Assembly: GCA_951406725.2 (NCBI GenBank) | Contig: OX597815.1 | Location: 154,566,001 to 154,630,000 of the forward strand | DNA length: 64,000 nucleotides | Direction of reading: 5' to 3' | Origin: Octopus vulgaris | Taxonomy: Eukaryota | Shown here: positions 1 through 64,000 of the stretch, one piece after another | How positions within the stretch are numbered: the first letter of the stretch is position 1 | How the letters are laid out: each line of letters starts with the position of its first letter | The notes under the pieces: generated by a model | Seen by the model: only the letters and a program-made list of their open reading frames with translations | Database searches by the model: none | What the model was told of the DNA's origin: nothing | Position numbers and translations under genes: made by a program

Positions 1-79
1 TTAGCCTTGGCCGACCAATGCCTTATTTGTCCATTTTGTAGACGGAAACTGAAAGAAGCCTGTTCTGTCTATATACATA

Positions 80-208
80 CAGGGTGTCCCAAAAAAGTGT
101 ATACATACCTTAAATAATTGTAAATTTGTTATTCTTTGTAAGCCTAGTACTTATTCTATCGTTCTCTTTTGCCGAACCACTATGTGTAATACATTATTTT
201 GGGACACC

Positions 209-211
<3 letters not shown>
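80..211. mobile_element. 132-bp MITE with Tc1/mariner-type TIRs and TA target duplication
   Basis: ta|CAGGGTGTCCCAAAA...TTTTGGGACACCCTG|ta; 15-bp perfect TIR extending imperfectly; interior matches the SINE body (ttattctttgtaagcctagtacttattctatcg). Confidence 0.75.
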
Positions 212-277
<66 letters not shown>

Positions 278-529
278 CGTGTATGTGTGTGTGTGTGCGT
301 GTATGTGTGTGTGTGTGTGTTGTCTGTGTCTGTGCTCTCTCCATCGCTTGACAACCGATGTTGGTTTGTTTCAGGTCCACGTAATATCGATATTTAAATA
401 TCGATCTTATCTAGTGGCCAGTATATATATATCTCTGTGTATGTATACATGTGTGTATGTATGTGTGTATGTGTGTATCTATGTGTATTTATGTGTATAT
501 ATATATGTATATTCTCTTATTCTGTTACA

Positions 530-830
530 CGTTTCAGTCATTTGAATGTGGCCATGCTGGAGCCCCAACTTTAGTCGAAGTAATTGACCCAAGGACTTAC
601 TCTTTCTTCGGGGTCTTACTCATACTTCTTACAATCGATGGTGGGGATCAAACACAGACACAAATACACTTATACATAAATATATATACATATATATAGA
701 CGACGGCCGATAAGATTCCGCCTAAGTCATCCTCTCACAAAGCTGTGGTCAGCCCGAGAGTATAGTAGAAGACACTTTGCACAAGGAACCATGTGGTTGG
801 GAAGCAAGCTTCTTACTATACAGCCACGCT
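530..830 (-). mobile_element. tRNA-derived SINE family A (degenerate copy)
   Basis: Reverse complement matches the copy at 6660-7058 (tttcagtcatttga, ggccatgctggagc, tagtagaagacactt blocks). Confidence 0.7.
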
Positions 831-834
831 TGTT

Positions 835-896
<62 letters not shown>

Positions 897-956
897 GATA
901 TCTACATTATTTACATTAGTTACATTTGTCTTCTCATTCCTAAGGTATGTTTCTAT

Positions 957-957
957 A

Positions 958-988
<31 letters not shown>

Positions 989-1011
989 TATAATAATTAT
1001 TATTATTATTA

Positions 1012-1066
<55 letters not shown>
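957..1066. repeat. (ATT)n microsatellite flanking a LINE 3' end
   Basis: Direct read. Confidence 0.95.
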
Positions 1067-1067
1067 C

Positions 1068-2484
1068 TTTTTTTCTTCTTTCAAATTTGCTTCCATTTCT
1101 TACCGAGTGTCTTCCCGACTCCTAGGGCAAAGAAACTCATAGTATACATTGGTAGGACATTAAACTAAATTCAGTAGTTCGTTCATTTAAAAAAAAATTT
1201 TTTTTTTAAGTTAAATTAAAATACATGGGTAGTAATAGTTCTCACATCGACAATGCTCTTCTCAATACGTGTGATGTACCAGTTAAGACAATCTTTTGCA
1301 CTTCTTGCAGGGATGGTAAGCCAGGGATCATTCTCATATAATTTTCGGTTCCCTTCTTGATCATTCCTAGTGCTCCTACGATCACTGGTATTGTAACCGC
1401 CTTGAGATGCCACATTTTCTCAATTTCAATGTGTAGGTCTTTATATTTTCTGAGCTTGTCAAACTCTTTCGCCGAGATATTATGATCACAGGGGATGATC
1501 ATGTCGATCAATAAGCAAACTTTATTGTTTTGGTCTTTCACAACAATATCTGGTTTATTGGCTTTGATGGTTCGGTCTGTATGTACTGGAAAGTCCCACA
1601 GAATCGTTACATTTTCTCCTTCAGTTACAGCTTCAGGGTGGTGATTGTACCACTGGTCGGCAGTTTTAATATTGTAATGCCGACTTATTAGCCAGTGTAG
1701 ATATTGGCCAACTCTGTCATGTCTTAATTTATACTCCACTGGTGCTAAGACTTTACATCCAGAGATTAGGTGGTCCACTGTTTCAATCATGTCGTTGCAG
1801 AATCGGCATTTTGGATGGCTCCATTTTTTATCACATTGGCCTGGTAGTTCCGGGTTAATAGGCTTTGATCTTGAGCAGCCAGGATGAAACCTTCGCTCTC
1901 TGCTTTTAGCCCTGAGCTCCGTAGCCACTGATGGGTTTGCTTCTGGTCAACATCAGCTTGTTTGCTACGGGCCACATATTTGCCGTGCAGAGGTTTCTCC
2001 TCCCACCTATCAGCCAATTGCTCGTGCGCTGTTTTCGTTGCCATTATTTTCACCTTCTTTGCAACAATAGTTGCCGTACTTCCCTCGGGTTGTTCAGTTT
2101 GGGTATCCTGCACGAGATGAATAGCAAATTTTTTGCTTTCCTTTATGATAGAATGAAACTTCTTTCGTCTATCGTGATTTTCCACGAGCCTTAGCATCCA
2201 GTCATTCGTTATTTCGAGATATTTGGCCAGTTCAATTGTGGTTGTTTTGTAAGCTAGTTCAAATTGGATCAGGCCTCGACCTCCTTGGGCTCTGGGAAGG
2301 TAAAGGCGATCTACGTCTGACTTTGGGTGGTGCATCCTATTACAACTCAGCAGCTTGCGTATTTTCCTATCTATATTCTTTACTTCACTCATATTCCAGT
2401 TCAACACATTGTAGCTCTAAGTAACAACTGGAACTGCTAAGGAATTTATAGCTAACAACTTGTTACGTGCATTTAGTTCAGATT

Positions 2485-2486
<2 letters not shown>
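1068..2486 (-). mobile_element. 5'-truncated R4/Dong-clade non-LTR retrotransposon: thumb, CCHC knuckle, REL endonuclease, 3' UTR; frameshifted
   Basis: ORFs 1787-2407 (HHPKSDVDRLYLPRAQGGRGL; LAAQDQSLLTRNY) and 1242-1928 (CRFC..VDHLISGC..RHD; TILWDF..KPDIVV..IDM..KLRKYKDL..W..PVIVGALG); flanked by (ATT)n on both sides. Confidence 0.9.
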
Positions 2487-2581
<95 letters not shown>

Positions 2582-2629
2582 CATTATTATTATTATTATT
2601 ATTATTATCATCCTCATTATTATTACTCA

Positions 2630-2681
<52 letters not shown>
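2487..2681. repeat. (ATT)n microsatellite between two LINE 3' fragments
   Basis: Direct read. Confidence 0.95.
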
Positions 2682-2684
<3 letters not shown>

Positions 2685-3174
2685 TAGTTTTATTTTTATA
2701 GCGTACTTTCACTTCACTACCGAGCGCAGCTCTGTGCGCCTTGGGTATGTGCTGTGATTTGTTGTGATGCTCTGATGGTTATTGTATGGAAAGTGTTCTG
2801 CGTAGGATGTGTGCAGTGCCTAGTAGTGCAATTTTCTGTATCCTTTATATGTGTTTGTAAGTCCTGGTGTTATGTATTTGTCTGAATATTTTTTTATCAT
2901 GCCTAATGCCAGTCCTAATTGATAGGAATTGTTTCTGTAAGCTAGTTCAGGTTCCACATTCTAGTTACCTCTATTTCCAGGTGTCTTTGTATTTTGAGAG
3001 TTTCTCCATTTCTTTTAGAGACACGTTGTCATCTGCCGGTATTGATACATCAATTAGAAAGCTTCACTTTTTTCTTCATGATCTCTGACAACTATATCTG
3101 GTCTGTTGGCCTTAATTTCTCTATCTGTGTGTATCGTGCATATCCCAGAGTATGGTTGCTATTCTCGTTTTCTG
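2682..3174 (-). mobile_element. Second R4/Dong 3' fragment (REL endonuclease and a different 3' UTR)
   Basis: Minus strand reads ..TILWDM..TDREIKANRPDIVVRDHEEK.. and IQKIALLGTAHILRRTLSIQ*; followed by (ATT)n/(GTT)n to ~3366. Confidence 0.8.
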
Positions 3175-3219
3175 TTATTATTATTATTATTGGTGTGTTA
3201 TTATACCATCTTTTTTCTG

Positions 3220-3292
<73 letters not shown>

Positions 3293-3321
3293 TCCTCATT
3301 ATTATTATTATTATCATTATT

Positions 3322-3354
<33 letters not shown>

Positions 3355-3526
3355 ATTATTATTATTCAGGTCACTGAACTCGAAATCTTTGGAATGAGAC
3401 ACCCGGAGTGTGTATCAGCCGAAACGTTGTGTTAACCACAAACAAGTTGAGGACAAATGCCCGTCGAATGTAAATAATGTAAATAATGTACATTGTTCCT
3501 CATCTCTTAAACATGGAACTGTAGTA

Positions 3527-3741
3527 TCTCTCTCTATATAAACGGCAGTTTGTCTGTGCGTGTTTCTGTGTGTCTGTTTGCTTGTACCCTCACCCTGACC
3601 ACGGCTTTCAACCGATTCTCTCAAAAAAAAATTTACCATCATTTTTTTCCATTTTTTTGCTATTTTTTGGCTATAACTCTCTAAAAATGCTTTATAGTTA
3701 TTTCCCTTACAAACCTGAGCAACGCCGGGCGATACTGCTAG
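3527..3741 (+). mobile_element. Short non-autonomous Helitron
   Basis: A|TC 5' end (tctctctctatataaacggcag), degenerate 3' hairpin cctgagcaacgccggg, terminal CTAG|T, no TSD. Confidence 0.7.
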
Positions 3742-3883
3742 TATAGATATATACGTGTGTGTATGTGTGTGTTTGTTTGTGTATATATGCGTATGTATAT
3801 GGTTGTGCATGTATATGTATATGGGTATATTTGTACAGGAATGTATATGTGTGTATATTTATATATATGTATATGCATGTATG

Positions 3884-3927
<44 letters not shown>

Positions 3928-4381
3928 TTGGTGAATTGAAGAAATGGAGCTGAACGAAGATTGAACAGAAATCGTTTTATTTCATTCTACACGTGTTTCG
4001 AAAGGCAATAATAATATTTTAATTTCAATTATCCGCACCAACGCACGGTTGCAACACCATATGGTTGTACCTCCAACCGTGCTGTTTACTGCTGTGATTT
4101 TTGCTACCAAGGTATCGGTTAAACTTTTGATTAATCTACTACAAGATTATTCATCTTTCTATTTCACATAATATATATATATATATATATATATATGTTA
4201 TCTAAGTAGACGTGTATATATATATATATGTATATATATCTGTGTATGTGCATATCTATATGTATATCTATTTATGCATGCATATGTATTATATGTGTAT
4301 CTGTATATACATGAATATATGTGTGCAGGCGTGTATATGTCTATATGTATATGTATATATATATATATGTGTGTGTATGTA

Positions 4382-4420
<39 letters not shown>

Positions 4421-4638
4421 TTACTTGTATTTATATTCTTTTTTATATATATTCTAATTATTATACAACATTACTCTTTTATGTACACTTTTTTATGTAC
4501 ATTCCTTTATGTACACTGATTTGTTCTGCTTTTTATATTTAACCCTACAGTCTCTTATGTGGTGGTTTAATAAAGTATGTGATTGAGTATTATCTGGTAA
4601 TTGATATTTGATTTAGATGTATTTCTCCATTTTCTTAT

Positions 4639-4690
<52 letters not shown>

Positions 4691-5172
4691 AATTTGTATA
4701 CATGTTGAAAAAATGAATAAATAAATGAATGAATAAGGTGATAGTAATTTCTTTAAAAACTAAAATATTAATAAATGTATAAGGCAGTGGTAAAATTTTG
4801 TAGCTATAGACGATGACGTGAACAAATGGTTTTATTTGTGGTATTTACTCCAAATTTTTAATGTGACAACAGTCGTTAACGTAATTGCATATGAAGCCAA
4901 ATTATTTTATTAATGGTGAATGACTTGTTATTAATGTTGAATGCTTTGTAAATTGAAGTTAGTCCATTAATGAGGATATTTATAATATTTCAGTGGATTA
5001 ATAAATAAATTTAGTATTAACATCCATAATATATTTGTCTTCATTGTAAACTATGTACATTCGTAATTAAATGTAAAATATAAGTTTTAATTATGCTCTC
5101 ATCTTTATATAAAATGATTATAAGTATACTAGCAGAAATACTCGGCGTTGCTCAGGATTAAAATGGCATAGT

Positions 5173-5392
5173 TTACTCTTTTACTCTTTTACTCTTTTAC
5201 TTGTTTCAGTCACTTGACTGCGGCCATGCTGGAGCATCGCCTTTAGTCGAGCAAATCGACCCCAGGACTTATTCTTTGTAAGCCCAGTACTTATTCTATC
5301 GGTTGCTTTTGCCGAACCACTAAGTGACGGTGACGTAAACACACCACCACCAGTTGTCAAGCAATGCTAGGGGGACAAACACAGACACACAA

Positions 5393-5457
<65 letters not shown>

Positions 5458-5480
5458 TACGACGTGCTTCTTTCAGTTTA
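5173..5480 (-). mobile_element. SINE family A, 3' half
   Basis: (tttactct)n tail, ttgtttcagtcacttgactgcggccatgctggagc body, internal CA/TA microsatellite. Confidence 0.8.
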
Positions 5481-5739
5481 CGTATATATTAGAGTTATGT
5501 TGAAACAGTCGATACGGGGAAAGTATATAATTGAAAACAAAACGTTTGCGGAATAATTGATGGGCTAATTCGACTAAGCGACATGTCATGCCGCTGTCCA
5601 GAGTACTCCAGGCCCTACTCTATCATGGGAATTGGCGATAGGGCCTATGTTATTTTTGAACGCACCCAAAATCTGTCAGCTGATGTACTCTCTTTGCGGA
5701 AGTCGGCGCTGCGTCTAACATGACCCATCATCTGAGGTT

Positions 5740-6603
5740 TTAATACCTCTTTCGTGTTTGTTGTCCTACATCACTCACGAAGTAAATTTGGAGGAAGTAT
5801 AGTTGTTCATTTGTGGGTAACAGAGAAGCAATGAGATGATATACTTGCCCTTGAACTTTGAACGTTAGCATAAATTCATGTTCAACTATCTCCTTAGATG
5901 TACCAAACGATGTCATTCGAAATGCAGAGTTGCATTGTCTGATATTGTTCAGAAAATCATTTGACTGGATGAAAGTGCCTTCTAGAAGATCTACAAGAGG
6001 TTGAGGAGGAGCTAGATATGCTGGCAATCTTACTTTACCACCTGAGCAGCGCATGCCATTAGTTTCATTTGGAAAGTTTAGGAAAGTCTCATCTCCCTCC
6101 TGTATTAAGACTTCATCTAATGTGCTGCAGCATGCGTTTGATGATGTTGAGAAAGTTTCACCTCGGTTCTGTCTTGAAACCCAATTTTATGTGTTACAGC
6201 ATGCGTTTATTAATCTTGTGAAAGTCTAATCGCCCATCTCTCTTGAGACTATTTGATGGGCTGTAGCATATGTTTGCTGATCGTGAGAAAGTCTCATCTC
6301 CCTTCTCACTTGAGACACCATTTGAGGTGCTGCTGCATGTACTTGCTGATCTTGAGAAAGTCTCATCTTCCTTCTCTCTTGAGACTGCCTTTGACGTGCT
6401 GCAGCATGCGTTTGCTGATTTTGTGAAAGTCTCATCTCCCTTCTCTCTTGAGACTCCATTGGATGTGCTGTAGCTTGCGTTTGCTGATCTTGAGAAAGTC
6501 TCATCTCCTTTCCTTTTTGAGACCCTCGCCTGCGGTTTTCTACAATTCTCCTTGCTTTATTGTTGTTTCTGGAGATATCATATCTTTTCTTTGGAGGCAT
6601 CAT
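5740..6603 (-). pseudogene. Helitron RepHel N-terminal coding remnant with ~23-aa (69-bp) tandem repeats
   Basis: ORF 6226-6603 repeats MRLSQDQQTxAxAxxxxSQERRE about 4 times; ORF 5740-6054 has conserved Helitron motifs; stops and frameshifts lie between them. Confidence 0.75.
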
Positions 6604-6659
6604 TTAATATTGTAAACAAAATATTATGAACATAGAAAAACTTATACATTAATCTTGGT

Positions 6660-7058
6660 TGTGTGGTAAGTAGCTTGTTTACCAACCACATGGTTCCGGG
6701 TTCAGTCCCACTGCGTGGCACCTTGGGCAAGTGTCTTCTACTATAGCCTCGGGCCGACCAAAGCCTTGTGAGTGGATTCGGTATACGGAAACTGAAAGAA
6801 TCCCGTCGTATATATGTATATATATATGTGCGTGTGTGTGTTTGTGTGTCTGTGTTTGTCCCCCTAGCATTGCTTGACAACCGATGCTGGTGTGCTTATG
6901 TCCCCGTTACTTAGCGGTTCGGCCAAAGTGACCGATTGAATAAGTACTGGGCTTACGAAAGAATAAGTCCCGGGGTCGAGTTGCTAGATTAAAGGCGGTG
7001 CTCCAGCATGGCCGCAGTCAAATGACTGAAACAAGTAAAAGAGTAAAGAGTAAAGAGA
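6660..7058 (+). mobile_element. Near full-length tRNA-derived SINE family A
   Basis: A-box-like gtgtggtaag, B-box-like ggttcagtccc, ccttgggcaagt core, internal microsatellite, (agtaaag)n tail; many dispersed copies in the window. Confidence 0.85.
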
Positions 7059-7660
7059 GTTGTATCTATGTAGTATGTCTTTATTTTTGTATGCACTATA
7101 AATTAACCAAATATAAGCAAATTAACCAAATAGGCAACCTTGCAATTGCTGCGATAATTAACTCGTAACTGAATGGTAAATGTGCCTTATTATATACCTT
7201 GGACCTGTTACCTCATCGTTTTTTGTCAGGAGTTTCACCTCCAGCCGTTCGTTATGCCAGCCAACAACCATAAACTGCCACACCATTCCCCTGTCGTGGC
7301 CGTAAAGACGGAAAGTTGCCGATGTGTATTGTTGTTCATATTAGTGTATAAATAATTCATTTATTTCAAATACAATATAAATAAGATTATCTTAGTGTTA
7401 TTACATTAGAATTAAAAGTGAATGAATAGAAGTGAAACAATATTATAGTCTTATCAAAGGCGAAAGAATAAATAAAATTTAAACAAACATTATTGTACCG
7501 CCGAAAAAAAATCAGAAGGATCGTGTAGGGAGGGGTTTACGACCCTTTATATGGGCAAGGGCCAAAATCTGACCCTCTAGAACCTTCCCCAAGAAATTAA
7601 AAATTGTTCCTGCCAAATTTGGTACAGACTAAGCTAGCGGTTTCGCCGTACATAGAGGAA

Positions 7661-7696
<36 letters not shown>

Positions 7697-8680
7697 TTTA
7701 TAGGTATAAATATTTCAAATTTAATAATAATAGTATATGTACATATAATTTTATAGAAGAGCATATCGTGATTAAAAACATTTCGATTGTAAGTACGTGT
7801 TTCCGGTTATTTTTCCGTAAGCAATGCATGTATAAATTTATAAACCTTGATTTCCAGCAGTTATTCTCTCCTGATAAACTAAGTAAATTGTGTTTTTCAC
7901 TTGTGAATGACTAAGAATGATGTTTATATTAGTACGCATAAATAGATTGAAATCATTCTTAAACATAACTATATATCTTTTTGAATAATTATGCATAAAT
8001 CAATATTTCCTGTAGACCCTATAATGTTTAGCATATGTCACCATATTATATTCTTTCGATCTTATATGCACATAAAAATTACAGAAAAATAAAACTATTG
8101 GCCTACTATGATTAATTTCTTCTGTAAAACTAAATAAAATTCACAATTTATTTATGTATTATTATCATTTTTATATAAGAAATAGTAGATTTTATAATAA
8201 TCGTAACTTTATGTATTTGTTAAACACCGGCGTATTCAGTATAAAATTTTGAATTAATGAATCGTTGATTAAAAGTTTTCCTTAAGGAATTTCGTGTGTT
8301 AATGAAATATATCCTTATTTATGTTTTCATTATAATATATAGAAATTTATTTTCAATATATTTTTACTCCATCATAATTTTTTAACATATGGTATAGATT
8401 TTATTATATAGATTTTATGTAATAAAACTGACCAGTGAATATTTGACACAAAAACATCTTTAGATTAATATTATTAATCTAAACAGAACATTTTATGACT
8501 ATTGCAATCGTTTTGTTTATTTAATTTACTTTATCTATTTAATTTAATTTTATTTTTATTATATTTATTATATATTAAAATTATTACCGCTCATGCTTGT
8601 AAACATAGGTATGTTTTAAATCAGTCTATTTTATGACTTAGCAGACCTTGCATTAAATTTTTGTCTACTTCTTATAGAAA

Positions 8681-8767
8681 TATACCCTGACGAGATTCAT
8701 ATGCATAAATGTGAATTTCTTTATAAATTCACAAGTGGATATTAATCGAAACAAATTGTAGGATATA
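8681..8767 (+). ncRNA. Minimal type-I hammerhead ribozyme (PLE-type)
   Basis: tatacc-CTGACGA-gatt..(long loop with internal hairpin)..aatc-GAAA-caaattg-TA-ggatata; core intact, stem I has a 1-nt bulge. Confidence 0.65.
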
Positions 8768-8956
8768 TATTTGTTTTAATCACTTGTTATATTATATTAT
8801 ATGTTTTTATAGTGTAATTCTATTATATTATAATGTTAATAAATTTATAGTATGTCAATTGTATTTCTGTATTTCCTTTGATATTTAGAAATAGAAATTA
8901 TACCATTTTAAGTTCGGATTTTTTCCCTTCTATATTGTTGTTTTTTCCTTGGGTTG

Positions 8957-9028
<72 letters not shown>

Positions 9029-9811
9029 TTTTGGGATTTGGTTTGCAAATTCTTTATTTGAGTTCGTGTGCTGAAGCAGATTTGTTGTGTCTGAGGAGAG
9101 TCATTCTCTTTTAGTGCCTTATAATTTAACACACACACCGGTAAAATTTTCAATAGTTGCTGACTCTGTCCGTTATTCAAGCTGCGTTCTTTTTATTTGT
9201 TTGTGCGCATGTGTGTGGGTCAGTGTGTGTTCGTATAAACATGTATGTATATATGCATGGATGGAAGTGTGTGTAAGCATGTATATATGTGAGTTTTGTG
9301 CGTTTGTATATATGAATGTGTGTACGTTTGTATGTATTGGGTAACTTCATGTGTTTCTGTGTTTCTATGTGTGTGTGTACCTCCTTGTGTGTGCATGTCT
9401 GAGTGTGCCTGTGTGTGTTGGTGTAATTAGATTTTTGTGATTATGTACTGTGTCTGTATGTATGGATGCGTATCTCCATAGGTGTGGACGTGTGTCTCCG
9501 TATGTGAACTTGTGTGAAATGAAGTGTGTGTAAATGGTCATGTGTTTCAGTCTTCATTTGTGTATATGTATGTATGTGTGCTTGTCTGTTCATATAACCT
9601 AACTACCTATCCATTTGTATGTCTATCCGTTTATTTTCAGTTCCATATGCCTATATACATATGCATATACGTATACACATACACACACACATGCATACAT
9701 CTGTCTACATAACAACCCACTAACTATTTTGTGAAATATATAAAGGTCAGATAAGTTGATTATCTATCTGAAATTGAAACAACGTTCTTAAAATTAAGAG
9801 GGAGGTTAGGA

Positions 9812-10225
9812 CAATACAACAACAACTACACAAACATACGAAACCAAAATACAACAATAACAATAGGGTCAATAACAATAACAACAATGATGATCACACC
9901 ATCCCCACTCAAACAACTATAGCAACAACAGTACAAGCACACGAAACTGAAACAACTATTATAATAACAACTACAATAGCGATGATAACATCAACAGCAA
10001 GAATGACAACAACATCCCCCACACGGACAATAATACTAACCACATCATCCACATCACTACCAACAACAACACCACCCAGATCCACACCAACACCAACAAC
10101 AACAATAACAACAACAACAATGAGCACAACACAAGCACTACCACCACCACCACCACCACCATCACCACCGCCAATAGCAACAACAATGCCAGCAACTATA
10201 ACAACAACAACCACAACGATAATAA
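9812..10225. repeat. (CAA/CCA)-rich low-complexity tract
   Basis: Direct read. Confidence 0.85.
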
Positions 10226-10249
10226 CACTCTACGCTCTGTCTTTATAAC

Positions 10250-11510
10250 CCACAGACTTACCATTCAACAAAAGGGTATGTATCCCACCCCAAATTGACA
10301 GTGAAACAGAAGCAAAGATCTTAGCTAGAAATAGAGTCCAACACATCTTCGATCGGTTCAATTAATTCACTAAAAAACATTATGAGAAAGGGACCCACCA
10401 ACTCAGTTCATCTGTTGCCAAAGGTCTACAAAAACTGAAACAGCGAATTAGGAACAGGGTATTAGTGTGCCTTCCTACGGGCAAGTCTGGCATACTATCA
10501 GTAGTCAGACCACAGAACTATGTTCAGACCATGCAGCAACACATCAGTAGCATGAGAGATGTTGCACCACAGGAATATGAATGAGTGGAAAAACTCCTCA
10601 ATGCACATATGAGAATGTGGTGCAACATAATTCAACCTAAGAAATGGACTGCACACAATTTTCGAACATTTAACAATGATGCTCTTACACTAAACGGATT
10701 ATGCAAAGACCACAAACACTACATAAACCTTGTCATGGGGCCTCCAACCATACATTATGTGGTGCAACATAATCCAACTTAAGAAACGGACTGCACATAA
10801 TTTCCGAGCATTTAACAATGATGATCTTACACTATACAGGTTACTCAAAAACCACAAATAGTACAGAAATCTTGTCATGGGGCCCCCAACCAGAGCAGAT
10901 TGCGGAGCGAATATCTCTAGCAATTATAGGCTGTCCTACTTCCTCTCATAGGTATTACGACTCACATAGAAATGTCTGTGTGAGCACGGAAGATCTCAGT
11001 AAAATCAGTGCTTGCAATCACTTCAACGGCTGCACAGGTTCTGTAGTGGATGGTATGGATATGATTTCACTCTACCCATCGATAGACATAGATCTTGCTG
11101 TGGAGAAGTCAACACGAGGGAAATGAGCCTCCTCCGACAGTGACTACTTAGACGACCATGACCTCAGAAGACTCAGCCCCACCGGGTTACAGAGTGGAAA
11201 ACCACCCACTATCACTTCAGCAGTTAAGAAAAGCACCGCAGAGTGCTGGAGTAGATGGACCGTACCCACCCAAGACCCTGAGAACAACAATCAGGTGAAA
11301 GGTATTATTGCACATGCAATAGTGTCTAGTGTAAGAACCACCTTGAAGAACCACAGAGTAAAGTAACGAGAAACTATACATGTAAGTTCAAGGTGCAGCC
11401 ATTGGTGTCGGTATAGCTGGAGATGTGGCCGGCATCTTCATGACCTGGTGGGACAGAAAACTTACGCAATCCTTAGCAGAACAGTCCACAACTCTTCTAC
11501 TAAGGATTGC
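10250..11510 (+). mobile_element. Decayed Penelope-like element reverse transcriptase
   Basis: LPT(G)KSG, LNGLCKDHK (cf. LYGLPKIHK), DMISLYPSIDI, GAAIGVGIAGDVAGIFMTWWDRKL across several frames. Confidence 0.7.
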
Positions 11511-11704
11511 GTAAGTTTTCTACTTCATTTATTCAATCCGATTATTTCTATGTCTCCGGTAAAGGTTTTAGCTGCCAATTCTGTACAAGACATTGTAGAT
11601 CTTTAGCTGGACTAAAAAGTCCCATTCGATCACAGCACCAATAAGTTAAGCTTCGTGCAATGGCCATACTCGATAACGAGGGGCCAGCCATCATGTATTT
11701 ATCT

Positions 11705-11929
11705 ACGTGTTTGTGTTTGCGCCCCACTATCGCTTGACACCGATGTTGGTGCATTTACGTCCCCGTAACATAGCGGTTCGACAAAAGAGACAGATAGAAT
11801 AAGTACTAGGCTTACAAGGAATAAATCCTGGGGTCGATTCTTTCGACTAAAGGCGGTGCTCCAGCATAGTCTCAGTCAAATGACAAGCAAGTACAAGAAT
11901 AAAGGAATATAAGTATATATATATGTATG

Positions 11930-11981
<52 letters not shown>

Positions 11982-12240
11982 TCAATGTGTGTGTGTCTTT
12001 GTATCTGTGCTTCTCCCCCAGTACCCCTTGGCAGCCGGTGTTGGTGTGTTTTCCAGCCCCGTAACTTAGCGGCTCGGCAAAAGACACTGACAGAATATGT
12101 ACTAGGCTTAACAAAATCATAAATGCTGGAGTCATTTCATTCGACTAAAATTGATTCAAGGCCGTGCTTCCAGGATGGCCGCAATCTAGAGACTGAAACA
12201 AATAAAAGATAAAAAGATAAAAGATAAAAGATAAAAAGAT
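11705..12240 (+). mobile_element. Two tandem 3' halves of SINE family A separated by (TA)n
   Basis: Repeated cttagcggttcggcaaaaga..agaataagtactaggctt..tgactgaaacaa blocks; (gataaaa)n tail. Confidence 0.75.
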
Positions 12241-14199
12241 AGAAGACACACATGCCTACTAATACGAACAGGCGAACACACATATGAGTATGAAAAGCTA
12301 CATTATACAAACCTACATAGCTAAAATGAAGTGAAGTCTTTCGTTCATGCTTCTACAAAATGTTCAAGAGAAACTTAGAGGTATGTTCAATGTGAATTAG
12401 GTGAACTAGGAGTACTCGGGACATTCTTTAATACCTATGGTTTGGGAAGATTCAAGAATGAAGATGCAATTTGTGTCTTTGTGGTTGTAGGTGAAGGGGG
12501 AACAATGGCATGATGTTAACCCATATAGAAATTAATTAGTGAAAGAATGATCCGAGTAGATCTAAATTTTCCAAATTATCCAGCTGTAGGGGTTACTTAT
12601 TTGATCGATATAGAAAGATAAAATCCGTGTGATATGAACTTAGCTCCAGTTATACAGTCGTAGAATGCTGCAATATATTTCCAGGTAGAGAGCAAACTTA
12701 ATTTGACCGCTTGAATTGCTTGAAATAGAAGCTAAATTGGCACTGGTTATAGTTGGAAAATGAAAGGTAACTTCGAATAACATTATTCTACATAACTCCA
12801 AAAGACACGTTGCTCATAGCTGCAATACCGTTTAACATATGTCCAGTGAATGAGGGCGACTATTTAGGGTTAAGTAACAAGCATAATCAATCATTTGTGT
12901 CATTTCTACTTCTCTGTTATATAAAATCCCCTTCATTATGTTCGCTCGTAAAACATGCTCTGTTCAAGTATTGACGAACATTTAATGTAACCTTCAACCT
13001 GACATTAGATTTCTCTCTGTGTGTGATCAAATCTCTTGGCATAAACTATAAGCAGTCTTGTCAATTTTAGAAAAATCGATTACATTTAGATCAATACCTG
13101 GCAAGCTAATAAGAGTTAATTATAAATAAAATGGCTGTCTGAAATATAGATGAAACTTTTCTAATTTAATAATTACTAACAGAGGTTATCAGCTATTTCA
13201 CCCTCAAAGACTCGTAAATAGTCGAACTCCTTCTTTTATAATTATAATTATAAGAATTTGAATAGGCAATTGAAAACCAAACGATTGCATGCTGTTGCTC
13301 ACTTACGATTTATATTTTCCCCTTCAGCTATTTCTCACGTATACCTTATAAATTGTCATTTCTGTAAACACTGCTATAATTATTAATGTAAGTGTTTTTG
13401 TCCATGAAAATGCCAATTATGCGCGGATCCACCTCAGTTAAAGTTAATTGCCTATCAACAATTATATAATCTGTTAGTGCTAAATATAGATATATATTTA
13501 AATAGTGATATTAACCTTACAGCGTTGAATTAATCTAATCTGTTCCAGATAAGAACAATTGATTCTAGTCTTAGAACACTCAACGAACCTTATGATATTA
13601 TTTCTACTGCTGATAACCAGTGGGATGTAAATTAATCAATAACTTAAAGAGAGGTTAAACAAGGTATTCGCAAATATTCCTTCTTCATCAATATTGTACA
13701 ATGTCCTGCTACACTTCATCTCACAATTACGTCAATTCCTCCTTTAGTGCTTTTTATACTCACCATTCTGAAGTTTTCTTCTGTCTAACTGTTCACATGT
13801 TCCATCGCAACAATTTTACAATTCAGTGGATTTTTGCCTATTGAAAGCAGTGATCTATAGGACGTCTCACATCCTACATGACGCTATGGTACTACCGAAA
13901 ATTATAGACAAATTCTTCAAAGAAATGTATACTCAAGAATGAGCACTTTCAGCTCCATTTCCCTATTCTTGATATATCTGGAAATTCTTATATATGTTGT
14001 ACACATTATTCTAGCTGTTGGCTATATTACAGTGTAGCGTAGGGGAAGTGGACAGGATGTTCGCTCGAGTGTTTTCATTCTTGCTACATTTCAATATACA
14101 TATATGTTATCTGAAAACAGACATGCCTTTTACTTTAAGCAAGTAACTTTTTTTTAGACAAGTTGTTGATTCCAATGGTGAATAGCTTTTAGAAATTAT

Positions 14200-14460
14200 C
14201 CATTCTCGACCTACATTTCATTAAAAAATCTTAATAACCGATACTCACTGAATCTTCCAGATTATCACCTCATTGTTTCATAATGTCCAGTTTCGGTTAT
14301 TAGAGCACTGCTTTGTATGGAGAAACACGGAGTTAACAGGTTAGATTTTCATTCTTTTAACTGCCTCACATTCTTCCAGTTTGGCACTCCAAAAGGAATC
14401 ATCGACATAGAAAATTTATAACAGTGTCTAAATACGATAAACCTGAAGGAGTATGTGCTT
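14200..14460 (-). mobile_element. Possible BEL/Pao RT scrap
   Basis: Minus strand FYVDDSFWSAKLEEC.. followed by a ..CSNN segment; short and degenerate. Confidence 0.35.
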
Positions 14461-16246
14461 CCTACATTAGCCCAATATAGTGAAACTACGATACAATGCA
14501 CACATTTCGAATCGATTGCACGGCACAAAAGTCTATCGATTTACAGGTATTATTCTAATTACTAGACATGTGCTACTGCGAATTGAGATAGCGCCTGAAT
14601 ATGATAATGAAAACTTCAGCCGATGGGGCAGCCTCTGCTTATCGAAAGCAGAAGCATATCAAATCTTTTTTCAGGTCTTACTATTTCTGAGGTGTACTAG
14701 AAAAAAGTATAGAAGCTATCGTTTAGATATCTCTTTCGAATCGCAAAGCCTGAGATAAAATCTAAATGATTAATAATTTGTTCGCATTTGCATAACTGTT
14801 AGTAACAGAGTCTGTCATACAGGCAACAACCTACATACGTTTAAACTAAAAACCATCCACATCGAGCTCATCATTTTCAGAGTGATTTCCCCAAACTATT
14901 GACTACCACTTCTCAGACAAGGTAACAAATTAGCATTGCGTGTTTTATAAGAGGTGTTTATGCCCTAAAGGCATATGCATTGCTTTTATTTGGAATATAA
15001 CTTCTGAGTATGCTGGGTACTATTGCTTATGCCTTCGTGGCATAATCAAGACAGGCCTTCGTCAAGCCAATTCTAAATAATGTATATTATAGTATGTATA
15101 TTTCTTCACAGGTTAAAGTTTTAACTGCACCGTGTGTTAAACAAATGAACCGCAAAAAGAAGACACAAAACACCCAAGCAATTCATTTAATTATATGATA
15201 AAACATGTTCGTAATTAAGATCTATCACGATTTGGTGAATTCGTAGACACAATTGCAATTCATAAAACATCTTCTTGTCTTATTTCCGAGAGGAATGTCT
15301 TAATGCGACACTTATTAGATTGTATTGCATAGACCACATAGCACAGCTGCAATTATCATTCCGGAGAAACATTTGTAATATTACGCGGAAATTATACCCA
15401 CATTTCTGTATTATCATATGATATGATATGAAAGTAACCAGTTCCTTTTGTTTGATGCATACTCACAATTACTGCTTGTTTTAAAAACAAACTAAAAGTA
15501 ATAAAAAGTATCTTACTGGATATCCTTTCAAGATGAATTGATATTTTATTTGTTGCTACGACTATGCCCATTTTACTTTTTCGAATGTTGTGGCTAGCAA
15601 ATTTAGGATCTAAGAATTTCTAAACCTTCCAGAGAACGTTGAATAATCTTTTCCTTTTGGAAATCGGTTCTTAGGGAATATATATAGCTATAAATAACAG
15701 CATGTAAGAATTGGGCTGAAATATCCTCGTTCATAGAAACTGCCGAAAGCTGTCTTCGACTGTGTCTATGTGTATGTGTGTGTATGTGTATGTGTGTGTG
15801 TGTGTGTGTGTGTGTATGAGTGTGTGTGTGTATATGTGTGTGTGTATGTGTGTGGGTGTGGGTGTTATTGTGGCGTACAGAAATTGAATACTGAGAAAAA
15901 AGTCGATAGAATTTAGAAAAAAAATTCCTTTTATTTGCTTCATTATTATCATACCGCTTTCGTTCGTTTCTCGAACTTGTCAAACAGATGTTTTATCAAA
16001 CAGTTGTTTGGTGGGTGTTTCTTTTCTTTTTCTTTTTTTCTCTTGTCTTCTATTCTCCTCTTTTCTCCTTTTCTTCTCTTTCGTTCTTTTTCACCTCTTT
16101 GAGTTATACTTAGAATACAATATGTACTGTCTCCCATTTTCTTTCAAACATTCAAGTTTGGAGATAGCTTTTTGATGAAATGTAGTTCTACATGAAAAAA
16201 TACTAGTATAATATTTACAAATTAAAAATTTTAAATAAATAAATTA

Positions 16247-16380
<134 letters not shown>

Positions 16381-16399
16381 TATATGTCCTTGTGAGGGT

Positions 16400-17750
16400 T
16401 TTTAAAGATATTTTGATTGACGTCTACTATTCCGTAAAGTGTTTTTTAAATCAGATTTTACACTTAGGCGCTTTGTAGGAGTATAATTAAGTTCGGTTTT
16501 ATGGCGTGAAAAATGTTGGTTATTCCAGCACTGTATGGTTAACAAACGGAATCGTGTTTTCATTAACTTTTTCCTTGGGTGTCCATAGATGGGTGATTTC
16601 AGTTTCATCGCCGTTTTAATTTCCTCATTAATTAATCCTAAGGGGTATTTCTGCATAGGAAAAAGACCTTTGAGTTCGTTGAGACGTATTTTGGGGGTCA
16701 CTAATAGCACACATGCGTCTTTCCAGGCTGCATGGGATGATTCTTTTGATGTGTGATGAGTAGAAATTTAAATACTGGTGTGTGTCACTTATTTTGTAAA
16801 ATATATCTGTTGTGACTGTGTAGCTCTGTATTTTTAGGTGGATATCCAGGAAAGGTAATTCATTGCAACTAGATTCTGTCGTGAATTTGATGGGTGAAAT
16901 GTGTTCAGTATATTGATAAATATACTTAGATCTTCATTCTATCTCTCTCAAAAAATGAAGCAATCATCAAGGAAGCGTTTCCACTTTTTTCCATAAATGT
17001 TTTAATTTTCCTTGACTTTTGACTGTACATTCACATCCACTGGGCTGCTGAACTTTATAACAGTGTAAGACTTTTGTTCTGTATCCCACAGAACAATATC
17101 AGATCTGTTATGTTTCCAACGAATTGATGATTTTATTGGGATGTTTCACCAGTATTCTTTGTTTTTAAAGGTGTGAGTACTTGTTGGTGTTGGTATGCCT
17201 TTGATGTATTAGTCAGGACAGTCTTTCCTGTGGATAGCATTTTAGATAGATTTTTACGACAATATCATGCCTTAAGGAGGGGTGATAACTCGAAGACATT
17301 TTAGGGCAGTTGTTGATGATTTGGGTGATATCTTTTCGCACTGGTATAGCAGAGCCAACATTATTATCACAATATGGAGATCTGGTGGTATCTGTGTTCC
17401 TCTTGTTGATTTGGCAGTTATCTCCTGTTCCAGGATAGTGAAGGCATATCCTTATAGTAAGGATGTAATGTATCTATCACAGATCCAGGAGAGGCTACTC
17501 TACATGTAAATTCTATTATTGCCCTCTAGCTTACGGGATATGTACTCATGTACTGTGTTTTGTTGGTATGATGTCTGCTTCTTCCCCAAACTTCTGTTTA
17601 GGTAGGTGAATCCAACTTTGTTTGTGTCACATGACAGAGTTGTATTCTCTGAATAGTTGCACAGTAGATTTTCTCCAACTCTGAAGATGCTGCTCTCACT
17701 TTTGAGTGTGCATAGAATATATTCCTTTTTTTACTGCCCAGCAGGTGTTG
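16400..17750 (-). mobile_element. Decayed Penelope-like element RT/thumb
   Basis: Minus strand WKRFLDDCFIF, FLDIHL..TDIFYK..DTHQYLNF, KYPLGLINEEI; same family as 27305-28260. Confidence 0.75.
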
Positions 17751-17808
17751 CTTCAGTGATACAATACGACTGAGCCTCTACCGCCATACTATCCGTGTCA
17801 CAGTTAAT

Positions 17809-18125
17809 GTGGACATGATATTTGGAGTGGTCAGTAGTGATGGCGACGTTATGCCTCCATTCATCTTCTCACACGGCCTCAGATTCAACACGGAGGCCTA
17901 CATCAAGTGCTTGGAAGTGATAGTGCTGCCCTGGTTCCAGAGAGTGGCTGCTGGAAGACCCTGTGTCTGGCAACAGGACTCTGCACCGTGTCACACAAGC
18001 AGAAGAACACAGTCATGGATGTCAGGCAATTTCCGCAACCACATCACCCCTAACATCTGGTCATTTAACTCCTCTGACAGCAACCCCCTTTATTATTGTG
18101 TGTGGGCCGAAATTGAGCGAGAGAA
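17809..18125 (+). mobile_element. Tc1/mariner-superfamily (maT/DD37D-like) transposase fragment
   Basis: FGVVSSDGDVMPPFIF..NTEAYIKCLE..WQQDSAPCHTSRRTQSW..W..NSSDSNPLYYCVW. Confidence 0.8.
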
Positions 18126-19727
18126 CGCTGCTGCGCGTAAGTAGATTTGTCAGTCAGGTCCGACGACCCCCACCAGACAGTTCGATCGGTGGTAGCGACG
18201 AGTGGTGTGTACAAGAGGCAGAGACATGATCATCGACATGAGCTGATGACCCGCATCTACCGGTAATTACTCGTTCATGACGTTGTTTCCAGTCCCCGGT
18301 ACCTATCACAGGCCGCGGTTTAGAGGTTTTCCGGCCTCATAATATTTATAAAGTAGTATGTTGTGAGGTTTATGGTTTTCCTGGCGGCATTGTCGAGAAA
18401 ACTGAAACAAAACGAATAGAATCATGAATTGTAGTCTCATTTCTGACTCGGCTTGCCGTATTTTTAATTCTCGTTATCTCATTCAATAATAAATAAAGTA
18501 CTGATGTCTTTTATAATTAATGTTTTATCAGAATATGCAATTTGTTTTAACTTATTTAGAAAGATATCACATCTTGCATTAATTAAAAAAAGAAACTAAA
18601 TGATTATTTCATTGTAATGTTTCTCCGTTTAAATGAAGCAGGACAATTACTCCAATGAGCGTAAGAATAAATGGTGTTTAGTTCAAAATAGTTGCCTCTT
18701 AGACGCCACTCGACATTACATACGTCACGCTTTCTGGTCCTTCGTAGACAGATGATAAAGCTTGTTTTCATCAGTGGCCAAATCAATAATTGTAAAATAT
18801 GATATAGCTCACTTCACAATAATATATCTGAAATCTCAATATTAATGGAAAACAATGTATATCTTTTTAGGAAACCAGCATATAGTCTATTCAAATCATG
18901 AAAAAACGCTGTTCAATTGGCAAAGATTCAAAATATCGAACCCGATTTAACATCACTGAAATCTTAATATCTATTAGGATATATTTCTACCAAGCATCAG
19001 TGTACAGCTAAAAGCCAAAAACATAATTCTTCAGAACCTTCTGGCCGAATTACATCGATGCAATATCAAAGGGTACTGCAAACGAGGCGAGTAAAATGTG
19101 TGTATCTTAGCTAAATAATTGACAAACCGAAACAAAACGCTCAAATTCATGGAGAAGAGTGGTTAGCAAATCGGGAATAACTTCAACGAGAGTCATATTA
19201 GATCGATATGACAATTTACTAGTTTACATCATGATATTTTTATACGACAATCGCATCCTGAGATATAGAGGGATAAATTTATATATTACAATATAACGCT
19301 TGTTGATGTATCCATCGATAACACTACAATATCGATACATTCTGTGAGCATTAAAAATAATTGACGAGATAGTGACACATGATAATGCTACCGAAAAACT
19401 ACCTCGCATTTTGCTGTTCTAAATTTTTATTGATATGGAAGTTTATATATTTACATATAAGCACACTTTGGTCGGAAAATAAATGGTTTCAGATTCCATC
19501 CAGCTACCTAGGTACATAATATCTTGAGCAAAGACGTATTCTATAGCTGCAAGCTGACCAATGCCTTGTGACTGAAACTGTCAGACGGAAATTGTGTGGG
19601 AGACTATTGATTGCGTGTTTGTCTCTCTCTCTCTCCACACACTCTCATAGGTAAACAGATAGACATGTAGACATACATACACATTTGTCGGTAATTGAGC
19701 CATCCTGCGTTCCTTTATTTTAAATAT

Positions 19728-19995
19728 CATCATCATCATCATCATCGTTTAACGACCGTTTTCTATGCTAGCATGGGTTGGACGGTTCGACCGGGGTCTG
19801 GGAAGCCAGGAGGCTGCACCAAGCTCCAGTCTGATCTGGCAGTGTTTCTACAGCTGGATGCCCTTCGTAACACCAACCACTCCTTGAGTGTAGTAGTTGC
19901 TTTTTACGTGCCACCGGCACAGGGGCCGGGAGAGGCTGGCAACGATCACGATCGGTTGGTGCGTTTTTCGTGCCACCGGCACGGAAGCCAGTTCA
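19728..19995 (-). mobile_element. SINE with RTE-like 3' end and (GAT)n tail
   Basis: (cat)n-cgtttaacg..gcatgggttggacgg..ctggatgccctt; a related tail at 38650-38700. Confidence 0.6.
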
Positions 19996-20664
19996 GGTGA
20001 CAAGGTGGTGCTGGCATAAGTATATATATATATATATTTGTGTGTGGTAGCGTGTGTATGTGTGTATAATATACAATATGAGGAAAGGACATGGGTAGGA
20101 CTTGGTAATCCTTTATTTCAACTCTTCGATACGTTTCTGTCGTGAATTTCTGTCGTGACAGAATAATGTGACAACACATGACGTCACATTATGAATGGAA
20201 CCAAAAGATGCCAAAAAAAAGAGAGAGAGAGACGTGGGGCACAAGATGGTTGAAACGGTTGCAACAAATGTTATCGCAACATGCACACCAGCATGCATGT
20301 TGCGACCACCTTTGTTATGATCATCTCTACAACACGAGACATCATCACAGACATTGTTTATTGAAGGTTTTTGTTCTAATTGTTAATGGTTACTCTGCAT
20401 AGTTAGGTCTAATATGGCTAAAAAAACCCAACTCTATCACCATGAATATATCTTGTATCACTATATCTTTATTTACTCTTTATTATTATTATTGGTATTA
20501 TCCTCATAGTTATTGTTTATCATATGCCTGTTGTTACTACCCGTTTATTGTTGCTCTGATGGGTACGCCCTACTGAAGACACACTTCTCTGTTAGATCTG
20601 CTCATCTTTATTGTTACCCAGCTTACCATCACTACTTTTTCTTTCTTATTATAACAATTATTGT

Positions 20665-20765
20665 GCAAGATGGCGATCTGTCAGAATCGTTACTAAGCCG
20701 GGCAGAATGCTTAGCGGCATTTCATCCATTTTTATGTTTTGAATTCAAATTCCGCCGAGGTCAAC
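20665..20765 (+). mobile_element. Truncated SINE family C head
   Basis: Matches 46624-46836 up to ttccgccgaggtcaact, then joins the LINE directly. Confidence 0.65.
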
Positions 20766-22870
20766 TATTTTCGTATTTTTCTGTCAAGATTACATATTTC
20801 AGCAATTGACCAGTTAACGATATTGAAACTGTAAGTCACGACTGGTATGGCTAATGCATTGATCGCTTCGATCCTGTTTCTCGCATTCAGCTCTGTCTTG
20901 AGTATTGCTCTTACTCTGCGATAACATTCTCTCCTGATCCTTTCCTTCATCTCTGAATGCCTTATTCCGTCTCCTTCAATTACCCCTAGATACTTGTAGT
21001 TCTCCGCTGGGTCTAATTCTTTTATGACATTCTGCTGGTCAAGGTTAACGTTAGATGTTTCTGTCATTTTTCCTTTGATAAAGGTAGCTTTTGCACACTT
21101 ATCGAGGCCAAATTGCATTCTGATGTCATCACTGAATTGTTTGACAATCGCTAGTAAGCCCTTGAGTTGTTGGTCATTTTTTGCAAAGAGCTTTAAATCA
21201 TCCATGTAAATGAGATGATTTATATTTTTATCAGACATTTTATATCCGTACTGCGCGTCATTGAGCAGTTTTGAGAGAGGTATTAAGGCTAAACAGAAGA
21301 GGAGTGGTGATAGTGAGTCACTCTGGAAAATGCCACATGGAACTTTTACATCACCAGCATTTAGAGATTCATTGTCACTGTTCAAAGTTAGTGTGGTTCT
21401 CCATGATCTCATACTTACAGACAGAAAGTTTCGCAGAGTAGGTGGTATCTTATACATTTCTAGGCATTTCTTAATCCAGCTATATGGTAGGCTATCAAAT
21501 GCCTTTTTATAGTCTATCCAGGCTATTGATAAGTTTTTGGGTCGTTTGTGACAATCTTGTAAGATCATCTTATTGATGAGTAGTTGATCTTTACAACCGT
21601 AGGATCCACATTTACATCCTTTCTGTTCATTAGGGAATATGCTGCTGTCTGTCAAAAAACTATAGGTATATTCCGTCTGGACAGATGTTAGTGTTTTATA
21701 CATAGTTGTTAAGCAGGTTATGGGTCTATAGTTTTTTGGTTCATTTGTTTCTTCACTTTTTGGAAGCAGGAATGTTAACCCATTTACTAGCCAAGGAGGC
21801 ATCCTACTAGGGTGTTGCAAAACATCATTGTAAAGTTCTGTTAGCAGTTCATGGCTCTCTGGGAAGGCATTCAACCAAAAGTTAGGGATTTTATCCTTTC
21901 CTGGAGACTTCCACTTGCTTGACCTCCTGAGAGCAGATCTTATATCTTCTACCTTGACACCCTCCCACTTTTGCTCTTCTAAGGAGTCCAGTTCTTTAGA
22001 TATTCTATCATTCCAGGGGGCCTTTTCGCTGTGTGATTTTTCTTCTTCCCAAAGTTTATTCCAAAATCCCTGCACTTCTTCTTTTGATGCTACAGACTTT
22101 ACAGTAACTGGTGTTTTTCCTATCTTCCTGTAAAAATTTTTGGGGTTATTTTTGAACATGTTGTTGTCCCTGAAGAATCTAACATGCTTTTCATACCTCG
22201 CTATGCGGGCAGCTTTAGCAGATACCTTTTGCTTGATGGTTTCTATGGTGGCATCAATATCAAGTATAGTTTTCATATTATATTTTTTCATTAGTTTTTG
22301 GGTTTTTGTAGGTTTGGTAGTCTTATGAACCTTAAGGTTTTTCAAATATTCAATGTCAGATCTAAATAGTTTAATTTGTTGTTGCAAACGCTCTTGCCAA
22401 GAAGGCTTTTTGTGGAAATGTTGCCGTTTTCTAATCTTTTCACCACATAGGATCGTTGAGATTTTCGCGGATGCATAGTATAGGTGGTTGAGATCTGTGA
22501 TATCAACATCATTAGCTGAAATTATATCCTTAAGTGCAAGCCGGGTTTTACCAATTATTTTCATGTTTTGGTTAGAGTTGCGGATTTTAGGTAGTGTATC
22601 ACGTTCATCCATACTGGTTTCTTTAATTTTCAGCCATTCAATCATGATTTGACTTTTTAGCTCATGTAGTTCTGTCGGGTCAACATTTGTGTGACTTTCT
22701 TCATCTATTTGATGTTCATCTGTCTTAGTGTTTATATTTGGTTCAGGGAGTATTTCACTTTGCCTATCACTTATACCAACTCTTTCAATCCTTACTTCGT
22801 TTTTATCAGCTCTGGGCTGGTCTATAATTATTTCCTCTGTATTATCTTCTTTAGCTGCAGCTTCGTTCAT
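20765..22870 (-). CDS. Non-LTR retrotransposon reverse transcriptase (R4/Dong clade), 701-aa open frame lacking the C-terminal endonuclease
   Basis: KSPGKDKIPNFWL, NYRPITCLTTMYK, EQKGC, IDYKKAFDS, GIFQSDSLSPLLF, YMDDLKLF, FGLDKC, YKYLG. Confidence 0.9.
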   Translation of the reverse strand: MNEAAAKEDNTEEIIIDQPRADKNEVRIERVGISDRQSEILPEPNINTKTDEHQIDEESHTNVDPTELHELKSQIMIEWLKIKETSMDERDTLPKIRNSNQNMKIIGKTRLALKDIISANDVDITDLNHLYYASAKISTILCGEKIRKRQHFHKKPSWQERLQQQIKLFRSDIEYLKNLKVHKTTKPTKTQKLMKKYNMKTILDIDATIETIKQKVSAKAARIARYEKHVRFFRDNNMFKNNPKNFYRKIGKTPVTVKSVASKEEVQGFWNKLWEEEKSHSEKAPWNDRISKELDSLEEQKWEGVKVEDIRSALRRSSKWKSPGKDKIPNFWLNAFPESHELLTELYNDVLQHPSRMPPWLVNGLTFLLPKSEETNEPKNYRPITCLTTMYKTLTSVQTEYTYSFLTDSSIFPNEQKGCKCGSYGCKDQLLINKMILQDCHKRPKNLSIAWIDYKKAFDSLPYSWIKKCLEMYKIPPTLRNFLSVSMRSWRTTLTLNSDNESLNAGDVKVPCGIFQSDSLSPLLFCLALIPLSKLLNDAQYGYKMSDKNINHLIYMDDLKLFAKNDQQLKGLLAIVKQFSDDIRMQFGLDKCAKATFIKGKMTETSNVNLDQQNVIKELDPAENYKYLGVIEGDGIRHSEMKERIRRECYRRVRAILKTELNARNRIEAINALAIPVVTYSFNIVNWSIAEICNLDRKIRK

Positions 22871-23430
22871 TCTATCCGTTACTGCTTGTCTAACTTGATC
22901 AATCTCTACTTCAGTCAGTAAATTTTTTTATAATGTTTCTTCTGACGTTGGCAAGTTTGTTACTGTCTATGTAGGGTCTTACTTCAGGGTGTTTCTGTCT
23001 CCACTTTATGTAGGTTTGTATAGTGTTCGATTAATCTGTGGGGAAATATATGGCATGGTAGAAGGCCGCAAGAACTTCTTTATTATCTTCCCTAGTCCAT
23101 TTTTCCTTTATTTCTTTTGAGTGTTTGGTGACGAGCATGGATGGCCATCTGTTGGAATATTCCAGTTGCGGGGTACGTCCAGCTCTTGTGTGGTTCAATT
23201 TTCGGTTACGTGGTCTTTTGTAGTCCGCTCGCCGACCATCGCTGATTGTAGGTTGTTTTGTTGACATTGAAGCATGACGAGCTTCGACTCTTACATTAAG
23301 AGACGGATCTGTCAGTTTAGGATTCTCTGCACGTAAACATTGTTCGTAGCGAAGCTTCTTAAGGCTAGCAGATCTGTATTCGTCTGTATTTTTTTGTTGA
23401 TAGTTTTATCTCCGGGCATAGTTTTCCCTT
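20765..23430 (-). mobile_element. R4/Dong-clade LINE, 5' two-thirds (N-terminal Myb-like region and complete RT domain), 3'-truncated
   Basis: N-terminal ORF 23031-23267 (KWTREDNKEVLAAFY) continues past one stop and a frameshift into the 701-aa RT ORF. Confidence 0.9.
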
Positions 23431-24346
23431 TTTTTTTTTTTAAACTTATGAAAGGTTCACTCTGCCTGTATTAGTTCGAAAAAATGAGAATGAAATACGA
23501 GAAAAAAAAAAATTATCATCACTATCATCACCGTCATCATCATCATCAATGATATTGTTTTATGTGTAGTCACAGCGGTAGCTTATTATTATTATTATTA
23601 TTCTTATCACTATCACCATCGCCACAGTAAAATAGATTCAGCAGATGGTGGACAAAGGACATTTTGGGTCAGGGAAAGGTCAAACTTGTTTACTAGTACC
23701 AGCGTTATCTTGAAAAGCAATCCAGCTATATATATATACCCATACACATATGTATATGTATATGTATATTCACACACGCATATTTTCTGATATTCACGTC
23801 GATGATTTTTTAAAGTTTCTGAGTTCAATTGTGTTGTTGCAATAAAAGTTTACGTGTTTACGTGTTTGGGTAATATATTAAAGTTTTTAAGTATTCTTGA
23901 GATGTCCATTTGGAAAATACAATAAGATTTTTGCAAAGGGAAGAATGTTTACATTTTCGAATGCTCAGAAAAGAAAATGTTTAGAAATTTTTCTTTTCTT
24001 TTTAAAAGTTATGCTGTGGTTCACAGTTTTTGTAGTTGTGCAGTGTATATATATTGGCAGGCGCTTACTTCCATAGTTTTTTATCGTGCATTTAATTGTG
24101 TTGTTACAATAAAAAGCAAAGAAGGGATGACAGACTGTTCACACAAAATTGGAGATATTTATGATTCTAAATTCTTTGTTAGGTGTTCGCTTGTATGTGC
24201 AAAGCTGTAGATATGTAAGTTCCTTAACTTATTTTGAGGGAAATTGAAATTACTCACAGAAAACAGTAGATCTTCCAGTTTTTCCGTTGTCACGCTGGGT
24301 TGGTCAGAGCAGCGAAAAATACGTCCGGCTTCTATCACGTCCAGCC

Positions 24347-24431
24347 TTCTTCTTCTTCTTCTTCTTCTTCTTCTTCTTCTTCTTCTTCTTCTTCTTCTTC
24401 TTCTTCTTCTTCTTCTTCTTCTTCTTCTTCT

Positions 24432-24466
<35 letters not shown>

Positions 24467-24477
24467 TTCTCTTCTTC

Positions 24478-24511
<34 letters not shown>

Positions 24512-24525
24512 TATTATTATTATTA

Positions 24526-24561
<36 letters not shown>
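24347..24561. repeat. Compound (TTC)n-(TTA)n microsatellite
   Basis: Direct read. Confidence 0.95.
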
Positions 24562-24562
<1 letters not shown>

Positions 24563-25059
24563 GACATCAATTATTATTATGCTATCCATAACGATAAATG
24601 AAAAGTTGTCTAGACATGCATGCAAACATATCAGGGTGTGTGGCTGCATGTATACATCTGTGCCTGTTCATGTGTATATGAACATGTGTGTATATGTGAA
24701 TATATATATAAATATATATATGTGTGTATGTATTAGGGTTTTACTGTGTGTGTGCAAGTATGTATCTGTGTTTGTATGAACGTATGTATAGATATTTGTT
24801 GGCGTCTATATATGCGCTCGAGTAGGTTTGTGGGTATATACGTATGTGTGTGTGTATATTTACGCGTGCATGATATGTATATGTTTGCCTACGTGTTCTT
24901 GTGCGTATGTGTGTGCATGTGCGTGTGTTTGCGCGTTTGCATATGTGTATCTACGTCCGTACGTATGCATGGGTATATATACGTATGTGTACGTGTGTAT
25001 GTGATTATACACGTACATGTGTGTGTATGTGTGTTTGTGAGTGTGTATGTGGTTGAAAG

Positions 25060-25712
25060 CGCGTAGCATTTTTATAGAGAATCCATTTCTCATCACCAGT
25101 CACTATTCGGTTCACAAAATGTTTATTCGTGAGACGTGACAGCAAAGAAAAATACTCATTCACTCCCTGCGTCCGATTAGACTCGGCAAGTTTCTGAGGA
25201 AGCTATTGCCCAAATTGTTGACATTTTCGATGGCACGCATGTCGATGAATGGTTGAATGATCAAATCCAAGTTTCTCTGCAAGTTGGTCAACAGTTATGA
25301 TGGGATTTTGGTCCACTAGAGTTTGCATGACGTCCTCGTCGAGCTCTACAGATCTTCTTGGACGGGGCTCGTCTTCTAGGCTGTAGTTTCCGACTCGCAA
25401 TTTCTGGTACCATCGTCGACACTGGCTTACGCTATATACTGCATTGATATTCCTTGCACTTTCCGTTGTATAGTTACCGTTATTGAAATCATAAAGAAAA
25501 ATATGCCGAATAGGCACCTCTGTCATTTCCATCATTGCTTGAAAAGTAACTGTTAAAAATGGAACTGCACTCTTCATAACTTGCACTAAGAATAAAAACA
25601 AGGTAAAGTTACCTGCTTTTATAACAAGTTGATGCAAGCAGTTTGTCTCGTCCCTCTCCGACTTTCAGTTCATGTAATTGAAAAGTCCGCATAATTTATG
25701 AGATGATCCAAT
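25060..25712 (-). mobile_element. mariner (Mos1-like) transposon 5' half with one TIR
   Basis: TIR-like tattggatcatctcataaattatgcgg on minus; IRHIFLYDF..ARNINAVY..RWYQKLRVGNYSLEDEPRPRR..LAEKLG..STIHRH; RIVTGDEKWI near 25085-25110. Confidence 0.85.
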
Positions 25713-26444
25713 AGTTGTGTGTGTTTTTGTGTGTGTATTTATAGTAATAATAACAATAATCCTTGGTTGGAATTTATAACACTTATAAACATTTATAAAC
25801 ACGGGTTGCAACTTACTCGTAGGAGAAACTCTGGAAATCACATTCAGGGAAAGCGTGATGAATAAACACTCCGAAGTGACTATATGATGTAAACATAAAA
25901 ACAAAACATAATTTCTGGACTTTGAAAAAAACATTTTGAAACGGAATAACATCAACCGCCCTTAGCATATTATAGAAAAGGAGGGAAAACTAACAAATAA
26001 ACAAACCAACCAATATTTAGGATGCTTTACACTATACCACCAAAAACAATAAAAAGTTCACCCTAGGAAAGTATCATTTATCAATTCAGAAAATGAAGTT
26101 CAGCAGTTGATTGTTGTAGTGGTTGTATCGGCTGGCCTGTGTACTTCAGAATTCGTTGAAGATAATCCTGCCTTAAATGAGATCGAAGAAAGGAATTTAT
26201 TACCTATCCTCGTAATCGGCAGACTGAATATCAAAATAAGTTCAAAGTCATATACATATATATATATAGAGAGAGAGGGGGAGTGTGTTTGAATTGGTAT
26301 ACAGATATTGTATATTGACAAAAATGAGGCACTCATAAATTTGGATGATTCTTTATTAACGCTTTTGTTCGTTTAATCGAACGGAAGTGTTAATAACGAA
26401 TTATCCAAAATTCTGACTGCCTGCTTTTTCTCAATACACACACA

Positions 26445-28734
<2,290 letters not shown>

Positions 28735-28798
28735 TATATCAATTTGTGTGTTCCTTATCAAACTTCTACATACGTATATATTTATATATATATATATA

Positions 28799-28955
28799 TG
28801 TAGGTCCCGGGTTGAGTCGGGGTTAACCACAGTAAATAAGGTACTGAATACATAGCAGAGTAAATTAATTTATTTTATAGAAGGAGCTTCTACAGGACTA
28901 GAACTGTTTCATTCAAATGAAACAGTTCTAGTCCTGTAGAAGCTCCTTCTATAAA

Positions 28956-28961
<6 letters not shown>
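28799..28961 (-). mobile_element. Miniature fold-back element: 69-nt tail plus perfect 46-bp inverted repeat, flanked by (TA)n
   Basis: Arms 28868-28913 and 28916-28961, 2-nt loop; nearly identical to the terminus at 56611-56726. Confidence 0.9.
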
Positions 28962-28988
<27 letters not shown>

Positions 28989-29010
28989 CGTACATACATA
29001 CATACATACA

Positions 29011-29050
<40 letters not shown>

Positions 29051-29808
29051 TACGTATGTATATTGGCGTATATATGAATGTATGTGCCGGAGTGTGAGTG
29101 CATGTATATTTTACCCTTGCCTGAGGGTTTGTTAATATTTAATCAAAATAAAGTGGACGCATATATTTCTCTTGTATAAACGCTATTTTATTTCCATAGC
29201 ATGCATATTTATGACCATTTAGCATTTGCTAGTTGTCATGTTTCTCTGTGAATTGCGTGCTTTGAATTGAGGTATTCCGCTGGAGGAATAAAAGACAATG
29301 AAATTGAATAGTGTGAATAGAACGACATTTGATCGCTTGTATCCTTGAGCTAATCTACAAATTTACTATTGTTCCATTGTATATGCCCAGTTAGCTGTGT
29401 TTTTTAGACTTCAAGTTTGCCAGGATTTTTTGCCTACGGATTCTAGTTCTTCCGTAAGGTTTATTAGGCTGCATCTTTAGTTTTGATCGGTAGGCTTGTT
29501 ATATATGTTTGGTTTCTGTTAAGCATTCACGTTTCTTCTAATTGTAATTCTAGTGTTTGCTTGTTTATTTTTGTAAAATTTCGGTATGTAGTTATTGAAG
29601 ATATATTTATCTTGTGTGGAAATAAAAGTATTTTTCTGGACTATGGTAATATTTCATGGCAACATATATTTTATTTTCTGTAGTTTTGAAATTCTTCCTA
29701 CTATATCATACTTATGAGTTTTGATTCGAATTTGTTACGCCTTCTTTTAAGGTTTTTGAAATAGGATGGGGGTTTTACTGGCTTTTACACCAAACGCTTC
29801 CCTGGATA

Positions 29809-29864
<56 letters not shown>

Positions 29865-30980
29865 TTTATGTTTTAGGTTGATACAAAATTAGTTGTAGTT
29901 TTCACTTATACCGAAATATACGGCTCAGAATAAATAGCATTAATGCTGGTGTTGATTGCAATTAATGACGACTAAACACAAGATTTTTGCAAAGAGAGAT
30001 AAATATATAACAGTTCAAACATTCATTTCGTTAGTATCATAAAATTCTATTTTCCCTGAACCGGACTGATGAATTCTTCGAATGCGTTTGAGCTGCTGTC
30101 TTCATTGCTGAAGATCTTCTGAACGCAACCATCAAGGTAGTTGTAAATGGTGTAAAATTGTAGTTGTTCAGTGAACAATTTAAATTACTCGCTAAAAATT
30201 CATAGCCAAGTACCTTTAATATTTGCTGCCATTTGCATTTTTCTGGAGAAGTCGTGGCCCTTAGCGACTACCTAATGCTTGATGTGACGATCCGCGGTTC
30301 ATATTGTGGAGTTCCTAGCAATATTTTTCTGCTTTGAGTATTTTGTTAAATTTCAAGAAACAGTAACGGATGATTCCAGTTTTCAACTACACTACTATGA
30401 TTCTGGTTTGAAAATTTGGATTGCGAAAAGTCTTTTAGTCTTTAACTTTGTCGGTCCCACCGATCGGGATACAATCACCTCGGTTACAGAGTCCGTATTC
30501 TTCACACGTTTTGTTTACTTTCGGCTTATCCAACACCTTGTAATTTTGCGTTTACATTCTATGTTGTGAAAATGACGGAAAACGGTTTAAGGGCCATTGT
30601 TTAGTACTTCCATATCCTGGGTTACTTTTCTTGGTTGTGATTAATAAATGATTTCAAAGAGGAATCAACACAGAAAGGAAAAATACTAGCATGAATCAAT
30701 AGACAAGATATCTAAGTTTCAGCAAAAGTATATTATAAGAACAAAGCTAAGTATATAGTATATACATAAATATAAAGAAAAATTCAAAATAAACAAAACG
30801 TAATTGTAACTGCACTAACTTAATACACACACACACATACATACATACACACACCTACTCCCTATACATATGTATACATATACGTGTATACACTCACACA
30901 TATATATATATATATGTTTATATATATGTGTATGTGTGTATATATTTATATTAATATATATATGTAAGTGAATGCCGACG

Positions 30981-31044
<64 letters not shown>

Positions 31045-31379
31045 ATGTTTTGTGAATGACTTTATATGTACACTATTATACTCGATCTCCTCCAGCTTCG
31101 TTGCTATAAACATAATCGACAATAACTTTGTGATGGTAATATTCGTGACACAGTTATTGTCGATTATAAGTTAGTGTAGCTGGAGGCTCTTCTGTTCAAT
31201 AAAATAAATCACACTCCCACCACACGAGCACAGAGATAGACACATCACATATATATATATATATATTACCCAATACAGTTGAAAGATATCTCTGAGTAAA
31301 TTAAGTAGGTGTGTGTATGCGTGTATATATCTCCCTCGGTCACGAGTTGAAGGCCATCGTATTTCTCCCTCTCTCTCTT

Positions 31380-31434
<55 letters not shown>

Positions 31435-31576
31435 CATATATATTATATATATACATATATATTATATATATATACACATATACATTATATATATATATAT
31501 ATATATATGTAATATATATATATTATATATATGTATTATATATATACATATATATTATATGTATAAATACATATAC

Positions 31577-31649
<73 letters not shown>

Positions 31650-31910
31650 GTATATGGCAGGGAGATAGTTAGGATGAGACTCATTCTAAGCTAGCCAGAG
31701 GGCCTAATCTTTGGAAGTAGAAATGAGTCAACTTAGTCGGTCACGGTTCTTTATTTTATCGAAAATAGATGATAAAAGGGAGCGTTCAACTTCTCGGAAA
31801 TTGAGCATATACCAGAAGAGGTCGTAACAAAACTAATAAGGTAACGATTCTTGTATCTACCTTAATTCATTATTCATAATAATTATTCCACAATCTGACA
31901 TAAGTCCATA

Positions 31911-31929
31911 TAGTAGTAGTAGTAGTCGC

Positions 31930-32006
<77 letters not shown>

Positions 32007-32025
32007 AAGAAGAAGAAGAAGAAGA

Positions 32026-32092
<67 letters not shown>

Positions 32093-32105
32093 ACAGTAGT
32101 AGTAA
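31911..32105. repeat. (TAG)n-(AAG)n-(TAG)n microsatellite
   Basis: Direct read. Confidence 0.95.
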
Positions 32106-32149
32106 TTGTAGTTACTAAGAACATCACTGAAGAAGAAAACCTAAAAAAT

Positions 32150-33530
32150 TGTCCATGGTTTCAGCAAAGAAAGGCATGAGGATGAAATAGGCATTGTACA
32201 GATCTGTTAAAATGTATGAAGCAGCAGCAAATTAATCAGCGCTGAAAACACTGCACTCGATATGGATAAAGAAATCAAGGAATTAGACGAGAACCGCCCA
32301 TACACATAGCTAGGAATAGACAAAATACAATACTTAGAAATGAAAGAGAAAGTTAAGTACGATTATTAGAGAAGAGTTAAACTAATTTTAAAGACAATGC
32401 TAAAAATTAGAAAATCTGGATTAATATGATAAACAAATCAGTCATAAATTACAACTTCAATATAACAAACTTGAAGAATTTTGAATTGAGGAACGTAGAA
32501 ACAAACCAGAAAATTATTTACAGCATACCGAAGTCACCCCCTCAAAACCAGACACAGACAGAATATACCTGCTGCGCTCAGGATTAGGTGGCCTGACACA
32601 GATAGAAAACAATTATAGAATTACAGCAGTTGGACTAAAAATATCAAAGAAACTAGGTGACTACTCCATGTAATGAAGCAACGCAAAGAAATAAAAACGC
32701 TTTTCTCTATACACAAGGAGGCGATAAACTACAAAACAGAAACAAACTACACTGAAACACAGCAGAAATGATTAAGAGATTTAAAAAAAAAACAACACAA
32801 AAACAGAACAACAAAACACTAAAGTCGAAAGGACGAGAAAGATCACTGCATGACCAAGGCTTGATAGCGAAGAACTGAACGTAAGTGAAAGCCAACAATG
32901 GCTCAAAAGCTCTGAAATAAAATCAGAAACAGAAGGACCGATTCTCGTTGCACAAGTCGAATGCCTGACCACAAACAACTATAAAAGCAAAATAACGATA
33001 GCAGGCCCAAACACTAAATAGAAAATGTGCAAGAAGCACAATTAGCCAGTTGACCATATCATCTCTGGCTGCCCCATGTTGGTAGCTATATCAACTAGGC
33101 TATATGCTAAATCTAAATAATGTAAAGGAATAGTAAAAACATATGCCAAACAAGTTATATGACAAAGATGAGCCACAGTCATCTGTGACGGTGCCTACAC
33201 AAACCGACGAAGAAATCAAAGCGAATCACCCAGATGTAACAACCAAGGACAGAAAAAACCCACATCCTTTCGGATGGGAGTAGCAGTCACTTCTGTCTAA
33301 GATATTGCCCAAATATAAGTGAAGAAACTGTCGAAATAGAAAGATCTTGAAACTGAAATATTCAAGATATGGTGCATTAAGATACTAATAACAACTTGTG
33401 CATTGCGTATGGTAAGAAAACAAACGTGTGAACAAAACACTTGCGGCCATACCTGGGCCCACAGCATTGGGTTTTATCCTCAAAATAGCCCATCTAGGGA
33501 CAGCAATGTTTGCATGCAAGACACAATCAA
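32150..33530 (+). mobile_element. Highly decayed R4/Dong LINE 3' portion
   Basis: DKEIKELDE, DTDRIYLLRSG, SQQWLKSSEIKSETEGPILVAQ, VDHIISGCPML, EIKANHPDV, KDLETEIFKIW across frames. Confidence 0.75.
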
Positions 33531-33863
33531 TTAAAGAAAAAACAAAACACAACACAAATAAAACAATTCACTACCACGAGACAGACTTTGTACAATAAAC
33601 ATATGATAAAATAACCCAAGCACAAAATGTACGCTACAGGATGGATATCGAACAGAATAATACAACTCGTATTGCACATAGCACACAACACAAATACTGA
33701 TAAAAGAACTCCAAGAAAGCCCGGTAGTAAAAGAAACTAATGGAATACGGTAACAGTAAAGTTGTGTACTCCGCCAACACAAGAAAAAGTAGGTACACAT
33801 GAAGCTGCGCACATTTCAGGAATTCAGGAACAGGGAATTGTAACAGATGACACTGTAAAAATT

Positions 33864-34180
33864 TACCAGGCAGTGGATCTCATAAGCTTCTGATCCTAAC
33901 TGATTCGAAGTGTTATCATTTATATGTTTTGTTTTGAGGGAAAAGATGGGCTACAGTAAATATTCTGCTGAATACCGCAGATTTGCTTGCCACTTGGATG
34001 ACCATAACCAGTTGAACATGTCCCATAATAGCTGAAGATATGTGCATCTCTGAGCAGTATCATAGCCATGGATTGAGAGGGATTCTTTGAGGATTGAATA
34101 ATTCACCTCTGCAAATATAGGTGTTTCAGTCATCATGCTTAAACAACCCTTATTCAGTGAAACTTTGAGCGGGATGGGAT
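33864..34180 (+). repeat. Partial diverged copy of the 555-bp unclassified element
   Basis: taccaggcagtgg..agcttctgatcctaactgatt..aaagatgggctacag.. matches 58440-58994. Confidence 0.8.
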
Positions 34181-34541
34181 GGATTCTCCGAATGCACCAA
34201 TGTGAGCATGAGAAAACGGCGTCAAGTCTTCCAGATCGTATCTAGATGAGATATATTCGTGATCGAACCTTGAAGGCCAACAACTGGTATCAGCGTCGGA
34301 GGAAACAACAGGCAGAACAGTGGTTTCAGACAGTGAAAAATGATGGCTAGGCTGCTTTGAATGATATGCCTATGCTGCTTATGGTGTAACTTGAAGAATA
34401 AAGCAAGCAAAAAATCAAAATATTGCAAAATGTTTGACTTCATGCAATACATTCATTCATATATCCATCAACCGATCAATCCATCCACACACACACATAC
34501 ATACACACGCATACACCAGTCACACCACCACACACAGAGAT

Positions 34542-34580
<39 letters not shown>

Positions 34581-34780
34581 ATATTATTAGAGACAAAACA
34601 ACTATTTTGCAAAACAAACAAGGAAAGACTTAATCAATACATAAAATTTTAATTATATAATATTTTACTATAAAATTGGATTTAATCCTAAATCTGATTT
34701 TTCCCTGTAAATTTGGATTTATTCCCTAATATTTATTATATATATATGTGTGTGTGTGTGTATATACACACACACAAACA

Positions 34781-35542
34781 CAGAGGGTGCGATGAATACA
34801 CTGTCGTCTAAATTATGCAAAAAATGAAAATAACAGTGACATCTTTTAACGGATGTATTTACCAAAATTACATAAAAATATCTTGAAATACTAAGTAGTA
34901 AATTTATTCAATAAAATCGCTACCTCCAGTTCATATTCGGTGTTACAAGTTATGCGATCCACGTATAATAACTAAGGGTGTTACAATCTAGGGTGTTAGG
35001 TGGCCAGATATTAGGGGTGATGTGGTGGCAGAAATTGTTTGACAGCTATGAATGGGTTCTCTCCTATGTGTGGTATGGTGCAGAGGTCTGTCACAAGACA
35101 TAGGGTCTTCCAATAGCCACCCTCTTCAGCCAGGGCAGCATTATCTCCTCCAGGCACTTGATGTATGCTTTGTGTCGAGTCTGAAGCTGTGTGAGAAGAT
35201 GAATGGAAACATAGCGTCGCCATCACAATTGATGACTCTAAACACCATGATGTTGACTTGATGTCTTGATTTTTATTACTCTCGGTACATGTCCTAAGAT
35301 TGCACATGTCATGAGACTGACACCCATTCATTCTATGATCGTATTGGACCTTCTGACTCAAATGCCAAGTAGTACAGCATGTCATTTCTAAATTTCTGGC
35401 AGAGTGAATTGCGTGATTGTGCTGTTTTTCTCACAGACAGTACCCAACTGACCATACTATACTGTGTAGTCAACAAAATCAGAAGAAAATGTGCATGCGC
35501 GAAATTAAAGATATACAATGGCGCCTATTTACCCATTGCACA

Positions 35543-35545
<3 letters not shown>
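34781..35545 (-). mobile_element. Internally deleted maT/DD37D-like transposon with imperfect TIRs
   Basis: Minus strand DGDAMFPFIFSHSFRLDTKAYIKCLEEIMLPWLKRVAIGRPYV..ITPNIWPPN, same family as 17809; ends cagagggtgcgatg / cattgcacactg|ta. Confidence 0.75.
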
Positions 35546-35596
<51 letters not shown>

Positions 35597-36023
35597 TCAT
35601 GTAATATTCTGGTTCAAATGCAGCCGGGGTCGATTTGGCTGTCAACCTTTCGATAAGATAACTACCTGTTTAACACTAAGGTCTATGTGATAGACATTCG
35701 CGCTGTACAGAGATTCTTGGCCATGAGCGAAAAACTTGCAACCACCCAACACGCAACACACACACAAACACACACACACAGACGCACCTATATTATATAC
35801 ATATACCTATCAACAAATGCGCGTACAGTACGTATATATTATATATATATATATATGATATATATATATAGATATATAGATATATATATATACACACACA
35901 TATATATTCCTATATCGATATACATGTATTATGTATGTACGTACGTGTGCATATATATATATATATATATATGGGAGAGTATTGTAGTTCGCTTGTAGTA
36001 TTGTGTATTGTTTGTAATTAAAA

Positions 36024-36172
36024 GTTTTGAATGGAACAACAATACACTATTACAGACAATGGGCTATATACCTGTTGTAATTTAGTTATCCATAGTTTGT
36101 ATGGATGACTAAAATACAACAGGTAAATAGCCCATTGTCTGTATTATAGTGAGTTTTAATACCATTCAAAAC
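36024..36172. repeat. ~150-bp imperfect palindrome (hairpin or MITE-like)
   Basis: tacagacaatgggctatatacctgttgtaatttagttatccata-gtttg-tatggatgactaaaatacaacaggtaaatagcccattgtctgta, closed by gttttgaatgg/ccattcaaaac. Confidence 0.85.
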
Positions 36173-36179
36173 GTTTTTT

Positions 36180-36214
<35 letters not shown>

Positions 36215-36584
36215 TTCCTGTCCTGCAAACATGCTGAATTAAACAACACAACATGCTCTTAATCCCTTTGGATCTTAACACCTCAAGGTAATTTTTTCGT
36301 GAACAACCATAAAACTCAAGATACACAACGAACTCACAATGTATCGGAGAACTTATTTTTTAATTTTTGTACATTTTTATCATTATTCTTTTACAAAAAA
36401 CAATGCAATTTTCTTTTTTCCCCTTTCTAATTTTTAAAAAAACTTTTAAAACATAAATATTCTTGACAAGTCATACAATGACGAAAACCGGTTGAATAAA
36501 TATATATTTATATATTTTATCAATTTCTCATTTTATTAAAATTTTCTTTCATTTGAGCATTCTGCATTTTAAAAAAGTTTTCCT

Positions 36585-36590
<6 letters not shown>
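36215..36590 (+). mobile_element. PLE pseudo-LTR remnant with degenerate hammerhead
   Basis: GIY-YIG C-terminal-like ..LNPFG..N; tattc-TTGACAA-gtca tacaa tgac-GAAA-accggtt-gaata at 36458-36498; flanked by (TA)n. Confidence 0.5.
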
Positions 36591-36629
<39 letters not shown>

Positions 36630-36632
<3 letters not shown>

Positions 36633-36940
36633 GGCGCATGGCTCAGTGGTTAGAGCGTCGAGCTTACGATCGTGAGGTTGTAGCTCGAATCCCGGACCGG
36701 GCTGCGTGTTGTGTTCTTCAGCAAGGCACTTTATTTCACGTTGCTCCAGTTCACTCAGCTGTAGAAATGAGTTGCGACGTCACAGGTGCCAAGCTGTATC
36801 GACCTTTGTATTGATAACACTGGTGGCGTGGAGAGGGAGGCGACTGCTGGTCTTCCATAAACAACCTTGCCCGACTTGTGTCTAGGAGGGTAACTTTCTA
36901 GGTGCAATCCGATGGTCATTCATGACCGAAGGGGGTCTTT
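36630..36940 (+). mobile_element. tRNA-derived SINE family B
   Basis: tggctcagtggttagagc A box, ctcgaatccc B box, followed by a non-tRNA body; second copy at 38718-39075. Confidence 0.8.
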
Positions 36941-36983
<43 letters not shown>

Positions 36984-37059
36984 ATACATACAGATACGGC
37001 ACGTTATCTGATTGTGAAATTATACATTCAAATTATATATTAATTATTATATTGTTAAT

Positions 37060-38075
37060 ATCTAATATTTAGTCGACATACCCTTTGTAATTTTCAGTGC
37101 AAGGACCCTATTAGGCATGCTACTGATCAGATGACGAATATTTTCTTTAGGAATTTCTCGTCAAGTTTGATGCAATATTCTAAAAAGATTTGTCTCTGAG
37201 AATGCTTTCCTGCTCTCTTTACGAAGTGTCTTCTCTATCATGTCCGAGGTGTTCAATAGGGTCCATATCTGGTGACAGGCTTCACCATCGAACTTTTTTA
37301 ATGCCATTCTCTTCCAACTAATCTTGGGCCTTTGTAGCTGAGTAGCAAGGAGCCCATATTCCATAAATAATTTGTCCTCTTAGTCATTTTACCACTGGGC
37401 AATATTGACAGGAGTGCTTTCTGCAATATGGACACATAGTCATCTGAGTTTATGTTGCCCTCATACTCCCTCAGCTCTGATATACCGTTGTTCGAAATTG
37501 CACCCTAGACCAACACAAAATAGTTGCTGTGTTTCATTGTTGGCTGCAATCTTTTCATGTCAAATTCTAAATCACAGTCTTCAGACTTTCACTTGACCAC
37601 TATCAAGAAAAACAATGCAGCAAATCTGGACCCATCAGAGAACATGACAGTGTCCCAAAATGCTAGTGGCCGCTCCACTATCTTACTGGCTCAATCTTTT
37701 CTCCACCTGATATTGGCTAGTCGAAGAAGTGGCTTCCTTCTTCCTGCTCTGCCATAGTAGCCAAGTTTGTGAAGATACCTGGCAGCTGTTCTGGGACTGA
37801 CATCATCTTGTTCTACTATGTCAGAGGCCCTGGAATGAGGATTGTCCTCCACACTTCCGTCTTCAAAGCGAAGGATGTCCTGGTCGTTTACCCGGGGAAG
37901 ATGATGTGGACTTCTTCCCTTTTCTGGTGAATTGTACATTCACTCTATTCACTGTAGAAAGTGGGATCCTAAGGTTTTCTGCGATTTTACGTTGATTAAG
38001 TTCACCTTCAGATTGACCCATAATACAGCCTCTTTGAAATTTGGACAGTTGCAAGATTTCTTTTGTATGCGACAT
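37060..38075 (-). mobile_element. Decayed Tc1-family transposase
   Basis: LSKFQRGCIMGQ..IAENLRIPLSTVNRV; LHKLGYYGRAGRRKPLL; WDTVMFSDGSRF; multiple frameshifts. Confidence 0.85.
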
Positions 38076-38717
38076 GACTAAACAGTCACATATAGAAACT
38101 GAAACAAAAATGTTAATTAATAAAAGATATAAATCTTTTCAAGTTAAAATAAACATAAAACGATGTTTTATGGTGTATCTATTTACTTCTGTTATGTCTT
38201 TATATATGTGTGTGTGTGTGTGTGTGTTTGTTTGTGTGTGTATGTGAGTATGTGTGTGTGTTTGAATTATCTCTACGTATTTATATATTCTTATGCTTGA
38301 GTGCTTGTCAATATTTAATCGACAATAACAGTGCGACGGATATATTTTTTCTGTATAAAACAATCTCTTCTCCTGGCTCTAACATGGCACAGTTTTTCAA
38401 ATAACTTCCTATATGCAGTTGATGAAACAATACGACAAAACCATTTTCATATTGTATGAGAAAAGTTTTTACTTGAAGCTACATTCTGAATAATCTTTTC
38501 TATAATAAAAGAAATATAGCTCTTTTGATTTTACTGTTTCAGTGACTCTGCTTTTATTAAATATTCATACATACACACATACATATATATACACACACAC
38601 TTATATATATATATATATATATACATACACACAGAAAGAGATAAAGAGAGCATGGAAAGCGGACGTTAAATGATGACGATGATGATGATGATGATGATGA
38701 TATATGTGTGTGTGTGG

Positions 38718-39075
38718 ATGAAGCATAGCTCAGTAGATCAGTGGTTAGACCGTCGAGTTTACGATCGTAAGGTTGTGAGTTCGATTCTCGGAACTGGTTG
38801 CCTTTTGTGTTCTTGGACAAAACACTTTATTTTAAGTTGCGACGTCACTGGTGCCAAACTCTATCAGCTTTTGCCTTTCCCTTGGATAATATAATGCCTA
38901 TATTATCCACGGTGGCGTGGAGAGGGGAGGTTGGTATCCATGTGCGACTGCTGGTCTTCCATAAAACAACTCTAGGTTGTGCGGTCGCAGGAGAGGCGAC
39001 TTTCCACCCAGATACTTACCCCGGAGGGGAAACTCTTAGGAGTACCCATGGTTATTCGTAACCGACAGAGTCGAG
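38718..39075 (+). mobile_element. SINE family B, second copy
   Basis: Collinear with 36630-36940. Confidence 0.75.
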
Positions 39076-39194
39076 CTATACATTCACAAACACACACACG
39101 CACACACACATACACACACATACACAAACACACACACACATACACACACACATACATACATAACATATATATAAATATATATATATATATATAT

Positions 39195-39470
39195 GAAGGC
39201 GCAATGGCCCAGTGGTTTCGATTCTCAGACCGGGCGTTGTGAGTGTTTATTGAGCGGAAACATCTAAAGCTCCACGAGGCTCTGGCAGGTGGTAGTGGTG
39301 ATCCCTGCCGTACTCTTTCGCCACCACTTTTTCTCATTCTTTCTTCTGTTGGCCTGCTCGCTTAGCCAGCGGGGTCGCGTCATTTGAAGGCTAAAACAAT
39401 GCGAAGCACATTGTGACCAGCGATGTGGAGCAACATCTGATAGCCTGGTTGGTCACGGTCATCACGGTGA
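39195..39470 (+). mobile_element. Short tRNA-headed SINE-like repeat
   Basis: gaaggcgcaatggcccagtggtt head with internal deletion; tcacggtc/tcacggtg tandem tail; flanked by (TA)n. Confidence 0.5.
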
Positions 39471-39620
39471 TATATATATGTTTTTTCTGTGTCCCTTTCT
39501 GTAGAAGAGCGTAGGCTCGAAACGTAAAAGACTTTTTCTATTCCTGAGCGTTATACAAATACATCTGTTTGTTTTGTACATCACCTGTCTCCGTCTTTTG
39601 TTTTTTTTTTCGTAAGCTCT

Positions 39621-39667
<47 letters not shown>

Positions 39668-39671
<4 letters not shown>

Positions 39672-41315
39672 CAGAGATACCTGGCGTTGCATACAATTGA
39701 AGGATTAGACTTTTCTGTTATATTTTCTCTAATGAACTGGAATATATGTTTCGAATATCATCAAAATTGCAGATGAGGGTTATTTCCCTCTTTACACACC
39801 TCCCAAAAATTGTAATCGTGCCACATATATCCCATACTGCTTATTTTTATGCGCATATTCCAAAATTCCAGTCTTATAGCACCTGTTAAAAGGATTTTGC
39901 TCCTGAAAAACAGAGGTTATGGAGCTCTAAAATGTGAGAGTTAACGACCCTATTAGGGGTGGGCATCTTAATGTCAACCAGAGAATTTGAATTGTTAAGA
40001 ATCTTTTTTACTTGGGCCTTATATCTATTGTTTGAATTTCTTTGAAATAGGAAATATATGTTCACTGGGTAGAGCAAAGCTACAGGAAACCAAAAGACGA
40101 ATGATCACAATAAGCAGTCAGTTTCAGTACCCTAGACGTTACCACTCCCAATGTAGCATTCCTCATTATCCAGGTGACAGGCACAGCCGTAAGATGCATT
40201 ACAAATCTATAGCAATTGGAAGGGCGTGACCCAACTGAAATAAACATTAACAACTATGTGACATGAGGGCTAAGGAGAAATGAAAGTTCGAGTTTGCAAA
40301 TGACCACTATACTGATACGTAACTGGACGGAATAAATATGCAATCTATAAATGTCTTTGAATAACCAGTCACACATTTGGGAAGGCCTTAAAATCAATGT
40401 TACCATGTGGGGACTTTGCGTGATACAGTGATATTAAAAAGACTGAAAGGTGATCTGCAATGAAATAACTTTACTCAACACTTTGCAACTGAATCCGTGG
40501 CGGATAAGTTGCCTCTCATTTACTCGACAATTTATGCAGCACATTGAAGAAATCACAATGTAAGTGTATGTCAAAGCAAACTCTTACATTGTTTCACCAT
40601 TGAATTACAAATAATGCTCATCTTCTATGCTCGGATGACCCCACAGCTTCCAAGAGTACAACTATTCGTCTTTGCTTAGATAAAATGACAAAATTGTGGT
40701 TGTTAAGTCCCCATGAAAGTGTCTTTCTATCTTGAAAGAAGATGAAATTTTATAAATATTACTTCATTTGTATTTAATATCTAGGGTTAAAATTTCATCA
40801 ACAGGAAAAATATATGAATTGTCATGGGGGTTGTGGCCCTTATGCATAGAATAAATTTTCCAAATTTCGTAAAGATCCATTCAGTACTTTTGACTTAGTT
40901 TTGGATCATAAAAGAAATTACTAAAATTTGGGAGTTAAGGCCCCCATGTCTTAGAATCCTCATGTGAACAGGAAACTTCGAGAATACTTCTTGATGTGTG
41001 TCAATTACCCATGGTTGAAATTTCATCAACATCGAAAATTTATGTATTTTCATGGTGCGTTCTGCCCCTTTAAGCCATCCGGAATTCAAACCAAATATAT
41101 TGCATTATACCCGCCCTTATGCATTGAATCTAAGTTTCAAATATCATAAGGATCCATTCAGAAAGTTTGGTCCAAGAAATTGTATGAAACACACAGCATT
41201 ACCTTTCTCCCGGGCTTCGATTTTGTGTTCCAAATTTCACTATGATCGGTGCAGCAGTTTTCGAATGTATAAGTAATACACGAACAAATAAAGACATTGT
41301 CTTTGATATAATAAA
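39668..41315 (-). mobile_element. Decayed Helitron
   Basis: 3' end tgcaacgccaggtatctctgCTAA on minus resembles 5129-5160; Helitron-like 5' region at 41200-41315; repeated aaatttcatc and gatccattcag motifs; possible Pif1 scrap near 40540-40690. Confidence 0.5.
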
Positions 41316-41405
41316 TACGAATGTACACATATAAAACATGTATAAATATATGTGTGAGTGTGCGCGCGCTGGTGTTTGTATCATACACACACACACACAC
41401 ACACT

Positions 41406-41467
<62 letters not shown>

Positions 41468-41519
41468 TAAATTGATCGATACAACTGAGTGGGCAAACAA
41501 AAATATGCGACACAGCGTA

Positions 41520-42245
<726 letters not shown>

Positions 42246-43033
42246 TGTGTGTGAGTGTATGTGCGTATGTATGTATGCATGTATATATGCGAATATATAT
42301 GTGTACATATTACATGTACAGCTATATATATACATACATCTACACATATACATGTATACATATGCATCTATATGTATAGAAATAAATGTATACATATACA
42401 GATACACACACACACATGCATAGGTGCAGGAGTGGCTGGGTGGTAACAAACTTCGTTCCAAACCACATGGTCCTGGGTTAAAAATTAAATTTAAAACAAT
42501 AAGGTTGAGAAATTGAATATTAATTTGAGAAATTGAATATTAATTTGATTAATATGAATTAAAAACCATAGCGGATCTTCTTGTAGCAAAATGGATGTCC
42601 ACTGTTAATGGTTCATCCTTCTTATATAATAGTTTGACTTTAATAGTTTCAGTATTAAAGTGAATGTATCTGACATTACAATAGAGAAATGTTTTTGTTT
42701 TACTTTTAACACGTAATACTGAAATAGTGGAGAAGATATGATATTGTTGTGGGCTCGCTCTAGGCAAGAAGTTAGAAGATTTTTGCCCATGACACTACTT
42801 GGGCATGTCTAAAATTTGAATGAAATTGGTTGTGTATTTCTCAAGTTTCAGGGATTCATACAGACAGACACACATTCTCAGTTTTATATACATACATACA
42901 TACATACCTACATACATACATATACCAGGCACGTGTTGTCAGTTTTTACTCAGAGTAGGCAGTTGTTGACCTTTATGTAGTACAATGCGTAGCTTAAATA
43001 CTGAGATTAACAATCATTAATTATGATGCACAG

Positions 43034-43092
<59 letters not shown>

Positions 43093-43167
43093 AATTTTTA
43101 TTCCTCCACTTCACTCTCTATTTCTTATCTTATCTAAATTAACTATTGCTTAAACATTTTCTCACAC

Positions 43168-43215
43168 CGCTCCGATGAAGGGATATAAAATTATTCCGGA
43201 AACAGCTGTAAGACC
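43168..43215 (+). ncRNA. Degenerate PLE-type hammerhead motif
   Basis: gct-CCGATGA-agggatataaaattattccg-GAAA-cagctg-TA-agac; palindromic stem III; U-to-C core change, weak stem I. Confidence 0.45.
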
Positions 43216-43457
43216 TTATATTTATAAATATTTTTAAATCGTCACACCCTTGGATTTTTATTTCATTCTGAAAAAAAATATATATATACACATGCTGATA
43301 TATGACCTACGTTTGACTTTTTATACGCATAATCACCGAACCTGGAGCTTAACTATGGTCTGTCCATAGCACTTATTCAACATTACCTGACACCTTTGGG
43401 TCTTATTGGCACCATTACCTCTCATAACCCCTCTCTCTCTTTATATATATATATATG

Positions 43458-43494
<37 letters not shown>

Positions 43495-43499
43495 TTGTA

Positions 43500-43558
<59 letters not shown>

Positions 43559-43959
43559 ATATATATATATATATATCCAATTTGAGGGAGTGTAGCAAGT
43601 AAAATCCAGGATACACATGTTTCCAAACTAGCAGATCCTCGGAAGTAATAATTATTCAACGAGGCTTACTCCTTTAGTTACACATCAGACCACAGATAGC
43701 TTAATTAAATGAAGGCTACATCGCCCTTACACCTCACTATTAACCTCATATACATATCCCTTGCCTTCACATATTCTTTCTCCTTTACTTTCCCCACATG
43801 CACTAGCACACCTATATACTCACTCACACCACCATAATGCACATACCCGTCCAGGCCTCCCACCCACGTAGTATTACATTTACATGCTACCCCCCACACA
43901 CACTATGCGCTCACCACTACTCCTGAATGTCCATCAATACTCACACACACTCACATTAA

Positions 43960-44700
43960 AAAATGGGAGAAAACTGATTGTATTGCAGACCTTCCCAATA
44001 GACGCAGAATATGCATGCAAGACTCACAGAGTGGAAGGAAATTTGAAACAAATAGAAAACTATTACAAAGGAATCATTACAATGGATCTGCGTGTGGTAT
44101 ATAAAGAAACATTAACACATAGAAATTGTAGATTGATTAGGATATAGGAGAAAACCAAATGAAGTCTATATGCAAACAGTAAGTTACAAATTAAAACGAA
44201 GAATATTGAAAACTATTACTTAAACGTGAACAAACAGAAAAAAAAAGATAGAATGTTAAACTAGCTAAAAAGAAAGAAAGCAAATACAATAGTAATTCTC
44301 AAACATAAAGAGAAGATCAATAGCCTGCAAGTTTGGACACAAATAAAATAAGCCAGTATAAAGCCTAACAATGACTAAAAACATTCAAGATTGGAGACAA
44401 AAACAGATTTGATTCTTGCTATTCAAATACAGTGACTAACTATAAAAACTTTCAGCAAACAAGCAAGAGGAAAACGACGATTGCAAATTATTCAACCGAC
44501 ACAACGAAATAATTGGCTTCAGTATTTCTGGATCCCCATTCATTATTATGAGAAAATACGCTCTCAGATATAATGCGGACAGCAAATTGTATACATCGTA
44601 CTATGCGAATATGCAAAAATCTTCCGGCGGTAACTGAAACAATAGAGAGAAGCAAATACGAATCTAATATAAGACTTGGTTTTGATACTCTGGCATATAC
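43960..44700 (+). mobile_element. Very decayed R4/Dong LINE scrap
   Basis: RKLIVL..P.D.EY..HRVEGNLKQIENYYKGIITMDL aligns by eye with RKLLSCNRMHHPKSDVDRLYLPRAQGGRGLIQFELAYKTTTIEL. Confidence 0.45.
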
Positions 44701-44829
44701 TTGATATCTTCTCGGCAACACTTCATTAAAGTAAACAGTTAATGTCGTAGTATTGAATTGCGTTTGATAACTTATATGCTTTAATTGTTAAGTTACAAAC
44801 AAAAGCATAGGCCATCGTGTTATTAAATC

Positions 44830-45200
44830 TAAAGCCACCTTTCTACTAGTTCATGTCCCTCTAGGCGAAGAACACATTCACTGAAGCTTCCACCTTCTCT
44901 CGGTTGATGAAGCACCGCGAATACAGGGATTGTACAATGGATCGAAACATGTAATAATCCGAGGGAGATATTTTCCGCAATCGAAACGTGCATAAGCAGT
45001 GATGAGCGTTTCGAAGATAAGGTGCTGCTTTGCACCTGATGAAATTATGAGAGAATAATTCACTACGTGCTCTTTTCAGATGGCCGAACCATCGGTACCA
45101 ATGACTACTCCACTGGAGATGTGTGCCATTGTGCCGCAAAACACCCAGCATTACTTAAAAGAAAAAAAACGAGCTCTTTTGCAGTAACACAATGCAAAAT
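44830..45200 (-). mobile_element. mariner transposase C-terminal remnant
   Basis: ..PSDYYMFRSIVQSL..F..VNVFFA and LVERW. Confidence 0.6.
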
Positions 45201-45396
45201 ATCATACTACTCGAAAACCCCAGAATAAGCACCAGGAACTTGACGGAACTGATGCCAGCTCCAGTATAATGACTGAACCTAGCACCTTTGGCTTATTTCT
45301 CCTTGTTATCGAAAAGGTCTCAAAATGACCGAAACCGGTACTGAAATATTCTTTATAAAATTATTTTAGCATTTTCTATATTGACTTGTTTTTTCA

Positions 45397-45410
45397 TATA
45401 TATATGTATG

Positions 45411-45487
<77 letters not shown>

Positions 45488-45621
45488 ATATATATATGTA
45501 TGTATATATATATATATATGTATATATATATGTATGTATATATATATATGTATATATATGTTATATATATATATATGTATATATATATATGTGTATATAT
45601 ATGTATATATATATGTATATA

Positions 45622-45666
<45 letters not shown>

Positions 45667-45683
45667 GTATATATATGTATACA
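45397..45683. repeat. Long (TA/TG) microsatellite
   Basis: Direct read. Confidence 0.95.
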
Positions 45684-45986
45684 TGCGATTGGCTTCTTTT
45701 CAGTTTCCGTCTACCAAATCCATTCAGAAGGCTTTAATCGGCCTGAATCTATAGCAGAAGTCATTTGCTACATAGCCACATGGAATAATTGAAGCACTTA
45801 ATATGCCAATCCGATTGAATTATGTACTTACTCCGAAGAAAAGATGACAACACAAGGGAGTGACAGGAAATATAAATCAACCTGCCGAAAAATTATGAAA
45901 AACATCGCAATAAAATCTGAATTTTATTTGAGGTTTCTAGTAATATTTGCTGGCGATGTTCATCAAGACTAAGGCCCAGTTCAATT

Positions 45987-46235
45987 TTAATGAGCAATGT
46001 CTTCCATCGAAATTTTGCAAGTATTTTGTATGATATTGAACCAATGAAACACTATTAGCTCCAATTCATGAGGAGAAACTGGACTCGAACGAAGTGTGCT
46101 TCTGCTGCCAAGACCACTGCGTCTGCAGTTCAAAGAAATTTTTTTGGTTGTCAGCACCTGGTGAATGAAAGATACAAAATTCCTTCTAGTCAATAGGCGT
46201 CTTACGCATTCCTGTCTACTAATGTTGAATAACAT
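45987..46235 (-). mobile_element. Possible pogo/Tigger CENP-B-type HTH remnant
   Basis: RSTLRSSP..ELELIVFHWFNIIQ..ISMEDI resembles the RKRLR..ELE.AL..WF..PISG pattern. Confidence 0.35.
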
Positions 46236-46623
46236 TTATTGATCTGTTCAATAAGCACTTCGCGTTGTGTGTTAATTTATCTATTCTGTCCACGTTTTGT
46301 ATGTATAGACATGTCAGAGTTATGTAAATCAGATTGATAATTCCGAATTTGGTCAAAATAAAGGATAAAAACAAATTTTAATATCAATATTGTTAAAAGC
46401 TATGAAAATTTTGAACGTAGAAGCTATCATTCTGATATTTAGTTATACAATTTTGAAGTTCATATCCCACGGAAGTCGATATGCCCACAGCTGATAATTT
46501 GAGTAAAGACCATGCACTGATCTGCATATCATTCAGCAATATATTCCAAGATGTATGACATTGTGTTTATATTAAAAATCATTATGCTTACTGTAATTTC
46601 GTTATTGTTATTACCAGCGTTGT

Positions 46624-46836
46624 GCAAGGCGGCGAGCTGGCAGAATCGTTAGCACGCCAGGCGAACCACGTAGCGTAATTTCTCTTATTGCTACGTTTCT
46701 AGATCAAGTTCCGCCAAGGTCGATTTTGCCTTTCATCCTTTCGGGGTCGATAATTTAGCTACCATGAAATTCTGGGTTCAATGTAATCGAGTAGCCTCCT
46801 TCCCCAAAACTTCAGGCTGTGTGCCTGTAATAGAAA
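46624..46836 (+). mobile_element. tRNA-derived SINE family C (Meta/MESC-like central domain)
   Basis: ggcggcgagctggcagaatcgttagc head; gcctttcatcctttcggggtcgataa core; related copies at ~50480-50560(-), 51240-51410(-), 57985-58147(-), 61090-61250(+). Confidence 0.75.
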
Positions 46837-47969
46837 GGTTATAACCAGCGTTGTTATTTCTGTCCACACATCAGTGTAATACGTCGAAAAGCGATAATTT
46901 CCGGTTTTCGTCATGCTATGCAGATGGAATGCAAATGTCACCCACTTTTAAACAGACGACCAGATTATTAAAGTTATCTTCAAATCAAGACAAAACTGAA
47001 TACAGCAAGACAAACCAAACAATATCTTTCTGAATTCATGCTGATGCCATATTCTCTTAGTTGTGAATTACACCACATTTTAATGTCAAGTAGTTATACA
47101 AGCATACTTACTTTCAGACTAACCTTGTTGTGTGTTTCTCTTGGATATATACATAGTATATCATCTGTGAAAGGATTAAATATTCTGCTCAAAGGAATGA
47201 TTAGAAAAAAGACCCGAGCATACAACTTCTCTCCCGTAGAAGATCAAAAGAAATTATTGTACACAAAGAAAACATTTCAGATTTACCGTGGAGGATTTTG
47301 GGATTTCATTCCGTTTTTAAGATATTAAGGGTTCCAGTGAATGGAAACACCAATCAGGAAAAGTATGATTGCACAGGAAGAAATGACATATAATCTGTTA
47401 TATACTTCCAGATGATGTGTACATCAATGAAAAATAACAATAAGCTGGATTCCAATACCTGGCCCATACGATGCAAATTTTGTGCGACTGCTCAACCAAA
47501 GAAGTTCAAAGAAATTCCGAGAGTAGTTGGGGTTTAAAGGGAATTGCATGGGCGCATTGTATCATTCCACTCTTTAAGATGACATTGAGTTATATATAGC
47601 TTCTATTTCTAGCAGTTCAGATGATCATGAAGAATCGCTAATTGCTATTGCGCTCTCTTCTCGAAACATCTCTTCTATAGCTATGATAACTAAGGGTGAC
47701 TTTCACCGAGGAATCGTAATGTATCGTCTTCGAAAAGAGGAACAACATACTGCACAATATATCTGAGTTTAAGTCAAAAGATACTTGTCGCTAACGCTAG
47801 GAGTCACATCCTTTTTTAAAATATAAAACCTAGGTCATTGTTCCAAAAGAAGAAATATAAATTAATGAAGATATTTGTCATGTCATAAGCTATCGATGAA
47901 CGAAGTTTATGAAGTTGAACTTACAAAGTGTATATAGTCTTGTTAAAATTTCAATACGTTAGTAGTGTT

Positions 47970-48018
<49 letters not shown>

Positions 48019-48040
48019 GTGTGTGTATCTCTGTGTGTAT

Positions 48041-48830
48041 ACAGGGTTGGAAAAATAATGGAAACAACTAGCATCACAGCATCATAATTTTGAAAGATCT
48101 ATAAAACCGTCAAAAGCTTGTTTATTTTTATGGTTTTTGATTTATTCTTTGCGTTACTTAATATGTTTTGCTAAACTTACTGTTTCTTTTCAGATATCAT
48201 CAGAAAAAAGGTAATTAAATTTCATTAAAATGACAGATCTATCGAACTTTCAAAACCGTCCCGTTACGTACTTATTTCGTTTGGTGTATCAAGAATTAAT
48301 GTTTCGAGAGTAATGACAGACTTTGAGAAAGGGAAAAACCTCGTCGTCGAGACAAAACTCCGGAAGAAAACCAAAACTCTGAGATAGGGACCGTCGGACT
48401 CTTACGCAAATTGTTAGAATAGATCACAAAATTACTGCAGTGCATACTGATATCCTCAAGAACCCACTTTTCACATAACTGTTTACCGGGAGTTGCACAA
48501 AGCCAGATTTCACAGGAGGGCTGCAAGCAGAAAACCACTAATATCAAAAGCAAACATTGCAAAGCATTTGGAGTGGAGTATAGACCTACAGAATTGGTCC
48601 CTAGAGACGCCGAAGAATGTTATTTTCTCAGACAAGTTATTCTTTACCTTATTTCCGACCACCAGTCGGAAATAAGGTAAATTATGGCGTCAGCCAAAAG
48701 AAGCATTTGAGAAACATCTAGAGAAGTTGAGCATCTTATCTGGCCACCACAGACCCCAGATTTCAATATTATTAAACATTTATGGTGCATTTTAGAAAAA
48801 AAGTAAGGTGTTGATATCCTCCACCATCAT
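48041..48830 (+). mobile_element. Decayed Tc1-family transposon, 5' end and deleted transposase
   Basis: ta|cagggttggaaaaataatggaaaca end; NSGRKPKL, RAASRKPLISKANIAKHLEW..NW..NVIFSD, WPPQTPDFNIIKHLW. Confidence 0.8.
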
Positions 48831-50227
48831 CACAATTTACATTTTATGATTTATGTGTTTAGTAACTTCAATTCAGTATGTTTTGTTGACTTTTAATTAT
48901 GTTTTCTAGTTCTTTAGGTGGTAATGTCTGTTTTGATTCTCATTTAATTTAATTAATCCATAGGTTTTCATAGCTGTAGGTCTGTCATTGTTTATTAAAT
49001 TTCATTTATTTTGGTGCAACGTGGGATGATTTATGTCGTTTACGTTGAAAGATTAATTTTTCGGAATGGTGGTATGTTATATTCTGGTCATATTTTCCAT
49101 AGTTAAGAGTAGTATATGTTTGGTAACTTGTTTAATTCTGTCATAAGTTTATTAATTTGAGTTTGCTACATTTATTTCGTTTCCGTTTAAAGTTCTTTAT
49201 AAGTCATTGTCCGTTTTGGTATATCTTTATTTTACTTAATTTAAGTTTAATACGTACATTTTCGTTACGGTCTATTCGTTTTGATTCTGTTATCGTTCAT
49301 TAAGTAGCAATGTCACCCGCACGTCCAACGTTGTTTGCTTAGTAAGCTTAAGCAGTTGTCAAAGCAAGAAACATATTGAGCTTATGCTTGGCCTCTCAAG
49401 CAGCATTTATACTTTTGGTACTGTTGACTCTATCATATTGAATGGTATTGCCCACATATCGAAACTATAATGATTTTCGATAAACTGCTGATGATGAAAC
49501 GTCTAGAAATTTTTATGTGTTTTTTATTTTGTTATTGTACATGTGTTTCATTGTAATCTTCATGTACCTTATATCCTCATCGTTTCAATGTCGTCCTCTG
49601 TAGTGATATTGGTTCTTGTTAGGTTCTTCTGTCATTTTAGATCGAACTGATACAATATCTTAGTTTACTCCGGAACTTAATTGATTACAGTGTAGTACTG
49701 ATAATCACCCTTTGTCGATTATGCATTGCTTGTAGTGTCTTAATATGCCTTAATTTGTGGAGATTTCATAAACTGCTTTTAAGGTTAGTGATTGCTTGCG
49801 TTCGTGTACTTCCATGCATGCGCACGTTTTAACATTTACAATATGTAGATCGTGTTTGATTGCAGGAATGAATCTGTTGGATTGTAAAGCTTTAATTAAG
49901 CAATTTAATTAAAGAATGACCTCATAATATCACTCTATGTGACATTAAATCTGATCCTAGTCTGTAACAGTGTTTTCGAAAGATATTTTCTCATAAAACA
50001 GTACACTTATTTTATTAAATGACTAAGTCAAACAGGAAGTTTAAATCACGTATCCCTGCATCTGAACCAGAAACCTCCAGTGAAAACTAACAACTGAGAA
50101 ATCTCTTCTAAAGACAAGCAGCGTCAGGCTGGGATTTCAAACCAGGGATTATATTGTGTCACTCCTGTTTCGTTTTCGGCGTACCTAAACATTAAGCCGT
50201 AGCAAGAGGGTTATCTTAGAAATATTC

Positions 50228-50385
50228 TTTTACTCTTTTACTTGTTTTAGTCATTTGACTGCGGCCATTCTAGAGTACCGCCTTTTAGTCGAGCAAATCG
50301 ACCCCAGGACTTATTCTTTGTAAGCCTAGTACTTATTCTATCGGTCTCTCTTGCCGTACCGCTAAGTTACGGGGACGTAAACACA
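50228..50385 (-). mobile_element. SINE family A, 3' fragment
   Basis: Matches 5173-5345. Confidence 0.8.
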
Positions 50386-51590
50386 CAAGAAATACCTGTT
50401 TTAAACTTTTTCCTACAGATAATAATTTCTTCCAGGGTATTATAAAGGAAATTTAAAGAAGAGAGAACAATAAACTCAATCGACTTTTTCAGTCTGGAAG
50501 GATGAAGGGTAAAGTTGACCTCGGCGGGGTTCGAAATCAGAACGTAATGAGCCGGAACAAAAACTGGATTTTATTTTTCAAGTTGCAATGAGAACCCTTC
50601 TCATTAGAAAATAGAAGATGAAGAGAGTAGAAAAGAAATCTATAGTCAAGATATATCCCGTAAATGACATATCGTAACAAAGAATGAGTTTATTTAATTT
50701 ATACCCAGCAATTGAGCTAAGCTACTTCCTTGATTTTGTTAATTATAATGATTTAATATAACGACAATAAACTTAATTTAGATATGAATTTCAATTACGT
50801 ATAGCCTGATGTTATCTTTCAAGTCTTATACTATTCTTCTGTTTTCGTAAAACACACAAATGATATAACAAAAAAAAAATTCCATATACATAGTAAATAA
50901 GAATAATTTTGAGCTATTTACATAAACACTGAAGAGGACTGAAGAACAATATATTGATAAAAATTAATTAATTATATTTGCAATATGTATTATGATAAAC
51001 AATGGAGATTAAGTAACGACAATCTGAAATAGTCTCAGATAAGTCCAAATGCACCACGGCATTACAGTAAATGTGGTTTATTATACAGTATGACATTATG
51101 TTTCAGAATAATAACAGGTGGTATGTTTGTGGTTTCGATGAAGGACCTTCTTCAAACAATGCATGAATGTATTTGAAAACTGCAAATATTGAATAGAGTG
51201 AAAAAATAACAATAGTTTCAAAACTTAGCAAAAGTATAGCAATTTTAAAGGGGAGATCCAAACGATGAGATCGTCCCCGGTGCTTAACTGGTACTTTGTC
51301 AATCTCAAAAGGGTGAAGGGAAAAGTTCTCGGCGATATTCGACCTCAGAACGTAAAGAGACGGAGGAAATTACGCTAAGCATTTTGTCTAGCGCGCTAAC
51401 GATTCAGCCAATTTAGTTATAGTAGTAGTGGTGGTGGTAATAGTAGTAGCAGTTCCTTTTATTAGACACAGAGGCATAGATGAGGGGGATGTCACAAAGA
51501 CAGACAATAATTTGTGCTGGGATTTACGTAAAGGATGGGGACTAAGAAATGGAAAAGTGGGTAAAATGCGATAATATATATATATGTATG

Positions 51591-51625
<35 letters not shown>

Positions 51626-51640
51626 TTATTATATAGAAGG

Positions 51641-51691
51641 AGCTTCTACAGGACTAGAACTGTTTCATTCAAGAGAAATCTTCAGGAAGCT
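51641..51691 (-). ncRNA. Minimal type-I hammerhead ribozyme, left-arm copy
   Basis: Exact reverse complement of 56589-56639. Confidence 0.8.
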
Positions 51692-52107
51692 AGTTAACAA
51701 GAATTGTATTGGCATTTATACATTTAGGCAGGTTTAAAGGGGTGGTGGTGGTGGACTTTTTTGGGGGTAGGCATAGCGCAAAATATCATACTTGGGGGAG
51801 TGGTCAAGGAGTCAGTGGTAAATTAGATAAAAGAATAAATAAAAGAATAAAAAAATAATAAAATAAAAAAATAAAAAAATTAAAAAATTAAAAAATAAAA
51901 TAAAAAAATAAAAAAATAAAAAATAAAAAAGAATAGAGTTTTAGGTAAATAAGGGGATTCTCACTTATACCTATACACACATGTATACATATATACACAC
52001 ACACACATATATACATACATACATACATACACACACACACATATACATATATATACACATACACATACATACACATATCTACACATACACATACATATAT
52101 ATATATC

Positions 52108-52141
<34 letters not shown>

Positions 52142-52783
52142 CATACACACACACATGCATACACATATACACACATGTATATATACACACACGACCACAC
52201 ATACATATACACACAGAAAAATATATATACATACACACACATACACATACACGCATACACACACATATCCACATACACACATGCACACACAACACCACAC
52301 ACAACACACAAGTCCCTATATACACATATATACACATACACACATATATATACATATATATACATATATATATATATACATATGTGTACCTATACATACC
52401 TACACATACACACATATATATACATACAAAAACAGACCCATTCCCTAATTTTAATTTTATTATCTTCATTTATTACTTTTGTTATCTTTGACCGCTGGTC
52501 ACAAGCATCTTGGCTATGACAGCAAGTCCATTAATCTTTCTACTTGAAAACAAGCACTCATTTACGCACGCACACTCATTAGCATGCACGCTCACTCATT
52601 CGTACCCTCATACACATACACGCACGCACGCGTTATATTCATACATACATACATCTACATACGTTCACGTATATACACATACGTACGCGTACCTACAGAT
52701 TCATGTCTACACCCTTAGAAGGCTAGTCTATACATATGCACCAATAAATATATATGCACACATACATATACACCTACATACAA

Positions 52784-52840
<57 letters not shown>

Positions 52841-53027
52841 AATATATATATACATATACACATACATACATACACATACACACATACACATACATACGTA
52901 TACATACATACATACATCCATACATCCATACATATATACACATACACACACCCACACGTATACATATACATACATATATATACGCGCATGCATACACACA
53001 CAAATACATACACATACACATATACAT

Positions 53028-53068
<41 letters not shown>

Positions 53069-53408
53069 TACATACATACACATACATACATATACATACA
53101 TACATATACAAATATACGCACACACATACATACACATATAAACATACACGCACATACACATGTACATGCGTACCCATACACACACACACACGCGCGCATC
53201 TATATATACACACAAGTACACACATGCGTAAAAGTATACATATATCTATGCTTACACATACACACACACACACGCGCCTCCTTATATTCATACTTACATG
53301 CATACTCAAAAAATAAGTAATAATAAATATTAATAAATATTAAGTATAAGTACGTGCAGTTACCTATTATACAGACGGATACATACATATAAACTTACAC
53401 ACACACAC

Positions 53409-53467
<59 letters not shown>

Positions 53468-53914
53468 TATACATATATATATATATATACATACCTACAC
53501 TTACGTACATATACATACACACATAGATAACTCTACGTGCCTACATATACATAAACACACGAGCGTACACGTATATGTACATATACACATACACATACAC
53601 ACACACATATACACATACATACACATACATACACACATATATACACACACACCCATACATATATATATATATATATATGTACATATATATATATATATAT
53701 ATATACATACACATATACACACACATATACTTGTGTGCAAACATACATACATACTCATACACGCACACACACTTACATATACATATATACACACACTTAC
53801 ACTCATATATACATACATATATACATACATACATACATATATGTATACATACACATATTCACACATACACATATATACATATATACACATACATATACAT
53901 TTACACATACATAC

Positions 53915-53956
<42 letters not shown>

Positions 53957-54290
53957 ATATACACACACAACTACATATACATACACATATATACCCACAC
54001 GTACACATATACACATATATACATATATACATACATATATATACACACATACACACACACACATATATATACATACATACACATACATATACATATATAT
54101 ACACACACATACACATACATATACATATATATACACACACATGTATGTGTGTGTATATATATGTATATGTATGTGTATGTGTATATATATATATATATGT
54201 GTGTATATATATGTATGTATATATGTATATATGTGTATATGTGTACGTGTGGGTATATATGTGTATGTATATGTATATGTGTGTGTATAT

Positions 54291-54344
<54 letters not shown>

Positions 54345-54543
54345 GTGTAAATGTATATGTATGTGTATATATGTATATATGTGTATGTGTGAATATGTGT
54401 ATGTATACTTATATGTATGTATGTATGTATATATGTATGTATATATATGTGTGTAAGTGTGTGTATATATGTATATGTAAGTGTGCGTGCGTGTATGAGT
54501 ATGTATGTATGTTTGCACACAAGTATATGTGTGTGTATATGTG

Positions 54544-54609
<66 letters not shown>

Positions 54610-54773
54610 GGTGTGTGTGTATATATGTGTGTATGTATGTGTATGTATATGTATATGTGTGTGTGTATGTGTATGTGTATATGTACATATACGTGTACGC
54701 TCGTGTGTTTATGTATATGTAGGCACGTAGAGTTATCTATGTGTGTATGTATATGTACATAAGTGTAGGTATG

Positions 54774-54834
<61 letters not shown>

Positions 54835-55209
54835 GTGTAAGTTTATATGTATGTATCCGTCTGTATAATAGGTAACTGCACGTACATATACTTAATATTT
54901 ATTAATATTTATTATTATTTATTTTTTGAGTATGCATGAATGAATAACTGCGCGTATATATATTTTATTATTTATTTTTTGAGTATGCATGTAAGTATGA
55001 ATATAAGGAGGCGCGTGTGTGTGTGTGTATGTGTAAGCATAGATATATGTATACTTTTACGCATGTGTGTACTTGTGTGTATATATGGATGCGCGCGTGT
55101 GTGTGTGTGTATGGGTACGCATGTACATGTGCATGTGCGTGTATGTGTATATGTGTATGTATGTGTGTGCGTATATTTGTATATGTATGTATATGTATGT
55201 ATGTGTATG

Positions 55210-55251
<42 letters not shown>

Positions 55252-55460
55252 CATATGTATATGTGTATGTGTATGTATTTGTGTGTGTATGCATGCGCGT
55301 ATATATATGTATGTATATGTATACGTGTGGGTGTGTGTATGTGTATATATGTATGTATGTATGGATGTATGGATGTATGTATGTATGTATACGTATGTAT
55401 GTGTATGTGTGTATGTGTATGTATGTATGTGTATATGTATATATATATATATATACATAC

Positions 55461-55494
<34 letters not shown>

Positions 55495-56588
55495 GTATGT
55501 ATTTGTATGTAGGTGTATATGTATGTGTGTATATATATTTATTGGTGCATATGTATAGACTAGCCTTCTAAGGGTGTAGACATGAATCTGTAGGTACGCG
55601 TACGTATGTGTATATACGTGAATGTATGTAGATGTATGTATGTATGAATATAACGCGTGCGTGCGTGTATGTGTATGAGGGTACGAATGAGTGAGCGTGC
55701 GTGCTAATGAGTGTGCGAGCGTGAATGAGTGCTTGTTTTCAAGTAGAAAGATTAATGGACTTGCTGTCATAGCCAAGATGCTTGTGACCAGCGGTCAAAG
55801 ATAACAAAAGTAATAAATGAAGATAATAAAATTAAAATTAGGGAATGGGTCTGTTTTTGTATGTATATATATGTGTGAATGTGTAGGTATGTATAGGTAC
55901 ACATATGTATATATATATATATGTATATATATGTATATATATGTGTGTATGTGTATATATGTGTATATAGGGACTTGTGTGTTGTGTGTGGTGTTGTGTG
56001 TGCATGTGTGTATGTGGATATGTGTGTGTATGCGTGTATGTGTATGTGTGTGTATGTATACATATATTTTCTGTGTGTATATGTATGTGTGGTCGTGTGT
56101 CTATATATACATGTGTGTATATGTGTATGCATGTGTGTGTGTCTATGTATATATATATATATGTATATATATAGATATATATATATGTATGTGTATGTGT
56201 AGATATGTGTATGTATGTGTATGTGTATATATATGTATATGTGTGTGTGTGTATGTATGTGTGTATGTATATGTGTGTGTGTGTGTGTATATATGTATAC
56301 ATGTGTGTATAGGTATAAGTGAGAATCCCCTTATTTACCTAAAACTCTATTCTTTTTTTATTTTTTTATTTTTTTATTTTTTTATTTTTTTATTTTATTT
56401 TTTTATTTTTTTATTTTATTATTTTTTTATTCTTTTATTTATTCTTTTATCTAATTTACCACTGACTCCTTGACCCCTCCCCCAAGTATGATATTTTGCG
56501 CTATGCCTACCCCGAAAAAAGTCCACCACCACCACCACCCCTTTAAACCTGCCTAAATGTATAAATGCCAATACAATTCTTGTTAACT

Positions 56589-56639
56589 AGCTTCCTGAAG
56601 ATTTCTCTTGAATGAAACAGTTCTAGTCCTGTAGAAGCT
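56589..56639 (+). ncRNA. Minimal type-I hammerhead ribozyme, right-arm copy
   Basis: agcttc-CTGAAGA-tttc tctt gaat-GAAA-cag ttctagtc ctg-TA-gaagct: 6-bp stem I, intact core, short stem II, stem III with CTAG palindrome in the loop, GUA cleavage triplet ending at 56633. Confidence 0.8.
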
Positions 56640-56919
56640 CCTTCTATATAATAAATTGATTTTACTCTGCTATGTATTGAGTACCTTATTTACTGTGGTT
56701 AACCCCGAATCAACCCGGGACCTACATATATATATATATATATATATAGCATATAATGATTGTGATATCATGGATATCACATAAAGGAATAAAAATTTCC
56801 AGAGTTAAGCAAGGGTACTCACAGATCCAGGATTACTCTGACAACCAAAGACATGAGCCCTCTTCCAATTGTTGCTCTTCAGTCTATAGGCTCTTGTTTA
56901 GAATGGGGCCATTTACTCT

Positions 56920-57400
56920 AAACATTCTCATAGTTACCCATCTTTTTACAAGTTCACTGGAAAGTAGCACTTTCATCTCCACTTTCACTTTCCGTTCTAT
57001 GTAGAAAATAAGATATGTGTATGAGAACTTGAGCGAAGAGGAAAGCGTCTTTCCACAATCTTTTCAACCTTGTTCACCACATAACCTCTTCCGCCTTAGT
57101 CACTAGATAATGGAACACCGTCTAATCTGTCTTATGGGTAGCTGGGTGGTTGGGTAATCCTCACAATAGATTCTACTGATACACGGATTTATTCAATACG
57201 CGACAACAGCTGTTCGACCTTATTCCGCAAGTCAGCAACTACTGGGACAGTGTACGAATGCATGAAAAAAGGTTTGCGCTCTGCGCAAATCTCGGTTAAT
57301 CCCTCCTGACAGCGTTTCCATATCTGCCCACCAGAAACTACCTAGCAAGCGTTCTTAGAAATGGTACTGATCCTGCTGGCCGCTTTAATGGCGCAACTAG
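56920..57400 (-). mobile_element. L1/Tx1-like LINE ORF2 C-terminal remnant
   Basis: Minus strand ..HAFVHCPVVADLRNKVEQLLSRI..VMW.TRLK..KVKVE..KRW (zf-RVT-like). Confidence 0.55.
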
Positions 57401-57454
57401 AAAAGCAATCTCTGGATGTACTGTTAAGCTCAAAAGAGCCAACTAATCCCCATT

Positions 57455-57900
57455 GTCGACTTGGTCAGTAATTGCTTTGGATCATATACTGTGGCATTGG
57501 TCTCATTTTTGATAAGAACTGATGGGAACATCAATCTGCTAAGTTACAAGAAAACAAAGATATCACCGTTCTTTGGGACTTTACAACTGAAACTAATTGA
57601 GCTTTTCAGGACGATATACCTAATATTGTAGTAAAAATGATGTTGACAAACATGCCTGCTCACAGATATGTCAAATCAAACAAGCTACCAACATATCTTT
57701 AAAACACATTTGAATAGTTAAGTAAATACAATGATCTTGAAATAGAAGTCTCAAAAACTACTATCTAAGAACAACAACTCTATGTGTGATGATTAAGAGC
57801 AATCTTAAACACTATGGCCAAATATCAGGTAACCCAAAATATCAGAACTACAAAAATGTTCTCCCGGGTCCCTTTTCCCTATAATATGTTATTGCTTATA
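57455..57900 (+). mobile_element. Decayed R4/Dong REL endonuclease scrap
   Basis: ENKDITVLWDFTTET..PNIVVK..CLLTDMS..LSKYNDLEIEV. Confidence 0.65.
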
Positions 57901-58146
57901 AATAAAACTCAGTGAAAGATCGAAATTGCTGTTATTCGAGGTCTCTGAAGTAAGACTTGGAACAGCTTATATAAAACAAAGGGTAATTATATTGAACCCG
58001 GTGCTCGACTGGTACTTATTTTATCGACCCTGAAAGGATGTAAGATAGAGCCGACCTCAGCGGCATTTAATTTCAGAACGTAAAGTCGGTCGAAATGTCG
58101 CTAAGCATTTTGTCCGGAAGCGTAATGACTCTACCAGCTCGTCGGC

Positions 58147-58437
<291 letters not shown>

Positions 58438-58439
58438 AA

Positions 58440-58994
58440 TGCCCTGATGCAGTACCAGGCAGTGGCTCTCATGGCTTCTGATCTTAACTGATTGGAAGTG
58501 TTATCATGTACATTGTTTTGTCTTGGTATAAAAGATGGGCTACAGCAAATATTCTGCTCAATACCACAGATTTGCTTGTCAGTTGTTTGACCATAACCAG
58601 TTGAGCATGTCCCTCAGTGTCTGACGATATGTGCATCTCTGATCACGAGCAGAAGTAGTGGGGGAGCATCATAGCCATGTGTTGAGAGGGATTCTTTGGG
58701 GTTTGAATAGTTCACCTCTGGAAACATGGGTGGTTCTTTCAACATCCTTAAACAACCCTTATTCAGGGACCGTTTGAGCGGGATGGGCTACTCAACTTGA
58801 AGAAAATTCTAACTGGGCCCCACCTGCAAGGTCATGTGCTGTTTATCTTGATATGAGATCACCATGTCGCGCCCATATGGTTGTGATGCATGTGCCTGGT
58901 GTACCTTTATCGGACGGGTAGTCATGATGGGTATATTGGGCTTCGTATATTTTACCCCAGTGTCACTTTGATGGCATGAACTGCTCTCTCACTC
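58440..58994 (+). repeat. 555-bp unclassified interspersed element, copy 1 (orientation inferred)
   Basis: tgccctgatgcagtaccagg...ctctctcactc followed by (AAT)n. Confidence 0.85.
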
Positions 58995-59006
58995 AATAAT
59001 AATAAT

Positions 59007-59063
<57 letters not shown>

Positions 59064-59618
59064 TGCCCTGATGCAGTACCAGGCAGTGGCTCTCGTGGCT
59101 TCTGATCCTAACTGATTGGAAGTGTTATCATGTACATTGTTTTGTCTTGGCATAAAAGATGGGCTACAGCAAATATTCTGCTCAATACCACAGATTTGCT
59201 CGTCAGTTGTTTGACCTTAACCAGTTAACAAAGTCCCTTAGTGGCTGACGATAGGCGCATCTCTGATCACAAGCAAAAGTAGTAGGGGAGCATCATAGCT
59301 ACGTGTTGAGAGGGATTGTTTGGGATTTGAATAATTCCCCTCTGGAAACATGGATGTTTTGTTCAACATCCTTAAACAACCTTTATTCAGGGACGTATTG
59401 CGAGGGACGGGTTACTCGATCATAAGAAAATTCTCACTGGGCACCACCTGCAAGGTCATGTGCTGTTTATCTTGATATGAAATCACCATGTCATGCACAG
59501 AAGGTTGTGATGCATGTGCCTAGTGTATCCTTATCAGACGGGTAGTCATGATGGGTATACTGGGTTTCGTATATTTTACCCCAGTTTCACTTTGATGGCA
59601 TGCACTGTTCTCTCACTC
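59064..59618 (+). repeat. 555-bp unclassified interspersed element, copy 2
   Basis: Collinear with copy 1, same ends, scattered substitutions. Confidence 0.85.
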
Positions 59619-59899
59619 AATACTAATAAGCCAGAAATAAATAGCACAGCATAGCAAATCAACAACGTACATGGACAGGCAAATACTGAAACACAAAACA
59701 ACAACAAACAAAATAACACGCACTATAACAGACCAAATATAACCGAGGATGGGACGAACCGACTAAGAAATAACAGATATAGCAGTAAATATCTCAAAGG
59801 CGATAACTATGATTCAGCGTAAACGTCTCTCAAGGCTACAAAAATAAAATAACTCAATAAATAAACAGGTCTATGAAAGAATAATTTGATACAAAAGAA

Positions 59900-60750
59900 T
59901 TCTACAATAAATAATGACCATATCAAAAGATATATTTGATATCAACAAACTATAACACTTGATCTTCTCAACAGCTGCAGTGGGATACAGGGAAACTCGA
60001 CTTACGAAGATGAGAAAAATAACAGCTAATGCTCAAACCCTAGTATGGAAAAAGTGCATAATAATTAAAATTAGAATAACGGAAGGAAGACCTATCACTG
60101 CTCTGTGAACAAGAGAAAGAGGGATCAAATATGAAAAATACCCATATAACAAAACAACACAACATAAAAAATGAAGAGTTAAAAGAAAACAAACATCAGA
60201 ACATAGAAGCAAAAAGAAATTGCCGCTTAGAGCGCTAGGAAAGGCGTGAGCGCTGCTTCCAAGAAAATAGAGAATTTAAAATAAAAACGAGATTTTTGCA
60301 AAGTGTTAAACAAAAAGAAGTAGAATAAAACAATATCAATAGATGACGTACCAACAACATCAGCGATTCAGTCATACAGGGAACAAAATTTGTAGCAAAT
60401 AATAAAACAACAAAGATGCTCTGTTGATAATCAGGGAAAAAGAAAGGAAGAACAAAATAGCACTACAAATATGGCCTACCACCACATACCAAGAAATCAC
60501 GGACACACTGTGGTGTACAAGCAAGTGGAAAACTCCAGGGATAGATAAGCTCCACAACTTCTGGTTGAAACACTTCAACAGTACCCATACCCATATTAAT
60601 AAGCCAATCAGAATCAACACCAAACTAGATGCAGGAAGGACAAACCAGCCTAATTCCCCGAAACAAATTCACCTTACGACCACAAAATTATAGGCCAATA
60701 ATATGTCTATCAATATCCTACAAAACCTTCACATCAGTCATCTGTAACAC
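59900..60750 (+). mobile_element. Decayed R4/Dong LINE, pre-RT and early RT region
   Basis: SKWKTPGIDKLHNFWLKHF and NYRPIICLSISYKTFTSV match the 701-aa ORF. Confidence 0.7.
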
Positions 60751-62392
60751 CTGACTCAACACAGCACAATATTTATTTTCTGTCGGTAATTAAAACAGCA
60801 AAGTAAAGCAGTTCTCTTCAAAACTTACCATCACTCTCATTAACCGTAGTAGCACTAACTCGTCCTGCTCTAATTACATATTCACTCCATTCAACTGGGC
60901 CGTAAATGAGTGACCCTGCGACGGACTGGTGCCAGTTCTGTTAGAATGTCGTGATCTTGGTCGCTTACATGTCATGGCAATTGGGGAACCTAGGACTCAA
61001 GATAATAACTCTTAGGTAATGATAACGAAGATAACGTGGATGCTTAGCGTGTTTATACATTTTTAGCTCAACTTTTAACATCAAGGAATCATTAGCACAG
61101 GCAAAATGCCCAGTGGATTTCGTCCTAATTCCGCCTTTCATTCTTTCGGGGTCGATAAAATAAGTACTACTTTCAGTGTCGATAACTTAAGTACCAGCTC
61201 AGCACTCGCGTCGGAGTAATCGACTTACCATCACTCTCGAAATAGCTGGATTTCAAAAGCAATATCTTGTTTTCTTATGCTGAGACTGATAAGAAACTGT
61301 TTCCACTTAACCATTTGTATGATTTATTATGTTCTAAACTTCTTGCTTCAGTATCTGGAACTAATTTAGTTTCTCAGTAATCCTATTCTTAGTAGTAGTA
61401 GTATTGTTTGCTATCACTGCACACTTGAATGCAGCTTTGTATCTCTTCGATATATATGATTTTAGTAGTCGTTTTCGTTGTCATATTGAATGTAGTCCAC
61501 GCAATATGTTTTCTGCAGTTCTAGTTCGTAGCTCCAGTTTCTGTATGGGACATCTTTAAGTTTTAATCTTTTTGCTCTGTATTTCTTTGCACATTTTAAT
61601 CATTTTATGTCATCTATTGTTATGATAATATTTTCTGTTTTCTGTAAATAGTGAGTACGTATGATTCCAAGATTTTTATTAATATTAATTATCACAAAAT
61701 TTCAAAGGCTTTTATGCAGTTTTCTACAGTAATACTCAGATGCAATTATGTTCCTATTGTGTGAATTTACAATACTGTAGATAGTTTAGAATTGTCTTTG
61801 TATATGATAATAAATTTCATTTGTTCAAGTGTTTCTTTATTATTTCTAACATTTTTTCGTTTACCGCCTGCTATGTAGCATTCATGCAATATGAATTGTG
61901 TTATATTGGTCGTTGGCTTACATTTGTGCTTTGTATTTGCTTTGGGAATGATGATATACTGTGGAGCGTAAATTATGTCGTGTATGTGAGTAAGCTATGG
62001 CATACTAATGGGTTGCAACCATGGATGTGAAATATGCCAGATGTTTTTTAGAGCATTCCATATACATTAAAACTGGATAAGAGTGAAAAAACTCTTTATT
62101 ATTTTCAAGTGATTTATATGAAATGAATTGTATTGAATATGAATAAGTTATTTATGTAATTCCTGCCATCATTAGTACTATTTATATTACTTCCCCATAT
62201 TCGGTAATATTATATTATTTGATAGAGTAAGCATATTTAGTATCTTATTTTTTCATTGAGTTATACATTTTTTGGCAGGGCGTATATGTTTATATTTTTT
62301 TCAGAATAGAGTATGAGAATAAAATTCTGTAAAATATTATAGATGTTTCATTATATATGTAGCAAATATTGATCTTGAAAATAGACAATATA

Positions 62393-64000
62393 TACTGGCG
62401 AAAATAAATTTAAGACCGATGATAAAAGTTCTATTTCTTACAAAATATTTTGTTACTAACTCCATACAAATTATTTTTATCTTTTACACCTTATGCAGAA
62501 TTTATTACGCTTTCGAACGATGCAGACAATAACTATTTTTTTACAACTTGAAGAATTCGAATGCTAAATTAATATAAACTTTTCAAGTTTACCGGCAAAA
62601 TTAGTTTAACACCGTATCATTATAATTTTATTTAAAGCTTAAGATGGTAGCAAAAAATGAGCAACAAGAACAAAATACATATTAGTAGTTTGTGCTGTAG
62701 CCTTTTTTCTTAATATCGGCTGAACAACGCCTCGGCATTGAATTCGCTAAGTGATTACAAAAGTCTATGGGAATGTTTTGCTATATATCATTGATATAAT
62801 CGAATAAATGTTTTAGATTAGATGTTTTTTTTTAGCATGAACTTTTTTGGAAACATAATTCCACAGGTTCTCGATCGGATTCAGGCCCAGGCTCTGGGGA
62901 GGCCATTCGATTACGTCAATTTTATGGTGATCAAAACAATTCCATAACCTTTTTGGCTTTGTGCACAGGACTATTGTCTTGCTAATAAATAGCCTCCAGA
63001 GGCATTTGGTGAGTCAAATATGGCACAACATTATCCTTTAGTATATACATATAACCTACACTATTTAGCTTTCCATCAACTTTAACTAGAGGGCCAACAC
63101 TAAAGCTACTAAATGCCGCCAACACTATCACAGTCCCTCCTCCGCTTGCGCCGTCGTTTTCATGTATTTCGGATGGAATTCCTTGGTTGGGCAACGTCTG
63201 ACGTATGTTTTACCATCTGATCAAAATATACAGAAGCGTGATTCGTCACTCCAAAGGACCCTGCACCAATCTTCGGCAGTCCATTGAGCATGGCTTTTTG
63301 CGAAATTAATGCGTTTGAGTCGATTTCTTTTGTATATTATTGGCTTTTTCCTAGCGATTCATCCATGCTCTCCAAATTCTCTCAAACGGTTGCGGATAGT
63401 TTGTGGTGTAAAAATAACATCGTTCTCGTTTACAAATGTCAACGGCTCTCAGCATTCGGTTGCCTTTCGAAAGTTGGTGGATTCGACTGTCCAACTACAC
63501 CGTTGTTTTTCTTGGGGCGCCAGTCCTTTGCCGATCTTCATATTGACCAGTCTCCGAGAATAACTTCCACGCTTGCATGCAAGCCATTTTACTGCACATT
63601 AGTTGCTTGCTGATGTTCGAAAAGGAAACTTTTTGCTGGTGGAGTAATACGATTTTTGCTCTCGTGATTGGACTGAGGCTACGTTGTTTTCCCATTATTA
63701 ATCAATTGTATAATAACGTTAAATTATAACACTATATAGTGCACTTAGTCTAGTTGTGTGACCATCCATTTTGGCAAACAAATTTGCGTACATATTACAT
63801 GATCTTAAACTAATTTGCCGGTAAATTTGAAACGTTTATATTAATTTAGCATTCGAATTCTTCAAGTTGTATAAAAATAGTTATTGTCTGCATCCCACAA
63901 AAGAGAAATAAATTCTGCATAAGGTGTAAAAGATAGAAATAATTTGTATGGAGTTAGTAATAAAAAATATGGTAACAAATAGATTTTTTATCATCGGTCT
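62393..64000 (-). mobile_element. Tc1-family transposon with long (~215-bp) TIRs and frameshifted transposase; right TIR runs off the window
   Basis: 62413-62608 is the reverse complement of 63803-64000; MGKQRSLSPITRAKIVLLHQQ..RTGAPRKTT, WCRVLWSDESRF, GPLVKVDGKLNS, QDNSPVH, EWPPQSPGLNPIENLW. Confidence 0.92.

Follow-up and report, generated by a model that had tools for sequence, protein, structure and literature searches.

A 163-base palindrome in the Octopus vulgaris genome is a probable Penelope-type fold-back insertion of a highly repeated family

A sequence of 163 bases at positions 28799-28961 of a 64,000-nucleotide stretch of the Octopus vulgaris genome (hereafter the window) is a real insertion, probably of a Penelope-type element by fold-back, in a layout of two head-to-head copies that is already known for Penelope-like elements (PLEs). 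With moderate confidence, we favor a reading in which this stump-sized hairpin insertion (the miniature) and a much longer palindrome at 51624-56726 (the giant) are independent, 5′-truncated insertions of one very high-copy hammerhead family. In both cases a Penelope-like reverse transcriptase (RT) and GIY-YIG endonuclease would have moved the element, the cDNA would have made a U-turn, and the outer end would have been set by the enzyme. The window is a segment of an animal genome rich in microsatellites and mobile elements, and the features used below are as follows:

26553-28769, + strand: older Neptune-like PLE of a family unrelated to that of the miniature, with RT and GIY-YIG relics at 27300-28257
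28771-28798: (AT)n target left of the miniature, which is also the 3′ flank of the older neighboring PLE
28799-28867, - strand: single-copy tail of the miniature (element 3′ end), joining (AT)n; equivalent to 56657-56726
28861-28872: 12-bp perfect AT-only dyad, a candidate nick or priming site
28868-28913, - strand: long-arm half of the miniature, with the predicted 3′ part of the hammerhead (GAAA, stem III, GUA, 3′ strand of stem I) and a spacer
28914-28915: loop of the miniature, where the sequence folds back; its template is element bases 56609-56610 (predicted hammerhead loop/stem II)
28916-28961, + strand: inverted, tail-less short arm of the miniature, 46 bp, ending at the family-wide endpoint
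28962-28988: (AT)n target right of the miniature
48643-48681: second non-microsatellite palindrome, 17-bp arms and 5-nt loop
51624-54142, - strand: inverted, tail-less short arm of the giant, 2519 bp, with a mirror hammerhead motif at 51641-51691
54143-54144: loop of the giant, 2 nt, with 38-bp perfect arms on each side
54145-56656, + strand: long arm of the giant, 2512 bp, mostly microsatellite, with no ORF relic
56589-56592: AGCT, recurrent fold-back center of other family copies, in the 5′ strand of stem I; loose ends lie before 56589
56657-56726, + strand: single-copy tail of the giant, 70 nt, then (AT)n

A best-palindrome search recovered the arms of the miniature as 46 perfect pairs out of 46 (28868-28913 with 28916-28961) around the 2-nt loop at 28914-28915, which is the fold that a preliminary description of this DNA had claimed. 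That description had also read 28799-28913 as a near-exact reverse complement of the end of the giant, and this was borne out: 28799-28922 aligns with 56726-56602, the right end of the giant, at 94.4% identity over 125 columns (E 7e-51), and over 56608-56726 the two copies differ in five alignment columns. The short arm of the miniature matches 56611-56656 at 45 of 46 positions and stops at the equivalent of 56656, the base at which the short arm of the giant ends (51624), so the claimed shared stop was found as well. The tail, put at about 69 nt in the earlier account, measures 69 nt in the miniature and 70 nt in the giant. As had been described, the two copies lie in opposite orientations, and (AT)n flanks both outer ends of each; the junction positions are ambiguous by 1-2 nt owing to AT microhomology with the target.

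The giant is built in the same way. Its center is the GT between 54142 and 54145, that is, it too has a 2-nt loop, and its arms, 2519 and 2512 bp long, are separated by 40 substitutions and 19 gaps (98.3% identity). Its body (54145-56440) amounts to some 2.3 kb of microsatellite, (TA) mixed with (TG), in which there are unique islands, such as 55520-55860, which may be the 3′ UTR of the family or captured host DNA. The 64-kb window holds 385 perfect palindromes with arms of at least 15 bp, and two of these are not microsatellites: the miniature and the one with 17-bp arms. The miniature and the giant are the only copies of their family in the window.

Part of 56445-56726 is present in 20 of the 24 public runs listed (11 studies, five organism labels); the listing included no run recorded as RNA. 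We aligned the assembled contigs of four of the 24 runs, X1, X10, X3 and X2 (three studies; organism labels A, A, C and B, respectively), and give values in this order. The contigs aligning to these 286 bases number 11,729, 2,532, 1,790 and 1,295, and the family is therefore highly repeated; its contigs reach at least into a T-rich tract before 56448. In all four runs, position 56656 was found joined to (AT)n, in 25 of 209, 12 of 92, 14 of 118 and 15 of 49 partly aligned contigs, with an agreement of 0.82-0.98, the unitigs being too short to tie this end to an inverted arm. The 24 loose-end rows listed show (AT)n joined to no further position on the downstream side of the hammerhead.

A third fold point emerged from the same contigs. 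It is centered on AGCT at 56589-92, the 5′ edge of the hammerhead, and among the rows listed it appears in three of the four runs: loose ends before 56589 were seen in 24, 10 and 5 contigs of X1, X10 and X2, with none among the X3 rows listed. These ends read as the mirror of 56593 onward and, judged by eye, match the expected mirror at 25 of 30 letters in X1, 11 of the nearest 13 in X10 and 10 of the nearest 10 in X2, with a mixed consensus in X10 (0.53) and X2 (0.68). In the X2 consensus, (AT)n is reached after as little as about 10 nt, so that some short arms may have a different endpoint and be much shorter. A fold at the AGCT hot spot gives 64-bp arms with an intact hammerhead motif on each strand; together with the 46 bp of the miniature and the roughly 2.5 kb of the giant, this makes at least three fold depths. 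Thus, the earlier proposal stood insofar as it paired a constant short-arm end with a variable fold depth, given the (AT)n joint of 56656 in all four runs and the third fold point in three of four among the rows listed. Its further claim, that the snapped-back cDNA is copied to a fixed stop, was not demonstrated, as a second target-primed RT start would leave the same end.

The larger group of loose ends, at 56529 (107, 24, 39 and 9 contigs), resembles the reference and reflects length variation of a CCA tract. No strand-changing joint was listed in the aligned contigs, and the miniature’s own junction is not among the rows listed. A single X1 contig joins 56650 head to tail with 56589; this would amount to a hammerhead unit of 62 nt repeated in tandem, as in retrozymes. 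Summed depth over 56605-54 exceeds that of the tail 2.85-, 2.17-, 1.29- and 2.04-fold, and that upstream of the hammerhead 1.6-, 1.3-, 1.14- and 5.14-fold. This excess, depth not being copy number, is weakly consistent with many short copies that have two arms and one tail; X3 fits the expectation poorly, with hardly any drop over the tail (1.29).

Searches further afield added little. A pattern scan of metagenome and viral contigs gave 0 matches. Matches to a second pattern, at three metagenome and three genome loci, were rejected, all six being chance matches of 21-22 nt with dissimilar flanks. Four exact motifs are absent from one supplementary file each of PMC8557442 and PMC13282606; external repeat libraries may hold the family. 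Our literature search, whose range left most subscription papers outside, found no paper on the family and none that counts fold points against a fixed end.

The alleles carried by the arms bear on how many templates each insertion had. We checked 12 variant sites, 10 of them within the arms of the giant, whose two arms agree at all eight family-polymorphic sites. At 56476 and 56514, the right arm of the giant alone carries a base missing from about 99% of family depth; since these one-arm bases are nearly absent from the family, they are best read as mutations after insertion. The arms of the miniature agree at both of their polymorphic sites. One position, 56649, separates the copies: the minor allele (19-38% of depth) is in both arms of the miniature and the major allele in both arms of the giant. 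Such agreement within each copy favors one template per insertion, although gene conversion, or two RNAs transcribed from a single locus, could produce it as well.

The 12-bp AT-only dyad at 28861-28872 has its center 1 nt away from the short-arm endpoint. Compared with local shuffles, this dyad has p = 0.004, for a feature noticed post hoc. The miniature keeps it whole; in the giant it is disrupted at 56658, by a base that is lacking in 98-100% of family depth.

A descriptor search placed a type I hammerhead motif at 56589-56639 (+) of the giant. The two descriptor matches in the window are both in the giant, at 56595 (+) and at its mirror, 51685 (-), and in 100 shuffled controls the loose form of the descriptor was matched in two and the strict form in none. 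The motif consists of a 6-bp stem I, a CUGAAGA core, a 3-bp stem II, GAAA, and a 4-bp stem III with an 8-nt loop; cleavage is predicted to follow GUA at 56633. In a minority of the contigs of the family (60, 43, 39 and 22 in X1, X10, X3 and X2), 56599 A>T gives the canonical CUGAUGA, and a 56622 T>A variant in family contigs creates a 6-nt palindrome in loop III; a palindrome in this loop is a trait of PLE hammerheads (PMC4209133). General RNA searches were silent. Rfam reported no hammerhead among the 150 of 244 window matches listed, whose top rows are microsatellite-driven miRNA models, and none among its four matches to 56540-56730; in free folding, the hammerhead does not stand out (z between 0.05 and -1.36). 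The catalytic fold lies 1.2 kcal/mol above the minimum free energy, and stem II closes with U-U in place of the usual G-C pair.

Compared with the hammerheads described by Cervera and de la Peña 2014, the motif shares the type I topology, the conserved core and an unpaired base 5′ of stem II, as well as a palindromic word in loop III (here 6 nt, in the 56622 variant). Unlike those in print, it has a stem III of 4 bp with an 8-nt loop, so that it may fold as a monomer, and a short, 3-bp stem II that lacks G10.1-C11.1. The same authors noted pairs of hammerheads on opposite strands 100-700 bp apart. With 56589-56639 and its mirror, the predicted ribozyme would sit in a terminal repeat, as in PLEs. 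In the miniature, each arm retains only the 3′ half of the core and the 5′ core is gone. The preliminary description had put the fold point in stem II with loss of the ribozyme, and its equivalent, 56609-10, indeed falls in the loop/stem II with the CUGAAGA half-core missing; with a 3′ half-core alone on each arm, the anatomy indicates that self-cleavage would not occur. The miniature is thus likely to be a dead stump, a ribozyme without its 5′ core.

A hammerhead, a (TA)n target, 5′ truncation, a head-to-head inverted copy and a one-sided tail form the published PLE signature. Craig et al. 2021 describe an inverted, 5′-truncated copy at the 5′ end, (TA)n targeting, and a tail of 30-40 bp, usually at one end, that they attribute to endonuclease resolution of an intermediate (PMC8557442). 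Arkhipova et al. 2013 report head-to-head inverted repeats with junction palindromes and proposed self-priming on the antisense strand (PMC3846280), and Goubert et al. 2022 give the same traits, with 5′ truncation at insertion as the norm (PMC8969392). In Octopus vulgaris, 190 PLE families together account for 6.83% of the genome (PMC13282606). In our family, an inverted, 5′-truncated copy adjoins the 5′ end in both window copies, and the further fold-backs at 56589 occur in three of four runs among the rows listed. The tail is one-sided in both copies, with the tail-less end in four of four runs, and its 69-70 nt exceed the published 30-40. Insertion into (TA)n applies to all four outer ends in the window and to the 56656 loose ends of all four runs; it is common to Neptune, Naiad and Hydra and does not separate these clades. 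Canonical hammerheads are missing from Naiads (PMC8557442), a point against placing this family there.

The coding evidence is silent. Neither copy has an RT or GIY-YIG ORF, which 5′ truncation could have removed. The 152 PLE-related proteins found with the endonuclease relic of the neighboring PLE gave nothing better than E 0.06 against 55500-56726 and the miniature; a short open frame in the tail reached only E 0.3-0.7, and Pfam returned no significant family for five window fragments. A direct, partial-tandem pLTR is absent from both copies, the one X1 contig with its 56650-to-56589 tandem joint aside. Head-to-tail tandem units with intact hammerheads, as in retrozymes, were not what we found, the copies being head to head and the miniature lacking the 5′ core; nor are there the equal terminal inverted repeats of a MITE or fold-back DNA transposon, as a tail of 69-70 nt lies outside the repeat on one side.

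From its sequence, the element appears to work like an EN+ PLE insertion. With the accounts of such insertions (PMC8557442, PMC3846280), it shares the head-to-head inverted copy at the 5′ end, the junction palindrome, the one-end tail, the (TA)n target, a hammerhead near the 3′ end and a high copy number. It differs from them in a tail of 69-70 rather than 30-40, the lack of a direct pLTR tandem in the two copies, a mirror that covers the whole insert with a 2-nt loop and extends over more than 2.5 kb in the giant, a microsatellite-rich body of 2.5 kb with no ORF, and a 4-bp stem III. Poseidon PAc of Anolis carolinensis (Frangieh et al. 2024, PMC11167929) likewise has two recurrent 3′ ends with the tail between them, downstream of a hammerhead, an AT-rich target, and a tail-less end at an ATT-containing site. 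The ORF of PAc starts in stem II and its tail is coding, whereas here the ATG beside stem II is closed after three further codons. Animal non-LTR retrozymes, which Li, Clavereau and Pollet 2026 tie to PLE ends (10.64898/2026.07.22.740005), are also non-coding, hammerhead-bearing and probably dependent on PLE proteins; they form head-to-tail tandem arrays, whereas the copies described here are head to head, and no ribozyme is left whole in the miniature.

Immediately to the left of the miniature, which was inserted into its (AT)n flank, lies the older PLE at 26553-28769. It has a CX2-5CxxC linker, typical of Neptune (PMC8557442), and shows no nucleotide match to the miniature/giant family. Its 3′ end (28470-28734) aligns with an inverted, tail-less copy at 26553-26797 at 84% identity over 230 positions; a tail of about 35 nt (28735-28769) is on the right side only and ends in CTAC before (AT)n, like the tail of the miniature. 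The short-arm end falls in an internal (AT)4 tract. As this mirror is decayed and asymmetric, it may stem from two events. A possible minimal hammerhead that the descriptor missed, with a palindromic stem III and a U3-A8-like core, lies at about 28640-28668. A third 3′-end fragment of the neighbor’s family lies at 45324-45393, with its tail-less end at the same position before (TA)n, and 16405-16989 (-) looks like a second PLE relic, covering the RT thumb region, with 42 alignments of PLE-related proteins.

Our preferred model runs as follows. The endonuclease would nick (TA)n, and the RT would copy the RNA from the far end of the tail. The RT would then stop, often at the hammerhead, and the 3′ end of the cDNA would turn back with 0-2 unpaired bases, giving a head-to-head mirror. 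The enzyme would fix the outer end of the mirror at the AT-only dyad, which lies 69-70 nt away from the 3′ end, in one of two ways that we hold to be about equally probable: the endonuclease nicks the dyad as a mimic of the target in the new duplex, or the other target strand primes a second cDNA at the dyad and the turned-back end pairs with it. Last, the outer end would be joined to (AT)n through AT microhomology. Both outer ends of each copy, the tail end and 56656, read like cDNA primed from (AT)n. The fold loops measure 2, 2 and 0 nt, two of them at sites without a useful palindrome, and a U-turn is therefore the simplest account; because a 2-nt loop with 1 nt of microhomology makes no thermodynamic hairpin, we infer that the turn must be held by the enzyme. 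PAc nicks its own sequence at ATT on both strands and extends both, its two RT start sites defining the tail; for PLE tails, the origin with experimental support is a second RT start primed by the target (PMC11167929). In favor of the model, an older PLE with RT and GIY-YIG relics shows a similar geometry in the same window; against it stand the lack of an RT or endonuclease relic in the family, the 69-70-nt tail, the hammerhead’s silence in Rfam, and the X2 and X3 contig data. A bolder version, possible but doubtful, would have the hairpin resolved by the element’s own endonuclease cutting the AT-dyad mimic, with no second-strand priming, and the AGCT copies (about 200 bp, with a double hammerhead) forming a self-propagating palindromic subfamily. 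If this were true, AGCT-centered copies would be the non-autonomous, head-to-head counterpart of retrozymes.

The U-turn could be dispensed with if cDNAs primed from both target strands, at the tail end and at 56656, were joined head to head at their 3′ ends by microhomology. Such pure twin priming, which we consider unlikely, would suit the outer ends of both copies, each of which reads as (AT)n-primed cDNA, and the self-complementary AGCT, which could anneal two identical cDNA ends. PAc, for which a dimer is predicted, extends both strands and has two start sites (PMC11167929), and the neighboring PLE is asymmetric, with a mirror of only about 250 bp plus a (CTT)n tract. However, two independently truncated cDNAs should usually leave unequal arms, whereas the giant and the miniature are symmetric to 2 nt where no useful palindrome exists and have concordant arm alleles within each copy. 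Fold depth might instead record decay and not integration, the miniature being a long palindromic insertion collapsed by central deletion, which seems to us quite unlikely. Long near-perfect palindromes are unstable (PMC7999016), and the constant outer ends would need nothing further. Since each arm carries AGCT in the same orientation, slippage between the two would probably yield the 56589 hot spot too, which is therefore no evidence against collapse. The miniature did not come from this giant, given the five differing columns and the giant’s base at 56658 that nearly all family depth lacks, and the giant has kept its symmetric center with a 2-nt loop despite 1.7% arm divergence. Central deletions usually leave asymmetry, whereas the miniature’s junction has 1 nt of microhomology and is perfectly symmetric. 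In the accessible part of PMC7999016, we found no passage on the symmetry of central deletions. Furthermore, PLEs are as a rule already 5′-truncated when they insert (PMC8969392).

It is very unlikely that the insertions are not PLE-driven at all and represent a DNA transposon of the fold-back or MITE-like kind, or else a retrozyme mobilized by a different RT. The lack of a coding relic, the inverted repeats and the one contig with a 56650-to-56589 head-to-tail joint would fit. Against this, the ends are unequal, with a one-sided tail, depth varies at the center and not at the ends, and there is a hammerhead, all unlike a TIR element; animal retrozymes are tandem arrays and have themselves been proposed to be PLE derivatives (10.64898/2026.07.22.740005). 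We also weighed a fold-back artefact of sequencing or assembly, which is hardly credible. Library chimeras can make palindromes, and the miniature’s junction is not among the contig rows listed, but the arms of the giant differ by 40 substitutions and 19 gaps, and the endpoint and fold-back junctions recur across contigs of four runs, three studies and three organism labels.

Elsewhere in the window lie unrelated repeats. A decayed element at 62413-64000, whose inverted repeats of some 197 bp are 91% identical, is cut by the window end; from its translation, we take it to be Tc1/mariner-like. Open frames at 20765-22927 (-) and 1242-2416 (-), one of 720 aa and the others fragments, are presumably of RTE-like LINEs. 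The window also holds a direct repeat of about 555 bp at 90% identity (58440-59618) with a related dispersed copy at 33864-34178, a tandem array with a 69-bp period (6082-6523), and a dispersed short repeat family (5175-5392, 6842-7060, 11707-12228 and 50223-50389).

The structure itself was already known, and the miniature is an unusually clean example of it. A fixed outer end combined with a variable fold point offers a natural test of how the head-to-head layout of PLEs arises. Craig et al. 2021 name the origin of inverted, tailed insertions as the next task for an in vitro system (PMC8557442); Frangieh et al. 2024 explain the tail, and the accessible main text gives no model for the inverted copy (PMC11167929). 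A young, very abundant family with a base-exact end, polymorphic sites and folds from 46 bp to 2.5 kb means that one assembly could separate fold-back, twin priming and collapse. More broadly, the family would continually supply an animal genome with long perfect palindromes.

Follow-up and report, generated by a model that had tools for sequence, protein, structure and literature searches.

A probable Penelope-like hammerhead motif in a foldback insertion of an Octopus vulgaris locus

Within the stretch of Octopus vulgaris DNA analysed here, referred to below as the window and 64,000 nt in length, positions 51624-56725 are occupied by a 5.1-kb foldback with a hammerhead motif near each of its two outer ends, and a second, far smaller insertion of the same family is found at 28800-28961 (Table 1). 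A search with nhmmer, together with a search allowing 3 mismatches, returned four arms of this family in the window and no more, and 0 matches to it were obtained in bacterial and archaeal genomes. A bacterial promoter scan was also tried and rejected: it gave fewer matches than shuffles, and its models are bacterial, the locus being eukaryotic.

Table 1. Features of the two foldback insertions, in positions of the window (“equivalent” positions are those of the long arm of the large insertion).
Feature	Position	Strand	Remarks
Long arm of foldback	54146..56725	+	About 2.2 kb rich in TA/TG microsatellite, then U-rich tract, hammerhead and tail
Short (inverted) arm	51624..54141	-	Ends at equivalent 56656, directly in (TA)n
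4-nt central spacer	54142..54145	.	In an alternative register the left arm is 28 nt longer
Probable pLTR / 3′ UTR, U-rich tract	56310..56588	+	Putative boundary
Type I hammerhead, long-arm copy	56589..56639	+	Predicted cut between 56633 and 56634
Loop III, 8 nt	56621..56628	+	Centred palindrome CUAG (56623-56626); would allow a strand-swapped dimer helix III
Predicted 8-bp hairpin	56631..56649	+	Covers the cut site and helix I's 3′ strand, in competition with the active fold
One-arm “tail”, 69 nt	56657..56725	+	Followed by (TA)n; tail concept from PMC8557442, PMC11167929
Identical hammerhead, short (inverted) arm copy	51641..51691	-	From arm comparison and descriptor
Second insertion, long arm	28800..28916	-	Equivalent 56725 (tail end) to 56608
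Second insertion, short arm	28917..28961	+	Equivalent 56612-56656, same short end

The hammerhead is built on a helix I of 6 bp (56589-94/56634-39), followed by the core CUGAAGA (56595-601), a helix II whose first pair, U56602·U56613, is continued by 3 bp (56603-05/56610-12) and a 4-nt loop, the GAAA of 56614-17, and a helix III of 4 bp (56617-20/56629-32) with an 8-nt loop, the cleavage triplet GUA placing the predicted cut after 56633. The core CUGANGA, GAAA, a NUH triplet, and the three helices, open at helix I, are those of a type I hammerhead, and the stems, core, first U-U pair, and triplet agree with the original prediction. It is likewise the case, as stated there, that the 51 nt of the plus strand are, letter for letter, the exact reverse complement of the copy in the other arm, with 0 differences.

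A descriptor formed by the core with helices I and III, in which helix II was not demanded, matched these 2 sites alone in the 64-kb window at all four stringencies. The controls were 200 dinucleotide shuffles made in 500-nt blocks, and these gave 0/200 matches when helix I had at least 5 bp and helix III at least 3, and 9/200 at the laxer setting of 4 and 2; a second, independent hammerhead pattern gave 0 matches in 100 shuffles. Rfam, in contrast, gave no support: no match reached the gathering score anywhere in the window, the 3 matches with E ≤ 10 in 56500-56730 included none to a hammerhead family, and the 150 of 247 matches listed over 51400-56900 were miRNA and snoRNA noise driven by microsatellites. 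A match to an Rfam hammerhead model is not a defining feature of the type I class. Left to fold freely, the 51-mer does no better than shuffles (z = 0.17), and for a comparison of the stems the window offers a single full-length sequence, in its two copies, plus a partial one that does not differ from it. Judged by its sequence, the motif at the two sites appears to be a real type I hammerhead, far above chance.

The arms that carry it are largely simple repeat, since TA/TG microsatellite makes up 72% of their dinucleotides. No credible ORF was found inside them, only low-complexity read-throughs, and an ORF with reverse transcriptase (RT) and GIY-YIG is absent from 51624-56725. The foldback is at most a non-autonomous or UTR-only derivative, and not an autonomous element. 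Both of its ends abut (TA)n, and (TA)n is also what a check for target-site duplications finds in the flanks. The short-arm end, 56656 (ambiguous over 54-56, where AT is common to element and target), lies 23 nt beyond the predicted cut, and the long-arm end 92 nt beyond it; the first distance had been given in the original prediction, together with the remark that cleavage alone does not set that end, and is reproduced here. The short-arm end (56655-56657) falls within ATT, a motif favored by the endonuclease of the anole Penelope-like element (PLE), which is likely chance in DNA so rich in AT. At the 54.1-kb junction the alternative register, offset by 28 nt, is due to a local duplication. 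A local duplication of 53 nt, at 54912-54965, is present in the right arm only and arose after the foldback had formed. Within the tail, 56663-56683 form a weak hairpin (-2.3 to -3.0 kcal/mol) with a two-base bulge on its 3′ side, which by eye resembles the 3′ end of Hydra-2_Amil (PMC8557442), and a hairpin of this type was not seen, also by eye, in three earlier-stopping ends or in Hydra-1_Crog as given in that source.

The second insertion is a 162-nt foldback, 30 times shorter than the large one, with the same two outer ends, (TA)n flanks, and a 4-nt spacer at 28913-28916; the (TA)n into which it is inserted is the one that follows the 3′ end of another PLE. Its inner ends lie inside helix/loop II, in such a way that the 5′ half of the hammerhead is missing and the cut site is spanned. 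In both insertions, then, the outer ends are 69 nt apart, the arms are head-to-head, the central spacer has 4 nt, and the center folds as a DNA hairpin with a 4-nt loop. At the position equivalent to 56649 the two arms of the second insertion have a base in common which differs from that of both arms of the large one, and thus each insertion would have had one template. All four arms run across 56633/56634, and no arm end, outer (0/4) or inner (0/4), coincides with the cut; therefore, the RNA copied into both insertions was uncut here. These same data bear on the idea that the foldback could be a chimera from sequencing or assembly, long palindromes being a known artefact of long reads: the arms differ at 62 places, including the 53-nt duplication, the flanks are unrelated, and the second locus repeats the end geometry with private variants, so that this explanation is extremely improbable.

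The PLE beside the second insertion (26553-28773) is degenerate and belongs to a different family; it consists of an RT remnant and a region with Cys-linker and GIY-YIG at 27280-28260 (+), whose product is 42-46% alike to two proteins, one of them with PF01541, and it has an inverted terminal repeat (26553-26800) and a one-sided tail of about 30 nt, the last four bases of which are the same as those of the main family's tail. By its linker motif we take it to be Neptune-like. The remnant at 27.3-28.3 kb was considered as a direct partner of the foldback family and rejected, its terminal repeat and the end of that family giving no more than a weak alignment. Its repeat also contains, at 26600-26640 (-) and 28640-28680 (+), a hammerhead-like half motif with GAAA and a helix I of 3 bp, in which the palindromic helix III is intact in the 26.6-kb copy and the 5′ core is non-canonical; this is possibly a U3-A8 variant, or a half-core behind a splice-acceptor-like tract.

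Other elements are scattered through the window. Further degenerate RT remnants occur at 16400-17300 (-) and 10900-11521 (+), the latter ending in a 67-nt palindrome (11455-11521), both presumably PLE-like from the look of their motifs. Non-LTR retrotransposon RT frames are found at 20765-22927 (-) and 1242-2416 (-), and the 720-aa frame has a Pfam RVT_1 match and 345 relatives at E ≤ 1e-50, the best 63% identical. Mariner-like transposase remnants lie at 25203-25664 (-), with an HTH_48 match, and at 17716-18144 (+) and 34959-35249 (-), which are inverted homologues of each other. A dispersed family of SINE-like type, 73-91% alike and, we assume, similar to the octopus SINEs, is represented at 129-185, 513-605, 5172-5374, 6860-7060, 11729-11913, 12027-12228, and 50223-50386. 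There are, in addition, a 157-nt imperfect palindrome adjoining (TA)n (36020-36176), TIR-like inverted repeats of about 200 nt and 91% alike (62413-62609 with 63805-64000), a tandem duplication of about 620 nt (58437-59618) related to 33864-34178, and, beside a 69-nt tandem repeat (6082-6525), a 148-aa frame (5740-6186, -) with no Pfam match, which we take to be a fragment of a Helitron Rep/helicase.

The identity of the two hammerheads could suggest that selection has kept a working ribozyme unchanged at the locus while the rest of the arms drifted, and the original prediction had indeed described the motif as identical while its neighbors had diverged. The arms, however, are about 98% alike throughout: of the 2427 nt aligned end to end, 2385 match and 42 are substituted, with 20 indels besides, and 831 of their 2464 windows of 51 nt are free of differences. 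The ribozyme lies in an identical run of 133 nt (56524-56656), and two longer runs, of 182 and 154 nt, occur elsewhere in the arms, which makes it the third longest. Eight non-microsatellite blocks, unique and picked by hand, with the ribozyme left out, hold 8 events in 752 nt, a rate at which 51 identical nt would arise by chance with P = 0.58; at the whole-arm rate, P = 0.27. The comparison with the 28.8-kb insertion, where 32 nt of the ribozyme show no difference and 86 nt of flank show 5, points in the direction of selection, as does the absence of differences between the arms, but is not significant either (Fisher P = 0.32). Furthermore, a read-through transcript of the locus would pair the motif with its perfect antisense (computed, -92.7 kcal/mol). 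Selection of this kind is thus hardly plausible: the identity carries no selection signal and is the background of a young foldback, the two copies being identical because the element was inserted as a young mirror-image pair, and, as it is expected at the background rate, it does not count as a sign of ribozyme activity.

As to what the motif could do as RNA, the 51-mer alone is predicted to form helix I with P = 0.93 and helix III with P = 0.53, with helix II mostly unformed (P = 0.06); the core is predicted to mispair with loop II, and the active fold to cost 2.5 kcal/mol. With the native flanks the predicted cost becomes 5.0-6.3 kcal/mol and helices I and III fall to 0.01 or less, mainly because of the hairpin that forms over the cut site. 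An equal penalty is reached by 14/200 and 5/100 shuffled 3′ flanks (5-7%), and by 28/200 and 19/100 when both flanks are shuffled (14-19%), all of these being mononucleotide shuffles, and so the modelled occlusion of the cut site by this hairpin is suggestive only. On the other hand, two copies are predicted to co-fold as a strand-swapped double hammerhead at -24.6 kcal/mol, vs 2 × -7.3 for the separate molecules, which upholds the view that the palindromic loop III is compatible with a dimer; the predicted palindrome duplex (-12.8 kcal/mol) is equalled by 105 of the 840 permutations of the loop.

An efficient monomeric ribozyme that cuts constitutively and defines the end for transposition, in the manner of retrozymes or R2, would be in keeping with the complete core, the 6-bp helix I that forms readily in the 51-mer, and a 4-bp helix III able to close alone. 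It would, nevertheless, have to be reconciled with arms that all cross the cut and never end at it, with helices I and III almost lost in the native flanks, with a window in which the unit is nowhere repeated in short tandem arrays, and with a loop II that has no purine for the usual loop-loop contact of hammerheads, so that it is very improbable. Any activity is probably weak and dependent on a dimer, which the modelling favors, or on protein. Here the two copies are on opposite strands and cannot form a dimer in cis; this, and the antisense pairing in read-through RNA, make local activity unlikely, and both copies are probably passengers.

Taking these features together, the motif is most likely the pLTR hammerhead of a Penelope-like retroelement, of the type found in the Hydra clade, a slow ribozyme in a foldback made by snap-back, a reading to which we would assign a probability of roughly three in four. 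PLE insertions are known for an inverted, 5′-truncated copy, a tail of 30-40 bp at one end, and the targeting of microsatellites (PMC8557442), and here a sense hammerhead near the 3′ end of a probable pLTR, with outer ends at distances of 23 and 92 nt, is accompanied by an inverted 5′-truncated copy and a one-sided tail in two insertions. The structure matches the published architecture except for the length of the tail (69 nt as against 30-40), and the association with PLEs that had been predicted is borne out by the truncated inverted copy, the tail, the (TA)n target, and the Hydra-clade shape. The latter two, (TA)n insertion and the usual hammerhead form save for a longer loop III, are what point to the Hydra clade. 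That clade is defined on protein, by RT/EN motifs (RWK, DKT, a CxCX5C linker, no CCHH) and phylogeny (PMC8557442), and since the element has no RT or EN sequence, the shape of the ribozyme and the target are all that indicates its clade; for this reason we say that it works like a Hydra-clade PLE, not that it is a member, and on balance we favor such an origin, with somewhat less confidence than the reading as a whole. It has to be set against this that U·U also occurs in PLEs of D. willistoni and in an axolotl retrozyme, that the 8-nt loop III (vs 1-3 nt) and the 69-nt tail are outside the published ranges, and that Rfam lends no support.

Could the element be something other than a PLE, that is, a foldback or MITE-like DNA element, or a retrozyme-like repeat, carrying a hammerhead by chance? 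The lack of coding capacity, the long inverted arms, and the silence of Rfam would be expected of such an element. However, the unequal arms and the one-sided tail are repeated in an insertion 30 times shorter and truncated on its inner side, and therefore 5′-truncated retrotransposition fits better than terminal inverted repeats, while retrozymes are head-to-tail repeats of 200-400 nt (PMC7229834) and have themselves been argued, in a preprint, to be derived from PLEs. An origin outside the PLEs is consequently quite improbable. No description of the family was found in the literature searched or in the supplement of PMC8557442, and the hammerhead and tail-end motifs gave 0 matches in the same supplement, where line breaks could hide one. 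The family is distinct from the octopus family Hydra-1_Obim, which has a different hammerhead. The consulted passages of the O. vulgaris repeat paper (PMC13282606) gives recently active Penelope families and makes no mention of hammerheads.

If we accept the Penelope-like reading, the insertions could have been formed as follows. A non-coding RNA, rich in microsatellite and with the hammerhead at its 3′ end, would be inserted into (TA)n by a PLE protein encoded elsewhere: the endonuclease would nick (TA)n, reverse transcription would start at the tail end of an RNA uncut at the hammerhead, and the cDNA would stop, fold back, and copy itself up to the inner end, which would then join the other end of the target. 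One template would in this way yield two near-identical arms and two identical hammerheads, and snap-back would account for inner ends that are equal at two very different lengths, 4-nt loops, and variants specific to an arm pair, with no need for an antisense RNA template. The two junctions on which it rests include one in ambiguous microsatellite; two coupled primings that stopped at the same place, or a later gene conversion between the arms, are possible instead. The ribozyme itself could be catalytically competent but slow, its cut site held as a monomer in the competing hairpin, and a second copy (in tandem pLTRs, via helix/loop III) or the PLE protein would be needed for folding, a dependence that has been reported for other PLE motifs; cleavage aided in this manner might, for example, release elements from tandem transcripts. 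In a read-through transcript of this locus, the sense copy would be enclosed within a duplex of 2.5 kb.

A more far-reaching proposal, which we regard as doubtful, would be that of a non-autonomous Hydra-clade derivative bearing kilobases of host-like microsatellite, which forms snap-back foldbacks with a fixed 4-nt loop and in which the hammerhead is a switch, off through the 3′ hairpin and on, through the palindromic loop III, only in tandem. The hairpin would be situated between the cut site and the inner of the two outer ends, and, by keeping the hammerhead off, would let the reverse transcriptase copy through. If this were so, each jump would double the microsatellite load and seed multi-kilobase dsRNA hairpins, and how the second strand is made in PLE transposition, an unsolved step, could be read in the genome from the junctions.

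Among known systems, the closest are the PLEs of the Hydra clade (Craig et al., 2021; PMC8557442), whose hammerheads are also type I and in the sense strand near the 3′ end, Hydra-1_aJap, Penelope-9_HM, Hydra-1_aMil, and Penelope-13_HM being the examples that we liken to the present one (File S2). In their table (25 families in 26 rows, counted by eye), helix II is closed by U·U in 14/25 families and helix III has 4 bp in 22/25, with the identical ACAG/CUGU in 4/25, all as here, and (TA)n is the target in 26 of the 27 families for which one is given. The 3-bp helix II is found in Penelope-9_HM; in Penelope-13_HM an inverted copy places one and the same hammerhead on either strand; and Hydra-1_Crog has, by eye, a U-rich 3′ UTR. 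In contrast, loop III has 1-3 nt in 25/25 families and 8 nt with a central palindrome here, and the present insertion, unlike those PLEs, has no ORF. The distance from the cut to the consensus end in 24 families, where consensus ends are curators' choices and Penelope-18 was left out as its row maps to a 5′ copy, is 30-48 nt in 10, 63-70 in 2, 88-153 in 11, and 355 in 1, to be compared with 23 and 92 here. The hammerhead adds one PLE case to the thousands described, and its unusual feature is the 8-nt loop III centered on a palindrome.

The motif had also been called minimal, a term that in its published sense does not apply. In the min-HHR of Cervera and de la Peña (2014; PMC4209133) helix III is absent or has 1-2 bp, and helix II is long, with a bulged base after A9 and then G10.1-C11.1, whereas here helix III has 4 bp and an 8-nt loop, and the short, U·U-closed helix II of 3 bp has neither the bulged base nor G10.1-C11.1. 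The likeness to min-HHR is in the pLTR location, the U-rich 5′ and AU-rich 3′ flanks, the palindromic element in helix/loop III through which dimers are formed (present here, at the chance level of 105/840 given above), and the low activity and dimer use to be expected. U·U closure is drawn in 2 of the 56 general PLE hammerheads of that work, from Hydra magnipapillata and D. willistoni, in an alignment whose 56 rows were taken from the text of a PDF, where the GAAA column is detached. Natural hammerheads with U10.1·U11.1 are known, and the pair is tolerated in cleavage (PMC3088659); in an axolotl U·U motif, the monomer cuts to 22% in 1 h and the dimer to a greater extent (PMC7229834). The present motif resembles this HHR_Amex2 in being non-coding, type I, with a helix II that starts with U·U, and, by prediction, better as a dimer. 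The retrozymes of the same source, however, are short head-to-tail repeats that give circRNA and keep the contacts between loops 1 and 2, and here the arms are head-to-head, each strand has a single sense copy, and the window holds no short tandem array of the unit.

With regard to insertion, the anole Poseidon element PAc (Frangieh et al., 2024; PMC11167929) has a hammerhead that cuts only with protein, uncut RNA as its main insertion substrate, two reverse-transcription start sites that bracket the tail, and AT-rich nicking. The present family is similar in the two defined ends that bracket a tail downstream of the hammerhead, the AT-rich target, and the insertion of uncut RNA, but in PAc the hammerhead overlaps the start of the ORF and the tail has 30-40 nt, as against 69 nt here, where the hammerhead is not followed by the start of an ORF, both ATGs near the hammerhead reaching stops within 5 codons. 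Two insertions with shared ends, 4-nt loops, and a crossed cut are, in this respect, a small natural test of the model of two ends and a tail, and on the role of PLE hammerheads both of them side with the uncut RNA as template. Finally, in Adineta vaga (Arkhipova et al., 2013; PMC3846280), palindromes at head-to-head junctions have been read as self-priming, and host or unrelated DNA has been captured beside pLTRs; Pen1, Pen2a, and Pen3a share with the present family the head-to-head repeats, the palindromic junctions, the one-sided tail, and the unrelated DNA beside the pLTR, although their inverted copy is mostly a short pLTR, whereas here the whole 2.5-kb cargo is mirrored.
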